Shown here one piece after another: positions 1 to 64,000 of a stretch of DNA of 64,000 nt (the first letter of the stretch is position 1; the number at the start of each line of letters is the position of its first letter). The notes beneath the pieces are model-generated. The model ran no database searches. It was not told where the DNA came from and worked only from the letters and a program-made list of their open reading frames with translations. A program made the position numbers and the translations under genes. The DNA is from Bdellovibrionota bacterium (GTDB lineage Bacteria; Bdellovibrionota; UBA1018; CAIPTA01; JAALKR01): positions 281,838 through 345,837 of the forward strand of contig CBDBMJ010000003.1 in NCBI GenBank assembly GCA_965207455.1, written 5' to 3'.

Positions 1-396
1 GGCACCCTTCCACAAACCACAAACCGACGGAACCTCTTCTCCATCGTCAACAGGAACCTTCACACGAATCCTATCTTTATTTTGAAGGGAGAGAAGATGA
101 TAAACCACGAAGAAGCGGGCACTGTCTCCCTCAGACTTAACCACACCTAAATTATAGTCGGGAATAGTTACATGCTTGGGATTATGATCGTAGGCCGTTA
201 TGTCCGAAAGAAAGTTATACTCCAAGACTTCGTCCAGACGAATAAAATCAAGAAATTCAAATATGTTTTCCTTTGCAATCAATACTATGGGACAATCTGT
301 TTTCTCCAAACTCACCCCTTCAATAATTTTTGCATACTTGGAATGTAGTAGCTCTATCCTCGCCTTAGAAAAGTCGGACCCCAAAGAAACTGTCAT
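1..396 (-). CDS. nuoC: NADH-quinone oxidoreductase subunit C (canonical copy; runs off window start)
   Basis: ATG at 396 overlaps nuoB stop (ATGA); translation MTVSLGSDF...[11 protein letters not shown]...[23 protein letters not shown]...[11 protein letters not shown] is typical NuoC; not in ORF track because it is truncated. Confidence 0.9.
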
Positions 397-860
397 AACT
401 CCGCCTTACCCGTTCGTACTTTCTCCTGCAATCTCATCAAACCATGGAGAACACCCTCAGGGGTAGGCGGACAGCCCGGAATATACACGTCTACGGGAAT
501 AATTTCGTCCACTCCCTGCATAACACTATAGGTATCAAAAATTCCTCCCGAGGCAGAACAAGCTCCCATGGCCAATACCCACTTGGGATCGGCTATTTGA
601 TCGTAAATACTTTTTAGTACAGGCCCCATTTTATTTGTAATCGTTCCTGCAATGATCATCATGTCGCTTTGTCGGGGAGAAAAACGAACAACCTCGGCAC
701 CAAAGCGAGCCATATCATAATCGGCAGAAAGTACTGCCATCATCTCAATACCACAACAACTCGTACCAAATGGGTAGGGCCACATGGAATTGGAACGGGC
801 CCAGTTGACAAGCTGATCTAATTTCGTGGTAACAATTTCTGGTGCGCCATCTTTTCCCAT
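393..860 (-). CDS. nuoB: NADH-quinone oxidoreductase subunit B (canonical copy)
   Basis: [33 protein letters not shown]; start taken at MGKDG (860), just after nuoA stop. Confidence 0.95.
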
Positions 861-861
861 A

Positions 862-1224
862 CTACTCCCACTCCAATCCACCACTGCGCCACTCATAGAC
901 GAAAGCAACCGTGAGAATGGTTAAAAAGGCCAACATCGTATACAGGGAAAAAGTGTTGACTGCCAAGAACTGCTTATACACAAGAGCCCAGGGAAAGAGT
1001 AAAACCACCTCCACATCGAACAGCAGGAAAGAAATGGCAACGAGGTAGAAGCGAATGGAGAAGCGCTTATTTTCCTTGCGACTAGGGGGGACTCCGCACT
1101 CAAAAAAGGTATTTTTCATATCATTGGGGCGCTTGGGTCCCAGGAGACCTACAAGCAATATCGTGGAGGCTGCTATTACTACAGCGACTAAAAATAAAAT
1201 AAGAATGGGTACATATGGAGACAT
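862..1224 (-). CDS. nuoA: NADH-quinone oxidoreductase subunit A (canonical copy)
   Basis: [36 protein letters not shown]. Confidence 0.95.
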
Positions 1225-1273
1225 TTTTTAACCCTAATAAAATTATGGTGACGGGAGATAGATTACAACATTT

Positions 1274-2731
1274 TCAAAAAATTAAAAAGAGGCGAGCCTG
1301 TTTCAACAGTAATAATAGGAATTCTCCTCCCCAAAATCCCCATAATAACAGCGGAAGTAGGGCCAGAACCAAGGCTAGACGAGTAAGCGTGCCCTGTATG
1401 ACTGGATCTGCCCGGGGAGTGCTTGCTGGGGGATCTTCAAAGAAGAGAACTGCCACCAAACGTGCAAAAATCATAACCTGAACCAGCAAATATAGTAGAA
1501 ACAAGGAGAAAACCACGGGTTGACTCTGAGCAAAAATCGTTCCCAGCGCCTGGAGTGTGGAGAAAAAGCCCATCATGGGCGGCAACCCTGCCAAAGAAAT
1601 CAATACCAAGAGTAAAAGAAAGCAGAAATAGCTTCGACCCATGCCGCATAATTCCTCCATTTTTTCTTTCTTTTGTGACAAGCAAAGGCCCCCAAGTATC
1701 CAGAAATACAGCACTAAACCCATACTGATGCTAATAAATTGAATTACGATGGTGGAAAGAACCTGGGCATTAATGCTGCTCATCACAACCAAAAGGGAAG
1801 ACCACTGCATCAGGACTATATGGGCAGAAAAGCAGCGAATATTTTTTTGGGCCAGCGCACCAAAAGCCCCATAAAATAAACCACAAAAGCCACAAACCGT
1901 AAATCCCATTAAAATACTAAGCCCCATGGTGGATGCCTGAGTCTCCGTTTTCATAAAAAACAAAAAAATAACAATTTTGATCAGGGCCAAAACACCTGCC
2001 CCCTGGATCAATAACGACTGGATGGCCTGATCGAGCCAAGTGGAGTTCTGCCCCCTATTAATCCCAATAAAATGGAAGGGAAATAGGGCGCTCACACAGA
2101 AAAAGGGTAGGAACAGCATAAAGATAAGGGGAACCCCATACAGGCCGTTTAAGCCATGAATATAGTTTTTGATTTCCGTGTATGTCAAAGAGTCCAGTTG
2201 CGTGGATAGAATCACTAAGACAGCAAAGCTTAAGCAAAAGCAAACACTGGATTGAAGGTAGGACTGTGCGGATATTTTTCTCCCCTCCCTCCCAGACATG
2301 GCAGAAAGAAGAATAGAGAAAAGCATTAGGCCGGATAGGCAAATAAAAGAGACGAGTGCATGCTCAGATAGGAGTAATACAGAGGAGAAAAAAGCTATGT
2401 TGACAATAAAAAATGAAAATTCCGCTCCCTTGTTAAAGGAAAATTTTTCCGAATAGTGGGTGAAGAGCAATAATAATAAGGAAACCACAAAGAGTGTGAA
2501 GCGAACAAAGACAAATACGGGATTCAAGCCAATGGCAGAAGAAAATAAAGAGATATTTTCTGTCGGTTGATAATATAAGGTGCTGAAGGCTGCAAAAGAC
2601 ATTCCCAACAAAGATAGACCTCGAATGAAAGAACGAGACTTGCTCCCATCTCCAAATGCTAAAAAAAACAGGATCAGAAAGGATGAACCAAGGAGTGTTA
2701 TCTCAGGCAATATGGGCAGATAAAAAGACAC
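1274..2731 (-). CDS. nuoN: diverged NuoN-like antiporter subunit
   Basis: 485 aa polytopic; LPEI, FPFHF, GALAQKNIR, SLAGLPPMMGF; last gene after L-M-M. Confidence 0.8.
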   Translation of the reverse strand: MSFYLPILPEITLLGSSFLILFFLAFGDGSKSRSFIRGLSLLGMSFAAFSTLYYQPTENISLFSSAIGLNPVFVFVRFTLFVVSLLLLLFTHYSEKFSFNKGAEFSFFIVNIAFFSSVLLLSEHALVSFICLSGLMLFSILLSAMSGREGRKISAQSYLQSSVCFCLSFAVLVILSTQLDSLTYTEIKNYIHGLNGLYGVPLIFMLFLPFFCVSALFPFHFIGINRGQNSTWLDQAIQSLLIQGAGVLALIKIVIFLFFMKTETQASTMGLSILMGFTVCGFCGLFYGAFGALAQKNIRCFSAHIVLMQWSSLLVVMSSINAQVLSTIVIQFISISMGLVLYFWILGGLCLSQKKEKMEELCGMGRSYFCFLLLLVLISLAGLPPMMGFFSTLQALGTIFAQSQPVVFSLFLLYLLVQVMIFARLVAVLFFEDPPASTPRADPVIQGTLTRLALVLALLPLLLWGFWGGEFLLLLLKQARLFLIF

Positions 2732-4147
2732 CTATCCCCCTCCTAAAAGATTTAATGCTTCACTCACAGCATAGGAAAAATAACGGGATAATAATCGAGG
2801 ATAGATTGTGAGTAGAACTAGGCACCCACCCATGAAAAAACAACAAAGGGCATCCCAGGAGTGCAGGCGTAGTAAGGGCGCTCTCTCTTTTGCGTATTCT
2901 TCATGAAAAACCGGAGACAGGGAGCGGTAGCAAGAAACCACTAGGAGTAGTGCAAGGAACAAAACGATGGGGAAAACAAAGATCGTCTCCTTAGCTGTGA
3001 GCCCGTAAAAAATCAAGAGCGTGCTGTGGAATCCAAAGGAAACGGGAAGACAGAACGCAGCCAGCATAGTATAGACGGAAAACAATAATAATTTTGGATT
3101 ATTGGGCGCATTCCCTAAGTACCCATCCTTACTCCCTCGCTCACTGATATCTATTATGGTAAATATGGCGGCAAGGATAAGAAATAAAAATATTCCCATC
3201 ATCAAGGCTCCAACGAAGCCTTCTTTGTTTCCGGAGCTTATACCTAAAAATATAAGCCCACTGAAAATTTGTTGAAACAATACTATTTGATCTCTTAGAG
3301 AAGTGCACCGTAAAAGCAATAGCGCAGGCAGGAGCATGGACACTAAGCCCACTATAAAAAATAAAAATTGAAATTCCATAAACTCGTTGGAAAAATCAGG
3401 AAACAAAAAACGAAGAAATGCGTAGAGCCCGAAATTGTAAACAGTCATCACAGGCAATAGAAGAATTAAATTCTTTGCACTGGACAATCGTCTCAAAAGC
3501 CAGTGGAAAGGAATCATTTTTATAAAAAATACTCCAGAGAGGAGTGCAAAGATCAAATATTTCTTAGAGCCTACCTCAACAGCGGAGTAAAACTCTGGGT
3601 ATAGAATAAAAAAGCAGACAAGCAATAAAAAAATACTAATTGTACTTATGAGCATAAATGGTTTACTGAGGCGTTTTAACTCTGTAGATCCATCCGTACC
3701 AATTAAAAAAGTAGCGGGGACGATGCACAGGGCAGAAAAGAAAAGAAAGGAAAACAGGGTTGATGAGGCGTACATTCCTAAGACACCAAACTCCAGTAAC
3801 ATTAAAGAGATAATTTTACCTCCATTGAGTCTTTCTCGACCCACCAGCACCACCACCATAAATACAAGGCTAGTTACCCATAAAAAGGGTGAATTAAGAG
3901 CATCTGTCGCAAAGTTTGTATTAATATTCCAAAAACCGGACCAAGGGTACGCACCAACACCAGGTACTATTTTTTGTGTTACGGCAAGTGCCTCTAAAAA
4001 CATCCATGTATGAGTTAGAAATATAAATATTGTAGATAGTGCCACAGAAGACCACAGCCAGGAGTTCGCTTTATTCCAAAATAAAAAGCCAATAGCGGCA
4101 AGCGCTAGGGGTAAAAAGATAGTAATTTGTAAAAAAAACTCTGGCAT
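2732..4147 (-). CDS. nuoM: diverged NuoM-like subunit (second copy)
   Basis: PW...INTNFATDALNSPF, VPATFLIG, FFIKMIPFHWL, YAFLRF, CLPVSFGF; start at MPEFF (4147). Confidence 0.75.
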   Translation of the reverse strand: MPEFFLQITIFLPLALAAIGFLFWNKANSWLWSSVALSTIFIFLTHTWMFLEALAVTQKIVPGVGAYPWSGFWNINTNFATDALNSPFLWVTSLVFMVVVLVGRERLNGGKIISLMLLEFGVLGMYASSTLFSFLFFSALCIVPATFLIGTDGSTELKRLSKPFMLISTISIFLLLVCFFILYPEFYSAVEVGSKKYLIFALLSGVFFIKMIPFHWLLRRLSSAKNLILLLPVMTVYNFGLYAFLRFLFPDFSNEFMEFQFLFFIVGLVSMLLPALLLLRCTSLRDQIVLFQQIFSGLIFLGISSGNKEGFVGALMMGIFLFLILAAIFTIIDISERGSKDGYLGNAPNNPKLLLFSVYTMLAAFCLPVSFGFHSTLLIFYGLTAKETIFVFPIVLFLALLLVVSCYRSLSPVFHEEYAKERAPLLRLHSWDALCCFFMGGCLVLLTIYPRLLSRYFSYAVSEALNLLGGG

Positions 4148-4149
4148 AA

Positions 4150-5616
4150 TCAGTAAACAAAACCCAAGAGTCCCACACTCCCAAGCCAGGAAATCAAACA
4201 AAAGAAAAGGCAAAGTGTGGCTAGTTTATAGTTAGCCTGCCAAGCCTCTCCCTTACTGTTAGATTTACCCTGAACATCAATGTCCTTTCCAAATCCATGA
4301 TCGAAAAAAAATATTCTGTAACCGCAATAAGTGAGTATGGTAGAATACAATGTCCATAATAGGACTAGCAAAATAGAATGCTGAAGACTGGAATCAAAAA
4401 TTACAGCGCCGGGCAAGGCAAAAATATAATACACAGGAGTCCCGGGAATACTCACTAAAAAAACAAAGATGAGGAGAAATGTGGCTTTGTTGAGCGACCC
4501 TAGAAAATCATTATCGCATAAAAATCGAATGAAAACGGATAATACGGGAATGGTAATGCTGATTAAGTATACAGATTGAAAATTTTCCGGCGAAAAGAAG
4601 CCTATAGAATAAAAGGCCATCCCCAGAAAAAAAACAATAATGCTCCCCAAAGCTCTTTCTTTATATCCAGCTGCGCACAATAAATAACCGGAGAAAATTG
4701 CCATAAAAAATCCAAATATAGATATATTTCTCAAAAAAATCTGGCTCTCTTTGGGCAGGATAGAAACTATTTCATTAAAAATAAATAGAATGGCGCCCAT
4801 AAAGATACAAAATGGAATGGAAATGATAGAGGAAATTTTTTTCTCTTCTCTTTCTGAATTGAAAATACCCATAAACCACGCAGACCAAAAACACAGGGGA
4901 AGAGAGAGGGCAAATGCGCTCACTAGAAAAAGGATGGTCCACAAATCTCCATCGAACGTTGCACCAGAAAGCGGAGCAGAAAACACAGCTGCAAAAGAAC
5001 TAAAATTCAAGGAGCTCATTTCAAAAACAAAGGATAGGGACACCAAAGATAAGAGCATTACAATACCTCCAGAGATCTGAAGCAAAGCTGCCAACTCTCC
5101 ATGCATTTCCTTTTTTGCCTTGCCAGCATCCACCTTAATATCCTGACAATAAAACAAGCGCAACAGGAGAAACAAAACAATGCTAATAACTATGTGAAGT
5201 ATGGAAATTAAAAGTAAATTTTCACAAACCACGTAAAAACTAATCAGCCCTTTAAAAAAAATAAGTAGAGATATGGCTCCCACAGACACTTTTTGCTTTT
5301 TGTAATAGTCTTGGAACAAGAGGAATAATACCAGAAAACATGCGTCAAAAATAAGAAGTAAGAAGGCATTCCTTGAGGTCAATGCCACCTCCCAAGCTAT
5401 TCCCATCATGGGTAAAAATGGGGCAGAGTCTCTCAAAGGGGCACCTCCCTGTAATAAATGAGAAAGAAAGAAAATCAAAATAAGGCAAGAGAAGAAACTG
5501 GTAAATACACCGCACAGAGCATTCCACCGGTGCCCATAAAAAAATATATACTGAGCACTCCCAACGATTAAGGGTGCTAGCAAAAATATCCAAAAAAGCG
5601 GTATATATAATTCCAT
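4150..5616 (-). CDS. highly diverged NuoM-like subunit (first copy)
   Basis: 488 aa polytopic; PFLPMMGIAWEVAL, LFLVSAFALSLPL..W, SIPGTP; position between L and M. Confidence 0.6.
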   Translation of the reverse strand: MELYIPLFWIFLLAPLIVGSAQYIFFYGHRWNALCGVFTSFFSCLILIFFLSHLLQGGAPLRDSAPFLPMMGIAWEVALTSRNAFLLLIFDACFLVLFLLFQDYYKKQKVSVGAISLLIFFKGLISFYVVCENLLLISILHIVISIVLFLLLRLFYCQDIKVDAGKAKKEMHGELAALLQISGGIVMLLSLVSLSFVFEMSSLNFSSFAAVFSAPLSGATFDGDLWTILFLVSAFALSLPLCFWSAWFMGIFNSEREEKKISSIISIPFCIFMGAILFIFNEIVSILPKESQIFLRNISIFGFFMAIFSGYLLCAAGYKERALGSIIVFFLGMAFYSIGFFSPENFQSVYLISITIPVLSVFIRFLCDNDFLGSLNKATFLLIFVFLVSIPGTPVYYIFALPGAVIFDSSLQHSILLVLLWTLYSTILTYCGYRIFFFDHGFGKDIDVQGKSNSKGEAWQANYKLATLCLFFCLISWLGSVGLLGFVY

Positions 5617-5620
5617 TTCT

Positions 5621-7402
5621 CTATCCCGTTAGTATCAGTAGTACAACCATAGTCAAAATAAAAAAAACAGAGAAAAATAAATATGCTCTAGCAGCGCTAT
5701 TTTGCACGCGTTGGACAAAATGAGATAAAGAGTGAGCAAGAACGGCGCTGCCATTCAAGAGAACATTCATAATAACTGTTCCATCCAGACAGTTTATTTT
5801 TTTAGATACAAAATCCAAAAAAACCAATATTTTTTTTTGAGAAGCGGTCAAAATACTGGATTGTATATGGAAAACAAAAATATTGACTTTATCTAAAATA
5901 TTATACATATAGGGTACTCCCTCCGATTCAAGGATCTCCCTTTTTCTTGAAAGATAAAGAGAAAACTTTTGACTTTTAGCTAGCCCTCCCCCTAGGAAAA
6001 AACCAATCACGGTCAGGAACACTATGGATGCAGCGGTATATAACATAATACTGGACGACTCTCCTGTCATAGTGGGCAAAATTCCATTCGTTCCCGAATA
6101 GACCCACTCCAATAAAGTTCCTCTCATCAAAGGCTCATTGCCCACTAAGAGAATGAAAATACCCAAATATACGCTAATGTCCTTAGATGGTATCTGCCTA
6201 TCTATCTTCCAAAACTCCTCGTCATCTCCAGTCGTGAGCAAGAGCCTAGAGAATACACCTGTAAGCAATAACGATTGGAGGCACAGGAGAATAAACAGAG
6301 CCAAGTCCACTGACCCTATCCTATTGAAAAACAAAAATAATGCTGAACCCGGAAATCCTACAATAATTAAATGGGCAATGCTGGCCACAAGTAGTGGGAT
6401 TTTCCTCTGAGCACCTCGCAGCTTCACATTAGATAAAGTTAAACAGATACATTGCAGGGATAGTAAAACAAGACAAATAGCGAAAGCTATATTAATGGCA
6501 TTATCAGGTGAAAAATGGATTAAAAAAATAAGATTTAAGGACAGGACGGACAGAATATAATTTTTAATGGAATGGGTTCCTTTACTAGCTAGGAGCGCAC
6601 GCACAGCACAGAAGATAGAAAATATAGCTAGTAGATAACTATACACACCCAGATAAATATCATCCAGACCTGTGCCAATGGCTTTCCTCTGTAAAGCAAA
6701 ACAAGCTAAAAACAGGAGAACTTGGGGAAGATGATCAAACCAAGAAATATATTTCGAGCGAAAGGAAATTACTGTAATAATGTATAGTAATAATCCTCCG
6801 TTCATAAAATTCCAGATGGAAAATATCTCTTCAAAGGAAAGTATAAAAACTAAAAAAATAACTAAAAAAACAAATATTTTTTGCTTGAAGAAATCAAGCA
6901 TCTCCACCCCATGAGACATTTTTCCCTCAGCTCTCATACCAAGAAAATAAGCTAGAAATATTAGCAACTCCACGAATACTAAAACAGGCACCATCGTTGT
7001 GATAAGAATGGATAGGTTACTAAAAATAAATAAACATAATAATACGGGAAACCGAGATACTCTGTTTTTCTCTTTATAAAAATCAGGGAATGCCAATGTG
7101 CCAAAAAATAAAAGGAGAGAACTTCCTAAAATCCAACACACACTTTCCTCATTCAGTAAAAACTGGAGTTCAAATTGCGAAGGAATTTTCAAAAAATTCA
7201 AGGAAAGGGCGAGGGGAGAAAAAAAAGAATCCACCCCCATCAAGGCAATGGCACTGACTAGAATAGGTATAAGAAAAACCATCAAGGAAAGGTAGTAAGA
7301 ACTAAGCCATGACGCTCTGTTGGGAAAGAAAACCATAGTAATTCCATAGATCGCCGGTACGATAATGGACGCGCCAAAGATAAAATAATGAATTAGACTC
7401 AT
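5621..7402 (-). CDS. nuoL: diverged NuoL-like subunit
   Basis: 593 aa; YKEKNRVSRF, IVGFPGSALF, C-terminal LDGTVI..LNG...RVQNSAARAYL matches the NuoL lateral helix/TM16. Confidence 0.7.
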   Translation of the reverse strand: MSLIHYFIFGASIIVPAIYGITMVFFPNRASWLSSYYLSLMVFLIPILVSAIALMGVDSFFSPLALSLNFLKIPSQFELQFLLNEESVCWILGSSLLLFFGTLAFPDFYKEKNRVSRFPVLLCLFIFSNLSILITTMVPVLVFVELLIFLAYFLGMRAEGKMSHGVEMLDFFKQKIFVFLVIFLVFILSFEEIFSIWNFMNGGLLLYIITVISFRSKYISWFDHLPQVLLFLACFALQRKAIGTGLDDIYLGVYSYLLAIFSIFCAVRALLASKGTHSIKNYILSVLSLNLIFLIHFSPDNAINIAFAICLVLLSLQCICLTLSNVKLRGAQRKIPLLVASIAHLIIVGFPGSALFLFFNRIGSVDLALFILLCLQSLLLTGVFSRLLLTTGDDEEFWKIDRQIPSKDISVYLGIFILLVGNEPLMRGTLLEWVYSGTNGILPTMTGESSSIMLYTAASIVFLTVIGFFLGGGLAKSQKFSLYLSRKREILESEGVPYMYNILDKVNIFVFHIQSSILTASQKKILVFLDFVSKKINCLDGTVIMNVLLNGSAVLAHSLSHFVQRVQNSAARAYLFFSVFFILTMVVLLILTG

Positions 7403-7419
7403 ACTCCTAGCACCTCAGA

Positions 7420-7710
7420 CTATCCCTCTTTTCCATGATCTGTTTCTCTATCTCTTGTCATCAAAGACAGACTTGCTATAAAAAATAAAATACAGAAAAA
7501 GATACCCACAAAAACTAAAATGGAAAGCATTTTAATTTTTTCTGGAAACATGGTTAACCATATGATAGCTGCGTATGCGCAGGCTTTGAGAGAAATAATT
7601 TGACCCAGAACGATAGAAATAAATGCCTGCCTTGCCATCATCATTCCCAGACCAATGCAAAAAATTCCCGCTGCAATGATAAGATGAATTTTCAAAAATA
7701 ATAGATCCAT
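7420..7710 (-). CDS. nuoK: diverged NuoK-like subunit
   Basis: ~96 aa, 3 TM, AAGIFCIGLGMMMAR; gene order J-K-L. Confidence 0.7.
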   Translation of the reverse strand: MDLLFLKIHLIIAAGIFCIGLGMMMARQAFISIVLGQIISLKACAYAAIIWLTMFPEKIKMLSILVFVGIFFCILFFIASLSLMTRDRETDHGKEG

Positions 7711-7718
7711 ACCACCTA

Positions 7719-8210
7719 TCAATCTTTAGAGCCAACAGTGGCAAGCGCGCCTATGGAAGCCGGTGCAACAATGAACATACAGAGAAGAATAAATTTCCAG
7801 TTTTCTCCCAAAAAAGAATTTTCCGAATATGCCAAAACACTTCCAGATGCCGTATCTATTTCAGGAATACTCATTCCATTCCAAGCACCCCATACCACTA
7901 AACACCCGATAAAAGAAACAAAGCACATCATGACTACTAGATAGAATCGCTCCCAACCTTCGATTTTTATCTTATTTTCTGGCAGCAAATTTGTGGAGAA
8001 TATAAAGAATAATAAAATCAAATCTAAGATTAAAAAAATTGGTGTTACCCAGAGCAGGATACTTACTTTTAATAAAAAATAAGCTAGCAATGATATATTG
8101 CATGTTAGGATAGCAGAAGAGATAAGTACTGCAGATTTAGATGGTGAAAATGCCATTGCTAGAGCAACCACAATCGCCACAACACCAAATAGTATGAGAA
8201 TAACCTGCAT
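7719..8210 (-). CDS. nuoJ: diverged NuoJ-like subunit
   Basis: 163 aa, 5 TM, C-terminal ASIGALA; gene order I-J-K. Confidence 0.65.
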   Translation of the reverse strand: MQVILILFGVVAIVVALAMAFSPSKSAVLISSAILTCNISLLAYFLLKVSILLWVTPIFLILDLILLFFIFSTNLLPENKIKIEGWERFYLVVMMCFVSFIGCLVVWGAWNGMSIPEIDTASGSVLAYSENSFLGENWKFILLCMFIVAPASIGALATVGSKD

Positions 8211-8215
8211 TTTCC

Positions 8216-8707
8216 CTATCTCCTTATCTCGTAATAACGAATCAATTGTTTTTTCTTCTTTTGATAGGACTTATCTGTAACCATTCCTGAAAAATTAAAA
8301 ACAAGACCAGAGCGATAAAAAGCGCCTATTTCATAATCATTAGTATGAACGATACTTTTCACAGGGCATATATCCACGCAAATGGAGCAAAAAACGCATT
8401 TTCCAAAATCTATCCAAAAATCATTTACTTTCATAGAGCCGTCCATCTTAATTCCAGAATCCATGCCAATGGCTTGCGACGGACATGCCTGTACGCATTC
8501 ATTGCAACCAGTACATACCTGAAGATCATTTTGTAATAGCCCCCTTGCCCTAGAGTTCGGGCCCTTAAACATTTGCAAGGAGGAAACTTCTGGGTAGGCT
8601 TCTGTGAAGCGCTGGAATTTTGCCTTCCTAGAAAAAGTGTATGGCAATAATGACAAAACAGCAGTCCATATTTCTCTTATCTTATAGATTATATTAGATT
8701 TCTCCAT
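8216..8707 (-). CDS. nuoI: NuoI-like 2x[4Fe-4S] subunit
   Basis: TEAYPE, RARG, CTGCNECVQACP, IDFGKCVFCSICVDICP; RBS GAGGAGG before MEKSN. Confidence 0.9.
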   Translation of the reverse strand: MEKSNIIYKIREIWTAVLSLLPYTFSRKAKFQRFTEAYPEVSSLQMFKGPNSRARGLLQNDLQVCTGCNECVQACPSQAIGMDSGIKMDGSMKVNDFWIDFGKCVFCSICVDICPVKSIVHTNDYEIGAFYRSGLVFNFSGMVTDKSYQKKKKQLIRYYEIRR

Positions 8708-8714
8708 ATCCTCC

Positions 8715-9602
8715 TCAAGCACCCAAGTAAAAAACAAGCCAAAAAAGTTCTCCCACAAAAGCTAAAAAAATAGCTGGCAAAATTTTCTTAAATCCAAACT
8801 CCCATGCATCTTTTGTTCTCATAAAGGGAAAGGAATTTTGTATCCACAGGAACGCAAACAATGTACTCACTAAAACCAGGAAGAAAACGGAAAGTCCCTT
8901 TATGGTATATATGGGGAAAATAATATTAATATGTAAAATGACAAGCAGGGCAGCAAGATTAATTATCCACAGGATAGTGGATAGATGATAAATCCCATCC
9001 CACATCCCATTAAATTTCCTTCCGCTGCCATCGATGAACGGGGAAGAGGGAACAATAAAAAATAAAGAAAGAAACCCACATAGAAAAGACAAAACGCTAA
9101 ACGGACTAAAAATTACTTCATTGCTTTTATTATTCAAGTACAGCAAGGCCGGAAGCGTGGAAGGAATATACAAAGCTATACCAAATACACGAGATAAACC
9201 CAATCGTTGTGAGAAAATAAAAACATCTTTATTTTTAAAATAAAACAAAAACAAACTATCTATCATAATTGCAAAAAGTAAAATAGAATACAAAGATAGG
9301 ACTTTCTCATAGAGCAGGCGAGCTTCCTGCGTAAAGGAAAATAAGATAAAGCAGAATAAATAGGGCAGTGCAAGCCCCAGGAAAATGGCAAAAATAAAGA
9401 AAATACTTTCTTTTCCTCTCGTCTCTGCTCGTCTTTTGCTCATTTGTTTTATAAAATCTAGCAATACTTGATAAGTGCCTCCAAAACCCGATCTACTAAT
9501 TCCAATTCTCTGCTGCGTTTTTGCTGCCAGACCTCGCTCCATGGATAAATACAAATAGGCTGCCATATTGAGTGCTAAAAATAAAAAGAAAATAAAACTC
9601 AT
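8715..9602 (-). CDS. nuoH: diverged, shortened NuoH-like subunit
   Basis: MERGLAAKTQQRIG, QVLLDFIKQMSK, WIQNSFPFMR..D, FGFKKILP. Confidence 0.75.
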   Translation of the reverse strand: MSFIFFLFLALNMAAYLYLSMERGLAAKTQQRIGISRSGFGGTYQVLLDFIKQMSKRRAETRGKESIFFIFAIFLGLALPYLFCFILFSFTQEARLLYEKVLSLYSILLFAIMIDSLFLFYFKNKDVFIFSQRLGLSRVFGIALYIPSTLPALLYLNNKSNEVIFSPFSVLSFLCGFLSLFFIVPSSPFIDGSGRKFNGMWDGIYHLSTILWIINLAALLVILHINIIFPIYTIKGLSVFFLVLVSTLFAFLWIQNSFPFMRTKDAWEFGFKKILPAIFLAFVGELFWLVFYLGA

Positions 9603-9604
9603 TA

Positions 9605-10699
9605 CTACCGCTCCACCTCAGACATGGAAATATCAAAATTATGAATAATTAGAGGAGCATCTTCCAGCGCTTCCTTTAATAACACTTGAGGCAAAAACTT
9701 CAGCATAAAAAAAGAAGGTGTAGAAAATTTCACACGAGCTGGCTTACTGGACCCATCACTAGAAACAAATACACCCAAAGCTCCTCTGGCACTCTCCACC
9801 TCTGCATAAGCACCCCCACGAGGAGGGCAAAAATCCATGCCAATGGAAACGAAAAAATTCCCTGGCGGTATTCGACTAGCCCCTTGCCGGATGATGGCTA
9901 TGCTCTGCTGGATTTCCCGAAACCTATAGAGAAAGCGATCAAAACAATCCCCATCCTGTTTCTTAGTCCAGTGGATGGGCACAAAAAGATCGGAGTACGC
10001 TGCGTAGGTTTTTGCCTTTCTAATGTCTAACTCTCCTCCTGAGCATCGAGCGTTTGCGCCGGTAATACCATGTTCTTTTACTTTCTCTGGAGACAAAATA
10101 GCTAAACCGGTTAATCTCTCATAAAAAATAGGATTTTTTACTAAAATATTATCTAATTCTAATAGAAAAGACTCCGTATCACACAAGGTCTTTTCTATTC
10201 TATGTAAAAGACCTTCACTCATATTATTCCTAACTCCACCAATACAAATGGAGCCAAATGGAATTCTAGAACCACAATACATCTCAAATATATCTAAATA
10301 CTTCTCTCTTTCTCTTAAGCTAAAATGATGTATGTTTTTTGAACCAACACAGAGAGAGACCTGAGAAATATAGTTCAAGTGACTAACAATCCTGCTCAAT
10401 TCCAATAATATAACTCGAATAAAATCTGCCTTCAACGGCACTCGTATGCCTCCCAGCTTCTCCACAGCTAGAGCAAAAGCAAGATTGCAGGCTGGAGCAG
10501 ATAAATAATCCACTTTATCAGAATAAACAAGGCCCACCATATAGGGCACTTTTTCAAAGCACTGTTCGATTCCTCGATGACAATACCCCAGATCAATCTC
10601 GGCACTTTGGATCAACTGCCCATTCACCTGTGTTTTTAGCACAAATGGTCCAACTGTACTGGAACTCTGTTTTATTCCTGGTATGATATTTATTTCCAC
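9605..10699 (-). CDS. nuoD: diverged NuoD-like subunit
   Basis: GYCHRGIE, DKVDY, RVILLELSRIVSHL, GDCFDRF, VESARG, PARVKFSTPSF, EVER; no NiFe CxxC motifs. Confidence 0.9.
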   Translation of the reverse strand: MEINIIPGIKQSSSTVGPFVLKTQVNGQLIQSAEIDLGYCHRGIEQCFEKVPYMVGLVYSDKVDYLSAPACNLAFALAVEKLGGIRVPLKADFIRVILLELSRIVSHLNYISQVSLCVGSKNIHHFSLREREKYLDIFEMYCGSRIPFGSICIGGVRNNMSEGLLHRIEKTLCDTESFLLELDNILVKNPIFYERLTGLAILSPEKVKEHGITGANARCSGGELDIRKAKTYAAYSDLFVPIHWTKKQDGDCFDRFLYRFREIQQSIAIIRQGASRIPPGNFFVSIGMDFCPPRGGAYAEVESARGALGVFVSSDGSSKPARVKFSTPSFFMLKFLPQVLLKEALEDAPLIIHNFDISMSEVER

Positions 10700-10701
10700 A
10701 A

Positions 10702-11106
10702 CTAAGGCAAGTCCTCTCTCAATAAAAACGGCTGAGGATGGAGCATATCTTTAAATTTCACCTTAAACATTTCCCGTATCTCCCGTTCAAACCAATTTGC
10801 AATCGGCCACACTTTCTCCACGCTGGAAATAGATTTTGTGTTTGGAACACTAGTACATACACTTAAATAATTATCCCAAAGGGAGGAACTCAACCCTGTA
10901 ATTATTAAAGTTTTGGAGTCACTTTCCTTCATCGCTGTCAAAAAACACAAACGATGAAATAGAAGCTTTTCTTCTTTATATAAGAGCTCCAATGATTGCA
11001 CCCAATCCTTATCATCCACATCTATGATTATATGCTGATTCTCTTCACGAATATTCCAAGCACTGTTTGCTTGCTGGAGTTCTTTAATTAGATCTGCTTG
11101 CTTCAT
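10702..11106 (-). CDS. nuoC: diverged NuoC-like subunit
   Basis: SVEKVWPIANWFEREIREMFKVKF...HP. Confidence 0.85.
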   Translation of the reverse strand: MKQADLIKELQQANSAWNIREENQHIIIDVDDKDWVQSLELLYKEEKLLFHRLCFLTAMKESDSKTLIITGLSSSLWDNYLSVCTSVPNTKSISSVEKVWPIANWFEREIREMFKVKFKDMLHPQPFLLREDLP

Positions 11107-11560
11107 CTAGCTTACGCCCCATAAAAATTTTCTTTTGTAATGCGTGTATCCCGTGGATTAGGGCTTCTGGCTTCGGTGGACACCCAGGAATATAAACATC
11201 CACGGGCAAAATAAGATCCACCCCGTTTATTACTGTGTCGCTATGAACAGAAAAAATTCCTCCTGTATTAGCACAGCTTCCCATGGAAATTACATATTTA
11301 GGTTCCAACATTCCATGGTATAGTTCTTGGACTTTTCTCGAAATAGCTTTAGTAATAGGGCCAGCCACAATTAAAAGATCCGCGTTTCTATAATCATCTT
11401 GTGGCAAAAGGCCAAATCGCTCCAAATCATAACGAGGTCCTGTGCTTGCTGTAAACTCCAAGGCGCAACAAGATAAACTGAGAGGAAAGGCCCAGAGAGA
11501 CCGGCCATGCACTTTTGAAAAAATCTTTGATGTATTAGAAAGAAAAAGATCCGTTTTCAT
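11084..11560 (-). CDS. nuoB: diverged NuoB-like subunit (N2 cluster ligands present)
   Basis: [35 protein letters not shown]; ATGA overlap with upstream gene. Confidence 0.9.
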   Translation of the reverse strand: MKTDLFLSNTSKIFSKVHGRSLWAFPLSLSCCALEFTASTGPRYDLERFGLLPQDDYRNADLLIVAGPITKAISRKVQELYHGMLEPKYVISMGSCANTGGIFSVHSDTVINGVDLILPVDVYIPGCPPKPEALIHGIHALQKKIFMGRKLDEASRSN

Positions 11561-11934
11561 TTTTGCAACCAATGAATACTCATGATCCAGTTCAAAAATT
11601 TTCTCCTAGATCCATAAGCAAAAATCAAACCCAAGAGAACTGGCCCCAATACTATTTTTATTAATGTCAAAGTGGAATCTTCAACTCTTAGTGATAAATA
11701 ATTCTGAAAGCTTAGGGCCATGGGAACGATAAAAATAAGACATGCCCAGGTGATTAAAACATAGATAAGAAAATAAATATCCTGCGGAGCTTCTCCATGG
11801 TTTCGAGCCTTCTGGAAGCGAGGTGAACGATAAAAATAGCCTAAGGGGCTGGAAAGGGAATAGGTGGCAACGGCTACGATCAAAAGAACGAATAACGCAA
11901 ATAGTAAAAAACCAGAATCTATGAAAACTTGCAT
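11557..11934 (-). CDS. highly diverged NuoA-like 3-TM subunit
   Basis: ~125 aa, 3 TM, C-terminal AYGSRRKFLNW resembles YxWRxGxLxW; first gene before nuoB-like. Confidence 0.6.
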   Translation of the reverse strand: MQVFIDSGFLLFALFVLLIVAVATYSLSSPLGYFYRSPRFQKARNHGEAPQDIYFLIYVLITWACLIFIVPMALSFQNYLSLRVEDSTLTLIKIVLGPVLLGLIFAYGSRRKFLNWIMSIHWLQK

Positions 11935-12064
11935 ACTTACAGCGTATGCAGGTTGTGCTATAGAGTCAACCGCCAGCAAGAGCTCACCTTGTTTCTTTCC
12001 CACAAATATCCTATATGTGAAAGAGGAAGAACAAAGCATAGCTTGAGATTACGCGGAGCATTGA

Positions 12065-15000
12065 ATGGACTTTTTTTTACCCAGTTTTACTAACAGCCAT
12101 CAATGGATCAAAAGCAAGCAAACAATTATTATTTCTGGCCTATATGGATCTAGCCAAGCCCTCGTTTTAGCCCAACTTTTAGCAAAGGAAAAAAGGAATT
12201 ATTTAATTGTTTGCGATAAATCTAGTACTGCCCATACTTTGGTTCAAGAACTCCACACCTGTTTAACTTTTTTTCCAAACACTGTCCAAGTTTTATTATT
12301 TCCTAGCTGGGAAATTTCTCCCTATAGCAAACTTGCACCCAATCCCACCAATCGCTTGCAACGTTTGCGTTGCTTAAATGCTTTACACTCTTCCAGCAAA
12401 AAGTCCGTAGCTGTGATTGCTCCCATTCAAGCCATTACTCAACCCACACTTAGTCCTACGAGTTATAAGAAAAGAATTATTCCCTTACAGCCGGGAAGCG
12501 TGTACGAAATTCCATCTCTTGAGGAAAAACTTCAAGCCCTAGGCTATACCCAAGCGGATCTAGTAGAGGATCCGGGCACCTATGCAATACGAGGTGGAAT
12601 TATGGACATCTATTCCTGCGTGGAACCCTACCCCATTCGACTAGATTTTATGGACAATGAAATAGAGAGTATTCGCCTCTTTAATCCCATAAGCCAACGA
12701 AGTCAGGAAAAATCTTTCTTGAACATTGCTCATATTGGACCCACCAGAGAAATAGAATTATTCCCAGAAGAAGTGGAAACAGCAAGATCAAAAATACGAG
12801 CTTGGTGCGATCAAAACCATATATCCAGAGCCAATCGGGAACGACTCAATAATCAACTTAAAGAAAATATTATAACCCCAGAAATGGATTTCCTCATCCC
12901 GTTCTTTAGTAAAACTCCGGGCTATCTATGGGAATACTTTTCCAGCGACTCTTTGTGGACCTGGGTATCTGCCGACGATGTAAGAGTGCGCTTGCTGGAA
13001 AGACAGGAGAAATTAAAACTGGAATATGAGATGGCACTTACAGAACAGTCAATTATAGCGCCCAATGAAGAAATTTCCCTAGATTATGCTTCTCTTGTGG
13101 AAGCCAGTAAAAAATTTCAAAATCTCCGCCTAGAACCTCTAGACATACGAAGTAAAGAAGAAGCACAAAGAATCCATTTGAAAATCACACCTAATAATAA
13201 GGTACGTGGAATAACAAAAAGAAATAAAACGGAGAGTGCAGATTTCGACAAAGTAACAGAATATATAGAGGAGTTGCTAGAGCTAAACTATAGCATCTTT
13301 TTTATGGCAAACTCAAAATCCCAATTGGATAGACTTTCCTTCCTTTTAGCGCAAAAGGGCATACCAAACAAACAACTAAGCCCCAAAGAAATGCCTCAGA
13401 AAAAAATGCTAACCATGGTTTTGGGTACCTTAGAATCTGGATTCCAAATGGATGTAGACAGGGTGGTGTGCCTCACTGAGGATGAAATTTTTGGAGCAAA
13501 AAAACATTCGGAAAAACAGCGCACTCGCCCGAAAGATTTCTTCTCCAAGCACCTTGCCAAAACGAGCTTAGATAATTTATTTAAAGATGACTTTCTAGTT
13601 CACATAGAACACGGCATCGGCAAATACAAAGGACTCATTAAATTAATTACTAGCGGCATTCCAGGAGACTATGTCCATATAGAATATGCCGGAAAAGACA
13701 GGCTCTATCTCCCCATATATAGATTAGAACAAATACAAAAATATATCGGGCCTGCGGATTCTCGCCCACCAGTAAATAAATTAGGCTCCCAGCATTTTGT
13801 GAAAGCAAAAAGTAAAGCAAAGGCAGCAGTAAAAGATATTGCAGCCTCTTTATTAAAACTCTATGCCCAACGAGCTTCCGTATCCGGATATGCCTTCCCT
13901 GAACCGGACGATGAATACAAAAAATTTGAAGCCTGTTTCCCCTACGATGAAACCCCAGATCAACTGCAAGCAATTGAAGAAACAATTAAAGATATGTGCA
14001 CACCTAAACCCATGGATCGATTAATCTGTGGAGACGTGGGCTATGGGAAGACAGAAGTGGCAATGCGAGCTGCTTTTTTAGCTGCCTATTCAGGAAAACA
14101 AGTGGTCATTCTAGTTCCAACCACTATTTTAGCTGAGCAACACCTGTATAATTTCAAAATAAGATTCCAATCAATCCCCTTTGTTATAGAATCTCTTTCT
14201 CGATTTAAAAAACAAAAGGAACAAAAAGTAATTCTAGAGCAACTAAAAAATAAAAAAATAGATATTATAATTGGCACCCATCGCCTACTTTCAAAAGATG
14301 TTGCCTTCAAAGATTTAGGTCTACTGGTTATTGATGAAGAACAACGTTTTGGTGTGGAAAATAAAGAAAGACTCAAAAAATTTCGCCTCTCTGCTGATGT
14401 GCTAACTCTCACAGCAACACCCATACCCAGAACCCTACACCTTTCACTGGTTGGTATGCGAGATATTAGTATTATCCACACCCCACCCGCAGAACGTCAA
14501 TCCATCCGAACTTACCTTGCTGAGTTTGATAAAGAAATAATTAAAAAAGCCATTATTTTCGAGTTGAGCCGAGGAGGGCAAGTTTTCTTTATTCACAACA
14601 GAATACAATCCATGCCCATCATTCTAAATGCATTAAAAGAAATATTGCCAAAAATTAAGATAGCTGTAGCTAACGGAACTTTGCCTGAAACTCAACTAGA
14701 AAAAATAATGACCGGCTTTTATAAAAAAGAATTCGACGTACTCCTATCCACCGCTATTGTCGAAAATGGACTCGATATACCCAATGCTAATACCATTATT
14801 GTGAATCGAGCTGATGCTTTTGGCTTGTCACAGCTCTACCAAATCCGAGGACGAGTGGGTCGGTCGAAAAATCGAGCCTATGCCTACCTATTAACCCCTA
14901 AAGATATTACTCCTAGTGCAAGAAATAGGTTGCAAACTCTCCAACAACATACTGCTTTAGGTAGCAGCTTTTCCATTTCCTCCCGAGATTTAGAGCTTCG

Positions 15001-15568
15001 AGGTTCTGGGGATATTGTTGGCGGGGCTCAGTCGGGCCATGTAACCTCTATCGGTTACGATATGTATATTGAACTTTTAAACGACGAAATTAGCTCTCTC
15101 AAGGGAGAGGAAAAGGAGTCCAAAGAAAACATTGAGATCAACTCATCTTTTCCTGCTTATTTTCCTGAAGAATACATCTCAAGCCCATCTTTACGACTCT
15201 CCACTTATAAACAACTCTCCAGCCTGAACCGATTAGAGGAAATAGAAGAAGGTAAGAAAGAACTGGAAGATCGCTACGGAACTCTTCCCCAAACGGCACT
15301 GGGCTTGCTATGGTTATTAAAAACAAAAATAATATTGCAAAACGCTGGATTTCAAGGTCTGAATATCGGCAAAGAGGTACTTACACTGAAAGCAGGTAAA
15401 GAACCCAAGATAGATACCCATAAGCTATTAGATCTCATCGCAAGGAGGCCCAAGGAGTTTAATCTACAGTCCGAATCTAAATTGATCATTCGAAAAAAGA
15501 CAGAAGATTTGGAATCTGGCTTCAACACAGTGCAGCACCTCTTGCATACCATCGCCATAAACCCTTGA
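12065..15568 (+). CDS. mfd: transcription-repair coupling factor
   Basis: UvrB-like N-term RGGIMDI, CarD HIEHGIGKY, GDVGYGKTE, DEEQRFG, TATPIPRT, QIRGRVGR, TRCF C-term. Confidence 0.98.
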   Translation: MDFFLPSFTNSHQWIKSKQTIIISGLYGSSQALVLAQLLAKEKRNYLIVCDKSSTAHTLVQELHTCLTFFPNTVQVLLFPSWEISPYSKLAPNPTNRLQRLRCLNALHSSSKKSVAVIAPIQAITQPTLSPTSYKKRIIPLQPGSVYEIPSLEEKLQALGYTQADLVEDPGTYAIRGGIMDIYSCVEPYPIRLDFMDNEIESIRLFNPISQRSQEKSFLNIAHIGPTREIELFPEEVETARSKIRAWCDQNHISRANRERLNNQLKENIITPEMDFLIPFFSKTPGYLWEYFSSDSLWTWVSADDVRVRLLERQEKLKLEYEMALTEQSIIAPNEEISLDYASLVEASKKFQNLRLEPLDIRSKEEAQRIHLKITPNNKVRGITKRNKTESADFDKVTEYIEELLELNYSIFFMANSKSQLDRLSFLLAQKGIPNKQLSPKEMPQKKMLTMVLGTLESGFQMDVDRVVCLTEDEIFGAKKHSEKQRTRPKDFFSKHLAKTSLDNLFKDDFLVHIEHGIGKYKGLIKLITSGIPGDYVHIEYAGKDRLYLPIYRLEQIQKYIGPADSRPPVNKLGSQHFVKAKSKAKAAVKDIAASLLKLYAQRASVSGYAFPEPDDEYKKFEACFPYDETPDQLQAIEETIKDMCTPKPMDRLICGDVGYGKTEVAMRAAFLAAYSGKQVVILVPTTILAEQHLYNFKIRFQSIPFVIESLSRFKKQKEQKVILEQLKNKKIDIIIGTHRLLSKDVAFKDLGLLVIDEEQRFGVENKERLKKFRLSADVLTLTATPIPRTLHLSLVGMRDISIIHTPPAERQSIRTYLAEFDKEIIKKAIIFELSRGGQVFFIHNRIQSMPIILNALKEILPKIKIAVANGTLPETQLEKIMTGFYKKEFDVLLSTAIVENGLDIPNANTIIVNRADAFGLSQLYQIRGRVGRSKNRAYAYLLTPKDITPSARNRLQTLQQHTALGSSFSISSRDLELRGSGDIVGGAQSGHVTSIGYDMYIELLNDEISSLKGEEKESKENIEINSSFPAYFPEEYISSPSLRLSTYKQLSSLNRLEEIEEGKKELEDRYGTLPQTALGLLWLLKTKIILQNAGFQGLNIGKEVLTLKAGKEPKIDTHKLLDLIARRPKEFNLQSESKLIIRKKTEDLESGFNTVQHLLHTIAINP

Positions 15569-15636
15569 CCTCAACACATTATCCAGCGACAATTAAATCA
15601 GTAGAAAACGCTATTTATTGCAAGCTAGGAGGACTC

Positions 15637-16467
15637 ATGAACTATTCACTTATTATACTATTTATTTCCACACTCGCCATTCTCTCTCCTGTACAAGTCC
15701 AGGCAAGGATGAGTCGAAACACAGTGGCCATTATCGATGGTGCTCCCCTAAGTAAAAAGGAATTTGATCGTCGGTATCTTGAAAATATTAAAAATTTCAA
15801 ATTCGTCACACCAACGAAATCCGTTATTTTAAACGACATTGTAAATTTCGAGCTAGGCCTAAAGGAAGCCAAACGACTGGGGCTCCATAAAAGAGCTTCT
15901 GTGCAAGAGAGAATGAATTATGTGTTATACGAGTCTTTAATCAAAGAAGTGCTGGGCAAGCGAATCAATAATATTCAAGTCTCAGACAAGGAAGTGCTCT
16001 CCTTTTGTAAAAGATTTCCAGAACTGCGCACCAGCCACATCTATATTCCCCTGACAATAACCCCTTTAAGTGTAGAAAAAAGGGAAGCCCGAAAAAAAGC
16101 CTCCCAAGCCTTACGCAATATCAAAAGCGGCATGTCTTTTAAAGACGCTGTTTCCAAATACTCCACTGGATACGCGGTTCCCGTTGGCGGAGATATCGGC
16201 TACCAAATGAAGGACAGACTGGATCCGGCTTATTATGCTGCCGCTCGAAAACTGAAGGTGGGACAATACACGAAAAAAGCAATACGAAGCCAATTTGGTC
16301 TCCATATCATAAAACTAATAGAGAAAAAGCCTTGTAAAAGGGTAAATATGGCCGAGTGGAAGCGCATGATTTATGACGAAAAACGCTCTAAAATTCAGAG
16401 ACGCTACCTAGCTAAGCTACGATCCAAGGCTAAGGTAGAAATAAATCATCAATTAGTGAAAAAATAG
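15637..16467 (+). CDS. exported PpiC/parvulin-type peptidylprolyl isomerase
   Basis: signal peptide, SHIYI, GGDIGY, RSQFGLHIIK; AGGAGG RBS before 15637. Confidence 0.85.
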   Translation: MNYSLIILFISTLAILSPVQVQARMSRNTVAIIDGAPLSKKEFDRRYLENIKNFKFVTPTKSVILNDIVNFELGLKEAKRLGLHKRASVQERMNYVLYESLIKEVLGKRINNIQVSDKEVLSFCKRFPELRTSHIYIPLTITPLSVEKREARKKASQALRNIKSGMSFKDAVSKYSTGYAVPVGGDIGYQMKDRLDPAYYAAARKLKVGQYTKKAIRSQFGLHIIKLIEKKPCKRVNMAEWKRMIYDEKRSKIQRRYLAKLRSKAKVEINHQLVKK

Positions 16468-16496
16468 ATGACTTTTCCCTCCATAAAACATAATTT

Positions 16497-17450
16497 ATGG
16501 GGGCAATGAAAATACAAAAAACATGCCTCCTGGTTGCCCTTTGCTGTACCTTTTTCTCCACACAGCTAAAAACAACTGCTCAAGCTAAAGTCATAGATCG
16601 CACCGCAGCCACTGTGGGGAATACCATCATCACCCTGTCCGATATTAATCGTTTTAAAAGAAATCTAAAATCTCGCAAGAATTTGGACCCTTTCTTCTCA
16701 CTTGGCATAACTCCAGGTAGTAGCAAACAAACTATTAAGTTTCTTATTCAAGAAGTTCTTATTACAAAAAAATTTCCAGCCTCAGACAATGAAATAAAAG
16801 CAAGCATCAACGATATTCTTCAAAAAAATAATATCAACCGTACTACCTTGAAAAAATTTCTTAAGAAACAGGGTATTCGCTATGCAGATTATCGTCGGCT
16901 CGTAGGCGTAAACATCTCCAAGCGAAATTTCATCGAAAAAGAAATCAAACCACAAGCAAGGGTAACAGAGGATGAAGTAAGAAATTATTATTATACGGAA
17001 CCCAAGTATGCAAAACATAGAAAGAAGCGCACTCTCCTGTTAAGCTATAAAATTTCCCAATTAAAAATCCCCAATAAGCGGTTAGTGAGAAAAGTGACTG
17101 CCAGACTCAAACGAGGCCAGAGCTTTCGTTCTGTGGCCACTGCTCTCAAAAACAAAGGCGTGGAGTTCGTCTCCTTAGGAACTCTGCGAGAGGACACATT
17201 ATCAAAAACTATAAAGAAAGCCCTGCTTGGGCTACGAGTGGGAGAATCAACAAGGCCCATATCCATGGGTATTCGAGGTGCACGACAAATCCTGAAAATT
17301 GATAAGATCAATGCTCCCACAGATCCCGTGTTCGAGAGGTTAAAGAACCAAATTTATAAATTATTTTACCAAAAAGCTATTGTAAGGCAGATTAAATCAT
17401 GGACGGAGGTTGAAATGAGTCAAGCCTTTGTATATATTCCCAGACGCTAG
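16497..17450 (+). CDS. SurA N-terminal-domain chaperone with degenerate PPIase domain
   Basis: signal peptide, VIDRTAATVGNTIITLSDI, mfd-ppiC-surA context. Confidence 0.75.
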   Translation: MGAMKIQKTCLLVALCCTFFSTQLKTTAQAKVIDRTAATVGNTIITLSDINRFKRNLKSRKNLDPFFSLGITPGSSKQTIKFLIQEVLITKKFPASDNEIKASINDILQKNNINRTTLKKFLKKQGIRYADYRRLVGVNISKRNFIEKEIKPQARVTEDEVRNYYYTEPKYAKHRKKRTLLLSYKISQLKIPNKRLVRKVTARLKRGQSFRSVATALKNKGVEFVSLGTLREDTLSKTIKKALLGLRVGESTRPISMGIRGARQILKIDKINAPTDPVFERLKNQIYKLFYQKAIVRQIKSWTEVEMSQAFVYIPRR

Positions 17451-17528
17451 CTTCCCGTACTCTATACTCCATGAAAATTCAATATTTTAATACTATGGGT
17501 GCACCTCTTCGTGTTAAATTAAGATTAG

Positions 17529-20519
17529 ATGGGAGCGGGAAAAAAATATAAGATTAGACTAAAGTCTGGAAAAATTCTCCGGCACCTTAGCGAAAGTAAA
17601 ATAAAACTCCTTTTATCCAAGAATGAACTTTTAGGCTCTGAGCCAACTTGCTTAGAGTCAGGAGGAGAATGGGCTCCTTTCTCTTCCTTTCTTAACCTGG
17701 CAGACCTTGCTCTAAACGTACTGGACCAAGGCACAAAAACCACAGAAGATGTCATAAACCAAGGAGAAGCACAAAAAACAAAAAGTCTTGTTAAAGATCC
17801 ACTTAAGCAAAAGCCTGATCAAAAGCCCGATCAAAAACGATCCACTCCAAAGGAAAGTATAGAAAAAGGAAAGCAAGAATTTATAGAAAAAGATATCTTT
17901 AAAGACGTACCTACGTTAGTAGATATAGTTCGTCCCTCTGATCCAGACTTAGAGGTAACAAAAATCACAACCGCCAATGCCTCAGGCACAACAGCAGATT
18001 TCTTAGACAGCCGAACAAAAATAATGACGACCAATCAAAACCTGCCTCTATATCAATCAAAAGGTCAAAGAAAACCTGTTGCTGAAGCTATTGGTTTAAC
18101 GGCAAAGAGGATGATATCTAAAACTACTTTCCTAGTACTTGCAGTCTCCCTCATGATAATTCTTTTGCTTGACGAAGGAGAGGAAAAAACTTTTTTAGAG
18201 GAATTAGAACCCAAAATATATTCATTTAAAGAAATTCCAATAAACACCCTCCCAAAAGTAAAAAAAATAAACAAGGCAATGAGTGGGAACTATCTGGAGA
18301 AAGGTATTATTCACTATGATAAGGAAACTCCCAGAAATTATATAAAGGCAGCCGTACTCCTATCAAAAGCAGTAAACTTAAACCCAAAAAATATTATAGC
18401 TCGATCTTTACTTGCCAGAACCTATATTCAACTTCTTGAGATTCTACCAAGGAACGAAAAATTACATACCAGCCTAGTAAACCTATTGGGGATGAAGCGA
18501 AAAACTCCATTGCCACGAATACCAGAATACCTCGCTGCCAAAGCAGAATTTCTCAGCATACTAAATCGAACCGATGAAGCCATAGAAGTAATAGAACCCA
18601 CTGTAAAAAGATCCCCTAACCCGGAACTCCTATATGTACTCGCCAAACTATATAAGAAAAAAGGAGAAAAGAACCGAGCCATAAGCCTTATAACCAGAGC
18701 TATTAGATTAACACCCGAAGGAGAAAAAAGAGCAAGTTATGGCTTATTATACGCACAACTACTATCCGGAAAAAACAGACTGCAATCTGCTATCAGGATT
18801 TTAAAAAACAATATAAAGAAAAATAATGAACACGGAGATTCCATATATGAGTTAGCTAAAACTTATTATAGGATTGGAAAAACAAGTGCTTCCTTAAAAG
18901 CTCTTTCCTTTATTATCAAAAATCCTCAATTTGTAGACGAACTAAAGTTAGCAAAAACATTTCTTCTGGCTGCAACAATACTAAGAGGGGAAAAAAAATA
19001 TAAAAAATCCATGCAATTTGCTCTCGCCTCCAAGCATTTGCTTCCAGAAAATCAAGATGCCGAGGATATTATATTTGATATTCTTGCAAGGCGCTCCGGT
19101 TCTAAAAAACTATATAAATACATGAAATCTGCTAAAGAGAAAGAAAAGGCAAAAGAGTATCAAGAGGCTCTCAACCTATATACCCGAGCAAGGGAAATGC
19201 AATCTAGTAATCCTACTCCTTTATACTATCTGACAAAAATGTATGAAAAAACAGGTCGACGGAGCCAAGCCATAGAGTTTTATAAAAAATTAATCAAACT
19301 CCCTAAAAAAAAGAAAGAAGCTTTTTTTGACCTAGCTAAATTATATATAAATATTTTTGAATTAAACAAGGCAAAATCTTTGATGAGAGCTGTCCGGCAT
19401 ATACCGAGAACTGAACAAAGAGCTGCATACACACTCGGGAAAATAGCTCTACGGCGAAAGAGAATACAAAAAGCGAGAAGCTTTTTCATACGAACATTGA
19501 ATCTCAATAGCAGAATTCCTGAGCTGTATGTGGAAATGGGAAATCTTGAGTTGAAGAAAAAGTCTTATGGACTAGCTGAGTTTTATTACTCCATTGCTGT
19601 TCGTTACAGCTCCTTCCATCCAGAGGCAACTCTGGGTTTAGCTCTCAGCAGATTTTATCTGAGCTCTCCCACAGATGCTATACAGTTCTTGAAAAACAAA
19701 CTATATACCAATCCTGACTCGCCAGAAATTTTAACAAATTTAGCAATTATTTATCTAAAATCTGGTGATAAGGTATCAGGAAAAATGTTCCTGCATCAAG
19801 CAATTAAAAATAGTCCCAGTTATGGTCGAGCTTATCGGCTCATGGGAGATTTTGTAAAAGAGGAGGGCGATGAAAGCTCAAACTTCGACAAAAAACAAAA
19901 AAGCTACCGCTTCGCCATGGCCAGTTACGAGGCCTACGTAAAACTAAACCCAAGAGAACCTGATGGATTTATGGCCATCGCAGAACTATATTTCTTCATC
20001 CGTGATCTGGGAACTGCTGCAAAAAATTATCATAAGGTATTAGATATTGCTCCCAATTATCCAAATGTGCGAATACAGCTCGCGAAAATCGCCTTAAATG
20101 GAGGGAATACAAAAAAATCACTTAAATTCACAAAAGAAGAAATAAAACGAAATCCTAATAATTGGAGAGCCTACTTGGAACTTGGCAAAATTCATATAGT
20201 GAAAAAAGAATATCACCTTGCTCTAAAAAAACTTACGGTAGCTTTAAAGATAAAACCGAAAGAACCGGAAATTATTATTTATCTTGGATATATTAACTAC
20301 CTAGATAATAATTTTCCTATAGCTATTGCTTTGTTTGAGCGAGCTCGTACCATAGATCCAACCAGAGCGGACATTTACTGGAAGCTGGGGCTAGCTTATG
20401 AAAGAAATAAGAATCTTACAAAGGCAAGAACAGCTTATAAAAACTATCGTGGGTTAGCCAGTACAGAAGAAGACGCCCAGCGAGCCGAGGCGAAGCTCAG
20501 GAGAATTGGTGGCAATTAA
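17529..20519 (+). CDS. membrane-anchored TPR protein with N-terminal GYF_2-like domain
   Basis: N-term YKIRLKSGKILRHLS...L.G.E......W, single TM (~aa 200-215), many TPR helix pairs. Confidence 0.8.
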   Translation: MGAGKKYKIRLKSGKILRHLSESKIKLLLSKNELLGSEPTCLESGGEWAPFSSFLNLADLALNVLDQGTKTTEDVINQGEAQKTKSLVKDPLKQKPDQKPDQKRSTPKESIEKGKQEFIEKDIFKDVPTLVDIVRPSDPDLEVTKITTANASGTTADFLDSRTKIMTTNQNLPLYQSKGQRKPVAEAIGLTAKRMISKTTFLVLAVSLMIILLLDEGEEKTFLEELEPKIYSFKEIPINTLPKVKKINKAMSGNYLEKGIIHYDKETPRNYIKAAVLLSKAVNLNPKNIIARSLLARTYIQLLEILPRNEKLHTSLVNLLGMKRKTPLPRIPEYLAAKAEFLSILNRTDEAIEVIEPTVKRSPNPELLYVLAKLYKKKGEKNRAISLITRAIRLTPEGEKRASYGLLYAQLLSGKNRLQSAIRILKNNIKKNNEHGDSIYELAKTYYRIGKTSASLKALSFIIKNPQFVDELKLAKTFLLAATILRGEKKYKKSMQFALASKHLLPENQDAEDIIFDILARRSGSKKLYKYMKSAKEKEKAKEYQEALNLYTRAREMQSSNPTPLYYLTKMYEKTGRRSQAIEFYKKLIKLPKKKKEAFFDLAKLYINIFELNKAKSLMRAVRHIPRTEQRAAYTLGKIALRRKRIQKARSFFIRTLNLNSRIPELYVEMGNLELKKKSYGLAEFYYSIAVRYSSFHPEATLGLALSRFYLSSPTDAIQFLKNKLYTNPDSPEILTNLAIIYLKSGDKVSGKMFLHQAIKNSPSYGRAYRLMGDFVKEEGDESSNFDKKQKSYRFAMASYEAYVKLNPREPDGFMAIAELYFFIRDLGTAAKNYHKVLDIAPNYPNVRIQLAKIALNGGNTKKSLKFTKEEIKRNPNNWRAYLELGKIHIVKKEYHLALKKLTVALKIKPKEPEIIIYLGYINYLDNNFPIAIALFERARTIDPTRADIYWKLGLAYERNKNLTKARTAYKNYRGLASTEEDAQRAEAKLRRIGGN
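17808..17836 (+). repeat. 12-bp coding tandem repeat (QKPD)x2.4
   Basis: caaaagcctgat caaaagcccgat caaaa. Confidence 0.7.
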
Positions 20520-20525
20520 GCCGGG

Positions 20526-21806
20526 GTGCATATGCTAGATCTACGATGGATTATAGATAATGAAGATTTTGTAAAAAAGTGTCTAACTATGCGAAACCAT
20601 AATTCAAAAGTAATAGACCTTGTTGTCGAAAAAGATAGGGAACGCAGAGTTTTTATTATCGAAAAAGAAACTCTGTCTGCTAGAAGAAATTCCATTGCAA
20701 AAGAGATAGCAACAAAGAAAAAAAATAAAGAAAACTCAGAATCTCTCTCAAAAGAATCTAAAGAGAATAAGGAAAAAATTTCCAGCATAGAGAGCCAACT
20801 GGAAATAGTAGAAAATATTATTTATGACCACCTATTAAGAATACCCAATATTTTAGACAAATCCGTGCCCTTGGGCAAAGATGAATCGGACAATGTGGAA
20901 ATAAGTCAAAATGGAATACCTAAAAAATTTCAGTTTGAGGCAAAAAGTCACCATGAACTGGGGGAAAATCTTGGCATTATAGATTTTAAGCGTTCTAGTC
21001 GAATCGTTGGATCCAGGTTTTCCACGCTCATAGGCAAGGGTGCACGTTTAAACCGTGCTATCCGGGAGTTTATGCTGGACTTGCAAACTACAACACATGG
21101 CTATACTGAGATGCTTCCGCCGTTCATTGCTAATTCAAGCTCTCTTGTGGGAACAAGTCAATTGCCTAAATTTCATGAAGATCAGTTCAAGCTAGAGGAT
21201 ACGGATTACTATCTTATTCCAACGGGCGAAGTGCCTGTAACGAACTTCCACCGGGAAGAAATACTACCAGAAACAGATCTTCCTATTCGATATGTGGCCT
21301 ATACACCCTGCTTCCGTAAAGAGGCAGGCAGTTACGGTAAGGACACTCGAGGTATGATGCGACAACACCAATTTGAAAAAGTAGAGCTAGTTATGTTTAG
21401 TCACCCAAGCACGTCGGAAGAAATGCACGAGATGCTAGTGGGGCATGCGGAAGAAGTTCTTATCCAACTGGAGCTTCCCTACAGAAAGGTTCGTATCTGC
21501 TCTGGCGATATCGGATTTGGTGGAGCAAAACAATACGACCTGGAAGTCTGGCTACCAGAACAAAAACAATATAGAGAAATATCTTCCTGCTCCAATTTTT
21601 TTGATTACCAAGCTAGGCGAGCAAAGATACGTTTTCGACCACAGGAGGGGGGCAAACCAAAATTTGTTCACACTTTAAATGGTTCAGGTGGTGCCATAGG
21701 AAGAACCTTTCTAGCTATTTTAGAAAACTACCAGCAGGAGGACGGAAGCATACTAGTTCCCAAAATTCTGCAAAAATATACGAACTTTAGCTCAATTGAT
21801 AGATAG
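20526..21806 (+). CDS. serS: serine--tRNA ligase
   Basis: MLDL, LIPTGEVP, FRKEAGSYGKDTRG, RQHQFEKVE, EISSCSN, HTLNGSG, ENYQQEDGSI. Confidence 0.98.
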   Translation: MHMLDLRWIIDNEDFVKKCLTMRNHNSKVIDLVVEKDRERRVFIIEKETLSARRNSIAKEIATKKKNKENSESLSKESKENKEKISSIESQLEIVENIIYDHLLRIPNILDKSVPLGKDESDNVEISQNGIPKKFQFEAKSHHELGENLGIIDFKRSSRIVGSRFSTLIGKGARLNRAIREFMLDLQTTTHGYTEMLPPFIANSSSLVGTSQLPKFHEDQFKLEDTDYYLIPTGEVPVTNFHREEILPETDLPIRYVAYTPCFRKEAGSYGKDTRGMMRQHQFEKVELVMFSHPSTSEEMHEMLVGHAEEVLIQLELPYRKVRICSGDIGFGGAKQYDLEVWLPEQKQYREISSCSNFFDYQARRAKIRFRPQEGGKPKFVHTLNGSGGAIGRTFLAILENYQQEDGSILVPKILQKYTNFSSIDR

Positions 21807-21973
21807 GGGACTTTCCTTATTATTAATTAACTACATATGACGCGGCTTATCAAGACTAAATTATAACCGTCTTACTCGGTATTTTTTTGTTAAAAAAAAT
21901 TAAAAAATAGCTTTTATTTGAGCGCAGTGCGGTGTAACATTGCGCAATGTATTATTCAGATGAGCATAGGCGA

Positions 21974-24900
21974 ATGAAAATAAATCCGACAAAATTAATT
22001 CTTTATAGTGCTCTACTGTCCTTATTGTCCCTCACCTCCTGTAAAAGCGACACCCCCGACCCCCCTCTAAAACTTATGACACAAAATCTGTATTTAGGGG
22101 CAAGCCTGCATCCCCTATTAAGCGACCCAGCCGGCCCAGCCGACCCAACAGCAGTAGCAAAGATACTAAAAGCAATGGAGAAAACAAATTTTCCAGCAAG
22201 AGCACGGGCACTTGCAAAGATAATCCATAGCACTCGCCCAAATGTATTGGCTCTTCAGGAAGTCAGTCACCTTCGTATTGTAGATGCTGCTGGCAAAACC
22301 ACAATGAATGTGGATTTCCTCAGTATTTTACTTAATGAACTTAAAAACCTTGGCATGGAATATACAGTTGCAGCCAATGCCTTAGGCCCCGACATTATGG
22401 TTCCTCTATTTATAAGTGGTGCCTTTACTGCTTCAGTTCATTACAAAGGCTACAATACTATTTTGATTGATTCTAGTCTAACGGCAAGCGGAAGCAAAAT
22501 AAAGAACTACGACAAACAACAGAGCACTCCCATTGGATTAACATTTACTAGAAACTACGTGAAAGTTACTCTATCAAAAATTCCAAACCCATGGGAGTTG
22601 GAAGAGATAAATGATATTGTTATTGTAAACACACATTTAGAGGCTGGATCCAAAGAAGTACAAGAAGCACAAGCTAGTGAACTTGTGAATATGCTTGGTA
22701 CTATTGATGAGCCTATCTTTCTTCTAGGAGATATCAATAGCGCCGCAAACAATGTAGTAAAGAAAAATCAAACAAACAGTTACCCTCTTTTGATCAGTTC
22801 TTCTTTTAAAGACCCATACCTCGAACTTAACCCCACTGCCCCCCCTATTAGCACTTGTTGTTATGACGAGCATTTATCTTCCAACAAATTTGTGGGAGAA
22901 GGACGCATTGACCACATTCTATATAAAAACAATTCTTTTTCACAAGCAAGACCTACTCGTTTTTCCCTAACTGGAAACAAACTGGGAGACAAGACAATAG
23001 TCAGCGATGAAGCGAAAGAACTCAGCCTGTGGCCATCGGATCATCTCGGCGTTGTGGTTGAATTTACGAACGTTTTTTCAACTCTTATACAAGAAAAAAC
23101 AGACCTCAGTCCACCCCCTCCTCCACCATCAGCGCCTAATACCGATCCAGAACCAACTACCAGTCCAGAGCCGATGATCGATACACCTCCAACCATACAA
23201 GTTCCTAAATTAGAGTTAACCACCACAGTAACGACAGATTCCCTTCCCCATTTTCGTACAACAACAAGCCGTAATAATCCAGGAACAGTTTTTCTTTATA
23301 CATCAGAAGACTGTACGGGCAATATCGCTTCTAAAAAATTTTTTATAGGCGATGCGGGAACAGTTGTCTCTTTCACATCCTTCGTATACAACCCAGGCAC
23401 ATACGATTTTTCAGCAAGAATTTGGCGAGGATTTGAAGAAGACCCCTACACACCTTGTTCCAACAGTGTTCGCTATACCTATGACCCACCTCCTGTACCC
23501 TTGAATGCTCCAAAATTAACTGGATTTGACCTTAGCAGCACACCATCACAGTACCCTAGTCCTAGATTTCTTGTAACCACAACAAATGACAGGAAAGGTG
23601 AGGCTCTTCTGTATCAGTCAGAGGATTGTACAGGTGAGAGCATTTCCAGTAAAACTTTTGACGGGCCTAAGAATACATTTCTAACGTTCACATCGTTAAT
23701 CCTTGAACCGGGTATATATAATTTTTCAACGGAAGTTCAGCGAGGTAGTGCAAAAACACCTTGCTCCAACAGTGTTCATTACCTCTACCATTCCATTACT
23801 GCCCCTAAATTAATACTAGCCCCCGGCTCTTCATCATCGAAAACCATACCCAGATTTCTTATGACAACAACAAATGATGGTAAAGGTGAAGCTCTTCTTT
23901 ATCAGTCAGAGGATTGTACGGGTGAGAGCATTTCTCAATCCTTCACAGGTGATGCAGGCACTGTGGTAACTCTTCAATCCCTTGCACTGGATCCAGGGAC
24001 TCATACTTTTTCAGTGCAAGTACAACGAAGCAGCGATCAAACACCCTGTTCTAATAATGCTAATTACAGCTACTCCCCTTTAAATGCTCCATTACTTGCA
24101 CTGGATGCCGACCCAATATCATTGAACCCCAATCCTAGCTTTCAGGTAACCACAACAAATGATGGAGAAGGAAGAGCCTTCCTTTACAAATCAGAAAATT
24201 GCACAGGTGAGAGCATTTCTAATAAAGTTTTCACTGACAATAGTGGTACCATTGTCACTCTTATATCTCCGGCGCTTGAGTACGGAGAACATATTTTTTC
24301 AGTACAAGTCCAGCGAGGTGATGACAAAACACCCTGTTCTAATAATGTTAATTACATGCGCCCACTCCTAAATGCCCCCACATTGTCATTACTTTACAAC
24401 GGGAATCCATCGGATTCTCCAATAGATAGTACTTTTAACTTTCTTGTGACCACAACAAATGATGGTAGAGGCGAAGCCTTTCTTTATCAGTCAGCAAATT
24501 GTAGTGGTAAGAGCATCCACTCCTTCACAACTAATAGTGAAACAGATATAAACTTCAAAATTCCAGAACCCGATCCAGGACGCCATACTTTTTCAATGCG
24601 AATCCAGCAAGATGGTAATTGGACATCTTGTTCTAATAATGTCAGCCAGTACGTCAACGGCGATATAAACACTCCAGATTTGTATCTTCATCTTGGATAC
24701 AGAAAATCTTCATATAGCCTAAATTATCCTTTATTTCTTATTCAATTAAATAATATCTCCAATGGAAATATCTTTCTTTATAAATCAGAAAACTGTGAAG
24801 GTGAGATTGTCGCAACAAGAACCATTATCCCTGGTTTCGATAGTACAATGAATATTAAATCTCCAGCACTTGAGCCTGGTACCCATACTTTTTCGGTAAA

Positions 24901-26947
24901 CATTCAACAAGGTAGTGCTGGAAATTACACATACACACCGTGCTCTAATAAAAAAAATTATGTTTTCCTTTTCTTAAATGCTCCCGAGTTTACATTGGAC
25001 GCTGTTAGTAGTTCGCCATCAGCAAATTCCAAACCTAGCTTTCTTATAACTACAACAAACATCGATAACGGAAGAGCCTTTCTTTATCAATCAGCAGATT
25101 GTAGTGGAGAAGGAATTTCCAAAAACTTTACTGGTGGTTGGGGGAAAGATATAAGTTTCAAATCCTTAGAACTCAATCCAGGTACTCATATTTTCTCCGC
25201 ACGAGTCCAGCGAGCCCGTGGTTGGACTTTTTGTTCTGATCCACTTACCTATACTTACCAACCCCTAACTCCCCCAGTGCTCGCACTGCCTCCTGACTCC
25301 AACCCCTCATCGTTGGAAACCACACCCAGCTTTCTTGTAACCACAACAAATGATGGCATAGGAGAGGCATTTCTTTACAAGTCAGCAAATTGTAAAGGGG
25401 AGAGTATTTCCAGTAAAATTTTTGCTGGCAATACGAATACGGATATAACCCTTAGATCCTCAGAGCTTACCCCAGGCACCCATACCTTTTCTGTCAAAAT
25501 TCAGCGAGGAAATTCTTGGACAGCTTGTTCCAATTCTTTCACTTATACCCGTGTTGTTCCTGTTGCCACTCCACCGACGTTAGCACTGGTTTCTGGATCC
25601 ACATCAATGTCACTGGACGCTACTCCTAGTTTTCTCCTTACAACAACAAATGATGGGCAAGGAAGGGCTTTTTTATACAAGTCGGCAGATTGTAGCGGCG
25701 ATACTGTTTCCAGCCGAACTTTTTTCGGTAATACGAATACCGTTCTTACTCTTCGATCCTCAGAACTTACTCGTGGTGACTATAAATTCTCAGTGCAAGT
25801 GCAACGAGCTAGCGTGAAAACACCTTGCTCTAATAGTGTTCCCTATACCTATACGCCCTCCCCCTTTAAAGCTCCAAACCTAAACCTGACCAATAGTTCA
25901 CCATCCAGCACAAAGAATACCCCTAAGTTTATTATTACAGCAAAATACAACAAAGAATGGGATGGAGAAGTCTTTCTTTATCAATCACCAGACTGCTCCG
26001 GTGAGAGTGTTTCTAACCGAACTTTTACAGGCGGTGGCGTGGACACCGATGTGAGTCTCAGATCCCCCAAACTTACCCTTGGTGCCTATGCTTTCTCAAC
26101 AAGGGTACAATGGCGTGGCATTCAGACATCTTGCTCCAATAGTGTAGGCTATACCCATAGTATTCCCAGACGATGGTGGCAAAGCAATATCTTAGGTCTC
26201 AATATGAAAATTAGTGACTACTTTAGCGACAACTTGGAATCCACAAAAGGCAACAGACCATACAATCTCTTTGAACAGATGATGATAGCTTGGAATGAAT
26301 CAAGCCCTAAATATACTTTCTTTAATATCCCCGATTTTCCAAGTAATGCTAATGATCATGCCACTCCCAACCTTCAATACAGTAATGTGAAAAATTATAA
26401 AGATAATGTAATGGGGATTTATGCCCATGAAACTTGGTTTAACTATGTGGGTAGTGAGTCAACCATCGCTGTAACCCTGTTCTTTTTTAATAGAAAAAAT
26501 ATTGGCACTACTAATGAATATAAAGAGTACACACATGCGGATATTCTTTTTAACTACCGAGACCATAAATTTACTTTTAACAAATCCGGTCCAGCTTACT
26601 TGAATATTACATCTGTCCTACTCCATGAGCTAGGACATGTTATTGGACTCGATCATCCACCAAAAGGAAATATTGAAGAAACAATTATGAGTGAAGACTT
26701 CCAAAAATTCCTTTCCACATCTCCAAAACAAACGCTTAGCCCTTACGATATTAATTCTGTTCTCCAGCACTACGATGATAATCCATTACAAATCACCACA
26801 TCCTCCCAACAACAACGCTCATTTATACAAAAAAAGGAAGGATTTGGAATCATTCAACTCCAAAACAACGGAGATTGCCTCTACTATGAAAATGGAAAAT
26901 TAATGCATAAGCATTCTGTTGATCTAAATCCTCATAAGAAAAAGTAG
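21974..26947 (+). CDS. giant lipoprotein: EEP (endonuclease/exonuclease/phosphatase) domain + Pro linker + 10 Cys-paired beta repeats + M10-like metzincin
   Basis: lipobox LTSC; TQNL, LQEV, NTHLE, GDIN, IDHI, SDH; HELGHVIGLDH with Met-turn ETIMS. Confidence 0.85.
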   Translation: MKINPTKLILYSALLSLLSLTSCKSDTPDPPLKLMTQNLYLGASLHPLLSDPAGPADPTAVAKILKAMEKTNFPARARALAKIIHSTRPNVLALQEVSHLRIVDAAGKTTMNVDFLSILLNELKNLGMEYTVAANALGPDIMVPLFISGAFTASVHYKGYNTILIDSSLTASGSKIKNYDKQQSTPIGLTFTRNYVKVTLSKIPNPWELEEINDIVIVNTHLEAGSKEVQEAQASELVNMLGTIDEPIFLLGDINSAANNVVKKNQTNSYPLLISSSFKDPYLELNPTAPPISTCCYDEHLSSNKFVGEGRIDHILYKNNSFSQARPTRFSLTGNKLGDKTIVSDEAKELSLWPSDHLGVVVEFTNVFSTLIQEKTDLSPPPPPPSAPNTDPEPTTSPEPMIDTPPTIQVPKLELTTTVTTDSLPHFRTTTSRNNPGTVFLYTSEDCTGNIASKKFFIGDAGTVVSFTSFVYNPGTYDFSARIWRGFEEDPYTPCSNSVRYTYDPPPVPLNAPKLTGFDLSSTPSQYPSPRFLVTTTNDRKGEALLYQSEDCTGESISSKTFDGPKNTFLTFTSLILEPGIYNFSTEVQRGSAKTPCSNSVHYLYHSITAPKLILAPGSSSSKTIPRFLMTTTNDGKGEALLYQSEDCTGESISQSFTGDAGTVVTLQSLALDPGTHTFSVQVQRSSDQTPCSNNANYSYSPLNAPLLALDADPISLNPNPSFQVTTTNDGEGRAFLYKSENCTGESISNKVFTDNSGTIVTLISPALEYGEHIFSVQVQRGDDKTPCSNNVNYMRPLLNAPTLSLLYNGNPSDSPIDSTFNFLVTTTNDGRGEAFLYQSANCSGKSIHSFTTNSETDINFKIPEPDPGRHTFSMRIQQDGNWTSCSNNVSQYVNGDINTPDLYLHLGYRKSSYSLNYPLFLIQLNNISNGNIFLYKSENCEGEIVATRTIIPGFDSTMNIKSPALEPGTHTFSVNIQQGSAGNYTYTPCSNKKNYVFLFLNAPEFTLDAVSSSPSANSKPSFLITTTNIDNGRAFLYQSADCSGEGISKNFTGGWGKDISFKSLELNPGTHIFSARVQRARGWTFCSDPLTYTYQPLTPPVLALPPDSNPSSLETTPSFLVTTTNDGIGEAFLYKSANCKGESISSKIFAGNTNTDITLRSSELTPGTHTFSVKIQRGNSWTACSNSFTYTRVVPVATPPTLALVSGSTSMSLDATPSFLLTTTNDGQGRAFLYKSADCSGDTVSSRTFFGNTNTVLTLRSSELTRGDYKFSVQVQRASVKTPCSNSVPYTYTPSPFKAPNLNLTNSSPSSTKNTPKFIITAKYNKEWDGEVFLYQSPDCSGESVSNRTFTGGGVDTDVSLRSPKLTLGAYAFSTRVQWRGIQTSCSNSVGYTHSIPRRWWQSNILGLNMKISDYFSDNLESTKGNRPYNLFEQMMIAWNESSPKYTFFNIPDFPSNANDHATPNLQYSNVKNYKDNVMGIYAHETWFNYVGSESTIAVTLFFFNRKNIGTTNEYKEYTHADILFNYRDHKFTFNKSGPAYLNITSVLLHELGHVIGLDHPPKGNIEETIMSEDFQKFLSTSPKQTLSPYDINSVLQHYDDNPLQITTSSQQQRSFIQKKEGFGIIQLQNNGDCLYYENGKLMHKHSVDLNPHKKK
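23200..26160 (+). repeat. 10 tandem ~95-100 aa repeats (~290 bp) in the lipoprotein
   Basis: ten occurrences of LYxSxxCxG each followed by G.xxFS...TxCS(N/D); DNA motif acaacaaatgatgg recurs. Confidence 0.9.
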
Positions 26948-26970
26948 AGAAAAGAAATCAGAGCCACAAT

Positions 26971-27429
26971 TTAACCAAAATTCTCAATAAAGCTTCTTAT
27001 ATTTTTCAAGTGCTTCTTTATACTTCTTGTCGATCTTGGAGCAATAAAAATTGTATCGTCCCCTGCCACTGTTCCAACAATCTCAGCGTTACAATAGTGG
27101 TCTATGAACCCGGCTAAAAACATAGCAGAGCCGGGCTTCGTCTTAATTACAATTTGACTTTCATTGCACTCCATACCTATCATCAAATCAACTAAGGATC
27201 TAGAATAACTAGGTCTTACCTCCTGAAGTCGTATCTCATAGCGAACCTTACTTTTCCCCATCACCTTGCTTGCACCTATATTTTTTAGTGCTCTTGAAAC
27301 CGTGGACTGGGTCACCTCAAATCCCTTTTTATTGAGGTATATGCATATATCTTTTTGATTGCCATCAAAGCCGCTTCCCACAAGCCCTCGCAACACTTCT
27401 AACATCTTTCTTTTCTTTCTAATATCCAC
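26971..27429 (-). CDS. argR: arginine repressor
   Basis: VTQSTVSRAL, KTKPGSA, VGTVAGDDTIF; GTG at 27429 with GGAG RBS. Confidence 0.95.
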   Translation of the reverse strand: MDIRKKRKMLEVLRGLVGSGFDGNQKDICIYLNKKGFEVTQSTVSRALKNIGASKVMGKSKVRYEIRLQEVRPSYSRSLVDLMIGMECNESQIVIKTKPGSAMFLAGFIDHYCNAEIVGTVAGDDTIFIAPRSTRSIKKHLKNIRSFIENFG

Positions 27430-27443
27430 GCTCACTCCTGCAT

Positions 27444-27480
27444 TATGCATATTTATGCATAATAATGAATATTATGCAAG
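27444..27480. promoter_or_regulatory. tandem ARG boxes between argR and argG
   Basis: TATGCATATTTATGCATA (27444-27461) and AATGAATATTATGCAAG (27464-27480) resemble WNTGMAT-W4-ATKCANW. Confidence 0.8.
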
Positions 27481-27536
27481 ATAATAATTGCCAGACCCCT
27501 AGATTTTTGAGATACCAAGAAAAAGCGAGGTGACCA

Positions 27537-28721
27537 ATGAAATCAAAAATAATTTTAGCATATTCAGGAGGCCTGGACACATCTGCAATTATTCCTTGGC
27601 TCAAAAAGGAATACCATGCAGAGGTTATCGCCTACTGCTGTGATGTAGGCAATCTACCCAATGAAAAATGGTTGGAAGACAGAGCACTTAGCCTAGGAGC
27701 CAGTCAATTTATTTTTGAAAACCTAAAGGAAGAATTTGTGACAGATTTCGTATACCCAATGCTTCGAACGGGAGCCACGTATCAAGAAGACTATTTACTT
27801 GGAACTGCCATAGCACGCCCCCTGATAGCTCAAAAAATTGCCATCAAAGCAAAAGAGCTAAATGCGGAAGCCATTGCCCATGGAGCCACAGGCAAAGGCA
27901 ACGACCAATTAAGATTTGAAAAGGCTTGGGCATACCTCGTGCCCAATATAAAAGTCATTGCCCCTTGGCGCTCTTGGGAATTCACAGGCAGGAATGATCT
28001 GCAATCATTTCTCAATGAACAAGGGGAATCCAACGTTAAATCGGCTTATAGCATCGACAGTAACTTGCTCCACACATCAACAGAGGGCTCAGTGCTGGAA
28101 GATATTGAAAGAAACTATAACATAGAAGAAATTCAAGCATTGTCCATACCATCTAAATCCCTAACAACATCTCTCGAAATCGAATTTAAAAATGGAATAC
28201 CCATTGCATTAAACGGCAATACTTGTGGAGCAGAGAAAATGCTGACCCTATTAAATGAAATTGGACAAAAACATGGGCTTGGCATTGTTGACCTTGTTGA
28301 AGAACGAGTCAATGGTATCAAAAGCAGAGGAATATACGTTACACCCGGCGGAACACTTCTTCAATTTGCATTAAAGCAAATAAAACAAATTTGTTGGGAG
28401 AGATCCCTTTATAGATTGGCACAGAATCTTGGCCAAGAGTATGGACAACTTATCTACGACGGAGATTGGTTTTCTGAGTCCCGACTTGCACTAGAAGAAT
28501 TCTTCAAAAAAGCTTGTTGTTCTTTAACAGGAGCAGTTGGAATAAAGATTGTGGATAATCAAATATTTGTCACAAAACGACATAGCAAATTCAGTCTCTA
28601 CAATAAGAACCATGTGAGCTTTGAAGAAGATGAAATTGGTTTCAATAAAGCTGCCTCAGGTTATAGTGTCTTTGCCACGTATTCCAGCAAGATGGCTGGT
28701 CTCGTGAGGAGATATACATGA
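27537..28721 (+). CDS. argG: argininosuccinate synthase
   Basis: LAYSGGLDTS, YLLGTAIARP, HGATGKGNDQLRFE, GIKSRGIY. Confidence 0.97.
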   Translation: MKSKIILAYSGGLDTSAIIPWLKKEYHAEVIAYCCDVGNLPNEKWLEDRALSLGASQFIFENLKEEFVTDFVYPMLRTGATYQEDYLLGTAIARPLIAQKIAIKAKELNAEAIAHGATGKGNDQLRFEKAWAYLVPNIKVIAPWRSWEFTGRNDLQSFLNEQGESNVKSAYSIDSNLLHTSTEGSVLEDIERNYNIEEIQALSIPSKSLTTSLEIEFKNGIPIALNGNTCGAEKMLTLLNEIGQKHGLGIVDLVEERVNGIKSRGIYVTPGGTLLQFALKQIKQICWERSLYRLAQNLGQEYGQLIYDGDWFSESRLALEEFFKKACCSLTGAVGIKIVDNQIFVTKRHSKFSLYNKNHVSFEEDEIGFNKAASGYSVFATYSSKMAGLVRRYT

Positions 28722-30058
28722 AGGTATTAAACTCAAATGTTTCAAACCCGTCGAAGAATGAATTATTCAATTTCACCAATGGATTGGATATGGATATATT
28801 ACTCTACAAACAGGAAATTAAAGTTCAGAAGGCTTGGCTTGCTCAACTAGTAAAGACCAGAATTATACAAACCAAAGAGGGAGAACTAATTCGTTTAGCA
28901 CTCTGCGAAGCCAAAGAACTAATGGCATCGGGGGATTTCAACTGGAAGGTTGAAGATGAAGATATTCACATGAACATCGAGAGGTTTATTATTGAGAAAT
29001 GTGGTGAGGTGGGTAAAAAAATTCATTTAGGTAGATCAAGAAACGACCTAATCGCAACCACATTAAGACTTTACGTTTATGAGTGCATAAACAAAATTCA
29101 ACAACTTATCTCAAACGTAGGACTAGAGATAAAAAATCAATCATTGGAATGGATAAATGTACTTGTACCAGGAATGACTCATCTCCAATTCGGTCAACCC
29201 ATTAGGCTAGGCCATGCATTTTCTTCCCATGGATACGCCCTAATGAGAGATCAAAAACGATTACATGACGTAACAACAGAATGTTTATCCTATTGCCCTT
29301 TGGGAGCAGCAGCTTTTGCCGGCACACATTTATCTATTGATCTTAAATCTCTCGCAAACGAACTAGGATTCTCAAACCCACTACTACATTCTTACGATGC
29401 CGTAGGAGATCGTGATTTTATCTTAGATGCCTTGAATAGCTTTTCTCTTCTATCTGTTCACCTCGCAAGGCTATCCGAGGAAATAATGTATTGGTCATCC
29501 ACTCCAATGGGAGTATTGGACTTACCAAATCAATACTCAACTGGCAGTTCAATTATGCCAAATAAACGAAACCCAGATGTGCCAGAACTGGTGCGAGCAA
29601 AAATGGCAAGGGTGATGTCTTGCGCCCAAGAGGGCTCCATTATTGTAAAGGCCGTTGTTCCAAGTTACGGAACAGATCTACATGAATTGAAAAGAACTTT
29701 TGTATTATCCTTTAAAGAATTAAGCGCATCACTTAAAATTTTATCTCCATTCGTAAATGGATTAAAATGCAATACAGGCGCAGCTAAAGAAAAATTAATG
29801 TCGGGCCATATTCTCGCAACAGATGTGGCTAATAAGCTTTGCCAGGAAGGCGTCCCTTTCAGAGATGCCTACCTAAAGACAGCAGCCTTTGTTCATGAAG
29901 CCAATAAAAATAATAAGCAAGTCCATGAAATTGCTACTACGAAAATGGGATTCGATTTTTCTGCTGAAACCGCTGTTGAAGATAGAAAAAACCTCGGCGG
30001 AACCGCCCATAACCAAGCCCTTTCTGCTGTAATGAACCTCTCTTTTGGCTCCAGTTAG
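28718..30058 (+). CDS. argH: argininosuccinate lyase
   Basis: EDIHMNIE, GRSRND, PGMTHLQ, GSSIMPNKRNPD, GVPFRDAY. Confidence 0.96.
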   Translation: MKVLNSNVSNPSKNELFNFTNGLDMDILLYKQEIKVQKAWLAQLVKTRIIQTKEGELIRLALCEAKELMASGDFNWKVEDEDIHMNIERFIIEKCGEVGKKIHLGRSRNDLIATTLRLYVYECINKIQQLISNVGLEIKNQSLEWINVLVPGMTHLQFGQPIRLGHAFSSHGYALMRDQKRLHDVTTECLSYCPLGAAAFAGTHLSIDLKSLANELGFSNPLLHSYDAVGDRDFILDALNSFSLLSVHLARLSEEIMYWSSTPMGVLDLPNQYSTGSSIMPNKRNPDVPELVRAKMARVMSCAQEGSIIVKAVVPSYGTDLHELKRTFVLSFKELSASLKILSPFVNGLKCNTGAAKEKLMSGHILATDVANKLCQEGVPFRDAYLKTAAFVHEANKNNKQVHEIATTKMGFDFSAETAVEDRKNLGGTAHNQALSAVMNLSFGSS

Positions 30059-30384
30059 ATTTCGGAGTCTAGCTGATTTTTAGAAAACAAGATTTTGCTA
30101 TAACGATCAATATGATCCTTCAGCGGTGGATAGGTGATTAAATGGTAAGCATTGACGTCGACCTTGTAAGGAAGGCTGCTTTCATGAAATTGCGTCCACA
30201 GACTGCGAATATCCTTATCAGTTATATCACCGTAGACAACTAAATCTATATCTGAATAATTTTTATAAGAACCAGTGGCCCTTGATCCAAACAAGGATAT
30301 TTTATCAATACGACTAACAAAATCTTTACAAATATTTTTGATGAGTTCTAGTTGCTGTTTTTGTAGCCCATGATTGGCACTCAT
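30055..30384 (-). CDS. MNT minimal nucleotidyltransferase (MntA-type antitoxin)
   Basis: LFGSRATG...SDIDL, LPYKVDV. Confidence 0.9.
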   Translation of the reverse strand: MSANHGLQKQQLELIKNICKDFVSRIDKISLFGSRATGSYKNYSDIDLVVYGDITDKDIRSLWTQFHESSLPYKVDVNAYHLITYPPLKDHIDRYSKILFSKNQLDSEI

Positions 30385-30806
30385 GTTTTTTCCATATATT
30401 TTTCTGCTAACGTTTCATAAAGCTCACTAAAGCAATTAAGATACTTCTTTCTTATTTCTTCTATTGCTCGCTCAAACGCTTTAAAGTCATAGGTGTGGCT
30501 CATGGCATTGCGCAGGTCTAGTGCCTCCATCCAACCCTGTTCGTGAGATATTAACTTACTAGCAATAGCCTCTTTCAGTACGGCTCTAGGTGTAATCTGA
30601 GCAAATACCACCCCCTGACCCTCTAAATAATCTTTAATAGTTTTCCACGCCAACTTACTACAATACTTAAACCTTCTTATAGTTCCCTCTTTTTCCAGTT
30701 GATTTAAGTGCCCACTCTCAATCTGGTCTATCGCCTCTGCCAGTAAAATATAGGCTCTCTTGTAATTATCAAATCTATATTGCCAACGCTCCTTGCTTTT
30801 TTTCAT
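30381..30806 (-). CDS. HEPN / nucleotidyltransferase substrate-binding protein (HI0074/HepT-type toxin)
   Basis: RWQYRFDNYKRA, LAWKTIKDYL, RNAMSHTY (RX4HXY); 4-bp overlap with MNT gene. Confidence 0.9.
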   Translation of the reverse strand: MKKSKERWQYRFDNYKRAYILLAEAIDQIESGHLNQLEKEGTIRRFKYCSKLAWKTIKDYLEGQGVVFAQITPRAVLKEAIASKLISHEQGWMEALDLRNAMSHTYDFKAFERAIEEIRKKYLNCFSELYETLAEKYMEKT

Positions 30807-30976
30807 AACTTCCTCTCAAGCCTTTCTTTTCTATTCTATCGCACAGTCCCTACTGTAACCGCTAATTCCCCCAATTTAACCATTTGATCACGTTTAGATC
30901 ACGCAGAAATAGATTCAGCCTTCCGTAGACTTTGTTAATATTTTACTATAATACAGTCAGAAATTATCAAGTTTCG

Positions 30977-31987
30977 TCAGGGACTAGCGGGAGACTTTTT
31001 ATTGCTGCTCGTAAGAGATTCCATAGCTTTTCCAAAACCACCATCAGAGCTATCTAGATCCATTACACCTTGGGCAACAGGTTCTTTACTAGTATCTGCT
31101 AAAAAGGTCTTAGGCTTACCTTCGAGGTATTTTATGTAGTCCTCCATAGAAGCCCCATGGTTATCCTTGACATATTCTCTATAGTCGGCTTCTTTTGAGC
31201 TTTCTATTCTGACTAAAGTAGCTTCACCTATTATTGGATGGGTTCTCCTCCTTGAGAGAGATTCAAATTTATATATAATATCCTCAACGTCACCTAGTAA
31301 ATCAGCTTTTCTCTGAGAACTTTTTCCTATTTCTATCGCCATCAAGCCACCAGCTATCTTAATTCCACCCATTAAATAGGCTTTTCCCATTGCCTTTTGG
31401 ATTTTTCCTTGTGCATTAGCTTTTTGAGTCAAACAGTTAGAATTTGTGGGAGCACATTGAATGCTGTCGATTCTTTTCTTTTCAGACAACAATGCTTTTA
31501 AGGCCAAACTTATATCGACTGCTCCGGCTACGTTAAGGGCAGTACCAGCTGCTTTATGGAGTTTCGCTGATGATTCTAAAGATTTTCTGTCATTGCCTTT
31601 TTTAATAAGGTGTTTAGACACGCTTGCTCCTACTGCCACAAACCCAGCACGTTGTGACCATTTATGAATTTGCGAAGAATTTTTCAGTCCCTCACTCGCC
31701 TCTTTAGCTTTTCTTAGACAGTCCGCTTGGGCTGCAGGGTTAGTAGAGGTGCAACCAGTCGTTACCAGGGTAGTATCTATCTCTTCTGCTGCTTCCTGAA
31801 AATCATTACACTCATCTGGCCAGACTCCATCTAAGAAACCAGATGACATTGAACATTTAGACGCTGCTATAGCTCCATTTGGAAATACCACTAGTACGAG
31901 ACCGAAAATTAAAGCAGTGCCTAGTGTTTGCTTTGAGCGGAATAATACAGCGGACTGTGGTGATAAGTGTTTCTCTCTAGACTGCAT
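30977..31987 (-). CDS. hypothetical exported protein, Ala/Gly/Lys-rich helices with Cys pairs
   Basis: signal-like hydrophobic stretch ending AIA; GGGAGG RBS before MQSRE; sigma70-like promoter upstream. Confidence 0.6.
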   Translation of the reverse strand: MQSREKHLSPQSAVLFRSKQTLGTALIFGLVLVVFPNGAIAASKCSMSSGFLDGVWPDECNDFQEAAEEIDTTLVTTGCTSTNPAAQADCLRKAKEASEGLKNSSQIHKWSQRAGFVAVGASVSKHLIKKGNDRKSLESSAKLHKAAGTALNVAGAVDISLALKALLSEKKRIDSIQCAPTNSNCLTQKANAQGKIQKAMGKAYLMGGIKIAGGLMAIEIGKSSQRKADLLGDVEDIIYKFESLSRRRTHPIIGEATLVRIESSKEADYREYVKDNHGASMEDYIKYLEGKPKTFLADTSKEPVAQGVMDLDSSDGGFGKAMESLTSSNKKSPASP

Positions 31988-32034
31988 AAATAACCTCCCC
32001 AAGGTGTTATGGTTAAAAAAACCTATATAGTACT

Positions 32035-32063
32035 ATTTTAATACGGTATTGGGGTTTTGGCAA
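32035..32063 (-). promoter_or_regulatory. putative sigma70 promoter of 30977..31987
   Basis: TTGCCA-17 bp-TAAAAT on minus strand. Confidence 0.5.
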
Positions 32064-32138
32064 GAGGTATTCATCAGAGAAAATCCTTAAAAATCAATAA
32101 AGATGAAATGTGACTAAATACTTTGCACCTTAATTTTC

Positions 32139-32156
32139 GAGGTTGTTGCATAAATA
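32139..32156. mobile_element. orphan IS903-group terminal inverted repeat
   Basis: GAGGTTGTTGCATAAATA vs left end GGTGTTGTTGCATAAATA of the intact element at 32473. Confidence 0.6.
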
Positions 32157-32227
32157 CCCTGTACTGCTCATATTTTTGAGTTGAGAGATTTTAGCCTCCC
32201 TCAAGTTATATCTATAATGCGTATCAT

Positions 32228-32256
32228 AAAAGTGTCCGTTTTTTCGGGAAAGATCA
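32228..32256 (-). mobile_element. IS3-family terminal repeat remnant
   Basis: minus strand TGATCTTTCCCGAAAAAACGGACACTTTT resembles the IS3-type end TGATCTT.CCC......GGACAC; ends exactly where the ISL3 fragment begins. Confidence 0.55.
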
Positions 32257-32386
32257 GTCTCACCAATGCTCGTATTGAAGGATTCAATCGAAAGTGTAAG
32301 CTCCTTCAGCGGCAGGCATACGGTTTTCAAAACTTTGAGAACTATAAGGCTGCGAGCACTCTACAAATGTAGTTAGGGCCAACTAG
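32257..32386 (+). pseudogene. ISL3 transposase 3' fragment (frameshifted)
   Basis: near-identical to 34689-34819, with a 1-bp insertion (tataaggc vs tataggc) and a 2-bp deletion. Confidence 0.85.
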
Positions 32387-32472
32387 GGGTCTCCTAACTT
32401 GATGGTGTACGCGCCGCTTCCTGACCATTTTACTTAGATGAGACATAGGTACCAACTTTCAGTAAGATTAAA

Positions 32473-33612
32473 GGTGTTGTTGCATAAATAGCTCCAAATT
32501 GAGTCTGTGAGAGACCTCTAGTGCCCTCTGGGGCCTTCTGACGCGCCTAACTATATACCTTCAGCAAAAATATACTTAAATTGAAAGAAGGCAAGGAGGC
32601 CGACTATGAGTAAAAGAACGAAGAAAAACATCAATTGGTCAGAATATAACCGAGCATTGATAAAGCGTGGAGATATAAATTTATGGCTCGATGACGATAT
32701 GATAAAAAATTGGTATGCTCCTAGAAATCCCAACCCCCAGCGAGGTCGTCCATTCATATATAGTGATCGCTGTATAGAGCTAGGACTTATCTTTCGTAGC
32801 CTATTTCATTTACCCTTGCGTGCAACCCAAGGGTTTATGTGTTCGATGTTTAAGCTCATTAAAATAGGAGCATTAAAAATTCCAAACTATAGTTCATTTT
32901 CTCGACGTTCAAAAGATTTAAAAGTAAATATTTCCTATAAAGCAAAGACCCAAGGAATTACTGATATCGCCGTAGACTCTACCGGAATAAAAATCTTTGG
33001 AGAGGGTGAGTGGAAGATGCGAACTCATGGTAAAGGGAAGCGAAGGACTTGGAGAAAACTACACTTGGCAGTAGACCCCGATAGCCATCAAATCGTGAGC
33101 ATGGAACTGACAAAAGCCACTGTCCACGACGATCAAATGATGAAGCCATTACTAAAAGGTTTAAAAAATATAGGCAGAGTATATGCTGATGGCGCCTATG
33201 TCTCTAGAAATTGCTTTACTGCTATCGCAGAAACTGGAGCAAAGGCCAGCATAGCTCTCAGGACAGGTACATCAAAGTCTCAGGTCAGAGGAGACCCAGG
33301 TCTTAGTTTAAGGGATAAATTAGTTGAAGAGATTTGGAGTTATGGAGGAAGGCGAGCGTGGAAAAAACAAACAGATCATCACAAGCGATCAAATGTAGAA
33401 ACTTGCATGTATCGCTTCAAAAAAATACTAGGGAATACGCTCTCTAGCAGAAAATTTGAAAATCAGCTCACTGAAGCAAGAACTAAGGTCTTCATTCTCA
33501 ATCGGATGACTCATTTAGGAATGCCCCATTCCTCTACTATTACCTAAAAGATATGTGGATAGGCTCCCTATACCTCAAAATCAATCCTTACAAAATATTA
33601 CGCAACAACCCC
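32473..33612 (+). mobile_element. IS5-family (IS903 group) element, 1140 bp, 9-bp TSD
   Basis: IRs GGTGTTGTTGCATAA / GGGGTTGTTGCGTAA; AAGATTAAA duplicated at 32464-32472 and 33613-33621. Confidence 0.93.
32606..33547 (+). CDS. IS5/IS903-group DDE transposase
   Basis: NWSEYNRALIKRG, VDSTGIK.FGEGEW, RTWRKLHLAVD, ADGAY, RSNVETCMYRFK. Confidence 0.95.
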   Translation: MSKRTKKNINWSEYNRALIKRGDINLWLDDDMIKNWYAPRNPNPQRGRPFIYSDRCIELGLIFRSLFHLPLRATQGFMCSMFKLIKIGALKIPNYSSFSRRSKDLKVNISYKAKTQGITDIAVDSTGIKIFGEGEWKMRTHGKGKRRTWRKLHLAVDPDSHQIVSMELTKATVHDDQMMKPLLKGLKNIGRVYADGAYVSRNCFTAIAETGAKASIALRTGTSKSQVRGDPGLSLRDKLVEEIWSYGGRRAWKKQTDHHKRSNVETCMYRFKKILGNTLSSRKFENQLTEARTKVFILNRMTHLGMPHSSTIT

Positions 33613-33658
33613 AAGATTAAATTGTAAAAGCTTAATTTTATTAAAAGAAAGGACACCT

Positions 33659-34807
33659 ATGTCTCCAGAAAATCATCTCGTAAATCGCTTCATTTTGCCA
33701 GACTTGAAGTTCAAAAAATTCATAAAACAATCTAACAAGACGTTTCTCTTCTTCTGCGTTAAGAAGAGCCAATGGGAAGTATGCCGGAAGTGCCCCACAA
33801 AATCCTTCTCCGTTCATGACAAGAGAATGGTAACCATCAGAGATGCTCGGCTTCAAAACAAGCATGTGAAGCTCATTATTGAGAAACGGCGGTTCCGCTG
33901 TCCAAGGTGCAAATCTGTATTCACTGAATCTATTGATGGTATTAAGGTTGGATTTAGAACCACAGAGAAGTATCGTAATGAACTCCTTTATGACTTCAGG
34001 CAATCGTCTTGCGCAACAACTGTTGCTAAAAAGCTAAGATGCTCCACCTCTTTTGTGACTTACACTGTGAATGAAAGGCTTGAGCTTGAACTTAGAAAGT
34101 CAAGGAACGCTCCTTGGTCTAAAACAGTCTTAATTGATGAGCATGCTTTTGGTCGCAATAAGAAATTCAGGATAAAAGATTTTGTTACTTGCTTTGTCGA
34201 TAATCCTCGTCGATGCCTAAGAGAAATGGCATCTGGTCGTAATCATACTGATCTTTATGAAGCTATTAAACACATCCCTGGGAAAGAAAATGTATCTCAT
34301 GTTGTTATTGATATGAGTGCAAACTATAAAAATTTTGCAGAAAGTTATTTCACAAATGCTCGTATTGTTGTTGATAAGTTTCATGTTTTAAGACTTCTCC
34401 AGCCAGCAATAAGGAAATATAGGAAAGAGGTTACCGGTGATGACAGGAAGAATCCCATAAGGAGGCTTCTCTTAAGGAACGGGAGAGATTTAAAAACCTA
34501 TCAAAAAAGGGCGATTGGAAGATTTTGTAGAGAAAACCCTACCCTTGGTGAGGTCTATAATTTCAAAGAGCGAATAAATAACTTTTATAGAATAAAAGGC
34601 TTCAATCAAGCATCAAGAATTTTAACAAAGATCACTGATGATATGGCCTTATCCAAAATAAAAGAGATTAGAACGATGCGTAGAACAGGTCTCACCAATG
34701 CTCGTATTGAAGGATTCAATCGAAAGTGTAAGCTCCTTCAGCGGCAGGCATACGGTTTTCAAAACTTTGAGAACTATAGGCTGCGAGCACTCTACAAATG
34801 TAGTTAG
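33659..34807 (+). CDS. ISL3 transposase (probable short internal deletion)
   Basis: CxxC...RFRCxxC zinc finger, IDE, IDMS, VDKFHV, TNARIEGFNRKCK..R.AYGF.NF.NYRLR. Confidence 0.9.
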   Translation: MSPENHLVNRFILPDLKFKKFIKQSNKTFLFFCVKKSQWEVCRKCPTKSFSVHDKRMVTIRDARLQNKHVKLIIEKRRFRCPRCKSVFTESIDGIKVGFRTTEKYRNELLYDFRQSSCATTVAKKLRCSTSFVTYTVNERLELELRKSRNAPWSKTVLIDEHAFGRNKKFRIKDFVTCFVDNPRRCLREMASGRNHTDLYEAIKHIPGKENVSHVVIDMSANYKNFAESYFTNARIVVDKFHVLRLLQPAIRKYRKEVTGDDRKNPIRRLLLRNGRDLKTYQKRAIGRFCRENPTLGEVYNFKERINNFYRIKGFNQASRILTKITDDMALSKIKEIRTMRRTGLTNARIEGFNRKCKLLQRQAYGFQNFENYRLRALYKCS

Positions 34808-35028
34808 GGCCAGAACTAGATGCCTTTGAAGGGCCTAAGGTTCGTTTTGGAGTATAGGAAGCACTGATTTTAAAAAATCAGCTGGATAGCTTTATCTTAA
34901 ATCCTATAAATATGTTGAAAATGACTATAAATCATGCGATATCCATGAACAGAAACTGAAAGTTGTTACTCGTGTGAGCCTCTAGGACTGTGTTTTGGAA
35001 TGACTTCCACCATTAACTTTAGAGACCC

Positions 35029-35493
35029 GATATAACGCATTAATTTTTGGCGGAGAGAGAGGGCTCGACCCACTACAGGAAATCCCTTCCAGAGGATTTC
35101 CCTGCGTAGGCTCTCCTACGCAATTTAAAAAATCTTCCACGATTTTTTTCCCCTCACTAGTCCCTCGCTAGCTCGGAACCAGCGCGGGTCATTGCTCCGT
35201 GTTCGAATCCCTCTGCTTATTTTCCTATGTGTGGATGCAAGGGTTTGAAAGGTTTTTATTCCACTTTGTATGTGGCGGAGAGAGAGGGCTCGACCCACTA
35301 CAGGAAACCCCCTCCAGGGATTTCCCTGCGTAGGCTCTCCTACGCAATTTAAAAAATCTTCCACGATTTTTTTCCCCTCACTAGTCCCTCGCTAGCTCGG
35401 AACCAGCGCGGGTCATTGCTCCGTGTTCGAATCCCTGCTTGTTATCGCATTTTGTTGGAGCATACTCACCTTTAGATACAACGCATTAATTTT
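35029..35493 (-). repeat. tRNA-linked array: two ~170-bp structured repeats (35048-35218, 35273-35440), each ending in the tRNA-Ser 3' end, with 53-54-bp unique spacers
   Basis: near-identical cores 225 bp apart; each ends (minus strand) CCCTCTCTCTCCGCCA; 35029-35063 repeats 35475-35509 with 1 mismatch. Confidence 0.9.
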
Positions 35494-35581
35494 TGGCGGA
35501 GAGAGAGGGATTCGAACCCCCGGTGCCTTGCGGCACACCGGTTTTCAAAACCGGAGCATTCGGCCACTCTGCCATCTCTCC
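35494..35581 (-). tRNA. tRNA-Ser(TGA)
   Basis: GGAGAGATGGCAGAGTGGCCGAATGCTCCGGTTTTGAAAACCGGTGTGCCGCAAGGCACCGGGGGTTCGAATCCCTCTCTCTCCGCCA: long variable arm, anticodon TGA, G discriminator, encoded CCA. Confidence 0.97.
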
Positions 35582-35594
35582 TGCTTTCAGTCCT

Positions 35595-35623
35595 AGAATA
35601 CCGTATAGCACTGAAATCATCAA
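35595..35623 (-). promoter_or_regulatory. putative sigma70 promoter of tRNA-Ser
   Basis: TTGATG-17 bp-TATTCT, 13 bp upstream of the tRNA. Confidence 0.55.
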
Positions 35624-35697
35624 ATGAATGTGTGCTCCCCATCCATTCACTGAACAAAAATTCGTATGTTTTTGCAAAACTTTAAAAACCACCCCAC

Positions 35698-35726
35698 TTG
35701 TCAACGTCCTTTTTCAATATTATAGT
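35698..35726 (+). promoter_or_regulatory. putative sigma70 promoter of the grx operon
   Basis: TTGTCA-17 bp-TATAGT. Confidence 0.5.
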
Positions 35727-35784
35727 GGAATTTGGTCTTGTGCCGAAAAAATAACTAGAAGCAACAAAAAAGGACTTTAAAATC

Positions 35785-36045
35785 ATGAAAAAAATAAGCA
35801 TACACACAACAGACTACTGCTCGTTTTGTACGCGCACTAAAGGCTTGCTCGATAGTCTTGGTCTTGCCTTTGAAGAATATAAGGTGGACCGGGAGGACAT
35901 ACAGGCGTGGCAGGATTTAGAGAAAAGATCTGGACTGAAAACAATGCCACAAATTTTTATAGATGAGCTATGTATTGGTGGCTTCCAAGAATTACATGCC
36001 ATGAACGAAAGTGGCGAATTAAAAAAAATATTAGCAAAGGAATAA
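35785..36045 (+). CDS. grxC: dithiol glutaredoxin (Grx3-like)
   Basis: CSFC, TMPQIFI, IGGF. Confidence 0.85.
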   Translation: MKKISIHTTDYCSFCTRTKGLLDSLGLAFEEYKVDREDIQAWQDLEKRSGLKTMPQIFIDELCIGGFQELHAMNESGELKKILAKE

Positions 36046-36047
36046 AA

Positions 36048-36587
36048 ATGAATGCATTAGACAACCTTGTTGAAAAACTCTGCAACTCTTCTCCCACCAT
36101 GGAGAACCATGTAAAAATCTTAAACTCAAGCCCCATGCCTTCCGTTGAGGAAGTGGAAAAATACACTTTCTGGCAACCAGGCGTTTATGTCCGGAACTTG
36201 ATCAAGCGCACAGAAGACTTTGAATTAATTCTTTTCTGTTGGGATACAAACAGCGTTGCTCCGATACATAACCACAGCGCTCAGTGGTGTTGGATGTCCA
36301 TTCTACAGGGTGAATTGAAAGAAGTTTATTATTCTACCCAATCTATCGAGGAAAGAAATCCCAAAGTTATCAAAACAATAAATCATACTCCAAGTGCACG
36401 CACCTTCATCGATGATACTATTGGCTGGCATTCAGTCCAAAACGTAAGCCAAGGAAGATCGATTAGCCTAAACATATACAATAGACCTATTGATACTTGT
36501 AAATTCTACTGCCAAGAGACAAATGCTTCTCAAAATACTGATCTGTCCTATCACTCCATGGATGGAAAAGTGCTCAGTGGTACTTGA
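36048..36587 (+). CDS. cysteine (thiol) dioxygenase family protein
   Basis: YVRNLI, FELILFCW, PIHNHSAQWCWM, GWHSVQN, SLNIY; start MNALD 2 bp after grx stop. Confidence 0.88.
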   Translation: MNALDNLVEKLCNSSPTMENHVKILNSSPMPSVEEVEKYTFWQPGVYVRNLIKRTEDFELILFCWDTNSVAPIHNHSAQWCWMSILQGELKEVYYSTQSIEERNPKVIKTINHTPSARTFIDDTIGWHSVQNVSQGRSISLNIYNRPIDTCKFYCQETNASQNTDLSYHSMDGKVLSGT

Positions 36588-37258
36588 ATAAAGCATTTAT
36601 GATTTCTTCCCAAATCCCATATTTAAAAACTCTTTTTTTACCTCCATTCAGCACGTCGACTCCAAAAGAAAAAGAACAAAAATCGCCTCTCATTATTGTG
36701 CTTCATGGACTGGGAGATTCCATAGAGGGTTATCGCTTCTTACCCCAGTTTTTAGACATTCCCAACGTCGCCTATCTCTTAGTAAATGCTCCTGATACAT
36801 ACGTTGTTGGCTATTCCTGGTTTGATTTAGATTGGGGGAACGGTCCAGAACCGGGGATTGCGCGCTCCCGTGATCTTTTGTTCCGACTATTGGGAGACTT
36901 AAATAAAATGGGCTGGGATCGTTTGGCCGTATTTGGTTTTTCCCAAGGTGCTCTGCTTGCTTTGGATGTTGCCACACACTATCCCTCTCCGCTACATGCC
37001 ATCGTGGCCGTTAGTGGTTATGCCCATAGTTTAGAAACACTGAAATTAGTCCCTGCTGCTAAGGAGCAGAAAATTTTTGCTAGTCATGGAAGGCAAGACC
37101 CCATGCTTCCCATACAAAACACTCGTCAACAAATAGAAACCCTGCAACGTATGGGATTGAATATATCGTGGAAAGAATACGACAAAGACCATACGATAGA
37201 CCCCGTTCAAGAGGCAAAAGACATCAAACTCTTCCTCCAATCCAATCTACTTGCCTAA
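36584..37258 (+). CDS. phospholipase/carboxylesterase (alpha/beta hydrolase)
   Basis: LHGLGD, GFSQG, HGRQDP, DHTI. Confidence 0.9.
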   Translation: MNKAFMISSQIPYLKTLFLPPFSTSTPKEKEQKSPLIIVLHGLGDSIEGYRFLPQFLDIPNVAYLLVNAPDTYVVGYSWFDLDWGNGPEPGIARSRDLLFRLLGDLNKMGWDRLAVFGFSQGALLALDVATHYPSPLHAIVAVSGYAHSLETLKLVPAAKEQKIFASHGRQDPMLPIQNTRQQIETLQRMGLNISWKEYDKDHTIDPVQEAKDIKLFLQSNLLA

Positions 37259-37287
37259 ACGCTACTTTTATGGGATAAAAATAGATC

Positions 37288-38721
37288 ATGGAAATAAAAA
37301 ATATACTTTCTAAAATACAATGCCCTGACGCGGACTGGATCGGTCTTCGTGAGGTACGCGAAAATGCCCGTTGGCGCATGGCCCGAAATGGAAAAATCTC
37401 TACCTGTAGTGGAGATACTAGCCACGGTATAATGGTGGAAGTTCTAAAGAATGGCCATATAGCCTACAGTGCCACTGCCGACAGGAGTGCAGCTTCTGTG
37501 GAGTTGGCTGTACAAAAAGCTCTTTCCCTTATTCAAAGGGAGTCGAAGTACAAGGTTCATCACTTCACCACAAAACACCGCCCACACACCACGGGAAGGT
37601 ACCATTCACCTTCGGCTAGTGACGCAATCTCCTCCAGCGATTTAAATACTCTCTTGATAGATGCTTGTAGCACATTGCGAGTGTCTCCAAAAATTCAAGA
37701 AGCTCAGGCCGCTACTTACCTTATAAACAGCAAGCACCGGATGGTTTCCACCGACGGCATGGATATTGAACAAGATTTTTCCCATGTGTCTTTCGGCTAC
37801 GGTGCCACTGCGGTGGACGGTTCCTTGGTGCAAGAGCGTTCCTCTGGAGGATTCCTATCCAATAGCTTTCAAGGAAATTTTTCACTCCCTGAACAGGCGT
37901 CGTGGAAGGAGAACTTAACTAGGACTGGGCAAGAGGCCTTAGAGTTACTCCAAGCCGACGAGTGCCCCACAGGCAAAATGGATCTCGTGCTCATGCCCGA
38001 TCAAATGATGCTACAAATTCATGAGAGCATCGGGCATCCATTGGAAATTGATCGCATACTGGGCGACGAGAGAAATTACGCTGGTTCCAGTTTTGTTGCA
38101 TTAAACGATTTTGGAACCCTTACCTACGGTTCTCCCTTGATGAATATAAGTTTCGACCCGACGATAAAAGAGGAATACGCTTCCTATGCTTTCGACGACA
38201 ACGGTCAGCCTGCGAAAAAAGAATATTTAATCCAAGAAGGAAAACTCCTACGCGGACTAGGTGGACTGGAAAGTCAATCCAGATCAGACGTTCCTGGAGT
38301 AGCGAATGCTCGAGCCAGCCTATGGAATCGTCCTCCCATTGACCGTATGGCAAATATCAACCTAGAGCCGGGCACCAGTTCTTATGACAACATTATTAGC
38401 GGCATCGAGCACGGTGTAATCATGCACTCCAATTGCTCTTGGTCCATCGATGATTTTCGAAGGAAGTTTCAATTTGGCTGTGAGTACGGCAAGCTTGTTA
38501 AAAATGGAAAAGTTGTAAAAACACTACGCAACCCGAACTACCGGGGAATTACCGTTCCTTTTTGGAAGAATCTTAAGAAGGTGGGAAATGAAGAAACTTG
38601 GTCCGTTCTTGGAACTCCCTTTTGTGGTAAGGGGGAGCCGAACCAAGTAATTCGAGTGGGCCACGCCTCTCCTGTATGTTTATTTGAAAATGTGGACGTT
38701 TTTGGAGGAGCAGAGAAATGA
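37288..38721 (+). CDS. tldD: TldD metalloprotease subunit
   Basis: HESIGHPLEIDR, PIDRMANINL, SIDDFR.KFQFG, CGKGEPNQ. Confidence 0.92.
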   Translation: MEIKNILSKIQCPDADWIGLREVRENARWRMARNGKISTCSGDTSHGIMVEVLKNGHIAYSATADRSAASVELAVQKALSLIQRESKYKVHHFTTKHRPHTTGRYHSPSASDAISSSDLNTLLIDACSTLRVSPKIQEAQAATYLINSKHRMVSTDGMDIEQDFSHVSFGYGATAVDGSLVQERSSGGFLSNSFQGNFSLPEQASWKENLTRTGQEALELLQADECPTGKMDLVLMPDQMMLQIHESIGHPLEIDRILGDERNYAGSSFVALNDFGTLTYGSPLMNISFDPTIKEEYASYAFDDNGQPAKKEYLIQEGKLLRGLGGLESQSRSDVPGVANARASLWNRPPIDRMANINLEPGTSSYDNIISGIEHGVIMHSNCSWSIDDFRRKFQFGCEYGKLVKNGKVVKTLRNPNYRGITVPFWKNLKKVGNEETWSVLGTPFCGKGEPNQVIRVGHASPVCLFENVDVFGGAEK

Positions 38722-40106
38722 CAAAAAAGATGCCAAACAAAATGACAGACGAAACCCCCAACCACCCCTGCGTAACCAAACCTTATTTTGAGTCTTTAAA
38801 GGATTTCATTTTCTCAAAACTCCAGAGCGACGAGTACGTCACTTTAAATCTTAGGGGAGAGAGCACCCATTTTTGTCGCATGAATAATGCAAAGATACGA
38901 CAAAACGGAACCGTAATGGACCAATCTCTCTCCATACAACTACAAAAAAACAAAGCGGGCGAGCTTCGCACAGCCACAGAAGATTTTTCTCTAAGTAAAA
39001 ATTTTGACCAAGATTCAGATCAAACTGCCTCAGCTCTGCGCACATTACGAAGCGAAATAGAAACATTGCCTGCGGACCCTTTTACCAGTTTGCCCGAATC
39101 CACCTCCACCAGTGAATCCGTGGAAAGCGGCACCTTGCTTAACCCATCGGACGCTCCTGAAAAAATTCTATCGAAACACACAGACCTGGACTTAACGGGG
39201 ATTTACTCCAGTGGAAGCATGGTTCGTGGAACAGCTACCTCAACGGGAGCCATGCATTGGTTTTCCACAGATTCCTTCCTTCTAGATTATTCTATCTCCG
39301 GAGCGGAAGAACGTGCCTATAAAGGTTTTTACGGCGGTAGTTCTTGGGACACAGACGAGTATGAAAAAGAAATACAAAAAGCCCAAGAGCAACTCAACGC
39401 TTTAAAAAAACCTGTGCGTAAAATACCTCCCGGCAACTACCGCACCTACCTTGCCCCCACCGCGGCTTGGGCATTTTCCCAGACCCTTGCAAGAACATTT
39501 AGCGAAGGTAGTATTCGACAAGGCAGCTCACCCCTTCGCCTTGTCCGTAGAGGAGAAAAAAGTTTTTCCCCTAAACTTACCCTGTTAGAAGACTTTCAAT
39601 ATGGCGATACTCCTCGATTTACTTCAGAGGGAGAACTCTCCCCAGAAAACACGCCTCTTATCGTCGACGGCAAGCTTAAAAACACCCTTATCAGTAGGCG
39701 AACAGCAAAAGAGTATGGCTTGGAAGCCAACGGCGCCTCTTCAAATGAAGAGGTACGTAGCTTTGTTATTTCCCCAGGAAACTTAGCCGAAGAAAAAGTA
39801 TTGGATCAACTCCACACCGGTTTATATATTTCTAACTTGCACTACCTCAATTGGAGCGATCAGAATCAAGGTCGAGTAACAGGCATGACCCGTTTTGCCT
39901 GCTTCTGGGTAGAAAACGGAAAGCTCGTGGCCCCCATCGAAAATCTTCGCTGGGACGATACTATCTTTCGTTGCTTTGGATCGGAACTGGAAGACTTTAC
40001 ACAAAAAGTCCATGTATTTCCCAACACTGGCTCTTATGGCAACCGCTCTGTGGGAAGTGACCGCTGCCCAGGCATGCTACTAAAAAGTATGGCGTTCACG
40101 CTCTAG
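38718..40106 (+). CDS. tldE: TldE/PmbA family subunit
   Basis: follows tldD, no HExxxH; LHYLNWSD...TGMTRFACFWVENG. Confidence 0.85.
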   Translation: MTKKMPNKMTDETPNHPCVTKPYFESLKDFIFSKLQSDEYVTLNLRGESTHFCRMNNAKIRQNGTVMDQSLSIQLQKNKAGELRTATEDFSLSKNFDQDSDQTASALRTLRSEIETLPADPFTSLPESTSTSESVESGTLLNPSDAPEKILSKHTDLDLTGIYSSGSMVRGTATSTGAMHWFSTDSFLLDYSISGAEERAYKGFYGGSSWDTDEYEKEIQKAQEQLNALKKPVRKIPPGNYRTYLAPTAAWAFSQTLARTFSEGSIRQGSSPLRLVRRGEKSFSPKLTLLEDFQYGDTPRFTSEGELSPENTPLIVDGKLKNTLISRRTAKEYGLEANGASSNEEVRSFVISPGNLAEEKVLDQLHTGLYISNLHYLNWSDQNQGRVTGMTRFACFWVENGKLVAPIENLRWDDTIFRCFGSELEDFTQKVHVFPNTGSYGNRSVGSDRCPGMLLKSMAFTL

Positions 40107-40156
40107 CGCTGATAGCTAATGGATTGTCTCACTAAAATAGTACTTACTTGAAGGAA

Positions 40157-41035
40157 CTATAAATAATAAATAGTATAATCATCTAACGCTCGATAACGAA
40201 TAGTTCCTGCTGTCAGACCGAAGGCGGTTTTATACTTATTTTCAATTTTCTCACCTTCGCTACTGGGCATCGATAGATTAAAATTCTTTAAATCATAATA
40301 TGATTCAACACCGCTCTGCTCACCAACCATTAAATTAACTTGGTGTATATTGGCTCTTCCTCGTAAAAAAGGAGGGATAAGAATGTCTTTTTTATGATCT
40401 GCTAGTGAACCATATATTTTTTGTTCAATTTTCTTGTTTTTCTTGTACAGTGTTAGTCCAATAAAATTTTTCTTGCTAGAAAATTTATTTAGCTTCTTTT
40501 TCAACATCATCTGTGTTGTAGATAATCCTTCAGCATCAGGGTGATAAGTATATACCTTAAAATGTTCTTCCTTAAAATCCCATCCTAGACCATAAAAATA
40601 TTTCAATTCATTTTCCGACAGTTCTAAATTCCGTTTTTTCATAACCTTATGAACAATATCTAAAATATTTTTCTTGTTCCCCAAGTGTCCGCAGGCAAAG
40701 CGAGAACTATTAATCGAGCCTTTATATATCTTATGGCTGTACGTAGCTGACCTCAACCATGGAGCTTGATGAATATCATAACGCCAGAGAGTCATCTGCT
40801 GAGTACAAGCATCAATATATTCTTTTTCTTCTGTTGAAAAAGACTTTTGAAAGTCAAAATAATTTTCACAATGCCACTGATAAAGAGTATGCATAATCCG
40901 AGAAAAATAACCTGATCGTCCTTTCCCAAAAGAACGATTCAACTGTCTCGATAACGCCATTGGATTAAAAAAAATAATCCCCACAATACTTATAAGGATA
41001 TGCTTTAAAAAATTTCTGCGATTCTGAGTAAACAT
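40157..41035 (-). CDS. hypothetical Tat-exported protein
   Basis: NRRNFLK twin-arginine motif, h-region and AMA cleavage; last gene of the SpeE-like operon. Confidence 0.7.
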   Translation of the reverse strand: MFTQNRRNFLKHILISIVGIIFFNPMALSRQLNRSFGKGRSGYFSRIMHTLYQWHCENYFDFQKSFSTEEKEYIDACTQQMTLWRYDIHQAPWLRSATYSHKIYKGSINSSRFACGHLGNKKNILDIVHKVMKKRNLELSENELKYFYGLGWDFKEEHFKVYTYHPDAEGLSTTQMMLKKKLNKFSSKKNFIGLTLYKKNKKIEQKIYGSLADHKKDILIPPFLRGRANIHQVNLMVGEQSGVESYYDLKNFNLSMPSSEGEKIENKYKTAFGLTAGTIRYRALDDYTIYYL

Positions 41036-41043
41036 TATTAATC

Positions 41044-42663
41044 CTAACGAAATTGAATGGGTCTAAAAATAGAGTTCACATAAGCATCTTTAATAAAAAC
41101 AGTTCCTAGCTGGTCAGTTGTATCTACAAAACTCATCATAGTTGATGTATGTATTTTTTCTGGTATTATATCATAATCAAAGACTAGTGTTCTCTTTGTT
41201 GGAGATATTGCAAAAAATGGCTCGAGTTTTCCAAAAGGCAAAACTGAGGGGAATCCTGCAGCTCGCAACGTACTTAATATGATGTCCTGGGGCGTGGGTC
41301 TTGGAGGATCTTGACCATTAAGCATTTTATCCTTTCTGAGTAAAATAACAGGTGCATCAAGAATTGCGATCCCATCAGGTGTAAGTCGATCATGTAAATA
41401 AGTATAGAATTCTACACTATATAATCTAGAAAGATCATAATTATCAGGAAAAGGAAAATCTACAAAAATCAAATCATATTTTTCCTTAGACCTCTTCGCA
41501 TAAGAAAATGCATCACCAATAATTAAATTTAAACGTTTATCTTTGAAAACATTTTTATTGAGTTTAGAAAAGGACTCGTGTTCACTGACCATCTTTACAA
41601 CCATAGGGTCCAATTCAATAAGAGTAATTTCAGGGACATCAAAGAAGTCAAAAAGAGTCCGCGCCAATAAGCCATCTCCTCCTCCTAAAATAAGAACTCG
41701 ACGGACAGGTTTATTTTTACGCAAATTGAAGCCGGCCATTACTGCTAGTTCATGATAGATGTGCCAATCTATTGTAGCAAACTGAGAATGTCGATTCAAA
41801 TACAATGTTTTTGATGATGGTCGGTCTAGAAAATTCTTGAAAAAACTGTCATTATCAATGATATCAATGCTCTGATACATGGATCGAGTGTGGGGGACAT
41901 TGCCCACACTATGAAGTAATTCCCAAGCAAGAGACCAATCTTGCAAAGAAAAAGGATTAACTCGAAGATTGAGGTAATGGCGCTTAAGAAAATACTGATG
42001 GATCACTGCCGTATATTGACCTACTACAAAAAGAAATGCTGCAATAGCAGGGGCTAGGTAGAGATACTTTAATGAAACTGATCTTCTCCATATAAGATAA
42101 ATGAAAGTAACTAATAATAAATTTAGAGCGCCTATTAATAATGCTATATTTATTCTATGGAAGTGTGGCTCTAGGAAAAGAGGCAACAAAAGTGCGGCTA
42201 AAAGTCCACCGCTGTAACTTATTGCCCAGAAACGCCCTTCATTCCCGGTCTTACGTCTTACAATCTGGCTCAGTAGTGTAACTTCGATACCAGATAAAAA
42301 GCCGACAAGCATAGTCAAAGGCTGAACAGAAAGTGCTGCAAGATAATTGCCAATTGAAACACTTCGAGTGATCTTGTAAATCACTCCTAGATCCATTACT
42401 CCAATAATAATCAACACGAGACTAGCTGAAATACCTCCCAAGCAAGCAAGTAGTATTTCTAACGATAACAATTTCTTTAGTTCTTCCCCTTGCTTTATTC
42501 GACGAGAAAACCCTGCGCCAATACCAAGGGACAGCAAATAGCAGCCAAAGGTCAGGCTTTGACTGAAAATTTGTTCTTGTACCGCTGCTGATACAGTATG
42601 CGCTATTAATAATTGGTATGACATGCTACAAAAGCTTGCGATAAAGACAATCACTAAGATCAA
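41044..42663 (-). CDS. membrane-fused spermidine synthase-like (aminopropyl/methyl) transferase
   Basis: 7-TM N-term plus SMYQSIDI, LYLNRHSQF, YHE, ILGGGDG, ELDPMV, GDAF, RLYSVEFY. Confidence 0.85.
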   Translation of the reverse strand: MILVIVFIASFCSMSYQLLIAHTVSAAVQEQIFSQSLTFGCYLLSLGIGAGFSRRIKQGEELKKLLSLEILLACLGGISASLVLIIIGVMDLGVIYKITRSVSIGNYLAALSVQPLTMLVGFLSGIEVTLLSQIVRRKTGNEGRFWAISYSGGLLAALLLPLFLEPHFHRINIALLIGALNLLLVTFIYLIWRRSVSLKYLYLAPAIAAFLFVVGQYTAVIHQYFLKRHYLNLRVNPFSLQDWSLAWELLHSVGNVPHTRSMYQSIDIIDNDSFFKNFLDRPSSKTLYLNRHSQFATIDWHIYHELAVMAGFNLRKNKPVRRVLILGGGDGLLARTLFDFFDVPEITLIELDPMVVKMVSEHESFSKLNKNVFKDKRLNLIIGDAFSYAKRSKEKYDLIFVDFPFPDNYDLSRLYSVEFYTYLHDRLTPDGIAILDAPVILLRKDKMLNGQDPPRPTPQDIILSTLRAAGFPSVLPFGKLEPFFAISPTKRTLVFDYDIIPEKIHTSTMMSFVDTTDQLGTVFIKDAYVNSIFRPIQFR

Positions 42664-43316
42664 AATTCACCTCTGATCATGCTGGAGGTTATTTTTCTTT
42701 TCATCTTATCATGGCGATTGAAAAATATATCTATAGCAACAAGAGCATTGAGCATTGCTGTGAAAAATCCTATCCAAAAAATTCCTAAGCTAGGTAAAAG
42801 CAGTAAAGGAAATAAAACCGCGGCTAAAAACATTCCCACATAATCATACACTATCAATAATGCTTTACTTTTTTCCTCTTTCTCAAGATATAATAGTATT
42901 GGTAGTTCAAAACCAGAAAAAAATCCACATGCGACTACAGGTAAATAATAAATTGGCAGCAAAAAGAAAAGTACAGTAGAGGATGCTTTTATTAACTCCT
43001 GATCCAAAAAATATAGCAATACCGGGCTAAGCCCTCCTATAAAAATCAGTAGAGATTCAATTTTAAATAAATAAAGAGAAGGTTTTTTGGAGAGTATAAT
43101 ATAATCGCTCACATAAGCCCCAGCACCAAGTGAAAATGAAAATAATCCAATCACGAGCGAATATTGTAGAATGGTGTTACCGAGAAGCGCAGAAAGCAAT
43201 TGACCCAAGTTTAACTCATAGAGGAAGCTACAAAATGCTAATAGTAAAGAATATAGATATAAGCGAGAAAACCCAGCATGCCGGTTTGGTCGATTTTTAC
43301 TAGAGACCACCGACAC
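42660..43316 (-). CDS. stand-alone SpeE-associated membrane domain
   Basis: CSFLYEL, LGNTILQYSLVIG, SGFELP, DYVG..AAVLFPLLLLP; paralogous to the N-term of the next gene. Confidence 0.8.
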   Translation of the reverse strand: MSVVSSKNRPNRHAGFSRLYLYSLLLAFCSFLYELNLGQLLSALLGNTILQYSLVIGLFSFSLGAGAYVSDYIILSKKPSLYLFKIESLLIFIGGLSPVLLYFLDQELIKASSTVLFFLLPIYYLPVVACGFFSGFELPILLYLEKEEKSKALLIVYDYVGMFLAAVLFPLLLLPSLGIFWIGFFTAMLNALVAIDIFFNRHDKMKRKITSSMIRGEF

Positions 43317-43322
43317 ATTTAA

Positions 43323-43916
43323 TTAAATAGATTTTGCTTTTATTTGCATAAAGATTTTTTCAAAATATTCTTCTTCCTTATCCATAATCTCAGGCGGCAT
43401 CCGAACAGCCAAAACATAACTTCCCGCACCGTCTTTCCTGATAGCGTGCACAACTACCATTGCTTGGCTACCATTGCAACCACTGTGAAAAGAAATTTTA
43501 CTAAAACCTTTAGTATTATAAAGTTCCTTAGTCTGTATTACCACATGCATTAGTGGTTGGGAAAAAGCTGGCATAAGATGGGGATTGCCTTCCAGCCAGT
43601 CCAGCATTGCTTCAAAATTTTTATGATTTTTTTTGATAGCAAGTACTGCAAAATAGCCCCCTTTTTTAGCGTCTTTTCCAAATAACACCTCAGAGCTGCC
43701 GTCCTTGACGGTGCTATAATGAAAGGTTTTTGGTAATTCAACGGATATTTGCTGACGGGCAAGAAATTTGGAGGTTATGTGCTTAAATTCAGGTTGATGA
43801 ACCCCCGCACTGAGAGCGGCAGGAAAAAGTATAAAGCATAACAGCACTTCGCATAAAAACATTTTTTTCAATTTTTTTAAAGTCATACTCAAAAAATAAC
43901 AGAAAAAAAAAAACAC
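43323..43916 (-). CDS. hypothetical exported protein
   Basis: signal-like segment ending ALSA; 6 bp upstream of the membrane gene; start uncertain. Confidence 0.55.
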   Translation of the reverse strand: MFFFFCYFLSMTLKKLKKMFLCEVLLCFILFPAALSAGVHQPEFKHITSKFLARQQISVELPKTFHYSTVKDGSSEVLFGKDAKKGGYFAVLAIKKNHKNFEAMLDWLEGNPHLMPAFSQPLMHVVIQTKELYNTKGFSKISFHSGCNGSQAMVVVHAIRKDGAGSYVLAVRMPPEIMDKEEEYFEKIFMQIKAKSI

Positions 43917-44126
43917 GCAAGTATTTTTACTTCAATTTTAAGCTTTTATTCAATAATGCTCGTTTAAAAGAAGTGAATTTTTGATATTAGCAGACGAATC
44001 GGGCTGTTTTAATTATAAAACCGTGTTAGCTTAGTGCTTTAGGGGGCTAGGACATAGTAAAAAAATGGGTCATTTAATTAAATGCACGCCAATTAATTAG
44101 AGCATAACCTAACATAATAAAAACCG

Positions 44127-45446
44127 ATGATGCGCATTAAAAGTAAAAAAAATAATAGTGAATTCACTATAATAAAAACAACGCCTGCGGTTCCTCGAAC
44201 GAACCTTGCAGGTAATATTTCTCATGCTGGAGAGCAATACTGCTACAGACACACCAGCGGTACTTGGGTAAAACAAAATAACCTATGCTGGAATAAGAAT
44301 GTACAAAAATTCATTAAAAATTCAACGGGACTTGCGCGATCTTCCTCAGGCATGTCCCTTCTATCTGTAATAATGGCTGCAGGATTGCTTGGGCTGATCG
44401 CCCTAGGTGCAGCAAAGCTACAGCAAAACATGATATCTGGACAAAAGGATGTGGAAAATAGATTTGAAATCAATAAATTATACTCCAATATTCGAGGTGT
44501 ATTGGGAAATGCAGGGGCATGCGCTCAGACTCTAGGTAGAAATAATAGTAGAACTATAAATAATACGCCCATAACCTCAAAGGGGGTTCATGGAACACCG
44601 GTTCTTATCGGAGCTATAAAAGATTCAAATGGAAATAAAGTATATGAAATAAATAGGACCTACGATGATGTAAAGATAACAAAAATAGAGCTTTCTACAT
44701 TTACGGTGGATGCCACGCCTTCCCGAGACGTTACAGTTCCTTCTACTACACCAGGTGGAAATCCTCAGACACTTTCCGTAAACGATGGCAGCACAAAAAT
44801 AATCCTTTCTTTTACAAGAGCCAGGGCAAATAGTCAAGGTCTTTCTCATTTTAAAACAAGAGAGATTCAATTAAAGGCTGCTAGATATAATGGTGGAGGT
44901 GCGAATGTGGTATTTACTATTCATAGTTGCATCGCTTTATTTGCAGCCGATACTACAGTCCTGCGAAGAGAAGCACTGGCTGGCGTGAGCTGTACAGGAA
45001 ATCAAGTCCTTACAGGGTTTGACCAAAGCGGTAATCCGCTCTGCAAGGATTTTGCGGTTCTCACTGATACACAATGTGCTCCAGGAGAAGCCGTAACGGG
45101 AATTACTCAAGGAGCGGTTATATGTGCGGGTCCGCCACCGCCACCTCCTCCCGCTCCTCTCCCACCGCCACCTCCTCCCGCTCCTCTCCCACCGTCCCCC
45201 GGTACTTATGTAACTCTCTCCTGTACCCCATCCGGCTACACTTGTGTTGGTAAGTCACGCGTTAATCCCAGAACCGGTAAGTATTCTTGTCCGTCGGGCT
45301 ACGCATCCGCAAGAATTGCACCAACTAGAACTAGAACAACCACAGTAGACGAGTCCGTATGCACACAGACGGGGCATGGTGGGCAAAATTGCAATACCCA
45401 ATCAATTACAATAACGCACGTGGAAAGAACATATAAATGCATATAA
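44127..45446 (+). CDS. prepilin-type N-terminal cleavage protein with Pro-rich and Cys-rich C-terminus
   Basis: G|MSLLSVIMAAGLLGLIALG, ACAQTL, CxxxQVLTGF..G..xC motifs, poly-Pro. Confidence 0.75.
   Translation: MMRIKSKKNNSEFTIIKTTPAVPRTNLAGNISHAGEQYCYRHTSGTWVKQNNLCWNKNVQKFIKNSTGLARSSSGMSLLSVIMAAGLLGLIALGAAKLQQNMISGQKDVENRFEINKLYSNIRGVLGNAGACAQTLGRNNSRTINNTPITSKGVHGTPVLIGAIKDSNGNKVYEINRTYDDVKITKIELSTFTVDATPSRDVTVPSTTPGGNPQTLSVNDGSTKIILSFTRARANSQGLSHFKTREIQLKAARYNGGGANVVFTIHSCIALFAADTTVLRREALAGVSCTGNQVLTGFDQSGNPLCKDFAVLTDTQCAPGEAVTGITQGAVICAGPPPPPPPAPLPPPPPPAPLPPSPGTYVTLSCTPSGYTCVGKSRVNPRTGKYSCPSGYASARIAPTRTRTTTVDESVCTQTGHGGQNCNTQSITITHVERTYKCI
45135..45194 (+). repeat. 27-bp coding tandem repeat x2.2 (PPPPPPAPL)
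   Basis: ccaccgccacctcctcccgctcctctc exactly duplicated. Confidence 0.85.
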
Positions 45447-45523
45447 AAAATGAATTTGAGGTAACTTTTGGCGAAACAGACCTAAGTAACTTTTCCATAA
45501 TTTATTAAAACAAGGAGGCATTA

Positions 45524-47212
45524 ATGAAAAGAAAAATAATTTGTCCAGTAATTTTAGCGGCATTTTTACAGATAAACCCTGCTATGGGGGTTAAAAGCGA
45601 AGCCAGTTGCCAGTTCGAAAAACAGAAGCGCAAAAAAATATCCTCAAATATCCTTTCACCTCAAATGAACCTGTGCAATGCCAACTTAAAAAGAAAAAAT
45701 TTGAGCAGTATAAATTTGAGTAAAGCAAACCTGAGCTATTCCGACCTAACAAACTCAGACCTGCGCCAAATAAACCTTATTAAAGCAACTCTGCGCAAGA
45801 CAATACTAAAAAATACCAACTTAAACTACAGCGATCTATCATTCGCCAACCTAACAAACGCAAACCTAAAAGGATCCACTATTTCAAGTGCTAGACTGTT
45901 TCAAACTATTTTGAATACAGCAGATTTGAGTCATGCCTCTCTTCAGCAATCAAATCTATTCCAAGCAAAGTTAGTCGGAACAAACTTAAGCAATGCAAAT
46001 CTAGAAAGAGCAAGCTTAGTTCAAGCGGACTTATCTAAAGCAAACTTATCTTCAGCTAAAATGAGTCGCACCGACTTTAGAAGAGCGCGCTTAACTGGAG
46101 CCAACCTGTCAAATTCAGATATGACACGAGCTAATTTACAAAACGCAAGTATGACTAACGTCAATCTTCAAAAAGCAAAGTTGTTGCGAGCGGTCCTTAA
46201 TGACGCGGACTTATCTGGATCCGATCTTTCTTTCGCAAACTTATACCAAGCAGATTTGCACAGAACAATTATGAAAAAGGCAAACTTATCCGGGGCTATC
46301 CTGATAAAAGCAAATTTACATAACTCCAACCTGAGTAACGCCAATTTAACCAAAGCTCGTTTACATAATGCAAATCTAAATGGTGCAAATCTAAGTAACG
46401 CAACTCTCACCGCAGCCGAGCTGTTCGGCACTGAATTAAATCACGCCAACCTGACAAATATCAATCTTGATAATTCTAAAGCCACGCGTTCTTATTTCCA
46501 GAAGTCTAACATCAGCAACGCCAGTCTTAGGTATGCAGATATATCAGAGTCAAATATGTACAAAGTTAATTTAAAAAATACCGATATGACTGGGGCTAAA
46601 TTATATTATACTTATTTGGCTCATTCCAACATGGCCGATTCTATTCTGTCTGACGCCAATCTTTACGCCGCAGACTTAAGTGATGCCTCGATTAAACGAG
46701 CCATAATCAAGAATGCCATACTTTCAACAGCAAAACTTACTAATGCAAATTTAGAAGGAGCTGATTTAACCAATACGAAGCTGACAAGGACAAATCTTGT
46801 CTGGGCCAAAATGAATAGAGCAAATTTAAAAAATGCAGCTTTAAATAGAGCTGATTTACGTATGGCTAGCTTAATAGAAGCAGTTCTAATTTCGGCAGAT
46901 TTAAACAACGCAGACTTGCGTAGAGCAAATTTTAAACAAGCGAACTTATATAAAGCAAATCTAACTAAAGCAAAATTAAGTAATATTCACCTAAATAATG
47001 CCAATCTTTCTTTAGCAGACTTCACAGACACCACAGGACTGGACGAATTAAAATTATCCCATTTCAAGGGAATCTGGGCTTATGAAAAAGAGCTTCCAAA
47101 GAATCTACCAACCGCTATGATGAAGGAGCTTCGAAAAAATTTAAGGCGGGTACAGTATCAAGGCTCTAAAAAAATAACGCTTCGTGCGGAAAAAGAGGTA
47201 ACCCATCGATGA
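45524..47212 (+). CDS. exported pentapeptide-repeat protein (long)
   Basis: signal peptide; continuous A(N/D)Lxx repeats over ~450 aa. Confidence 0.92.
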   Translation: MKRKIICPVILAAFLQINPAMGVKSEASCQFEKQKRKKISSNILSPQMNLCNANLKRKNLSSINLSKANLSYSDLTNSDLRQINLIKATLRKTILKNTNLNYSDLSFANLTNANLKGSTISSARLFQTILNTADLSHASLQQSNLFQAKLVGTNLSNANLERASLVQADLSKANLSSAKMSRTDFRRARLTGANLSNSDMTRANLQNASMTNVNLQKAKLLRAVLNDADLSGSDLSFANLYQADLHRTIMKKANLSGAILIKANLHNSNLSNANLTKARLHNANLNGANLSNATLTAAELFGTELNHANLTNINLDNSKATRSYFQKSNISNASLRYADISESNMYKVNLKNTDMTGAKLYYTYLAHSNMADSILSDANLYAADLSDASIKRAIIKNAILSTAKLTNANLEGADLTNTKLTRTNLVWAKMNRANLKNAALNRADLRMASLIEAVLISADLNNADLRRANFKQANLYKANLTKAKLSNIHLNNANLSLADFTDTTGLDELKLSHFKGIWAYEKELPKNLPTAMMKELRKNLRRVQYQGSKKITLRAEKEVTHR

Positions 47213-47955
47213 ACAATAAAATAATTATAATCACAATACTTTCATATATTTTGCCCCTTGATTCCAGTTCAAGTGTGAAATCTCCGAATTGCTATATAAA
47301 TAAAAGTGCGATCCAGACTGTTGGACCAGGAGCTATGCTACATAAAGCTTCTTTATGCGGTGCTGACTTGAAAAAAACCAATCTAGCTAATTCTGATTTA
47401 AGCTATGCAAATCTAAAAAATACAAATTTTTATAGAGCAAATCTACATGCAGCAAATCTATACTCAGCAAACTTGGAAAATGCGTCGTTGTCCAAAGCTA
47501 GATTATGTAATGCTACGCTAGAAAAAACTTCTCTTTATAAGGCAAATTTAGAATATTCTCGCTTATATAGGACAAATTTAATGGGAGCAGACCTGCGCAG
47601 CGCAAATATAAGGCGTGCTGGACTTATCGAGGCTAATCTTACAAAAGCTAACCTAAGTGGAGCAGACCTATTCGGTTCAAAACTTTATAAGGCGAATCTT
47701 AGAGATGCGAATTTAACTGGAGCAATATTACATAAAGCAGATATGAGATATGCAGACCTTCATAATGCAAATCTTAATGGGGCAAACTTATCTTTGGCAG
47801 ATTTTACTAAAGCTACCGGGCTTGATAAACTTCAAAGTTTTAAGAATGTCTGGGCATACGAAGGGGCAGAACCCAAAGGACTGCCTCTTACTGTAATGAA
47901 CGAGTTAAGGAAAAACTTAAAAATTCGTCATAGAAAAAAAAATATAAGACACTAA
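47209..47955 (+). CDS. exported pentapeptide-repeat protein (short paralog)
   Basis: A(N/D)Lxx repeats; C-cap shared with the upstream gene. Confidence 0.92.
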   Translation: MNNKIIIITILSYILPLDSSSSVKSPNCYINKSAIQTVGPGAMLHKASLCGADLKKTNLANSDLSYANLKNTNFYRANLHAANLYSANLENASLSKARLCNATLEKTSLYKANLEYSRLYRTNLMGADLRSANIRRAGLIEANLTKANLSGADLFGSKLYKANLRDANLTGAILHKADMRYADLHNANLNGANLSLADFTKATGLDKLQSFKNVWAYEGAEPKGLPLTVMNELRKNLKIRHRKKNIRH

Positions 47956-47974
47956 AAGTAGTACTCGTTCCGAC

Positions 47975-48973
47975 TTAAAAATTCTCATCAAAGCGCACTT
48001 CGCCAGTAATATTCGTCTGATAGGCAGAAACACGCCTTTCAAAGAAATTTGCTAACTCTTGGGTGTCTTGAAGTTCCATAAAAGAAAAAGGATTTCTCAC
48101 ATTGTATTGACGAGGAATATTTAAACGATCCAATCTCAGGTCGGCCACATATTGTAAATATGTACGCATGTCATTCGAGCTCAAACCCGCTAACCCTTGA
48201 TCCAAAACATCATGGGCAAAAATCATCTCACAAGCAATGGCTTCTTCCATCATAATACAAATCTGTTGTTTCACGGCATCGTCCATCAGATCCGGCTCTT
48301 CTTGTAGTGCCACCTTAATGACTTCAAAAGCAAATTCAATGTGACAACTCTCATCCCTAAAAACCCAATTGGTTCCTGTGGCAAGCCCGTTGAGCAATCC
48401 CTTGGAACGAAGGAAATAAACGTAGGCAAAAGCGGCAAAGAAGAACAACCCCTCAATGATCCCTGCAAAGCAAATAAGGTTCATTAAAAATCTTCTGCGA
48501 TCCTCTTTCGTCCGTATGGCTCGCAAATCATTAATGGAATCCATCCAATGAAAACTAAATGCTGCTTTTTTAGAAATGGAAGGAATAGTATGAACGGCTG
48601 CAAACGCCGCTTCTCGTTCCTTTGGATCTGAAATATAATTATCCAAAAGAGTTAAATAAAACTGAACATGGAGAGCCTCTTCATACAATTGTCGGGAGAG
48701 GTATAGGCGCGCCTCTGGAGAATTGACATGTTGGTAAAGATTTAAAACTAAATTATTACTAACAATGGAATCCCCTGTGGCAAAAAAAGCCACCAAACGG
48801 TGAATAAGAAACTGCTCAGCTGGCTTGATCTTGGAATGCAGATCAATAAGGTCTGAACTAAAATCTACCTCTTCCACGGTCCATGTATTTTTAATGGCAT
48901 CCTTGTACATCTCAAAAAACTGAGGATATTTCATGGGCCTTAGGGTAAGTGAAAAACCTGGATCTAAAATCAT
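47975..48973 (-). CDS. nrdB: class Ia ribonucleotide reductase beta subunit
   Basis: WTVEEVD, FFATGDSIV, EEALHVQFY, EGLFF, RDESCH, NFFERRVSAY. Confidence 0.96.
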   Translation of the reverse strand: MILDPGFSLTLRPMKYPQFFEMYKDAIKNTWTVEEVDFSSDLIDLHSKIKPAEQFLIHRLVAFFATGDSIVSNNLVLNLYQHVNSPEARLYLSRQLYEEALHVQFYLTLLDNYISDPKEREAAFAAVHTIPSISKKAAFSFHWMDSINDLRAIRTKEDRRRFLMNLICFAGIIEGLFFFAAFAYVYFLRSKGLLNGLATGTNWVFRDESCHIEFAFEVIKVALQEEPDLMDDAVKQQICIMMEEAIACEMIFAHDVLDQGLAGLSSNDMRTYLQYVADLRLDRLNIPRQYNVRNPFSFMELQDTQELANFFERRVSAYQTNITGEVRFDENF

Positions 48974-48983
48974 ATATCTTCTC

Positions 48984-51443
48984 CTATTGACAAGCTTCGC
49001 AGGATTCAGGATTTTCCAGTACGCAAACTTCTTGTTCCGTGGGTGTGATTTTTTTCGACGGCTCCTGGACCGTAACCTTTGAAATTCTTGTGGCAGGTCG
49101 GGAGCGTAAATAATAAGTGGTCTTTAACTCCTTTTGCCAAACATACATATACATGCTGGAAAGTTTTTCAATGCTTGGACTCTCTATAAAGAGGTTCAGC
49201 GACTGACTCTGATCCACGTATGGTCCTCTGGCTGCTGCCATGTCGATAAGATTTTTTTGAGGAATTTCCCAAGTGGTTCTAAAAATATTTTTAAGACTCG
49301 TTGGTATCTCCTCAATACCTTGAATGGAACCCTCGGATGCTTTAATTTTCTCACGAATCGTGTTGTTCCAGAGGTTTACTTTTTTAAGCTCTTTTACCAA
49401 ATGGTGGTTAATCTGAATGAACTCTCCAGAAAGGGTTTCCCGTTTAAAATAGTTAGAGATTTGAGGTTCAATGGATTCATATACACCCGCTATGGAAGCA
49501 ATGGTTGCGGTGGGTGCGATGGCAATGAGAAGGGAATTTCTTAGACCGTATTTTTCTATGTCGGCCTTTAGTTTTTTCCATCGCTTGGCAGTGGAGGCGT
49601 GGTGCTGTTTGTCTTCTGATGACCAAAGATCAAATTGTAATTGCCCAAGACTTGCCCGTGTTTTGGAAAAGGCATCGTGCGAGCCACTCACCTTGGCTAA
49701 ATTACAGGAAGTGAGAGTTGCATGATAATAAATTTCTTCCTGTATCTTTACAGATAACTCCCGAGCCTCTTCACTATCAAAGGCCCAACCCATTTGGAAA
49801 AAAACATCCTGCAAGCCCATAAGACCCAAACCCACCGGTCGCCATTGACTGTTGGAGTTCTTGGCAGAATCGATAGGATAAAAATTAATATCAATTACCC
49901 TGTCTAAATAAGTAACTGCTGTCTTAACCGTTTCTCCCAGTTTTTTAAAATCAAAGGCTAGGCTACCATCAGAAGGATCCCGTTTTACGTGACGGCTCAA
50001 GTTGACAGAACCCAAGTTACAAACTGCCGTTTCTTTCTGAGAAGTAACCTCTAAAATTTCTGTACATAAATTGGAAAGATGAATAACATTTTCGCTATTT
50101 AGCGTCTGGTTAGATTTTCGGTTACTTGCATCTTTAAAATTCATCCAGCCATTACCCGTCTGTGCTAACGTTTTCATCATACGGCTATAGAGATCTCTTG
50201 CCCGAACCTGCCTCACATATTTTTTCTCTTTTTCCGCTGCCGTGAAGGCCGCTTCAAATTCTTCACCATACATGTTCACAAAATCTGGCACTTCTTTGGG
50301 GTCGAAGAGAGACCACATGGCATTATCCCGCACTCGCTTCATAAAAAGGTCGGAAACCCAAAGGGCAAGATTTAGGTTGTGGGTCCGCTGGGCTTCGTCG
50401 CCCGTATTGTCCCGTAACTGCAAAAATTCTTCCACATCGGAATGCCAGTTTTCAATATAAACACAGGCAGCACCTTTTCTCCTACCACCTTGATTAACGG
50501 CAGAAATGGAAGAGTCTAAAATCTTTAACCAAGGAATGAGACCATTGGACTGACCATTTGTTCCCTTAATTAAAGACCCTCGAGAACGTATCTGAGAGAA
50601 GGAAACCCCGATGCCTCCAGCAAACTTGGAGAGAAGAGCTATCTCTTTGTACTTGTCGTAAATACTCTTAAGACTGTCTTCGGGAGAATCCAAAAGATAA
50701 CAAGAGGATAACTGAGTACGCCTCGTTGCGGAATTAAATAGAGTGGGAGAACTGGGCAGGTAATCTAAATTGGAAATAAGATCGTAGAAACCCTTTGCTT
50801 CCTTAAAGTCGTTTGCCAAACCGCACGCCACACGCAAAAAGAAATATTGGGGCGTTTCCATTACTTGTCTTGTTCTCGGATGTCGTAACAAATAACGATC
50901 ATAGATAGTCTTTAAACCAAAGTATTCAAAAGATTCAGTGCGGGAATTATCCACAATAATAGAAAACGCCTCTTTATTCTCTCGAATCAACTGAAACTTT
51001 TGATCTGAAATGAGCTCCTCTCTATGAGCCAACACAATATAATCAAAAAAGGTATGTATTTTTTGATTGCGAATTTCCTCGGAAATATAACGACTCAATA
51101 AACGCGCTGCCAACTTAGAGTAATTGGGCTCTTCAGAAATTAAAAACGATGCCGTTCGTATGCACAACTCATCTAATTCCTTGGTGGTAGCACCATCATA
51201 CAAACCGCTAATAGCTTTTGTGGCCACTCTCATGGGATCCACCTCGGCTAAACCTGTGGAGGACGCTAAAACCACATTAATAATTTTATTTACATCCACG
51301 GGCTCAAGAGTGCCGTCTCGTTTCATTACCCGCATGATCTTATGGGTATGAGTCTCTCCCGTGGGCAGAGGAGTGGCTAGTGTGGTTGGAATGTGCTTTA
51401 ACTCTTTCGTTGCTTCTGTTCCATGAGGCTGAGTGATCTCCAT
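48984..51443 (-). CDS. nrdA: class Ia ribonucleotide reductase alpha subunit with ATP cone
   Basis: VMKRDG cone, SPTLFN, LSSCYL, SNLCTEI, VCNLGS, APTAT, KTTYYLR, CEACQ. Confidence 0.97.
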   Translation of the reverse strand: MEITQPHGTEATKELKHIPTTLATPLPTGETHTHKIMRVMKRDGTLEPVDVNKIINVVLASSTGLAEVDPMRVATKAISGLYDGATTKELDELCIRTASFLISEEPNYSKLAARLLSRYISEEIRNQKIHTFFDYIVLAHREELISDQKFQLIRENKEAFSIIVDNSRTESFEYFGLKTIYDRYLLRHPRTRQVMETPQYFFLRVACGLANDFKEAKGFYDLISNLDYLPSSPTLFNSATRRTQLSSCYLLDSPEDSLKSIYDKYKEIALLSKFAGGIGVSFSQIRSRGSLIKGTNGQSNGLIPWLKILDSSISAVNQGGRRKGAACVYIENWHSDVEEFLQLRDNTGDEAQRTHNLNLALWVSDLFMKRVRDNAMWSLFDPKEVPDFVNMYGEEFEAAFTAAEKEKKYVRQVRARDLYSRMMKTLAQTGNGWMNFKDASNRKSNQTLNSENVIHLSNLCTEILEVTSQKETAVCNLGSVNLSRHVKRDPSDGSLAFDFKKLGETVKTAVTYLDRVIDINFYPIDSAKNSNSQWRPVGLGLMGLQDVFFQMGWAFDSEEARELSVKIQEEIYYHATLTSCNLAKVSGSHDAFSKTRASLGQLQFDLWSSEDKQHHASTAKRWKKLKADIEKYGLRNSLLIAIAPTATIASIAGVYESIEPQISNYFKRETLSGEFIQINHHLVKELKKVNLWNNTIREKIKASEGSIQGIEEIPTSLKNIFRTTWEIPQKNLIDMAAARGPYVDQSQSLNLFIESPSIEKLSSMYMYVWQKELKTTYYLRSRPATRISKVTVQEPSKKITPTEQEVCVLENPESCEACQ

Positions 51444-51495
51444 TTTATTTTTTTCTCCTGTAGGTAATCTGTTTTCTTATTTTGTATTACTGTAA

Positions 51496-51523
51496 ATTAT
51501 AGTTTGTGCTGGTAGACTGTCAA
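51496..51523 (-). promoter_or_regulatory. sigma70 promoter of nrdAB
   Basis: TTGACA-16 bp-TATAAT on minus strand, ~52 bp upstream of the nrdA ATG. Confidence 0.7.
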
Positions 51524-51724
51524 GCAAAAGAAAAAGTGAATGTCGATTAAGAAACAAGCGTCAAAAATAACGAACGAAAGCCTGTGCAGATGGCACGCTG
51601 AGATAAATATTTTTCATTTAGAGTGGCTTCTCGTGAACTTTTTGCACAACATAACGCCACACCCTTAGAGTAGCAAAGCCCCATGACCTTTCCTAGAAAA
51701 AAATCCAATGAAAGAACTTGTTAG

Positions 51725-51752
51725 TTGACCGACCGTGGCTTGTCGGTATGAT
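51725..51752 (+). promoter_or_regulatory. putative promoter of the first protease gene, with internal palindrome
   Basis: TTGACC-16 bp-TATGAT; ACCGAC-N8-GTCGGT inverted repeat between the boxes. Confidence 0.45.
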
Positions 51753-51819
51753 CTATATATATATATTATAAGAAAGTGAGAGTTGCGTTGTGTAACTTTC
51801 ATAATCAAGGAGGTTTACA

Positions 51820-52719
51820 ATGATTCTATTACGATCCGTTCTATTTTTTCTTTTTGTCTCGCTCACAATAAGCACACAGGCACGAGCTTTCCCCCAGGCA
51901 CCCTTTAATGCACTTGGGTCTTCGCACGAGATAGTCTCTAGCCTAGCCTCAGTTGTCGCACTGGACTCGTCCGCTGATATCTACGATTTTAACGGCATTG
52001 TGAGACTATCCAACTGTAGTGGATTTCTAATAATGTTCGAGGGACAACCCTCTTCGTCAAACGCGCTGGTCCTCACAAACGGACACTGCTACCGCCGTTT
52101 TATCCGAGCCGAAGCAATCGTTCTCAACCAACCCTCCCGACGCACCATGCGAGTTAGTGACGCTAACAAGCGCTTTCACACCGTACGCGCAACCACTGTT
52201 GTATACGCCACAATGACGGGAACCGATGTACTCCTCTACCGACTAAAAGAAACATACGATGAGCTTGCCACTAAAAACATCACCCCGCTAATGCTAAGTC
52301 CAGTACGGCCTCAGCCCAACGCGGCCATTCAAATTATCTCCGGCTACTGGAAAAGAGGATACTCCTGCTTCATTGATGGCTTTGTCCATAAACTTTTGGA
52401 GGCCTCTTGGGAGTTCTACGATTCTTTGCGCTATAGCACAAAGGGTTGCGACATTATTGGCGGCACCAGCGGATCCCCCGTTATTCTCAAAGGAACGCGA
52501 CAGGTGGTTGGTATCAATAATACCCTTAATGAAAATGGCCGACGGTGTAACATGAATAATCCCTGCGAAGTTGATGAAGACGGGAACGTAACCGTGGATC
52601 ATAATCGAGGCTACGGACAACAAACCTATATATTTTATTCCTGCCTAGATTCCGACTATGAAATAGATCTCACGCTGCAAGGATGTCAACTCGCTAAAGG
52701 TGCCTCTTCTCTAGAGTAA
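51820..52719 (+). CDS. secreted trypsin-like (S1) serine protease
   Basis: signal peptide, CSG, TNGHC, TDV, GGTSGSP. Confidence 0.92.
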   Translation: MILLRSVLFFLFVSLTISTQARAFPQAPFNALGSSHEIVSSLASVVALDSSADIYDFNGIVRLSNCSGFLIMFEGQPSSSNALVLTNGHCYRRFIRAEAIVLNQPSRRTMRVSDANKRFHTVRATTVVYATMTGTDVLLYRLKETYDELATKNITPLMLSPVRPQPNAAIQIISGYWKRGYSCFIDGFVHKLLEASWEFYDSLRYSTKGCDIIGGTSGSPVILKGTRQVVGINNTLNENGRRCNMNNPCEVDEDGNVTVDHNRGYGQQTYIFYSCLDSDYEIDLTLQGCQLAKGASSLE

Positions 52720-52731
52720 ATAGAAAAAGCA

Positions 52732-53529
52732 ATGCCAAACAATCAAAACTCTTTGTTTGAGGGGGATTGCCTAGACGTAATGGGCGCATTCCCCGATCAA
52801 TCTGTGCACATGATCCTGAGCGACCTCCCTTACGGAACCACCCAAAACAAATGGGATTCTATTATCAATCTCGACAAACTATGGTGCGAATACAAAAGAA
52901 TTATTAAGCCAAACGGCGCCATCGTACTCACCTCACAGGGACCCTTCACTGCCAAACTCATCCTCTCCAACGAGGCTTGGTTTAAATATAAAATCGTCTG
53001 GGAAAAGTCCAAAGCTACAAATTTTTTGAACGCCAAAAGACAACCCCTGCGAAAGCACGAAGACATTTGTATTTTTTATAAAAAACAACCCACCTATAAT
53101 CCACAAATGCAAGACGGCGCCCCCTACGACAAAGGTAGGAGAAAAGAACAACTCTCAGGTAGCTACGGCGACTTCGATTCCTGTCATGTGAAAAGCACTG
53201 GCGCACGTTATCCCGTGGATATTGTTTATTTTAAAACGCCAGAAAGCGAGCCAGAGAAAACGGTTTGGCATGCCACGCAAAAACCAGTTGCCCTAGGCCG
53301 CTACCTAATACGAACATTTACAAATCCCGGCGACCTGGTCCTCGACAACGCCTTTGGCAGTGGAAGCTTTTTAGTTTCTGCCCACTTGGAAAAGAGAAAC
53401 TACTGCGGGATAGAAAAAAACCAAGAAGTTTGTCGATTTAAAAAAGAACCCATTGACTATATCTCTGTTGCGGAGAAAAGACTGATGCAGCACGGCGACT
53501 CTCCCAGTATTGTTCGTAGCCATAAATAG
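52732..53529 (+). CDS. orphan N4C/N6A DNA methyltransferase (beta class)
   Basis: GDCL, DLPYG catalytic motif, HATQKP, VLDNAFGSGS. Confidence 0.9.
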   Translation: MPNNQNSLFEGDCLDVMGAFPDQSVHMILSDLPYGTTQNKWDSIINLDKLWCEYKRIIKPNGAIVLTSQGPFTAKLILSNEAWFKYKIVWEKSKATNFLNAKRQPLRKHEDICIFYKKQPTYNPQMQDGAPYDKGRRKEQLSGSYGDFDSCHVKSTGARYPVDIVYFKTPESEPEKTVWHATQKPVALGRYLIRTFTNPGDLVLDNAFGSGSFLVSAHLEKRNYCGIEKNQEVCRFKKEPIDYISVAEKRLMQHGDSPSIVRSHK

Positions 53530-53709
53530 AAATTGCGACAAGCGTCGCGTTAAAAAATATTCTGTAAAAGCAAAGTTATCTAAAAGATGCATTGCATTTA
53601 AATAAAATTCAATACTGCGCAAAAAAAGATTGACGTACTGAGCTTTTTTCTTTAAAAGAATCACAGTTAAGCAATAATGCTTAACATTAACAATAAAGGA
53701 GAATAGAAA

Positions 53710-54288
53710 ATGAAAATAAAAAATATAAACATTATGTACTTAGTATGCGCACTTACTATGCCAGTACTAGCCGAGGCTAATTATTATGATCTGGAGGATG
53801 CTTTTTATAAAGCGGGAACAGTATCTAAAGAAGAAGTTGTTGGCTGGATGGGTGGGCGATGCTTTCCTGCAAATAATCCATATCATTCTGAAAACTCATT
53901 ACTGGTTGGAAGTCCCGTTCGGTATAGTAATGATGGTCCCGCATTTGGAGGAACGCATCACTTTATGATGTGGCATGCCATAAACTACGGTCCAACCTAT
54001 TATGATTACATGTCTTCGCGTGAGATAGCAGGAGTGAAAAGGGTTGTGAATTGGGTTTTTAATAACACTCAGAATCCATCGAGACAAAGTGATGGGAGCC
54101 TTACTGTCCATTTTTATTCAGACTACACTCATAATGGTCGGAACCACTATGTTAGTAATTCAGTGTACTCACTTAGAAAGGGATCAGTGGCAGGATCAAA
54201 AACGTCCTACCTTATTGCAAAACTGGATCTTAAAAACCTCCCTTCTAAATATTGCTACCAGTTTGAGCAAATTCGAAGCTACTACTAG
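53710..54288 (+). CDS. hypothetical secreted protein
   Basis: AAGGAG RBS, signal peptide ending VLA/AEA, W.GGRCF ... YCY. Confidence 0.7.
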   Translation: MKIKNINIMYLVCALTMPVLAEANYYDLEDAFYKAGTVSKEEVVGWMGGRCFPANNPYHSENSLLVGSPVRYSNDGPAFGGTHHFMMWHAINYGPTYYDYMSSREIAGVKRVVNWVFNNTQNPSRQSDGSLTVHFYSDYTHNGRNHYVSNSVYSLRKGSVAGSKTSYLIAKLDLKNLPSKYCYQFEQIRSYY

Positions 54289-54309
54289 TCCAATCGAGTC
54301 GTTTCAATG

Positions 54310-54341
54310 AAAACCCCCCTCCCATGGTGAGGGGGGTTTTT
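54310..54341. terminator. intrinsic terminator (bidirectional-type hairpin)
   Basis: AAAACCCCCCTC-ccatggt-GAGGGGGGTTTT followed by T. Confidence 0.8.
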
Positions 54342-54360
54342 CTAGCCGGGGGGAATAAGA

Positions 54361-55251
54361 ATGGCGCACAAAAATAATATAGTAAACAATCTCGGGTTTC
54401 GCTCCATTCTATTTTTCCTTCTTGCCTCGCTTACTGTAAGCATACAAACACAAGCGTTTCCCCATTCGCCTGGTGATCGCTTCAAAGATGTATGGCCGAA
54501 GAAGTGGGCCACAAAAGATAACTATAATTTTAATGGTATCGTGAGTATTGCATACTGTAGTGGATCTTTAATAATTTTTGAGGGGCAGCCTCGCTCATCA
54601 AACGCACTGGTTCTCACAAATGGACACTGCCACAAGAATGATATTGCACCCCAAGAAGTGCTTGTGAATCAACCATTAAAACTCACCATGCGGGTGGGTA
54701 ATGCCAACAGGCGAACCTACTCCGTGCATGCAACTACTATTGTATACGCCACAATGACGAAAACTGATGTACTGCTCTACCGATTAAAAGAAACATACAA
54801 TGAACTTGCCGCTAAAAACATCACCCCTCTAGTGCTCAGTCCATTCCGACCTCAGCCCGGATCAGAAATTGAAATTATCTCTGGTCTCTGGAAAAAAGGA
54901 TACTCCTGCTCCATTGATGGTTTTGTCCATAAACTTTTAGAAGGAAACTGGGAGTTCCAAAACTCCTTACGCTACACTCGACCGGGCTGCCACACTACTG
55001 CCGGCACCAGTGGCTCCCCCATTATCCTCAAGGGAACACGACGGGTGATTGGTATTAATAATATTTTGAATGCGCCTGGCCTACCATTGGCTAGCGAGGT
55101 TGCGGAGGATGGAACCGTCACTGTGGATAGGAATAGGGGCTACGGGCAACAAACCTATATATTGTATTCCTGCCTGGACTCTGATTATAAAATAGATCTT
55201 ACGCTGCAGGGATGTTGGCTCAATAAACCGAATAAAATCAGATACTTATAA
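54361..55251 (+). CDS. secreted trypsin-like serine protease (paralog of 51820..52719)
   Basis: TNGHC, TDV, AGTSGSP; long identical stretches shared with the paralog. Confidence 0.92.
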   Translation: MAHKNNIVNNLGFRSILFFLLASLTVSIQTQAFPHSPGDRFKDVWPKKWATKDNYNFNGIVSIAYCSGSLIIFEGQPRSSNALVLTNGHCHKNDIAPQEVLVNQPLKLTMRVGNANRRTYSVHATTIVYATMTKTDVLLYRLKETYNELAAKNITPLVLSPFRPQPGSEIEIISGLWKKGYSCSIDGFVHKLLEGNWEFQNSLRYTRPGCHTTAGTSGSPIILKGTRRVIGINNILNAPGLPLASEVAEDGTVTVDRNRGYGQQTYILYSCLDSDYKIDLTLQGCWLNKPNKIRYL

Positions 55252-55338
55252 ATAACCGACAAAATATATATACATTGACATATCGTCGCATAATTTAGTG
55301 TATAATTACATTGTTATAATTGTCCTAGGAGGTCTTCA

Positions 55339-56882
55339 GTGTTCAGAGAAATAGTTCGTACTTTTGTAATTCTAATAATCATATTCTTTTCACTCACTCC
55401 ATCTTTTGCTCAAACAGCAAAGGCCGAAGCAACTGTCGCATTAAAGAAAGCTTATGGACCTTGGTACAAGTATCACGAGGTGGGGAAGGCTCTCCTGTGC
55501 AAAATTGGTATTGAGCCTGGGACTTCAAACTCTGGTTTATCTTCTCCAGACACAAGCAAAATTAAAAAAGAAGTAAAGAGATTGTCAGGAAAAGAAGTAC
55601 TCTCGGTTGATTTTCATAATACAGTCCAAGAATATTCTGGCGGGTATGAGAAAAGCGTCCATCTATCGCTTCAGCATTCTCACCCCTTAAGCATCAATAT
55701 TGTTTCTGAGTTTGATTCCTCTGGTGTACAGAGTTCTACTCCGTATTCGATTCTAACTGTGATTTCGCCGGTGCCACGATCTGGGAATACGACGATCAAA
55801 GAAAAAAGGTTCTTACAAATTTTGATTCAACCGGTAATATTGCTCAAATCATTTACACAAACAGAGAGGCACTCTCGCTTGAAGAAATTTATGGCAATAA
55901 TAAACATCACAGGTCATTTAGCGAGTTAGCCGAGGTTGCTACAAGAACTGATCGTATATTGGTCACAATATTCGATACAGGCGTAGACTATAATCATCCC
56001 GATCTTGCGTACAAAATCCATAATATGCCTATTGATAAATTGACAAGAGAATCAAATAAACAAAAGGAAAATATACTTGAAAGTGAAATACAAAAGCTGC
56101 AATCTACGGGTGAGCACGAATCTAAATTAGCAGACCTTTATAAAGAACTTCAAAAAATTAGTGTCGGGTGGGACTTTAAGGATAAAGACAATAAACCCTA
56201 TGATTACGCCTTCGATTTCGCCTCCCTCTCTCACGGTACCCCCATTGCTGGTATAGCATCTAAAGAAAGTGATGACATCTCAATATTGCCCATAAGACTC
56301 TCATTTTCTGAAGCAAAAATATTTTATAAAGCAATTGAATTAGCTCATAGCAGGGGTTCGAGGATTGTTAATATGAGTTTTGGAGGCTTTGATAAAGATA
56401 GTGATAATATGAAGTTTCTAGACACTGCGATGAAAGATAACCCTGATATGCTTTTCGTTGTTGTTGCAGGAAACGACGGCGAGGACCTGGCTAATAGACC
56501 TACATATCCAGCGGCTTCTGATTACTCGAATGTGATTGTTGTGGCATCCGTTGACGAGAATAATGAGCTCTCAGATTTTTCAAGTTATAATAAAACTATG
56601 ATTGATATTGCCGCTCTTGGTAGAGATGTGCTTTCTCCTGAACCTGGAAATACTTATAATAAACGATCTGGAACTTCCTTTGCAGCACCTCAAGTTACTA
56701 GAGTTGCCGCTAAAGTAAAATTTATTAATCCAGATTTAACTCCAGAACAAATTATTGCCATCATTAGAGATAGCGTTACCCCAATAGAATCCTTAAAAGA
56801 TACGGTTACGTTTGGTGGTGTTCTTAACGAAGAAAAAGCAATAGAGTTAGCTAAAATGACTTTGCAACAATCTCCGTCATAA
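55339..56882 (+). pseudogene. frameshifted S8 subtilisin-like protease (ORFs 55339..55929 and 55959..56882)
   Basis: signal peptide in the first ORF; catalytic frame open from 55716 with DTG, HGT, AGN, GTSFA but no signal peptide or clear start. Confidence 0.7.
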
Positions 56883-57003
56883 TGCGCCTCACCAATACAA
56901 TGCCCTGCAAAATGCCATGCTATCTGAGCCACAAATGTCTGTTAAAGAATAAGAACAAAAAATCTTACTATACTACTGACCCCATGATTAATTGGAAAAT
57001 TGA

Positions 57004-58131
57004 TTATGGGGTTGGACTTATCACTTTTGGACTGAACTTTTTCTCTAAAATAACATTCACAACAGAGCTCACTGCAATTAATAACAGCACAACGCTTGCC
57101 AGTTCTTTAGAAATAATTTCTTTTTCTATGGCGTAGATCGCACCCACGATGCCAAAGCTCAATCGATAGTTAAACAGTATGCCGCCGTACAGAGGGAAAT
57201 CTTTATCTTTCTTAAAAATAAAGGCAATGGAGTACTGTGTGGCTAGCTGTTTAGAAATAAACGCCACAGAGCCTAGTATTAAAAAGAGTAGAACGGAATG
57301 GCCGGTGAGAGAATCAAAGACAATTAAAGTGCCTGCATGAAAAAAGAATAGGGGAGCGAGGAGGCTATATACCACTGCTGATAATTTTGCAATAATCTCC
57401 TCATGCTCTGGATCTATGTCGGATAGGGTCATCCCCAGCAAAAAAGCAACAATTGCGCCATGGAGTCCGGCGCCTTCTGCAATCAATCCAATCACAGGCA
57501 GGAGCAATAGTATGGTCTTTAGTTCCAGCTCGGCACGGTTGCCCTGGTATTTATTAAATACAAAGATAATAATTTTTTTAGAGAACCAGAAAATGGTGGC
57601 TAGGCCCAGTAAAAAGATAGCGTTTTGAATTGTATATTCAAAGAGAGTGACTCCGAGAACAAGCATGGATAACATATCCACCACCATGGCAGCACCAAGA
57701 AATATTTGTCCCTGCAAACTATGGAGGGTATTCCTGTCCCTTAAAATCATAAAAATTATAGCCAGTGATGTTGTGGACAAGCAAGCCCCAATAACAAGAC
57801 TCTGTTTTACGGTAAGCCCGATAAGCAAACAAGTAACTGTTAATAATAAGTAAGGAACAAAAAAGGAATTGCACCCAATGAATAGGTTCGCTTTCAGATT
57901 TTTTTTAAGAATTTTTATATCTATCTCAAACCCGGCCAAAAACATAATGGAGAGCAAGCCCAGCTGGGAAAATAGTTCCATCCAACCTGTCTCATCGGAG
58001 CTAAGAAAAGCGCCGCCAATAATGCCAGCAATAAATTCACCGACGGCAACGGGAAGGGAAAATTCCAGGCACACAAAGCCAGAACTGACGATAAGTAAGG
58101 GAACTAATAATTGTTTAAAACTCATCCACAT
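57004..58131 (-). CDS. cation:proton antiporter (CPA2/Kef-type, no KTN domain)
   Basis: GLLSIMFLAGFEID, STTS, AAMVVDM, GAIVAFLLG, PLFFFHAG. Confidence 0.88.
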   Translation of the reverse strand: MWMSFKQLLVPLLIVSSGFVCLEFSLPVAVGEFIAGIIGGAFLSSDETGWMELFSQLGLLSIMFLAGFEIDIKILKKNLKANLFIGCNSFFVPYLLLTVTCLLIGLTVKQSLVIGACLSTTSLAIIFMILRDRNTLHSLQGQIFLGAAMVVDMLSMLVLGVTLFEYTIQNAIFLLGLATIFWFSKKIIIFVFNKYQGNRAELELKTILLLLPVIGLIAEGAGLHGAIVAFLLGMTLSDIDPEHEEIIAKLSAVVYSLLAPLFFFHAGTLIVFDSLTGHSVLLFLILGSVAFISKQLATQYSIAFIFKKDKDFPLYGGILFNYRLSFGIVGAIYAIEKEIISKELASVVLLLIAVSSVVNVILEKKFSPKVISPTP

Positions 58132-58200
58132 GGAAGAAATCCCCTCGTTACTTCTATGTTTCCACAGTCGGGGTGAATAGAAAACAAAAAAGAATTTTTT

Positions 58201-59163
58201 TTAAAAAAAGATAGAGGCAGCTCGCCGTAATCGGTCCCATATCGCCTCCCATCTATCCCCATTCATAAATTCTTCCTTATGGGTATACAAAAAATCAACC
58301 TCTGTGCTGGATAGTTCGTGGAGTTGACTATAGAGGAACCTAGCCGCTATTTGCGGATCCTTGTTTAGGATCAGTTCTGCTCCTTGGGCAGAGGCAGATA
58401 GATTTAATTTTTCTAGGATCTCTGGCAGTGGCGATTGCGAATTTGTAAGAACCACCAAGGGCTTTATGGGTTGGTAGTGTTGGGCAAGGTGACCCGGGCT
58501 AGCCACGCTATTTTTTGCTTCCTCCACTCGCACTGAGCCCTGATAATCTTCTAAGTGTTTTCTTACATCGTTTGTGGTGATCACGCCTGGTCGTAGTACG
58601 GATATTTTTTCGTTCTTTTCCTCATCCGTGCCTTTTGGGGTGTGGATTTGAATAACCGTGGACTCTATTCCAACGGAAGAAGCCCCTCCGTCCAATATAT
58701 AGAGTTCTGGAAATACTTTTTTTACATGGTCGAAACATGTGGGGCTCGTCTTTCCAAACTTATTTGCACTGGGAGCTGCCAACGGCTTACCCACATATTT
58801 TAGTAATGCCCTAGCCATGGGGTGGGCAGGCACACGAACAGCAACCGTATCTAGTCCCGCTGTAATTAGGGAATTTAGAGTCTTTTTTTTGGGCAACACC
58901 ATGGTCAATGGTCCTGGCCAAAACTTTTTCGCAATAAATTCTGCCAAGGGCAGCCACCTATCCACCACCTCGCCCACTTGCTCTTTGCTATATAGATGAA
59001 CAATTAGAGGATCAAAAAGGGGGCGCTCCTTTATAGCAAAAATTTCCCGCAGCCCTTTTTCACTGGAGGCTAGGGCCGCAAGACCGTAGACCGTTTCCGT
59101 CGGCAGCCCAATAATACCGTCGCTCTCTAAAATTCTCTTGGCTGTTTCTAAACTTTGCTCCAT
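58201..59163 (-). CDS. sua5: L-threonylcarbamoyladenylate synthase (Sua5-type)
   Basis: PTETVYGLAA, KERP.FDPLIVH, FWPGPLT, AAPSAN, GIESTV, SPG...HY, DRLRRAA. Confidence 0.95.
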   Translation of the reverse strand: MEQSLETAKRILESDGIIGLPTETVYGLAALASSEKGLREIFAIKERPLFDPLIVHLYSKEQVGEVVDRWLPLAEFIAKKFWPGPLTMVLPKKKTLNSLITAGLDTVAVRVPAHPMARALLKYVGKPLAAPSANKFGKTSPTCFDHVKKVFPELYILDGGASSVGIESTVIQIHTPKGTDEEKNEKISVLRPGVITTNDVRKHLEDYQGSVRVEEAKNSVASPGHLAQHYQPIKPLVVLTNSQSPLPEILEKLNLSASAQGAELILNKDPQIAARFLYSQLHELSSTEVDFLYTHKEEFMNGDRWEAIWDRLRRAASIFF

Positions 59164-59261
59164 AGGTAGGGAGCCTACCCTAAAAATGCTCGTAAGCAAA
59201 AGCCCTTTGCGGTGATATGAGTCTTTCCAGTGCTTACGTTTTGGGATAAAGAAACTATTAG

Positions 59262-59714
59262 ATGTATTCTTTTTTACCCCATCGAATTTCTGTGGCAGAG
59301 ACGGACCTCATGGGAATTCTCCACCACAGTAACCACATCAATTTATTGGAGCGAGGAAGAATTGAATTTATGCGTCAAATTGATATAAGCTACGCAGCCA
59401 TTTCTAAAAATGGTTCCCATTTTCCCGTTCTCGATTTGGGGTGTCAGTATCGCTCTCCCATACATTTCGACGAGATTGCTTTGATTGAAACCCACCTATC
59501 TTTTATCAGCCCGTCCAGAATGGCTTTCTCCTACCGCATACTTGGAGGCACAGGCCTATCCCAGATAGATTTATCCCCATCGCCCCACGCAACAGGAAAA
59601 CTTTTAGCGACTGCCTCCACCGAGCATTGCTGCGTTACGGAAGAAGGGCGACCCAAGCGAATCCCCGGTAACCTATTAAAAATATTTGCAAAATATTGTG
59701 TCGAGGACCGATGA
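59262..59714 (+). CDS. hotdog-fold acyl-CoA thioesterase (YbgC/4HBT class I)
   Basis: ETDLMGILHHSN, ERGRIEF, YRSP..FD, GRPKRIP. Confidence 0.88.
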   Translation: MYSFLPHRISVAETDLMGILHHSNHINLLERGRIEFMRQIDISYAAISKNGSHFPVLDLGCQYRSPIHFDEIALIETHLSFISPSRMAFSYRILGGTGLSQIDLSPSPHATGKLLATASTEHCCVTEEGRPKRIPGNLLKIFAKYCVEDR

Positions 59715-60460
59715 TTACCATAAAATCTAGTCGAGAAATAGAGCTAATGCGAAGTGCGGGACGGTTAGCCGCAGAGTGCCTTTCCGAGATGGGAAAACTT
59801 ATTGCTCCTGGCATAACCCCACTGGAAATTGACAAGGCTTGCTATGACTGGACCCTAGCACGAAACGCTGTGCCTGCTCCCCTAAACTATCGGGGCTTTC
59901 CCAACAGCTTATGCGTTTCTATAAACGATGTGGTTTGCCACGGTATTCCCGACAAGCGTCCATTCAAAGACGGTGACATTGTTAATTTGGATGTTACACC
60001 CAAGCTTCAGGGTTACCACGGAGACACGAACCGCACCTTTTGTGTGGGAAATGTTTCCCAAGAAGCTAGGGATTTAATTTCTCACACAGAGAGGGCCATG
60101 TGGGAGGGAATTCGTGTGGTTCGACCGGGAGCTACTGTGGGAGATATTGGTCATGCCATTGCCTCCTTCACAAAAAAGAAAAAATATTCCATTGTTGTGG
60201 AGTACTGTGGTCATGGAATTGGACAAGAGTTCCACGAAGATCCGATCATTGTTCATGTGGGAACTCCGGGGAGGGGTCCTGTATTAAAAGAAGGAATGAC
60301 CTTTACCGTTGAACCCATGATCAATATAGGTTCTCGCCATATAAAATTAGCCGACGACGGTTGGACCGTCCACACCATAGACGGATCCCTGTCTGCTCAA
60401 TTTGAACATACCCTGCTAGTAACCTCCGATGGTTATGAAGTGCTCACACTACTGGACTAA
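59711..60460 (+). CDS. map: type I methionine aminopeptidase
   Basis: CVSINDVVCHGIP, GDIVNLDVT, HGDT, GHGIG.EFHE, EPMIN, SAQFEHT. Confidence 0.97.
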   Translation: MITIKSSREIELMRSAGRLAAECLSEMGKLIAPGITPLEIDKACYDWTLARNAVPAPLNYRGFPNSLCVSINDVVCHGIPDKRPFKDGDIVNLDVTPKLQGYHGDTNRTFCVGNVSQEARDLISHTERAMWEGIRVVRPGATVGDIGHAIASFTKKKKYSIVVEYCGHGIGQEFHEDPIIVHVGTPGRGPVLKEGMTFTVEPMINIGSRHIKLADDGWTVHTIDGSLSAQFEHTLLVTSDGYEVLTLLD

Positions 60461-60471
60461 ACGAGGAAATT

Positions 60472-61761
60472 TTGACTATCTCTTTCCGACGAACAGATTG
60501 GCCACAAAATAGAAAAGACACCATTTCATTTGTTAGCTCCTTATTAAGGGATCATAAACAACAGAATCCTCTTTTTTTTCTACTCTCTCAAGACCAAGAG
60601 CTTTCCCTTGCTTGGGGATCGGTTCACACCGTTTTTGCTTCTGGAGAAAATCGAACGGATCAGTTGCGGGAAAAAATACATCATTGCGAACAAGGTATGG
60701 ATTCTTCCATACCTCCTTGGTTTGGTGGTCTCTCTTTTTTTTCTGCCCCTTCGAAAAACAAAAAAGATATATGGGAAGATTTTCCCAATAGCGTCTTTTT
60801 TCTTCCAAAAAACTTTATTCATTTCTCCCCGAATAATGAAAATGGCTATGCCCTATCGATGGAAAAAGACATGCCTAACTGGAATAAAGCACAGGAAAAG
60901 ACTTCTCCCATGGGTTTTGGCAACCCTGTGGATCAAGATCAGGACAAAGAACAATGGGGGCAATTATTTCAATCCGCTGCCACGTTGCTGGAGGAAGGGA
61001 GGATAAAAAAAATTGTCCTTTCCCAGAAAAAGACATTTCAAATACTAGAGAAGGCTTCTCTAGAAAATTATTGGAAACATTTTTATCCCCTGCTCGATTC
61101 CTCTCCCCACACAAATCTATTTTGCTTTCTCTGGAAAGATTCCCTGTTTATGGGTTTAAGTCCAGAGCATTTATTTCTTCTGGAGGAAAAAACCTTATCG
61201 GTTCCGGCTATTGCTGGCACGGCTTCACGAGGAGCCTCTCCTACCGAAGACAAGGAACTAGAAAAAAAATTACTCGCTTCCTCTAAAGAGCGCCTAGAGC
61301 ACGATATTGTGGTTCAATGGATTCAAAAAAAATTTGCTGGGTTCGGAAAAAAATTTCCCCACTGTGTGCCTAAGATTTTAAAATTGCAGCACATCCAACA
61401 CCTATACACAAACCACCAAGCTATTTTGGAAGAAAACCCAGACCCCTGGGATTTATTAAAAGCATTTCACCCCACGCCTGCCATGTGCGGGCATCCTCAA
61501 AAAAAAGCTCTCGCCTTTTTGGCCGACAAAGAAAACTATAACAGGGGGCTATACGCCTCTCCCATTGGTTACGTTTCTCCTCGACAGCACAAGGCACGCT
61601 TCGTAATTGGTATTCGTTCTGCTCTCGCACAAAAAGAGCAAGTCCATGTTTTTGGAGGAGCAGGAATTGTGCCCAATTCCCAAGTGCAAGAAGAATGGAG
61701 AGAAATAAATAAAAAAATGCGTCCCGCTGTGGACATTTTCACTCGAGGTAACCATGGATAA
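60472..61761 (+). CDS. menF: isochorismate synthase
   Basis: KIVLS, SPE, AIAGT, KERLEH, QHL, HPTPAMCG, RGLYA, IRSA, GAGIV; upstream of menD. Confidence 0.9.
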   Translation: MTISFRRTDWPQNRKDTISFVSSLLRDHKQQNPLFFLLSQDQELSLAWGSVHTVFASGENRTDQLREKIHHCEQGMDSSIPPWFGGLSFFSAPSKNKKDIWEDFPNSVFFLPKNFIHFSPNNENGYALSMEKDMPNWNKAQEKTSPMGFGNPVDQDQDKEQWGQLFQSAATLLEEGRIKKIVLSQKKTFQILEKASLENYWKHFYPLLDSSPHTNLFCFLWKDSLFMGLSPEHLFLLEEKTLSVPAIAGTASRGASPTEDKELEKKLLASSKERLEHDIVVQWIQKKFAGFGKKFPHCVPKILKLQHIQHLYTNHQAILEENPDPWDLLKAFHPTPAMCGHPQKKALAFLADKENYNRGLYASPIGYVSPRQHKARFVIGIRSALAQKEQVHVFGGAGIVPNSQVQEEWREINKKMRPAVDIFTRGNHG

Positions 61762-63451
61762 CTGGGGAATTTTTCAAGCACAGTGGGCTTTTTCTGCTCT
61801 CGACGGGTTAAGCAAAGCTGGAGTGCGCACCGTATGTGCCGCACCTGGATTTCGAAATTCCCCTTTGATTCTGGCAGCAAAAACAAATCCCAATATTCGT
61901 TGTGAATTAGCTGTGGACGAGAGAGGGCTTGCTTTTTTTGCTCTTGGGATAGCAAAAAGCACATCCACGCCTGTGGTGGTTTTGTGTACCTCGGGCACTG
62001 CCGCTGCAAATTTACATCCCGCTATTTTAGAAGCTTACTACGATGATGTGCCACTGATCGTTATCACTGCCGATAGGCCCCATGAACTTATTGGTAGTGG
62101 TGCGAACCAAACCATGGATCAGATGCATTTATTTGGAAAGCACGTTCGATTTTTCCAAAACATTCCCGTTCCTGAAACTTTTAGCGATTTCCAGTACCGG
62201 TTTTTAGCTCAAATGATGAATAAGGCTTATTGTTTTTCCATGGGTCCTAGTCCGGGCCCTGTGCATATCAATATGTCATTCAGAGAGCCGCTCCTACCCG
62301 AAAGTGAGCAAGAATTCTCTTTGCCTTCTCACACTTATGACGATTTTCCCTTCTCCCCTACTTTAGCTATTTGTCCTAAGCGAGCTAAAGAAGCGGCTAC
62401 GCTTATGTCCTCCAGTAAAAATCCTGTTTTTCTTTTGGGTCCGGGTCACTATACGGAAGATTTTTTTCAAGTTATTGTCCGTATGGGAGAAGCTCTTTCC
62501 TGCCCTGTAATTGCAGAAGCGGCTAGTGGACTCCCCTTCAGCTACGCTGCTCAAAAAACAAAAAATATTATCATCGCTAACGACAGTACCATAAAACCGC
62601 TGACTCAAATCTTTTCGCCGGACTTACTAGTTCGTTTTGGTCGTCCCATGACCAGCAAATTATTCCAAACCTGGGATAATAAAAATATAAAAACATTACT
62701 TTTCGATAGGGGAACAGAGGTGCGAAATCCTTCCTATTCTCCTAGCATGCATTTCAATGGTCCCTTGGAGGGATGGGGCAAGGAAGTGCTCCGTTACCTA
62801 CCGACAGTAAAAAATCCTTTGGGATGGAAGGAAGAGCTTTCCCAAGGAATTCAACAAGAAACTCAAAAGATAAATGCTTCCATTTCCAAGCAAACAAAAC
62901 TAACGGAATGGTTTATCAGTAATTACCTTTCTTGTAATAATGAGCACACCACAGCGAATTTATTTCTCGGCAACAGTATGCCCATACGGGATTTTAACTC
63001 CACTTGCACGCGCTACGGAATAAAAAAAATGCGAATTTTTCATAACCGGGGGCTTAGTGGTATTGATGGAATACTTTCCACTGCAATGGGCGTTGCACTA
63101 AATAAAGGCCAACAAGAAAAAACAACACTCCTGTACGGAGACCTTTCCGCCCTTCATGATCTCAATGCCTTTGCTTTGTTAAAAAAAATGGAGTCGAGAC
63201 TAAACATGACTGTTATTTTAATTAATAACAACGGAGGAGAAATTTTCCGTCAAGTGGCCACAAATTATCCAGAGGATTGGTTTGTCCTGCCGATGGAAAT
63301 AGACTTTCAAAAAATTATCCAGGGTTTTGGATTAGCTTATTATAAAACAGACTGTCCAAAAGATTTTGCACGCGCAGTGAACAGTGACGGTGTGCAGGTA
63401 ATAGAAGCCATCTGCTCCAGTCCCCACAACCAGTCCGTTCGGAATATATAG
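61754..63451 (+). CDS. menD: SEPHCHC synthase
   Basis: PGFRNSPL, DERGLAFFALG, CTSGTAAAN, GANQT, GNSMPIRD, NRGLSGIDG, GDLSALHD, NNNGGEIF. Confidence 0.96.
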   Translation: MDNWGIFQAQWAFSALDGLSKAGVRTVCAAPGFRNSPLILAAKTNPNIRCELAVDERGLAFFALGIAKSTSTPVVVLCTSGTAAANLHPAILEAYYDDVPLIVITADRPHELIGSGANQTMDQMHLFGKHVRFFQNIPVPETFSDFQYRFLAQMMNKAYCFSMGPSPGPVHINMSFREPLLPESEQEFSLPSHTYDDFPFSPTLAICPKRAKEAATLMSSSKNPVFLLGPGHYTEDFFQVIVRMGEALSCPVIAEAASGLPFSYAAQKTKNIIIANDSTIKPLTQIFSPDLLVRFGRPMTSKLFQTWDNKNIKTLLFDRGTEVRNPSYSPSMHFNGPLEGWGKEVLRYLPTVKNPLGWKEELSQGIQQETQKINASISKQTKLTEWFISNYLSCNNEHTTANLFLGNSMPIRDFNSTCTRYGIKKMRIFHNRGLSGIDGILSTAMGVALNKGQQEKTTLLYGDLSALHDLNAFALLKKMESRLNMTVILINNNGGEIFRQVATNYPEDWFVLPMEIDFQKIIQGFGLAYYKTDCPKDFARAVNSDGVQVIEAICSSPHNQSVRNI

Positions 63452-63456
63452 AGGAT

Positions 63457-64000
63457 ATGAAGAAACAAATTATTTTTTTTCACGGCTTTGGCGGCAAGGA
63501 TTCGGATTGGAATTCTGTTATTTCCTTCCTTCCTTATACCGCTCACAGCCTGCTCCTACCCGGACACGCAAGTGCCCCCAGCCTAGAGGATTTAAATATA
63601 CATACTCCCATGGACATGGGAAAATATTTAGCAGAAAAAATAACAAGGCTGGTATCCGGCAAGGTTTATTTATGCGGTTATTCCATGGGAGGGAGGCTTG
63701 CCACACTTACAGCGGAGCATTTGCCTATGGTTCTGGGTTTAGGTTTAATCTCCAGTGGTGCGGGGGAAAATACACAGCGACAGCTCTCCGACCAAAGATG
63801 GGCCAATTTGTTGCGGAAAAACAAAGCTCGCTTCTGGAAAGAATGGTTAGGGCAAACACTTTTTTCCTCCCTTCGTCGCGACGCACAGTTATCAGAGCGC
63901 TGGCTCGAGGAAAGAATGTGTCACGATCCTCAGTCCCTTGCCCAAGTTTTAGAAAAGCTTAGCCCCTCTGCCCATCCGTCGCTCTTAAAGTACTGGCACA
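63457..64000 (+). CDS. menH: SHCHC synthase-like alpha/beta hydrolase (runs off window end)
   Basis: ATG 63457 after GAGG; MKKQIIFFHGFGG...LPGH...CGYSMGGRLA; directly after menD; not in ORF track because it is truncated. Confidence 0.8.
   Translation, partial: MKKQIIFFHGFGGKDSDWNSVISFLPYTAHSLLLPGHASAPSLEDLNIHTPMDMGKYLAEKITRLVSGKVYLCGYSMGGRLATLTAEHLPMVLGLGLISSGAGENTQRQLSDQRWANLLRKNKARFWKEWLGQTLFSSLRRDAQLSERWLEERMCHDPQSLAQVLEKLSPSAHPSLLKYWH

What the first reader, a model, noticed from the sequence alone, without database searches (positions are those of the whole stretch)
1274..11934. Intact but radically diverged 12-subunit complex-I-like operon (ABCD-HIJK-L-M-M-N) with no NADH module
Seen: twelve tightly packed or overlapping ORFs in complex I order, with no NuoE/F/G, two NuoM-like genes and no frameshifts over 10.6 kb. 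Established: N-module-less and 2M complex I homologs exist and take electrons from other donors. Inference: the membrane subunits here are far more diverged than the canonical nuoABC next door, yet all reading frames are preserved. This suggests a selected, repurposed membrane Fe-S complex rather than decay.
Basis: partly seen in the sequence, partly recalled or inferred. Interest (0 to 1): 0.85.

Follow-up and report, generated by a model that had tools for sequence, protein, structure and literature searches.

The report
Pump-less second complex I operon
Next to its normal respiratory complex I genes, this predatory-bacteria relative keeps a second, 12-gene copy that has lost the parts known to pump protons yet is still preserved by selection, so it probably does something new.

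Summary
Observation confirmed. On the minus strand (11934/12039 down to 1274) lie twelve contiguous ORFs in the order nuoA-B-C-D-H-I-J-K-L-M-M-N. There is no nuoEFG. A complete canonical 14-gene nuo operon starts 49 bp downstream.

- **Distribution:** the same 12 ORFs, in the same place, are intact in 8 species-level genomes of one Bdellovibrionota order. Sister families carry an 11-gene, one-M form at the same site.
- **Selection:** non-synonymous divergence is 2-6 times that of the canonical operon in the same genome pair, but far below saturated dS. The operon is selected, not decaying.
- **Kept:** the NuoB and NuoI Fe-S ligands.
- **Lost:**
  - No invariant Lys remains in any of the four antiporter-like subunits.
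  - Both NuoK Glu, the NuoA and NuoJ motifs and the NuoH TM5-6 loop are gone.
  - The His and Asp of the NuoD quinone site are gone.
- **Divergence:** a profile of L2 finds 36 proteins among 1.84 billion. None has the length of a canonical NuoL or of the 11-gene form's L. Only profile chains and a predicted fold tie L2 to NuoL.

Best reading: a selected complex I derivative that probably does not pump by the canonical route. Its donor, acceptor and role are unknown. I class it as a new variant of a known kind.

The parts
11557..11934 (-). A2, NuoA-like (125 aa from ATG 11934; the longest ORF extends to 12039, 160 aa)
   Evidence: No Pfam hit. NCBIfam NuoA-type hit at E=0.088 only. hhalign: 78.6% to A of the 11-gene relatives, which match canonical NuoA at 97.7%. 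The canonical loop and TM2 acidic motifs are absent. Orthologues are 125-143 aa. The ATG at 11934 was read.
11084..11572 (-). B2, NuoB-like with the cluster N2 ligands
   Evidence: PF01058 at 93.4 bits. NCBIfam NuoB at 182.9 bits, above its cut-off of 116. The tandem Cys, the GSC Cys and the PGCPP Cys are present.
10702..11106 (-). C2, short NuoC-like (134 aa against 192 aa for C1)
   Evidence: PF00329 at 63.4 bits. The C-terminal part of canonical NuoC is missing. It is the fastest-evolving subunit: 34% identity where D2 is 74%.
9605..10699 (-). D2, NuoD-like
   Evidence: PF00346 at 204.8 bits. Best solved relative is T. thermophilus Nqo4, E=5.3e-65. The canonical N-terminal His loop and the Asp partner are replaced; the Tyr is kept in the window.
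8715..9602 (-). H2, NuoH-like (295 aa against 365 aa for H1)
   Evidence: PF00146 at 50.7 bits. hhalign to canonical H: 98-99%. The conserved TM5-TM6 loop is absent.
8216..8707 (-). I2, NuoI-like two-cluster ferredoxin subunit (the longest ORF starts at 8758)
   Evidence: Fer4 families. NCBIfam NuoI at 79.6 bits. All 8 Cys are kept in 8 of 8 orthologues. A conserved basic C-terminal tail is not found in I1.
7719..8210 (-). J2, NuoJ-like
   Evidence: No Pfam or NCBIfam hit. hhalign: 88.2% to J of the 11-gene relatives, which match canonical J at 96.0%. The canonical TM3 motif is lost. A membrane Asp (D63) is invariant in 7 of 7.
7420..7722 (-). K2, NuoK-like
   Evidence: No Pfam or NCBIfam hit. 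hhalign: 89.5% to K of the 11-gene relatives, which match canonical K at 97.4%. Both canonical Glu are absent.
5621..7402 (-). L2, NuoL-like with a long lateral helix and a C-terminal anchor helix
   Evidence: No Pfam or NCBIfam hit. hhalign: 95.4% to L of the 11-gene relatives, 2.8% to canonical L. AlphaFold2 model: pLDDT 76.8, helix 497-568 followed by helix 571-592. The listed Foldseek hits are nearly all chain L, ND5 or NdhF of complex I and NDH-1, TM 0.52-0.62. Its profile finds 36 proteins among 1.84 billion.
4150..5616 (-). Ma2, the extra antiporter-like subunit (weakly M-like)
   Evidence: No Pfam or NCBIfam hit. hhalign best match is 96.3% to M of the 11-gene relatives; 80.8% to Mb2. 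Atlas features match PF00361 clusters at 0.93. Model pLDDT 68.3; the fold matches NuoL/NuoM/NdhD/Mrp chains at TM 0.57-0.71. No invariant Lys, Glu, Asp or His.
2732..4213 (-). Mb2, the NuoM orthologue
   Evidence: PF00361 at 27.7 bits. NCBIfam NDH_I_M at 81.6 bits, below its cut-off. hhalign to canonical M: 99.7-100%. The TM5 Glu, TM8 Lys and TM12 Glu are replaced in 8 of 8. The TM7 Lys is kept only in the window.
1274..2731 (-). N2, the NuoN orthologue
   Evidence: PF00361 at 29.0 bits. hhalign to canonical N: 99.4-99.9%. The TM5 Glu and the TM7, TM8 and TM12 Lys are replaced in 8 of 8. The same is seen against solved NuoN and NdhB chains.
1225..1273 (-). 49-bp spacer between N2 and canonical nuoA
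   Evidence: Read. No terminator-like site was reported there. The same short spacer (17-162 bp with the longest ORFs) occurs in 10 of 10 12-gene loci and 5 of 5 11-gene loci whose downstream flank is visible.
1..1224 (-). Start of the canonical 14-gene nuo operon (A1 862-1224, B1 393-908, C1 1-396, which runs off the window)
   Evidence: Pfam at 113.6, 92.6 and 53.8 bits. The rest of the operon (D E F G H I J K L M N) was read from the genome.

Best explanation
This is a real, vertically inherited second complex-I-like operon. It has the 11 core subunits plus one extra M-like subunit and no NADH module. It is specific to one order of Bdellovibrionota and sits directly in front of the canonical nuoA-N operon.

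Shown: the operon is kept by purifying selection while evolving several times faster than its neighbour.

The proteins keep these features:
- the complex I folds;
- the NuoL lateral helix;
- the ligands for three Fe-S clusters (two in I2, N2 in B2).

These conserved residues or segments are gone:
- the Glu/Lys residues of the four antiporter-like subunits;
- the two NuoK Glu;
- the NuoA and NuoJ motifs;
- the NuoH TM5-6 loop;
- the His/Asp pair of the NuoD quinone site.

Inferred mechanism: the complex still assembles as an L-shaped membrane particle and still carries electrons along I2 to B2. It does not couple this to proton pumping by the canonical route. Electrons would enter at I2 from a docking partner, either the genome's only NuoEFG module (encoded just downstream) or a small soluble carrier. 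They would leave to a membrane acceptor at a remodelled pocket. The membrane arm would serve mainly as scaffold.

The 11-gene form in sister families is an intermediate. Its L, K and quinone-site residues are already lost, and its M and N are only partly degenerate.
For: **Gene content and order:**

**Homology chain by hhalign:**
- N2 to canonical N: 99.4%.
- Mb2 to canonical M: 99.7%.
- L2 to the 11-gene L: 95.4%; the 11-gene L to canonical L: 98.0%.

**Predicted folds:** the L2 model matches NuoL/ND5 chains. The Ma2 model matches antiporter-like chains.

**Conservation and synteny:**
- All 12 ORFs are present in 8 genomes: G000, G001, G002, G003, G004, G007, G008, G010.
- Eleven are visible in G005, where A2 lies beyond the contig end.
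- The operon is always immediately upstream of canonical nuoA: 10 of 10 loci.
- The 11-gene form is in the same place in 5 of 5 loci from three other families.

**Selection (pair G005-G010):**
- dN is 0.10-0.45 for op2 genes (apart from C2, 0.74, and the excluded K2) against 0.03-0.10 for op1 genes (apart from C1 and J1, about 0.25).
- dS is above 1.5 or not computable.

**Rate contrast, G000 against G001:**
- op1: D 76, F 77, H 69, L 62, M 61, N 56% identity.
- op2: D 44, H 33, L 21, Ma 24, Mb 30, N 30% identity.

**The window copy is not an outlier:** 51 private deviations at otherwise invariant columns, against 56 for G001.

**Fe-S ligands kept:**
- I2: 8 Cys in 8 of 8.
- B2: 4 Cys in 7 of 8.

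**Pump residues lost:**
- N2: all four in 8 of 8.
- Mb2: three of four in 8 of 8.
- Ma2: none kept.
- No invariant Lys in L2 (24 sequences), Ma2, Mb2 or N2.
- NuoK Glu, NuoA and NuoJ motifs, NuoH loop.
- NuoD His and Asp.

**PF00361 gradient:**
- Canonical L/M/N: 284, 251 and 239 bits.
- 11-gene form: L none, M 141, N 136 bits.
- Window: L2 none, Ma2 none, Mb2 27.7, N2 29.0 bits.

**Only one NuoF in the genome**.
Against: - There is no expression or protein evidence.
- In G002 (locus L023) B2 has lost 3 of the 4 N2 ligands while staying otherwise conserved. Electron delivery to the pocket cannot therefore be essential in every species.
- The Tyr of the quinone site is Phe in 2 of 8.
- No donor is identified.
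  - No 2-oxoacid:ferredoxin oxidoreductase (POR_N) and no flavodoxin were found in the 94.7%-complete genome.
- A 12-subunit complex is an expensive way to do uncoupled electron transfer.
- A few membrane-embedded polar residues are invariant (L2 E145 and Y207, J2 D63, Ma2 N133 and R153). A non-canonical ion path is therefore not excluded.
- dS is saturated, so dN/dS is only bounded, not measured.
Confidence: 0.45

Rival explanations
1. Pseudo-enzyme. The complex assembles but no longer catalyses electron transfer. It is kept as a scaffold, assembly partner or regulator, for example of the canonical complex I encoded just downstream.
For: - G002 B2 lacks 3 of the 4 N2 ligands but remains conserved: 71% identity to G007, above D2 at 61%.
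- The quinone-site His and Asp are lost in 8 of 8, and the Tyr in 2 of 8.
- The pump residues are lost.
- No ferredoxin-reducing 2-oxoacid oxidoreductase and no flavodoxin were found.
- Tandem position with op1 holds in 15 of 15 loci.
Against: All 8 Cys of I2 are invariant in 8 of 8, and the N2 ligands are kept in 7 of 8. That is hard to explain without a redox role. B2, D2 and I2 are the slowest-evolving op2 subunits.
Confidence: 0.25
2. It is still an ion-translocating, energy-conserving enzyme. It would use a different set of residues, or a different ion or route, from canonical complex I.
For: - The whole membrane arm is under purifying selection.
- Membrane-embedded polar residues are invariant: L2 E145 (probably the TM5 Glu) and Y207 in 24 of 24, J2 D63 in 7 of 7, Ma2 N133 and R153 in 8 of 8.
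- An extra antiporter-like subunit was added, not lost.
Against: - No antiporter-like subunit keeps an invariant Lys.
- At most two polar invariants per subunit lie in hydrophobic stretches, too few for a continuous charged axis.
- The NuoK Glu and the NuoH loop that link the quinone site to the arm are gone.
Confidence: 0.12
3. A relic of a duplicated or acquired operon that is slowly decaying and simply has not yet picked up stops.
For: - Sequence divergence is extreme, and 5 of 12 proteins have no Pfam hit.
- C2 evolves very fast: dN 0.74 in the closest pair.
- One frame break occurs in L2 of G009.
Against: - Twelve ORFs stay open, with conserved lengths, in 8 genomes of two families at 17-45% identity to the window, at or below 30% for seven of the eight membrane subunits.
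- dN is far below saturated dS.
- The G009 contig also has a break in canonical NuoD, and that genome is in 630 contigs. An assembly error is therefore likely.
Confidence: 0.05
4. An ordinary member of an already described class: the '2M' complexes with increased pumping capacity, or a standard ferredoxin-dependent 11-subunit complex I.
For: Two M-like genes stand in tandem and there is no EFG. A label for 11 subunits plus an extra M exists in print for another organism (PMC4758237, passages). I2 has a basic C-terminal tail absent from I1.
Against: - Pump residues are absent from both M-like subunits.
- L2 is shorter than L1 (593 against 650 aa) and than the L of the one-M relatives (634-662 aa). 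The lateral helix is therefore not lengthened.
- NuoD forms a separate clade.
- The genome has EFG next door.
Confidence: 0.05

Closest known systems
Canonical bacterial complex I (Nuo/Nqo, e.g. Thermus thermophilus Nqo4, Nqo6, Nqo9, Nqo12-14)
   Same: - Same gene order, apart from EFG.
- D2's best solved relative is Nqo4, E=5.3e-65.
- The N2, N6a and N6b ligands are present.
- The L2 model has the NuoL fold with lateral helix.
- N2 and Mb2 align full-length to NuoN and NuoM.
   Different: - No NADH module.
- An extra M-like subunit.
- The charged pump residues, the NuoK Glu, the NuoH TM5-6 loop and the NuoD His/Asp are all missing.
- Five subunits are undetectable by Pfam.
The 11-gene second nuo operon of sister families in the same class (loci L071-L074, L079). 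I found no description of it in print (searches).
   Same: - Same chromosomal position, directly upstream of canonical nuoA (5 of 5 loci).
- On the NuoD tree, all of its NuoD and those of the window's form lie on one side of a 100/100 split from the canonical and B-C-D-I sequences; they do not form a single supported clade.
- Its L, K and quinone-site His are already degenerate.
   Different: - One M only.
- M and N are still good PF00361 members (141 and 136 bits) with part of the pump residues.
- H is still canonical-like at 169 bits.
'2M' complex I of Nitrospirota and others (Chadwick et al. 2018; paper not held. I saw only a citing passage in PMC12342949 and rely on recall for the rest)
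   Same: Two tandem M-type genes, separate C and D, and (by my recollection) no NuoEFG in the cluster.
   Different: Those complexes are proposed to pump more protons and, as I recall, have a lengthened NuoL helix. Here both M-like subunits lack the pump residues and L2 is shorter than the canonical L.
N-module-less 11-subunit complex I-like enzymes (cyanobacterial NDH-1, Fpo-like, Desulfitobacterium type; PMC3144371 and PMC11238625, abstract starts seen in search listing)
   Same: There is no EFG in the operon. A donor other than NADH is possible.
   Different: - Solved NDH-1 chains carry Glu or Lys at the N2 pump positions that can be checked in the printed alignments. That this class keeps the quinone-site residues and pumps is recalled.
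- No dedicated donor-binding subunit is encoded here.
- The same genome has a full 14-subunit enzyme next door.
Group 4 membrane-bound [NiFe] hydrogenases, MBS and FHL
   Same: Distant homology of the B, D, H and I subunits and the antiporter-like subunits.
   Different: - Much weaker matches: MBH 105 bits and FHL 97 bits, against 223 bits for Nqo4.
- No Cys pairs at the NiFe ligand positions of D2.
- The gene order is Nuo-type.

Membership tests
Complex I (Nuo-type) superfamily | Gene order A-B-C-D-(E-F-G)-H-I-J-K-L-M-N, with homologues of all 11 core subunits | tested here: met
   Pfam and NCBIfam recognise B, C, D, H, I, Mb and N. hhalign chains link A, J, K, L and Ma. Folds of L2 and Ma2.
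Complex I (Nuo-type) superfamily | Fe-S ligands of NuoB (N2) and NuoI (N6a, N6b) | tested here: met
   The window's B2 has all 4 Cys, and 7 of 8 orthologues do. I2 has 8 Cys in 8 of 8.
Complex I (Nuo-type) superfamily | NuoL lateral helix plus C-terminal anchor helix | tested here: met
   The model has helix 497-568 followed by helix 571-592. Full-length Foldseek matches to chain L. This is a predicted structure, not a solved one.
Proton-pumping complex I (functional class) | TM5 Glu, TM7 Lys, TM8 Lys/His and TM12 Lys/Glu in each antiporter-like subunit | tested here: not met
   N2: 0 of 4 kept, in 8 of 8. Mb2: the TM7 Lys only, in the window only. Ma2: none. L2: only a probable TM5 Glu. The canonical subunits of the same genome keep all of them.
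Proton-pumping complex I (functional class) | Two membrane Glu of NuoK, the acidic TM2 motif of NuoA, and the conserved TM5-6 loop of NuoH | tested here: not met
Quinone-reducing complex I | NuoD His (beta1-beta2 loop), its Asp partner, and the Tyr next to N2 | tested here: not met
   His and Asp are replaced in 8 of 8. Tyr is kept in 6 of 8 and is Phe in 2 of 8. The residue roles are taken from established complex I literature; PMC4758237 passages name H38 and D139.
N-module-less 11-subunit complex I (NUO11, as defined in PMC4758237) | Operon lacks nuoEFG | tested here: met
   D2 is followed directly by H2.
N-module-less 11-subunit complex I (NUO11, as defined in PMC4758237) | No N module in the genome (wording of the passage seen) | tested here: not met
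   E1, F1 and G1 lie in the adjacent operon. There is a single NuoF match in the genome.
2M complex I (Chadwick et al. 2018; criteria recalled, paper not held) | Two tandem nuoM genes | tested here: met
   Mb2 is a clear M. Ma2's best profile match is M of the 11-gene form at 96.3%, but this is weak.
2M complex I (Chadwick et al. 2018; criteria recalled, paper not held) | NuoL lateral helix lengthened to span the extra subunit | tested here: not met
   L2 is 593 aa, against 650 aa for L1 and 634-662 aa for the one-M relatives. The model's helix is 72 residues. The criterion itself is recalled, not read.
2M complex I (Chadwick et al. 2018; criteria recalled, paper not held) | Both M subunits competent for pumping | tested here: not met
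Group 4 [NiFe] hydrogenase | Cys ligands of the NiFe site in the large subunit | tested here: not met
   No Cys pairs at the N- or C-terminal ligand positions of D2. Matches to MBH and FHL chains are weaker.

The most novel reading that the evidence does not exclude
This would be a 'hollowed-out' complex I. It is a 12-subunit respiratory-type machine in which the whole charged axis of the membrane arm and the quinone-protonating residues have been erased. Selection has nevertheless preserved it across an order of bacteria. That implies a function of the complex I architecture that is not proton pumping. Candidate functions are a new redox chemistry at the remodelled NuoB/D/H pocket, or a structural or regulatory partnership with the canonical enzyme encoded 49 bp downstream. 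The one-M relatives would capture the stepwise path to this state.
Probability: 0.4. Interest if true: 0.85.

Novelty: new variant of a known kind. Interest (0 to 1): 0.72.

Why it matters
Complex I research treats the Lys/Glu chain of the antiporter-like subunits, the NuoK Glu and the NuoH loop as the conserved engine of proton pumping. Here is a natural lineage in which all of these are gone while the subunits, their order and the Fe-S ligands persist under selection.

If it holds, this offers three things:
- a natural 'pump-dead' control for coupling models;
- a stepwise series (canonical, then the 11-gene form, then the 12-gene form) showing which parts can be lost first;
- a possible new function for the complex I scaffold.

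There is also a practical point. Five of the 12 proteins escape Pfam. NCBIfam finds nothing for four of them and only an E=0.088 match for A2. Automatic annotation is therefore likely to miss that they belong to a complex I-like operon.

Tried and rejected
- **Expression:** The look-up of sequencing runs listed no RNA holder.
- **A closer relative for an unsaturated dN/dS:** I laid run X2 on window 1-15600. It holds only fragments identical to the window (0 other letters), so it gave nothing.
- **Shared N module:** Complex prediction of NuoG1 with I2 gave 'no answer', score 0.00. This is no evidence either way.
- **More Ma2 relatives:**
  - The search for homologous proteins with the Ma2 profile returned only the window's own protein.
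  - Ma2 was therefore folded on 8 sequences.
- **Names for the L2-family proteins:** How public records name these proteins is not known.
- **dN/dS methods:**
  - YN00 failed for most genes.
  - NG86 dS was above 1.5 or not computable.
  - The K2 values are unreliable because the longest ORFs over-extend into J2, so I did not use them. C2's ORFs also over-extend at the start, and its values are reported with that caveat.
- **Promoter and terminator scan:** no enrichment over shuffles. Co-transcription with op1 is neither shown nor excluded.
- **MAFFT alignment of L2 with canonical L:**
  - It placed no residue at the TM5 Glu.
  - Profile-profile chains put the invariant E145 within one position of it.
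  - I therefore treat the MAFFT columns for L as unreliable and rely on the alignment-free statement that L2 has no invariant Lys, His or Asp.
- **Readings considered and rejected:** hydrogenase, Fpo and a recent tandem duplicate of op1.
  - D2 has no NiFe Cys.
  - D2's NuoD family score exceeds its FpoD score.
  - D1 groups with canonical NuoD of other phyla, away from D2. That tree is unrooted, has 32 rows and includes no hydrogenase outgroup.
- **Papers:**
  - Chadwick et al. 2018 is not held; what I say about it is recalled.
  - Supplementary files were not consulted. Supplementary fig. S2 of PMC4758237 and the supplementary figures of PMC13147790 may list nuo clusters of Bdellovibrionota that bear on novelty.
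- **'Not found in print'** rests on searches of the held library only.

Full report
**What is in the window**

On the minus strand, twelve ORFs follow one another from 12039 (or, more likely, 11934) down to 1274:

| Gene | Coordinates |
|---|---|
| A2 | 11557-11934 |
| B2 | 11084-11572 |
| C2 | 10702-11106 |
| D2 | 9605-10699 |
| H2 | 8715-9602 |
| I2 | 8216-8707 |
| J2 | 7719-8210 |
| K2 | 7420-7722 |
| L2 | 5621-7402 |
| Ma2 | 4150-5616 |
| Mb2 | 2732-4213 |
| N2 | 1274-2731 |

- Pfam recognises B2 (93.4 bits), C2 (63.4), D2 (204.8), H2 (50.7), I2 (Fer4 families), Mb2 (27.7) and N2 (29.0).
- Pfam finds nothing for A2, J2, K2, L2 and Ma2 at E<=1e-3.
- NCBIfam gives the same picture: no hit for J2, K2, L2 or Ma2, and E=0.088 for A2.
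- No E, F or G gene lies between D2 and H2.
- A canonical nuoA starts 49 bp downstream of N2. Reading the genome shows that it opens a complete nuoA-B-C-D-E-F-G-H-I-J-K-L-M-N operon on the same strand.
- The genome (2.38 Mb, 3 contigs, 94.7% complete) has two NuoD genes. It has three strong PF00361 matches (287, 255, 241 bits) and two weak ones (30.8, 29.6 bits), and a single NuoF.

The only corrections are the strand, the likely A2 start, and the weak support for calling Ma2 an 'M'.

**Who has it**

Record titles of the related contigs name Bdellovibrionota MAGs: 'Oligoflexia bacterium', 'Bacteriovoracia bacterium', 'uncultured Bdellovibrionales'.

- Of 21 loci found with conserved D2 peptides:
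  - 8 carry a D2-type gene.
  - 1 (L039) carries the operon upstream of the matched D1.
  - 12 are canonical NuoD genes of other phyla, closer to D1 than to D2.
- A D2 profile was run over 401 genomes of the phylum. It was built from G000, G002, G003, G008 and G010.
  - It scores 425-629 bits only in the window's own order. That covers G000-G003, G005 and G007-G009, of the 10 order genomes examined.
  - G006 is a contig-end fragment. G004 scores low.
  - The next best score is 344 bits.
- An L2 profile then found a full-length 583-aa L2-type ORF in G004 as well.
- Reading the loci gives these counts:
  - All 12 ORFs are present and open in G000, G001, G002, G003, G004, G007, G008 and G010.
  - Eleven are visible in G005, where A2 lies beyond the contig end.
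  - G006 and G009 hold fragments.
- In all 10 loci whose downstream flank is visible, canonical nuoA follows N2 within 17-162 bp.
- The one frame break, in L2 of G009, lies on a contig that also has a break in canonical NuoD, in a 630-contig genome.

**A one-M relative**

Three other families of the same class have an 11-gene operon A-B-C-D-H-I-J-K-L-M-N in exactly the same place. It sits immediately upstream of canonical nuoA in 5 of 5 loci fetched (G305, G015, G028, G022, G314).

- It is an intermediate in sequence space.

| Pfam family and subunit | Canonical | 11-gene form | Window |
|---|---|---|---|
| PF00361, L | 284 bits | none | none (L2) |
| PF00361, M | 251 bits | 141 bits | 27.7 bits (Mb2); none (Ma2) |
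| PF00361, N | 239 bits | 136 bits | 29.0 bits (N2) |
| PF00146, H | not scanned | 169 bits | 51 bits (H2) |

  
- On a maximum-likelihood NuoD tree of 32 rows (midpoint root, for drawing only), the eight 12-gene sequences form a clade (100/99).
- That clade and the five 11-gene sequences lie on one side of a 100/100 branch of length 0.51.
- On the other side lie all canonical NuoD, including those of the same genomes, and the NuoD of the B-C-D-I clusters of other classes.
- The second operon is therefore not a recent copy of its neighbour.

**Are the unrecognised proteins really complex I subunits?**

Profile-profile comparison links them through the 11-gene form.

| Comparison | hhalign probability |
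|---|---|
| N2 to 11-gene N | 99.9% |
| N2 to canonical N | 99.4% |
| Mb2 to canonical M | 99.7% |
| H2 to canonical H | 98.0% |
| Ma2 to 11-gene M (its best match) | 96.3% |
| Ma2 to Mb2 | 80.8% |
| L2 to 11-gene L (119 columns) | 95.4% |
| L2 to canonical L | 2.8% |
| 11-gene L to canonical L | 98.0% |
| A2, J2, K2 to their 11-gene counterparts | 79-90% |
| 11-gene A, J, K to canonical | 96-98% |

- An AlphaFold2 model of L2 (24-sequence alignment, pLDDT 76.8, pTM 0.76) has a 72-residue helix (497-568) followed by a terminal membrane helix.
- Its listed Foldseek matches are nearly all chain L, ND5 or NdhF of complex I and NDH-1. They are aligned over the full length at TM 0.52-0.62 and 11-16% identity.
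- The Ma2 model (8 sequences, pLDDT 68.3) matches NuoL, NuoM, NdhD/F and Mrp chains at TM 0.57-0.71.
- Protein-atlas features of Ma2 point to PF00361 clusters at 0.93.
- The L2 family is small.
  - Its profile finds 36 proteins at E<=1e-3 among 1.84 billion representatives, all of 603 aa or less.
  - None has the length of this genome's canonical NuoL (650 aa) or of the 11-gene form's L (634-662 aa).

**Selection**

- Between G000 and G001, which share a family:

| Operon | Subunit identities |
|---|---|
| Canonical (op1) | D 76, F 77, H 69, L 62, M 61, N 56% |
| Second (op2) | D 44, H 33, L 21, Ma 24, Mb 30, N 30% |

- In the closest pair available (G005-G010), Nei-Gojobori dN values are:

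| Operon | dN per gene |
|---|---|
| op2 | I2 0.10, B2 0.16, D2 0.22, H2 0.24, N2 0.30, Mb2 0.32, Ma2 0.33, J2 0.34, L2 0.45, C2 0.74 |
| op1 | B1 0.03, I1 0.05, D1 0.05, F1 0.07, H1 0.10 |

- dS is above 1.5 or not computable for every gene.
- Amino-acid change is thus 2-6 times faster than in the neighbour but far short of the silent-site saturation expected under neutrality.
- Where NG86 gave a number, dN/dS is 0.06-0.15 for D2, J2, L2, Ma2, Mb2 and N2, and about 0.4 for C2.
- The window's copy is no outlier. It has 51 private deviations at otherwise invariant columns, against 56 for G001.

**What is kept**

- I2 has both four-Cys motifs in 8 of 8 orthologues. It also has a conserved basic C-terminal tail that I1 lacks.
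- B2 has the tandem Cys and the two further Cys of cluster N2 in 7 of 8. G002 has lost three of the four.
- D2's best solved relative is T. thermophilus Nqo4 at 223 bits. Hydrogenase-type large subunits score 97-105 bits.

**What is lost**

Columns were taken where at least 90% of 8-10 canonical sequences, including the same genome's own subunits, share a charged residue.

- **N2.**
  - The TM5 Glu and the TM7, TM8 and TM12 Lys are replaced in 8 of 8.
  - A global profile alignment confirms this.
  - The printed alignments to two solved chains (M. smegmatis NuoN and a cyanobacterial NdhB) agree where they can be checked.
- **Mb2.** It lacks the TM5 Glu, TM8 Lys and TM12 Glu in 8 of 8. The TM7 Lys survives only in the window, and is Arg in two others.
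- **Ma2.** It has none of these residues. Its 20 invariant residues include no Lys, Glu, Asp or His.
- **L2.** Across 24 family members it has four invariant residues: P16, E145, Y207 and Y574. By chained profile alignment E145 falls within one position of the TM5 Glu.
- **An alignment-free statement.** None of the four antiporter-like subunits has an invariant Lys.
- **K2.** It lacks both canonical Glu, as does K of the 11-gene form.
- **A2 and J2.** A2 lacks the conserved loop and acidic TM2 motifs. J2 lacks the canonical TM3 motif but has an invariant Asp there.
- **H2.** It keeps the N-terminal conserved region but lacks the TM5-TM6 loop.
- **D2.**
  - The N-terminal His loop and the Asp partner are replaced in 8 of 8, and the His in 5 of 5 of the 11-gene form.
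  - The Tyr is kept in 6 of 8 and is Phe in 2 of 8.
- **The 11-gene M and N** keep part of the pump residues. In N, for example, the TM12 Lys is kept in 3 of 5 and the TM5 Glu in 2 of 5. Degeneration is therefore stepwise.

**How it most likely works**

- Shown:
  - It is a conserved, selected, complex-I-shaped set of proteins.
  - It has Fe-S ligands.
  - It lacks the canonical pumping and quinone-protonating residues.
- Inferred:
  - It assembles and carries electrons through I2 and B2.
  - It does not pump by the known route.
- The donor is open.
  - The genome's only NuoEFG is encoded just downstream.
  - Neither a 2-oxoacid:ferredoxin oxidoreductase nor a flavodoxin was found.
  - The basic I2 tail would suit an acidic soluble carrier; this is my inference only.
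- The loss of the N2 ligands in G002, and the cost of 12 subunits for uncoupled transfer, keep a non-catalytic scaffold or regulator reading alive.
- The few invariant membrane polar residues keep a non-canonical ion path alive.
- I put 0.45 on the non-pumping redox complex, 0.25 on a pseudo-enzyme, 0.12 on a non-canonical pump, 0.05 on a decaying relic and 0.05 on an ordinary known class.

**Comparison with what is known**

- Operons of 11 subunits, and of 11 plus an extra M, have names in print. The 'split' nuo clusters of Bdellovibrio are also noted (PMC4758237, passages).
- A 2026 genome paper on Peredibacter describes several nuo clusters in Bdellovibrionota. In the passages I saw it does not mention a degenerate one (PMC13147790).
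- '2M' complexes are described as candidates for reverse electron transport (PMC12342949, passage). The original 2018 paper is not held.
- The present operon fails the functional features of that class. Pump residues are absent from both M-like subunits. L2 (593 aa) is shorter than L1 (650 aa) and than the L of the one-M relatives (634-662 aa).
- In the held library I found no description of a complex I homologue lacking the charged axis in all antiporter-like subunits. Supplements were closed.

**Verdict**

'Selected, not decaying' is supported. 'Repurposed' is plausible but its target is unknown. I rate it a new variant of a known kind, of high interest to complex I specialists. The caveats are that every genome is an uncultured MAG and there is no expression evidence.

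Noticed in passing
L023 (G002) 9175-9609, + strand: The B2 orthologue of G002 has lost three of the four cluster N2 ligands: the tandem Cys pair and the Cys of the PGCPP motif. It is otherwise well conserved, and I2 of the same genome keeps all 8 Cys.
   Followed up: partly
L075, L076, L077, L078, L080 (G225, G042, G045, G048, G144; other classes of the phylum): Here the second NuoD lies in a short B-C-D-I cluster (C-D-I recognised in L076) with no recognisable H, J, K, L, M or N genes beside it. This may be the 'split' nuo arrangement mentioned for Bdellovibrio in PMC4758237 and PMC13147790. On the NuoD tree these sequences lie on the canonical side of the 100/100 split, as sister to the canonical clade, not with op2.
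   Followed up: partly
L079 (G314) 12123-15970: In this 5-contig genome the canonical operon looks broken. B1 is truncated to 110 aa, and D1 and F1 are each split into two ORFs. The 11-gene second operon just upstream is intact. This could be assembly error or real decay of the canonical copy.
   Followed up: no
L095 (G009) 8177-9404 and 1260-2498: There are frame breaks in both L2 and canonical D1 on one contig of a 630-contig MAG. This is most simply explained by sequence errors.
   Followed up: partly
L096 (G004) 17348-19141 and 6984-7256: Canonical NuoC and NuoD are fused into one 597-aa ORF in G004. Its C2 is only 90 aa, and its D2 is only 29% identical to its best match among the other D2 (G002).
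   Followed up: no
window 8216-8260 (C-terminus of I2) and orthologues: A basic C-terminal tail ending in a near-invariant five-residue motif is conserved in I2 of the 12-gene operons. It is absent from canonical I1. The 11-gene form has a longer charged tail instead.
   Followed up: partly
window 12065-15568 (+) and 15565-16467 (+): Divergently transcribed from the operon are an Mfd-type transcription-repair coupling factor (1167 aa) and a SurA/PpiC-type peptidyl-prolyl isomerase (300 aa). The operon's upstream neighbour is not the same in relatives.
   Followed up: no
G000:C3:277244-278641 (outside the window; L090 7745-9142): Canonical NuoG of this genome and its class relatives is short (462-491 aa). 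It contains many invariant Cys residues, but I recall NuoG being several hundred residues longer in Thermus and E. coli.
   Followed up: no

Follow-up and report, generated by a model that had tools for sequence, protein, structure and literature searches.

Directly upstream of its resident complex I operon, a predatory-type bacterium of the Bdellovibrionota carries a second set of complex I-like genes, raising the question of whether this set encodes another proton pump or a complex put to a different use. Within the window, as the whole stretch of 64,000 nucleotides analysed is called here, the set occupies positions 1274-12039 on the minus strand as a 12-gene complex I look-alike in the order A'B'C'D'H'I'J'K'L'-M1-M2-N', with no NuoE, NuoF or NuoG among its genes. 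Downstream of N', a gap of 49 nt leads to a normal nuo operon of 14 genes.

Gene content and fold of the 12-gene operon

11557..11934, minus: A', NuoA-like, 125 aa (ATG at 11934; reading frame open to 12039)
11084..11572, minus: B', NuoB-like, carries cluster N2 (Pfam Oxidored_q6, E 1.1e-26)
10702..11106, minus: C', NuoC-like, short, 134 aa versus 192 aa in canonical NuoC (Pfam Complex1_30kDa, E 4e-17)
9605..10699, minus: D', NuoD-like, short form (Pfam Complex1_49kDa, E 1.7e-60)
8715..9602, minus: H', NuoH-like, 295 aa versus 365 aa in canonical NuoH (Pfam NADHdh, E 2.2e-13)
8216..8707, minus: I', NuoI-like, two 4Fe-4S clusters (Pfam Fer4 families)
7719..8210, minus: J', NuoJ-like (hhalign 85% to 11-gene-type NuoJ)
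7420..7722, minus: K', NuoK-like (Pfam Oxidored_q2, below its cut-off)
5621..7402, minus: L', NuoL-like, with lateral helix and C-terminal anchor helix (hhalign, AlphaFold2/Foldseek)
4150..5616, minus: M1, first NuoM-derived antiporter-like subunit (hhalign, AlphaFold2/Foldseek)
2732..4213, minus: M2, second NuoM-like subunit (Pfam Proton_antipo_M, E 2e-6)
1274..2731, minus: N', NuoN-like (Pfam Proton_antipo_M, E 7.7e-7)
1..1224, minus: start of the canonical nuo operon, context outside the divergent set (ORFs, Pfam)
862..1224, minus: canonical nuoA
393..908, minus: canonical nuoB
1..396, minus: canonical nuoC, cut by the window edge

The remaining resident genes (D, E, F, G, H, I, J, K, L, M and N) sit in locus L030. 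A' is the first gene of the divergent set by position, likewise at eight syntenic loci. The 12 genes are tightly packed, and Shine-Dalgarno-like motifs precede several of them; I' likely starts at ATG 8707, with GAGGAGG ahead of it and a frame open from 8758. The start of M2 is uncertain, being either TTG 4213, which gives a 64-nt overlap with M1, or ATG 4147. A search for RNA runs that contain the stretch listed none.

Every NCBIfam score of the set is well short of its curated threshold (NuoN 45.7 versus 332.6, NuoM 81.6 versus 263.8, NuoD 301.7 versus 360, NuoH 24.1 versus 399). Family profiles nevertheless match solved complex I chains: D' matches T. thermophilus Nqo4 (2fug_4, 3e-72), M2 P. 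denitrificans NuoM (8qby_M, 1.4e-37), H' E. coli NuoH (7nyh_H, 2.8e-22), K' E. coli NuoK (3rko_K, 4.3e-6), and N' both M. smegmatis NuoN (8e9g_N, 8e-25) and E. coli NuoN (7.5e-17). When nine-genome families were compared with the resident canonical families by hhalign, M2 paired with NuoM at 99.6% and N' with NuoN at 99.5%. A', J', L' and M1 were linked through a related 11-gene form of complex I found in other Bdellovibrionota. A', which has no Pfam hit, reaches canonical NuoA at only 39% directly, but 90% to the 11-gene-type NuoA, itself 95% to the canonical protein; its alignment is weak when direct and depends on this bridge. J' has neither a Pfam nor an NCBIfam hit, and the 11-gene-type NuoJ that bridges it scores 95% to canonical NuoJ.

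L' returned nothing in Pfam, NCBIfam or PDB sequence searches, and its only relatives among 1.84 billion representatives are 37 sequences, none of them canonical. It pairs at 97.4% with the 11-gene-type NuoL, itself 93% to canonical NuoL. Structurally, its AlphaFold2 model (pLDDT 77.9; helices 450-476, 478-495, 498-566 and 571-592) contains the lateral helix and anchor and gives 151 Foldseek matches in the PDB at E<=0.001, with NuoL/ND5/NdhF chains on top. M1, also without a Pfam or NCBIfam hit, scores 98% to the 11-gene-type NuoM and 93.8% to M2; its model (pLDDT 66.6) has 121 PDB matches at E<=0.001, of which the best 50 are all antiporter-like chains.

Residues of the proton axis

Canonical positions were located by three independent alignment routes: profile-profile comparison (hhalign), joint MAFFT alignment, and profiles against solved chains from E. 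coli, Paracoccus, Mycobacterium and Thermus. Residue numbers refer to the longest listed ORFs and, on the canonical side of the pairs below, to the resident canonical subunits' own numbering. An earlier note had set short strings of these subunits by eye opposite canonical residues; all three routes agree with its register, including the comparison of the N', M2, H' and K' profiles with solved chains. The following pairs were obtained with hhalign and fall in the same column of the joint MAFFT alignment:

NuoM E151: M2 A161
NuoM K240: M2 K232
NuoM K271: M2 N260
NuoM E413: M2 T398
NuoN E143: N' S133
NuoN K229: N' V213
NuoN K259: N' Q243
NuoN K411: N' T392
NuoK E41: K' I42

The TM5 Glu is replaced within FFSA in M2 (158-161) and FICLS in N' (129-133), and the TM7 Lys within AFALSLP in M1 (234-240) and FCVSALFP in N' (211-218). 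In K', the TM2 Glu region reads VLGQII (38-43), and both E36 and E72 of E. coli NuoK face non-polar columns. The acidic TM5-6 loop of NuoH is gone, the corresponding segment of H' (185-199) reading PSSPFIDGSGRKFNG, and E157 of E. coli NuoH also faces a non-polar column. Neither the ECG nor the FDVE motif of the window's canonical NuoA occurs in A'; the FDVE Asp and Glu (NuoA D79/E81) become W98 and C100. None of N', M2 and M1 retains the TM5 Glu, TM7 Lys, TM8 Lys or TM12 Lys/Glu, with the single exception of M2 K232, and in M1 the four positions are uncharged in 9/9 orthologues. Across H', A', K', N', M2 and M1, the canonical residue is missing at 16 of the 17 positions scored.

The exception is itself variable. 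K232, in the FFIK string (229-232) that the earlier note took to be kept in M2, does face the canonical lysine, but its column over nine orthologues reads K, Q, R, R, N, S, G, G, I, basic in only three. Replacements along the axis are mostly hydrophobic or small. Because total charged-residue content is unchanged (10-16%), the loss is specific to axis positions, and its occurrence in 9/9 orthologous operons shows that it is no accident of the window genome. Canonical-invariant polar residues survive at only 1/28 aligned positions in M2, 2/13 in N' and 1/15 in H'; Gly and Pro are best kept (15-17/35 in M2). With nearly all known proton-moving residues lost, the 12-gene complex probably no longer pumps. 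The non-pumping interpretation offered earlier is partly supported: the sequence evidence fits something other than a canonical proton pump, but sequence alone does not separate the options named there (scaffold, sensor, uncoupled oxidoreductase, other-ion channel).

Contrary to the same note's reading of an axis that appears erased, the loss is not complete: L' departs from this pattern. Its membrane Glu, E145, is invariant in 24/24 family members and lies at the TM5 Glu position in 5/6 segment alignments, while 19/24 carry a basic residue at position 215 (Arg in the window), which falls in the TM7 Lys motif. Two buried charges are invariant in 9/9 orthologues and missing from the 11-gene relatives: J' D63, which maps to the YAGA-I-M stretch of TM3, after the conserved Tyr of NuoJ, and K' K46, which faces N40 of E. 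coli NuoK. These residues make a reduced or rewired ion path conceivable, in which redox chemistry would still drive ion movement through the L' Glu/Arg pair, the J' TM3 Asp with the K' TM2 Lys, and remaining polar residues such as N' Q243, H220 and K252, with mechanical coupling through the lateral helix or broken helices. Consistent with such a path, the Pro/Gly-rich breaks of TM7 and TM12 are retained in the antiporter-like subunits, the TM7 PFH motif of N' is kept (H220 in 9/9), the L' model preserves the lateral helix and anchor, and purifying selection covers all four antiporter-like subunits. However, M1, M2 and N', which would lie between the acceptor site and L', have no conserved charge at the four axis positions; an alignment-free count of conserved buried charges comes to zero for M2, one for M1 and three for N'; the canonical-invariant polar residues are nearly all gone; and L' itself lacks the TM8 His, TM11 His/Lys and TM12 Lys/Asp. 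An ion translocator of this kind is considered unlikely, though more probable than the other alternatives.

Redox site, selection and the preferred interpretation

In contrast to the proton axis, the iron-sulfur wire is preserved. All eight ligand cysteines of I' (N6a, N6b) are kept in 9/9 orthologues, and the four N2 cysteines of B' are present in the window and in 8/9, a pattern that argues for a redox enzyme over a pure scaffold. H' keeps the charges of the TM1-2 loop (E22, R23, R32, R37, D49, K52, K56), which lines the acceptor cavity. The acceptor site itself is probably remodeled: against 2fug_4, the quinone-site residues H38 and D139 face non-polar columns of D', chain residues 306-329 (24 residues) are deleted, and the QHPxxHG loop is absent, whereas Y87 is kept (in 7/9 12-gene D' sequences). 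With H38 and D139 both lost, quinone may not be the acceptor at all.

The interpretation we favor, at roughly even confidence, is a redox-active, non-pumping relative of complex I whose membrane arm serves mainly as scaffold and anchor. The 12 genes would assemble into an L-shaped complex in which electrons pass through the two NuoI-type clusters to N2. The arm would be unable to translocate protons by the known mechanism; its preserved fold, with all four subunits of the antiporter-like type, the broken helices, and the lateral helix and anchor of NuoL, would now mainly hold the remodeled acceptor site at the membrane. The most likely activity would be non-electrogenic (uncoupled) electron transfer. 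Candidate donors are a carrier of the ferredoxin type and the one NuoEFG module of the cell; the electrons would go to a membrane-located acceptor, probably menaquinone or a similar compound, held in a different way than in complex I. Scaffolding alone would hardly account for the retention of large antiporter-like subunits, four in number and together about 2,060 residues long, or for the duplication of M.

Somewhat less probable than the rewired translocator is that the complex, or part of it, is a pseudo-enzyme without redox activity whose role, be it structural, regulatory or in assembly, is linked to the downstream canonical complex I, for example as scaffold, supercomplex partner, or store or dock for the NuoEFG module. 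The identical 12-gene order lies directly upstream of the canonical nuo operon in all eight relatives fetched, a search of the 49-nt gap between N' and canonical nuoA found no terminator-like hairpin, the genome has one NuoF, and the quinone-site His and Asp are gone. Furthermore, one orthologue (G002) has lost 3/4 N2 cysteines of B' through real codon changes while keeping the operon and a B' still 65-70% identical to its congeners, which argues against electron transfer as the conserved function everywhere. Yet the Fe-S cysteines, Y87 and the NuoH TM1-2 loop charges, conserved as described, together indicate a working redox site.

A decaying relic, i.e. a duplicated or transferred nuo cluster heading for loss, whose missing residues simply reflect relaxed selection, is already disfavored and very improbable: evolution is fast and some losses are lineage-specific (the G002 N2 ligands, a further deletion in G004 D'), but none of the 12 reading frames is interrupted at any complete locus, an intact operon runs through the 11 genomes of the order, with an M1 free of internal stops in 11/11, and the family has invariant residues of its own. 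The rate of evolution of the operon is 3-10 times that of the resident complex I. Between the window and G001, identities are 33% for H', 22.5% for L', 24% for M1 and 29% for N', versus 56-69% for canonical H, L, M and N; end branches are 0.2-2.9 for D' versus 0.06-0.18 for canonical D. Non-synonymous differences are nevertheless far below the saturated synonymous ones, indicating purifying selection (membrane subunits of the within-genus pair L024/L025: pN 0.20-0.34, pS 0.62-0.80). Sequences from all nine genomes fall into a single well-supported group for M1 and likewise for M2; the duplication is therefore old, and neither copy has been lost. Among 401 genomes of the phylum searched, full-length L' occurs only in the window's order and in no other family: 1/1 in f1, plus the window's own genome, and 8/8 in f2 (six full length and two fragments at contig ends).

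Comparison with known complex I forms

Like canonical NDH-1 (E. coli, T. thermophilus and the resident operon), the 12-gene set has homologues of 11/14 core subunits in the same order, the N2, N6a and N6b ligands, the NuoH TM1-2 loop charges, and the antiporter-like fold with its TM7 and TM12 breaks and NuoL lateral helix and anchor. It differs in the absence of NuoE, F and G, a second NuoM-like subunit, the loss of the E-channel acids and of the TM5/7/8/12 Lys/Glu in N', M2 and M1, and a D' lacking NuoD H38, D139 and 24 residues.

The '2M' complex I likewise has two NuoM-type genes in tandem, placed between L and N, and is reported to have additional capacity for pumping and a NuoL lateral helix longer by about 26 residues. 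Unlike that enzyme, both M copies here lack the pump residues. At 89-102 residues by a crude hydropathy measure, the L' linker from TM15 to TM16 shows no lengthening over the 11-gene relatives with one M (97-115 residues in 5/6, 57 in the sixth).

A literature search found no paper on the 12-gene operon. Clusters without the N-module are named NUO11 and NUO11+M (Degli Esposti 2015, PMC4758237), and an 11-gene nuo paralogue in Ca. Actinomarinales provides an example (PMC7771536). As described in the passages covered, these share with the 12-gene set the genes A, B, C, D, H, I, J, K, L, M(+M) and N without E, F and G, coexistence with a 14-gene operon, and the lack of an assigned electron donor; those passages treat them as working, quinone-reducing or F420-linked enzymes and do not report loss of proton-path residues (PMC4758237, PMC7771536).

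The closest counterpart is the 11-gene 'pump-dead' second complex I, which other Bacteriovoracia carry upstream of their canonical nuo operon and which was examined in G053, G305, G022, G041, G337 and G058. It shares the position upstream of canonical nuoA, the absence of EFG, the kept Fe-S ligands, and the loss of the NuoK acids (missing in 6/6), NuoA acids (4/4) and NuoD His loop, and is homologous to the 12-gene set subunit by subunit (hhalign 85-99.9%). It has one M, which keeps the TM7 Arg in 6/6, the TM8 Lys in 4/6 and the TM12 Glu in 2/6, all gone in M1 and M2; its N keeps the TM5 Glu in 3/6 and the TM12 Lys/Arg in 6/6, both gone in N'. Conversely, its NuoL lacks the invariant Glu of L', and J' D63 and K' K46 are new in the 12-gene form. 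These intermediate forms point to an early loss of coupling followed by later decay of the pump residues. Judged by its sequences, the 12-gene operon is an extreme, M-duplicated form of the 11-gene 'pump-dead' complex I of other Bdellovibrionota.

Operon content and setting

The divergent nuo-like operon consists of twelve densely packed genes (minus strand, window 12039-1274; intergenic gaps of -64 to +17 nt) in the order A', B', C', D', H', I', J', K', L', M1, M2, N', each named by Pfam match or position. Its gene content (A, B, C, D, H, I, J, K, L, M and N plus an extra M) is that of NUO11+M; since NuoE, F and G are all missing, it is not that of the 14-subunit Nuo14/NDH-1. The only NuoF of the genome sits within the canonical operon, whose nuoA begins 49 nt past N' and whose remaining genes, those of a normal 14-gene operon, lie beyond the window edge. 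No terminator-like hairpin was found in the 49-nt gap.

Pfam gathering scores are passed by B', C', D', H', I', M2 and N' (the last two weakly, E about 1e-6); K' falls under the cut-off, and nothing matches A', J', L' or M1. Every NCBIfam match is far under its curated cut-off, with no match at all for M1, L', K' or J'. Caution is advisable for annotators: L', M1, J', K' and A' evade family models, and several of the divergent genes are labeled in the sources with a plain 'NADH-quinone oxidoreductase subunit'.

Further features of the window and of L030, the locus in which the canonical operon continues, are as follows.

Window 11935-12039, minus strand: A' frame, open for 35 codons 5' of its likely ATG at 11934; only 25 nt separate it from the divergently transcribed mfd gene (start 12065).
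Window 21947-26947, plus strand: 1666-residue protein with an endonuclease/exonuclease/phosphatase domain, MtxA-type Ig-like repeats and a matrixin-like protease domain; going by these domains, it could be a secreted predation factor.
Window 32606-34807, plus strand: two adjoining transposase genes, of DDE_Tnp_1 type and ISL3 type.
Window 45524-47955, plus strand: pentapeptide-repeat proteins in tandem, 562 and 248 residues.
Window 60472-63451, plus strand: adjoining genes, one encoding a chorismate-binding enzyme and the other a TPP enzyme, that resemble menF and menD, which suggests that the membrane quinone of the organism is menaquinone.
L030:357-1298: ORF near-identical to the DDE-type transposase, right after the canonical nuo operon.
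L030:10245-11642, just past the window: canonical NuoG, only 465-508 residues in this genome and its relatives; the usual bacterial NuoG is much longer.

The charged axis of the membrane arm

Debate continues over the coupling, within complex I, between quinone chemistry and the pumping of protons 200 Å away; it centers on a chain of buried Glu/Lys/His residues. The earlier note had claimed, by eye, that this charged axis appears erased across the divergent membrane arm. The resident canonical subunits and their orthologues (8-9 sequences, all key positions invariant) served as reference. E. coli residue numbers, taken from the available part of PMC9271201, were carried over to the resident subunits on the basis of a constant offset and of invariance rather than by direct alignment. 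Profile comparison with hhalign pairs M2 with NuoM (99.6%), N' with NuoN (99.5%), H' with NuoH (97.5%) and K' with NuoK (78%).

Axis residues of canonical NuoM, NuoN and NuoK (E. coli numbering) and the divergent residues opposite them; columns give nine orthologues, the window's residue first
Canonical residue; window residue; column
NuoM E144; M2 A161; AISTAAAAS
NuoM K234; M2 K232; KQRRNSGGI
NuoM K265; M2 N260; NHNNILLLI
NuoM E407; M2 T398; TLILVAVVL
NuoN E133; N' S133; SGFYVVIVM
NuoN K217; N' V213; VGVIAAVAL
NuoN K247; N' Q243; QQSTQQQQQ
NuoN K395; N' T392; TVLLLIIAN
NuoK E36; K' I42; IAVAVLLAV

Counting TM5 Glu, TM7 Lys, TM8 Lys/His and TM12 Lys/Glu, N' and M1 each retain 0/4 axis residues and M2 retains 1/4 (K232, not conserved). 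M1 is tied to M2 (93.8%) and, via the 11-gene relatives (a second complex I with a single M in other Bacteriovoracia), to NuoM (98%); its TM5, TM7, TM8 and TM12 positions are all uncharged in 9/9 sequences. The acids of the E-channel (NuoK E36/E72, NuoA D79/E81, NuoH E157 and its acidic loop) are likewise lost. In K', the column opposite NuoK E72 is non-polar, and Q41, the neighbor of I42, is Gln in 7/9. H' keeps the charges of the TM1-2 loop, while E157, the acidic TM5-6 loop and a second membrane Glu are gone. NuoA D79 and E81 face A' W98 and C100, which bears out the earlier claim that A' lacks the FDVE acids, on the weakest alignment of the set (39% direct; 90% and 95% through the 11-gene bridge).

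The same columns were recovered in a joint MAFFT alignment. Family profiles compared with solved chains (M. smegmatis NuoN, P. denitrificans NuoM, E. coli NuoH for E157, E. coli NuoK for E36 and E72) concur, the sole discrepancy being a 4-residue shift at N' TM8 that places Leu instead of Gln opposite the Lys. Family profiles were required here, as a single-sequence PDB search with H' returned chance matches only. Overall charged content is equal in divergent and canonical subunits (10-16%); the loss is therefore positional. Among canonical-invariant residues, Gly/Pro are best retained (15-17/35 in M2), whereas Ser/Thr/Asn/Gln/Cys survive in only 1/28 cases in M2, 2/13 in N' and 1/15 in H'. 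Thus the hydrophilic lining has gone with the charges, and the fold-defining residues stay.

L' has no match in Pfam, in NCBIfam or, even with a profile, in PDB sequence searches. Its profile retrieved 37 proteins out of 1,835,955,588 representatives, and no canonical NuoL is among them; homology was established through the 11-gene NuoL (hhalign 97.4% with L', 93% with canonical NuoL) and a structure model. The AlphaFold2 model (24 sequences, pLDDT 77.9, pTM 0.76) contains a helix at 450-476, a long helix at 478-495 and 498-566, and a last helix at 571-592, a predicted layout that is that of TM15, the lateral helix and TM16. Foldseek returned 151 PDB matches at E<=0.001 (TM-scores 0.51-0.62), the best 50 of which are NuoL/ND5/NdhF chains by name and length except for one MrpD model. 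For M1, the model is weaker (9 sequences, pLDDT 66.6, residues 157-261 poor); the best 50 of its 121 PDB matches are all antiporter-like chains. By these models, L' and M1 are genuine antiporter-like subunits. A word-index search with the M1 alignment returned the query itself only; Atlas look-alikes, taken as leads only, are unnamed clusters for L' and Proton_antipo_M clusters for M1.

Peripheral arm, remaining charges and readings of function

In the window, the Fe-S ligands are complete, with 4/4 N2 ligands in B' and 8/8 N6a/N6b ligands in I'. Across the nine orthologues, the eight cysteines of I' are retained in 9/9 and the four of B' in 8/9. One B' (L026, G002:C9, locus 11464-11898) has three of its four N2 cysteines replaced by Phe, Ser and Asn (CC to FS, PGCPP to PGNPP); these are clean codon changes, and the complete 12-gene operon around them is intact.

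Of three quinone-site residues of NuoD, D' retains one. Y87, which we take to be a NuoD quinone-site residue (T. thermophilus; position verified here by counting), is retained, with Tyr in 7/9 of the 12-gene D' sequences. Opposite H38 and D139, which the accessible text of PMC4758237 names as NuoD quinone-site residues, the D' columns are non-polar. The best match of the D' profile is T. thermophilus Nqo4 (2fug_4, 3e-72), of which D' lacks chain residues 306-329; this deletion is common to the short NuoD of Binatia and other MAGs, although those retain the QHPxxHG loop. A group 4 [NiFe] hydrogenase or Mbh large subunit, considered for D', is rejected: such enzymes carry NiFe Cys ligands, whereas CxxC pairs are missing from both ends of D', and its profile is nearer to NuoD than to Mbh (6cfw_L, 5e-50) or FHL (7z0s_E, 7e-44).

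The sequence evidence points, with about an even chance of being right, to an assembled, redox-active relative of complex I that would not pump and whose membrane arm would be a scaffold for the remodeled acceptor site.

Charge is not entirely absent from the arm. L' has a single invariant charged residue, E145 (24/24 family members), which lies within a hydrophobic helix; the direct hhalign run and 5/6 segment alignments place it opposite the TM5 Glu. R215 is basic in 19/24 and belongs to an [RK]S....W..LP-type motif that, matched by eye, resembles the TM7 Lys motif. Equivalents of TM6 Asp, TM8 His, TM11 His/Lys and TM12 Lys/Asp are not kept in L' in low-confidence alignments. The claim of an erased axis stands for N', M1, K', A' and H', where the canonical residues are replaced, and for M2 apart from K232 (in the window; not conserved), but only in part for L'. 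Two further charges, J' D63 (three residues past the conserved Tyr of NuoJ TM3) and K' K46 (opposite E. coli NuoK N40), are invariant, buried and missing in the 11-gene relatives; they may form a salt bridge. An alignment-free count, rough in that its crude hydropathy segmentation over-splits helices, gives about 24 conserved buried charge columns in the canonical arm versus 12 in the divergent arm, mostly at other positions. Set against the emptied axis of N' and M1, these residues leave an ion path rewired via L', J' and K' unlikely.

With the Fe-S ligands retained on one side and H38 and D139 of the D' quinone site lost on the other, a non-redox partner of the canonical complex is quite unlikely. 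A long shot is that the arm is re-engineered and not dead, acting as a mechanical relay from the acceptor site to a single distal site in L'. With the hydrophilic axis gone, redox-driven movement of the acceptor site would be passed on mechanically, through a lock between the J' TM3 Asp and the K' TM2 Lys, broken helices and the lateral helix, and would end at the invariant Glu/Arg pair of L'. If true, this would be a natural 'one-site, conformationally coupled' complex I, separating mechanical from electrostatic coupling.

Conservation, relatives and known systems

The H' search matched 23 of 61 relatives, near full length in the same family and in 8/9 sister-family genomes. All eight fetched loci hold the identical 12 genes in identical order, followed by canonical nuoA-B-C, and the M1 profile finds an unbroken frame in 11/11 genomes of the order. 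The divergent operon is conserved as a system rather than being a local wreck. Loci L002-L006, returned by the NuoD' search, were set aside as ordinary 14-gene operons of other phyla.

Amino acid identity between the window and a same-family relative (G001) for divergent and canonical copies
Subunit; divergent; canonical
H; 33%; 69%
J; 28%; 57%
K; 34%; 68%
L; 22.5%; 63%
M; 24% (M1), 32% (M2); 61%
N; 29%; 56%

Divergence is rapid, with tree end branches of 0.2-2.9 for D' versus 0.06-0.18 for canonical D. Values of pS are saturated (about 0.62-0.87) and pN is 0.20-0.34 for the membrane subunits in the closest pair; saturation of the synonymous sites in all pairs precludes a proper dN/dS estimate. 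Selection is still operating on the divergent genes, and a decaying relic, for all the rapid divergence, is very improbable. M1 sequences cluster in one supported group and M2 sequences in another (SH-aLRT 100 and 97), with all nine genomes in each, which indicates an old duplication with both copies retained; long branches obscure the deeper branching order in the NuoD and NuoM trees. The D' of L028 (G004:C34, locus 2949-3983) has an extra deletion in its interior and sits on a very long branch (2.93), the M2 branch of G004 is likewise very long (4.14), and the 12-gene set seems to be evolving even faster in this genus. A charge comparison between the window's family and the other family of the order (f2) was symmetrical (72/144 one way, 52/143 the other).

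The window operon matches the second complex I of Bacteriovoracia in its homologous subunits, its position upstream of canonical nuoA, the absence of EFG, its Fe-S ligands and the loss of E-channel acids. The 11-gene version lies at the equivalent place in other families of the class (G053, G305, G022, G041, G337, G058). Its NuoK acids (0/6), NuoA acids (0/4) and NuoD His are lost, and its NuoL lacks TM5 Glu, TM7 Lys and TM8 His. Pump residues persist in part in M (TM5 Glu 1/6, TM7 Arg 6/6, TM8 Lys 4/6, TM12 Glu 2/6) and N (TM5 Glu 3/6, TM7 Lys/Arg 4/6, TM12 Lys/Arg 6/6). To this form, the window operon adds the M duplication and complete residue loss in M and N. The L' profile matched 16/401 genomes of the phylum searched: eight full-length, all from the window's order, contig-end fragments in two (G006, G009), and six from other families at the C-terminal end only. 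The sequences fit an early loss of coupling at the E-channel, then a decay of pump residues that would be complete in the window operon.

This natural, selection-maintained complex combines four antiporter-like subunits, a lateral helix and an Fe-S wire, yet almost the whole residue chain is missing, and sister families supply graded intermediates. If expressed and purified, it could reveal the role of a charge-less membrane arm, any surviving coupling, and the use of an uncoupled complex I in predatory-type bacteria.

Among known systems, the NUO11 and NUO11+M nomenclature is that of Degli Esposti 2015 (PMC4758237, in its accessible part). The available portions of PMC7771536 and PMC13147790 describe an 11-gene nuo paralogue in Ca. 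Actinomarinales and two nuo clusters in Peredibacter, respectively. Proton-path residue loss is not mentioned in the accessible parts of these three papers, and a literature search covering main texts found no paper on it in such a nuo paralogue. By crude hydropathy, the TM15-TM16 linker of the 11-gene NuoL (L029, L039-L043) spans 97-115 residues in 5/6 and 57 in L043; the canonical NuoL linker, measured in the same crude way, spans about 82-93, shorter than in most 11-gene NuoL despite their single NuoM. The 2M complex I that Chadwick et al. are said to have described in 2018 reportedly has a second NuoM and a NuoL whose lateral helix is lengthened, with the pump residues intact. Identity with it is rejected: the window operon shares the second M, but its L' linker is, by the crude measure, no longer than that of its single-M relatives, and its pump residues are gone.

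Follow-up and report, generated by a model that had tools for sequence, protein, structure and literature searches.

The window, i.e. the whole stretch of 64,000 nt analysed here, belongs to a genome designated G000, whose contigs appear as C1 and C3 in coordinates. tRNA-Ser(TGA) is the sole tRNA gene found in it by ARAGORN; it is located on the minus strand and is followed downstream, on the same strand, by two repeat units, as a preliminary description of this locus had proposed. The features of the array and the gene of the insertion sequence that truncates it are listed below in the reading direction of the tRNA gene.

35719-35746, minus strand: promoter-like site upstream of the tRNA gene, with 10/12 sigma-70 hexamer matches (consensus scan only)
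35494-35581, minus strand: tRNA-Ser(TGA) gene, CCA encoded (ARAGORN; Rfam tRNA, 57.8 bits)
35440-35493, minus strand: linker S1 (formerly spacer 1) between the tRNA CCA and unit 1 (homology to tRNA-Ser(GGA)-array linkers; array layout)
35270-35439, minus strand: repeat unit 1, core fold and tRNA 3'-end copy, the copy at 35273-35288 (model R1 match G000:C3:317107-317276, 169.5 bits; repeat families D1 and D3)
35216-35272, minus strand: linker S2 (formerly spacer 2), homologous to linkers behind tRNA-Ser(GCT) and tRNA-Trp
35045-35215, minus strand: repeat unit 2, core fold and tRNA 3'-end copy (model R1 match G000:C3:316882-317052, 170.1 bits)
35201-35214, minus strand: unit 2, 5' strand of the closing helix P1 (inverted repeat I2, 14 nt, 100% complementary to 35504-35517)
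35151-35188, minus strand: unit 2, long hairpin P2 (constrained folds; covariation in helices 2-5)
35127-35148, minus strand: unit 2, hairpin P3 with GGA in the loop (constrained folds; loop GGA enrichment elsewhere)
35106-35111 paired with 35068-35073, minus strand: unit 2, helix P5, which encloses P4
35077-35102, minus strand: unit 2, hairpin P4 with GGA in the loop (folds; loop GGA enrichment elsewhere)
35048-35063, minus strand: unit 2, 16-nt copy of the tRNA-Ser 3' end (repeat families D2 and D3; sequence)
35029-35047, minus strand: start of a third linker, a copy of the first 19 nt of S1 (family D2, 97% over 35 nt)
33659-34807, plus strand: transposase gene of the ISL3-family insertion sequence that truncates the array (Pfam DDE_Tnp_ISL3, 4.5e-41; Zn_ribbon_ISL3)

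The two units share a 119-nt block of 100% identity (35094-35212 and 35318-35436) and a second block of 54 nt with 89% identity, and the last 16 nt of the tRNA recur exactly at the end of each (35273-35288 and 35048-35063), which bears out the earlier recognition of two ~170-nt repeats with the same tRNA end. In unit 2, the 16-nt copy comprises the T-stem 3' strand, the acceptor 3' strand, the discriminator and the CCA; P1 takes its 3' strand from the first part of this copy, and the remainder is an unpaired tail. The 5' strand of P1 in this unit is perfectly complementary to tRNA positions 53-66, i.e. to the T loop and the T-stem 3' strand, and both ends of the repeat units derive from positions 54-76 of tRNA-Ser(TGA). 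The third linker stops after 19 nt and the end of the insertion sequence abuts position 35028, in agreement with the reported cut by ISL3; a second copy of the insertion sequence cuts the tRNA-Ser(GCT) array of the same genome at the equal relative place. Terminator-like sites, said to be absent between tRNA and repeats, were not found anywhere in 34600-36000, compared with 1.5 expected in shuffled sequences. The promoter-like site at 35719-35746 is a candidate start of a transcript comprising tRNA and array, and a weak one, because two sites were found where 2.1 are expected in shuffles. RNA of linker plus unit 2 folds better than 200 of 200 shuffled sequences (z = -3.65). The inverted copy of T loop and T stem at the unit start had been missed in the preliminary description, as had the genome-wide spread of the repeat.

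That description had suggested a search for the core in its own and in related genomes. The search gave 21 matches in G000, and plain BLAST against 40 relatives detected the core in only one genome, for which reason a covariance model was required. In G000, the core is located directly behind tRNA-Met, tRNA-Arg(CCT), tRNA-Ser(GGA), tRNA-Pro(GGG), tRNA-Glu, tRNA-Ser(TGA), tRNA-Trp and tRNA-Ser(GCT), and one further array is parted from tRNA-Gln by an inserted island; at least nine tRNA loci carry the core, with one to five units at 9-10 loci, and four of nine arrays finish in truncated cores. The covariance model identified the element in 41 of the 127 genomes of the class and in eight of 127 genomes sampled from other classes of the phylum. 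Its occurrence is patchy even inside a genus (two of six genomes in one case), and the copy number varies from 1 to about 20. Among the 88 distinct units in other genomes, 64 lie downstream of a tRNA gene on their own strand in the fetched locus, with 39 at a distance of at most 80 nt, and the core occurs behind at least 19 anticodon species of tRNA. Such variable copy numbers and truncated array ends are as compatible with a dispensable or selfish element as with an RNA gene.

In a unit of ~165-170 nt, positions 54-66 of the adjacent tRNA come first, in inverted copy; a conserved core containing five further helices (P2-P6) follows, and a direct copy of the local tRNA from the T loop to the CCA, comprising the last 18-21 nt including CCA, forms the end. 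The agreement of these ends with the tRNA was determined by alignment columns for the 64 units with an upstream tRNA. The last 18 nt match local tRNA positions 59-76 in at least 17 of 18 positions in 40/64 units (18/18 in 35 and 17/18 in five more), and at least 16 matches are reached in only 0.2% of non-cognate unit-tRNA pairs; the 5' 8-mer equals the reverse complement of positions 59-66 in at least seven of eight positions in 38/64 units, compared with 3% of non-cognate pairs. Unusual T loops (A57) are followed by both unit ends in nine of the 11 such loci listed, the remaining two (L134 and L142) being miscalls of the tRNA end by ARAGORN. The locus-variable parts of the units are copies of the adjacent tRNA and not foreign DNA. 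In the modelled fold, the two tRNA-derived ends pair with each other as the closing helix P1, and the acceptor 3' strand and CCA form a single-stranded tail. A derivation of the 5' strand as a direct copy of the T-stem 5' strand was rejected because with stems containing G-U pairs (tRNA-Ser, tRNA-Phe) the unit is the exact complement of the 3' strand. A miniature inverted-repeat transposable element (MITE) was also considered and rejected: the constant inverted motif is the T-loop hexamer alone, and the flanks come from the local tRNA. No transposase linked to the units was found in G000.

The fold is located on the tRNA-sense strand and has been kept by compensatory changes across a bacterial phylum. 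Within the six helices, changes on both sides occur at 43 of 45 pairs, paired cells amount to 87.2% as against 60.6% after shuffling, and the covariation score is 0.554, compared with 0.150 for shuffled and at most 0.115 for slid partners, in an alignment that was fitted to the structure of the model and in this way favours pairing. G-U and U-G pairs number 176 and A-C and C-A pairs 27, and this excess assigns the fold to the sense strand. MAFFT and RNAalifold alone gave only P1, P5 and part of P2, and the other helices were derived from constrained folds of single sequences. The family defines a fold of six helices with conserved unpaired nucleotides and two GGA loops, along with exact tRNA-copy rules. 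A pairing of the GGA loops with the T loop was rejected, as the loops are constant while tRNA positions 59-62 differ, and a supposed likeness between the P2 loop and a motif of plasmid single-strand origins was dropped.

Tyrosine integrases classically leave copies of tRNA 3' ends behind, and the units might be regarded as scars of island or phage integration, i.e. att sites with arms whose interior was deleted and which were subsequently duplicated in tandem (CIME-like). G000 indeed has an integrase-bearing island at the 3' end of tRNA-Gln, and the unit length of ~225 bp is near that of a typical attP. However, at least 19 anticodon species are too many for one integrase lineage, covariation at 43/45 pairs is unexpected for double-stranded protein-binding arms, the G-U pairs are strand-biased, no integrase adjoins the arrays, and an ordinary attP is devoid of an inverted target copy; we regard such scars as a very unlikely origin of the units.

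The linkers had been described as spacers of 53 and 54 nt that are unrelated to each other and unique. The lengths stand and S1 and S2 do not align mutually, but they are not unique: S2 is 94% identical over 51 nt to G000:C3:370920-370970 in the tRNA-Ser(GCT) array and 88% identical over 51 nt to C3:353648-353698 behind tRNA-Trp, S1 is 96.6% identical over 29 nt to all three linkers of the tRNA-Ser(GGA) array (G000:C1:1457686-1458156), and the third linker, together with the preceding tRNA-end copy, repeats the tRNA end and the start of S1. In most arrays the linkers are identical within the array, and the same linker begins right after the CCA behind both tRNA-Ser(GCT) and tRNA-Trp. In other genomes, the linker is most often 50-57 nt long and frequently consists of the tRNA's own terminator hairpin or a palindrome; A/C-rich tracts and palindromes of the local flank also occur. 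At the tRNA-Leu(CAG) locus of three related genomes, the linkers differ completely and core and flank are kept. A foreign origin of the spacers, for which BLAST had been recommended, found no support, as the phage collection contained no match to either spacer and the plasmid collection none to the whole array including the spacers.

Since the linkers are common to several arrays and repeated within arrays, they are a variable joint between tRNA and core and not acquired guides, contrary to the idea of a unit-wise acquisition of unique guide spacers. A CRISPR-like record, to which new units with unique spacers would be added at the tRNA end to give guide RNAs, could draw on the similar linker lengths (53/54 nt here and mostly 50-57 nt elsewhere) and on the complete exchange of the tRNA-Leu(CAG) linkers next to a constant core and flank. 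It was rejected in view of the sharing of linkers between and within arrays, including the return of the first linker as the third, their composition of terminator hairpins, A/C-rich tracts and local-flank palindromes, the lack of phage matches for the spacers and of plasmid matches for the array, and a repeat of ~170 nt, which far exceeds the length of CRISPR repeats; among the explanations weighed here we give it the least credence.

The array belongs to a large family of tRNA-linked repeats (TLRs), which is probably maintained in the following way. Read-through from the tRNA promoter would transcribe the units, the enzymes of tRNA-end processing would excise them at the CCA copies, as for RttR of E. 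coli, unequal recombination between the repeated tRNA ends would lengthen and shorten the arrays, and gene conversion, or moves bounded by the two inverted T-loop motifs, would keep the cores alike within a genome. These steps were inferred jointly, and we consider their combination fairly likely. Transcription of the array together with the tRNA finds its support in the lack of a predicted terminator within the window. A terminator-like hairpin with a T run lies between tRNA and core in 14 of the 39 units located at most 80 nt from the tRNA in other genomes, as judged by a crude detector, and at these loci read-through would be needed. The release of CCA-ended RNAs of ~220 nt by processing is plausible in view of the analogous RttR of E. 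coli. As a separate matter, gene conversion leaves unexplained how both cognate ends were first gained at a new tRNA locus.

Cores within a genome are alike irrespective of the tRNA: their identity is 0.672 within a genome between different tRNAs, and between genomes it is 0.560 for the same anticodon and 0.561 for different anticodons. The cores behind tRNA-Phe and tRNA-Met are 98% identical, the identity ending exactly at the inverted T-loop motifs beyond which the cognate ends differ, and in one subfamily a long palindrome extends from directly after the CCA, the inverted copy spanning the entire tRNA end. The tRNA-Leu(CAG) locus is filled in three genomes of one genus and without the element at nine other loci among those listed (12 fetched from 17 genomes searched). 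All these observations, as well as the grouping of cores by genome rather than tRNA type, the patchy presence with 1 to about 20 copies even inside one genus and the ragged distal ends of several arrays, would also suit a non-autonomous mobile cassette, akin to the tRNA-targeting element considered in the preliminary description, in which a core bounded by inverted T-loop motifs inserts behind tRNA genes and leaves inverted and direct copies of the segment from T loop to CCA. Insertion might proceed through a folded single-strand attachment site in which stem P1 rebuilds the tRNA target duplex, or by template switching at the palindromic T loop, and the tandem units would represent a replicating or integrated state. 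CTX-type phages and integron attC sites integrate through folded single strands, and with these att sites (CTX-phage attP, integron attC) and with MITEs the family shares inverted target-like copies flanking ~140 nt of structured DNA, tandem arrays and a structure conserved beyond the sequence.

In contrast to these att sites and MITEs, no recombinase or Rep partner was found by the search of G000, and unlike transposons and MITEs the family has no target-site duplication of the transposon kind, its flanks being copies of the adjacent tRNA and not element-specific. G000 (94.7% complete) yielded no hit for RVT_1, the TnpB zinc ribbon, the IS200 Y1 transposase or Phage_GPA, and a single one of its nine tyrosine recombinase matches is close to an array, inside a separate island of 10.7 kb. 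Moreover, neither free nor circular copies were observed, searches of the phage collection with the spacers and of the plasmid collection with the whole array gave no match, the abundant G-U pairs fit RNA better than DNA hairpins, and concerted evolution can account for the sharing of cores. We therefore judge the mobile cassette unlikely, and its stronger form, a self-propagating cassette that uses an undescribed mechanism to write inverted and direct copies of the target tRNA at its ends, is a shade more doubtful still. If mobile, the units would represent a new way of targeting tRNA genes, and if the self-propagating form were true, TLRs in general would be the footprint of widespread tRNA-targeting mini-elements.

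The exact CCA-linker junction at different tRNAs (Ser(GCT) and Trp), the cognate copy of 18-21 nt and the head-to-tail units with ragged distal ends have a further possible source in a tRNA-primed or tRNA-templated retroelement, for which retroviral primer sites and the Neurospora retroplasmid are analogues of tRNA-end priming. The 18-nt tRNA-end copy would act as the site of primer binding or template switching, and the units, copied via RNA, would be recombined into the tRNA gene. RVT_1 is without a match in G000, the one genome searched, and such a scheme does not account for the inverted cognate copy with which the core begins at its 5' end; a test by untemplated CCA is inapplicable, since these tRNA genes encode their CCA. 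A retroelement thus appears highly improbable.

Returning to a tRNA-linked repeat maintained by read-through, excision and recombination, the nearest known match are the TLRs of E. coli, in line with the kinship in design noted previously. According to PMC8144298, these have been known since 1978 and are still without function (Rudd 1999 and Egan & Landy 1978, cited therein); it lists 22 TLRs at 10 loci, each locus having one to five units in tandem that finish with the final 18-19 bp of the upstream gene. The kinds compared here are the 178-bp tyrT-tyrV repeats with the RttR/RtT RNA (RF00391) and rrA, rrB and rrF behind 5S rRNA genes. Both families are located directly behind stable-RNA genes on the same strand and consist of tandem units at many loci whose ends equal the 3' end of the upstream gene. 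The E. coli tyrT-tyrV unit also starts with the reverse complement of the T-stem/acceptor segment of the tRNA, and RttR folds with a closing helix of 10 bp that is built like P1. TLRs are defined by layout, and the family belongs to them by its adjacency to tRNA genes, the identity of its 3' ends and its tandem units at multiple loci. It differs from the E. coli repeats in its core, a larger six-helix fold with phylum-wide conservation. Homology was not detectable: for the E. coli region tyrT-tyrV, model R1 scored no higher than 6.2 bits (E = 0.11), the Rfam model RF00391 found no match in G000 (33 candidates scored) and did find its E. coli control, and an Rfam scan of the core gave no family at E up to 1. 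No account of the family was found in the literature on tRNA-linked repeats, rttR/tyrT repeats and T-loop integration. The phylum-wide family is new, and the TLR kind to which it belongs is already known and unexplained; dozens of diverged copies across a phylum provide a much better handle on the TLR problem.

The loops of P3 and P4 offer a tentative clue to function. In units from other genomes, GGA is present in the P3 loop of 62/88 (28.0 expected) and in the P4 loop of 67/88 (35.3 expected), compared with 25/88 (24.7 expected) for the control loop of P2; both units of the window carry it in P3 and P4, and GGA loops are absent from some members, e.g. L033 and L035. CsrA is encoded in G000 (G000:C3:96930-97085, 89.3 bits) and in 119 of the 127 genomes of the class, so nearly universally that its co-occurrence with the element is uninformative and no co-variation can be read from it. 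Because two loops carry GGA beyond chance and CsrA is encoded, the function we favour, at less than even chances, is a titration of CsrA: the RNAs would bind the protein through the two GGA hairpin loops that each unit displays, at a level coupled to tRNA synthesis. Like CsrB/CsrC and RsmY/RsmZ, the predicted RNA has repeated hairpins with GGA in the loop, of which each unit contributes two and the tandem array a multiple, and its host encodes CsrA; unlike these, it is joined to tRNA genes instead of being a regulated gene of its own, and only about one in three genomes encoding CsrA contains the element. An RNA antagonist of CsrA is not known to us from the predatory Bdellovibrio group, and titration by these RNAs would link the activity of a global regulator in predators to the synthesis of tRNA. 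According to PMC8144298, the E. coli TLR RNA RrB binds CsrA in vitro via GGA motifs, and RrA and RrF have GGA motifs as in RrB, from which CsrA binding was inferred. In contrast to the GGA loops of the present family, the tRNA-operon TLRs of E. coli are predicted there to be CsrA non-binders, with all 19 scoring <0.01 in a CsrA-sponge predictor and only three rRNA-operon TLRs scoring high (PMC8144298).

In a search of sequencing runs, one run was found to contain the stretch and is probably its source DNA, no usable RNA run turned up, and 22 runs share ~5% of the sampled words, possibly those of the tRNA only.

At tRNA-Ser(TGA), the layout and coordinates given in the preliminary description are borne out by the ARAGORN tRNA call, the sequence and a repeat comparison. 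On the minus strand, two units of about 170 nt follow the tRNA gene, the first preceded by a linker of 53 nt and the second by one of 54 nt; after them come the first 19 nt of a third linker, which is cut by an insertion sequence whose open reading frame encodes an ISL3 transposase, as had been described.

Features of the array in the window
35494-35581, minus strand, tRNA-Ser(TGA) gene (ARAGORN), the sole tRNA called in the window
33659-34807, ISL3 transposase open reading frame of the insertion sequence that ends the array

The two units share a 119-nt block with 100% identity and a 54-nt block with 89% identity, and both finish with 16 nt identical to the end of tRNA-Ser(TGA). Two features had been missed: the first 14 nt of each unit are perfectly reverse-complementary to the tRNA T loop and T-stem 3' strand, and the third linker copies the first (97% over 35 nt, tRNA-end copy included).

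In the window's own genome (G000, with contigs C1 to C3), 21 matches of the unit were found, and they lie mainly behind tRNA genes.

Arrays directly behind tRNA genes in the window's own genome
tRNA-Met, 4-5 units
tRNA-Arg(CCT), 1 unit
tRNA-Ser(GGA), 3 units
tRNA-Pro(GGG), 1 unit and fragments
tRNA-Glu, 1 unit and a fragment
tRNA-Ser(TGA), 2 units
tRNA-Trp, 1 fragment
tRNA-Ser(GCT), 2 units

The 3' end of every unit matches that of its own neighbouring tRNA and not that of tRNA-Ser. One more array of three units has no tRNA of its own and bears the tRNA-Gln 3' end; it is separated from tRNA-Gln by a 10.7-kb island, and a reading of the units in general as scars of islands is a weaker alternative. 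The island (within G000:C1:1227400-1239300) has genes for a tyrosine integrase, for an HTH_17 excisionase-like protein, for an N6/N4 methylase fused to an Mrr nuclease domain, for two Thoeris-like TIR proteins of the ThsB type and for an IS3-type transposase. It looks like a defence island inserted at the tRNA-Gln 3' end. The third unit behind tRNA-Ser(GGA) (G000:C1:1458167-1458353) carries an additional 16-nt copy of the tRNA 3' end in one of its hairpin loops (P3).

The preliminary description had taken the linkers for unique spacers, which would make this a CRISPR-like guide array. The array it saw is real, but the key premise of unique spacers fails: besides the third linker being a copy of the first, spacer 1 is 96.6% identical over 29 nt to all three tRNA-Ser(GGA) linkers, spacer 2 recurs behind tRNA-Ser(GCT) (94%) and tRNA-Trp (88%), and linkers are identical inside most arrays of this genome. 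Neither a phage collection searched with both window spacers nor plasmid records searched with the whole array, spacers included, gave a match. Elsewhere, in other genomes, the commonest spacing between CCA and core is 50-57 nt; a simple detector flagged 14 of 39 close units as having a terminator-like hairpin plus a T run, and other linkers are A/C-rich. One linker class of 118-196 nt forms a long palindrome starting directly after CCA. The centre of these palindromes is conserved and their arms are specific to the locus; after them the whole tRNA end stands as a reverse complement, either degenerate or complete. In a subfamily (fetched loci L054, L059, L065, L108, L112, L135 and others) a further conserved module, about 75 nt long, lies between tRNA and core; it has a central hairpin and pyrimidine-rich flanks and sits in a palindrome with 25-45-nt arms from CCA onward. 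At tRNA-Leu(CAG), compared at 12 fetched loci of one genus of which all 17 genomes were searched, three loci bear the element and nine do not; the three share core and downstream flank and have unrelated linkers, namely a terminator palindrome, a palindrome whose arms copy the native flank, and another palindrome. Linkers do turn over, but they consist of local or hairpin sequence and not of captured foreign DNA. The guide-array reading is one of the weaker alternatives.

Of 88 distinct units collected from other genomes, 64 lie downstream of a tRNA on the same strand within the fetched locus, 39 of them within 80 nt. In 35 of these 64 the final 18 nt are fully identical to positions 59-76 of the local tRNA, and in five more 17 of the 18 match; only 0.2% of non-cognate pairs match at 16 or more. 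At the 5' side, the 8 nt ahead of a conserved hexamer are the reverse complement of positions 59-66 at at least 7 of 8 positions in 38 of the 64 units, a level reached by 3% of non-cognate pairs. Unusual T loops, with A at position 57, are mirrored by both unit ends at 9 of the 11 loci listed, the other two being tRNA-end miscalls; since both ends follow these T loops, the local copy comprises approximately positions 56-76 in direct and 54-66 in inverted orientation. A tRNA-primed retroelement as the source of such units is likewise a weaker reading. The cores, in turn, are shared across tRNA loci: in two genomes of a single genus, a core behind tRNA-Phe and one behind tRNA-Met are 98% identical, the identity being bounded exactly by the two inverted T-loop motifs and everything outside being locus-specific. 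Cores at different tRNAs of the same genome have an identity of 0.672, compared with 0.560 (same anticodon) and 0.561 (different anticodons) between genomes, and cores are therefore either homogenised inside genomes or transferred among tRNA loci.

Constrained single-sequence folds and alignments agree on the architecture of the unit. The two tRNA-derived ends pair with each other as helix P1. The two junction strands form helix P6, which is Watson-Crick paired in some members and has tandem G-A pairs in others; inside it lie the long hairpin P2 and hairpin P3. Next come a conserved unpaired block and P5 with hairpin P4 enclosed, and the acceptor 3' strand, discriminator and CCA form a single-stranded tail of 10-11 nt. 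In the seed alignment of 19 units, which was not fitted to the model, 24 of 45 pairs show changes on both sides, a value reached by none of 500 shuffles (mean 13.6; slid controls 11-18). The alignment of the 88 units was fitted to the model and hence favours pairing; in it, 87.2% of cells are paired (60.6% shuffled), 43 of 45 pairs show both-side changes and the covariation score is 0.554 (0.150 shuffled, at most 0.115 slid). G-U plus U-G pairs (176) outnumber A-C plus C-A (27), and the folded strand is therefore the tRNA-sense strand. No Rfam family matched the core at E up to 1.

By BLAST, the core was found in only 1 of 40 relatives. An exact-pattern scan with one genome per species matched 12 contigs, most of them labelled Bacteriovoracaceae, Oligoflexia, Oligoflexus or Bdellovibrionales, two 'Deltaproteobacteria', one 'Pseudomonadota' and one, of 2 kb, 'Saccharibacteria'; for 8 of the 12, a tRNA on the same strand was called by ARAGORN just upstream. 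The covariance model R1, built from the 19 units, reached further.

Genomes with R1 matches
Order, 4 of 11
Class (E up to 1e-5), 41 of 127
Class, restricted to genomes of good quality, 25 of 75
Sample from the remaining classes of the phylum, 8 of 127

Copies per genome range from 1 to about 20, and the six genomes of one genus hold 20, 2, 0, 0, 0 and 0. Given this spread and uneven copy number, the family is old and widespread in the phylum, yet dispensable. The chief alternative, a non-autonomous mobile cassette, would accommodate the patchy distribution, the truncated distal units in four of the nine arrays of the window's genome, the independence of cores from tRNA identity and a target copied inverted at one end and directly at the other; we regard it as improbable. 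No partner enzyme was found in that genome, and no free copy was seen.

The object is a new, phylum-wide and well-structured family of tRNA-linked repeats (TLRs), of a kind already known. E. coli is described as having 22 TLR units at ten loci, one to five per locus, each closing with the last 18-19 bp of the tRNA or 5S gene that precedes it and with no function known (PMC8144298). In the region examined, the E. coli tyrT-tyrV unit likewise opens with the reverse complement of a tRNA T-stem/acceptor segment, and its RNA, RttR, folds with a 10-bp closing helix made from that inverted segment. The likeness to the tyrT repeats noted earlier is one of design, in the cognate 3' end and the inverted start, and homology is undetectable: R1 scored at most 6.2 bits on the tyrT-tyrV region, and the Rfam RtT model, which found its E. 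coli control, had no match in the window's genome. The family is of moderate to good interest because it brings the old open question of tRNA-linked repeats within experimental reach.

Transcription from the tRNA promoter would run on through the units; the window has no predicted terminator, in line with the earlier remark that none separates the units from the tRNA. Unit RNAs would be released at the CCA copies, as is reported for RttR and the TLR RNA RrB of E. coli, and array length would change by unequal recombination between the repeated tRNA ends; taken jointly, these steps are the rather probable mode of working. GGA occurs in the P3 loop of 62 of the 88 units (28.0 expected) and in the P4 loop of 67 (35.3 expected), compared with 25 for the control loop P2 (24.7 expected), and both window units carry it in P3 and P4. 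The canonical CsrA site is a GGA in a hairpin loop. A CsrA gene is present in the window's genome, and within the class in 119 of 127 genomes; RrB binds CsrA via GGA motifs in vitro (PMC8144298). Titration of CsrA coupled to tRNA synthesis may tentatively be proposed as the function; against it stand the lack of co-variation of CsrA with the element, the missing GGA loops of some members and the prediction that E. coli tRNA-operon TLRs do not bind CsrA (PMC8144298).

Some further observations concern the same genome. ARAGORN predicts a tmRNA (G000:C1:816582-816939) with an odd tag peptide of unusual ending. The 5.6-kb third contig (G000:C2:1-5588) showed no repeat unit; it has genes for a tyrosine integrase, for a protein of the replication-relaxation family and for a MerR regulator, and is likely a small plasmid or an integrative element. 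The same ISL3 element, in two copies, interrupts the arrays of tRNA-Ser(TGA) (window 35028) and tRNA-Ser(GCT) (G000:C3:370503) at nearly equal relative places, 19 nt and 18 nt past the last tRNA-end copy, suggesting that the element prefers this site or that the two arrays have a history in common. A 53-nt repeat (window 33560-33612) adjoins an IS4/IS5-type DDE transposase gene (32606-33547), is probably the end of that element, and recurs at five more places in the genome, two of which adjoin other repeat arrays:

G000:C3:123405-123454, 53-nt repeat behind the tRNA-Pro array
G000:C3:36013-36061, 53-nt repeat beside a partial unit

Insertion sequences seem to gather at the distal ends of the arrays.
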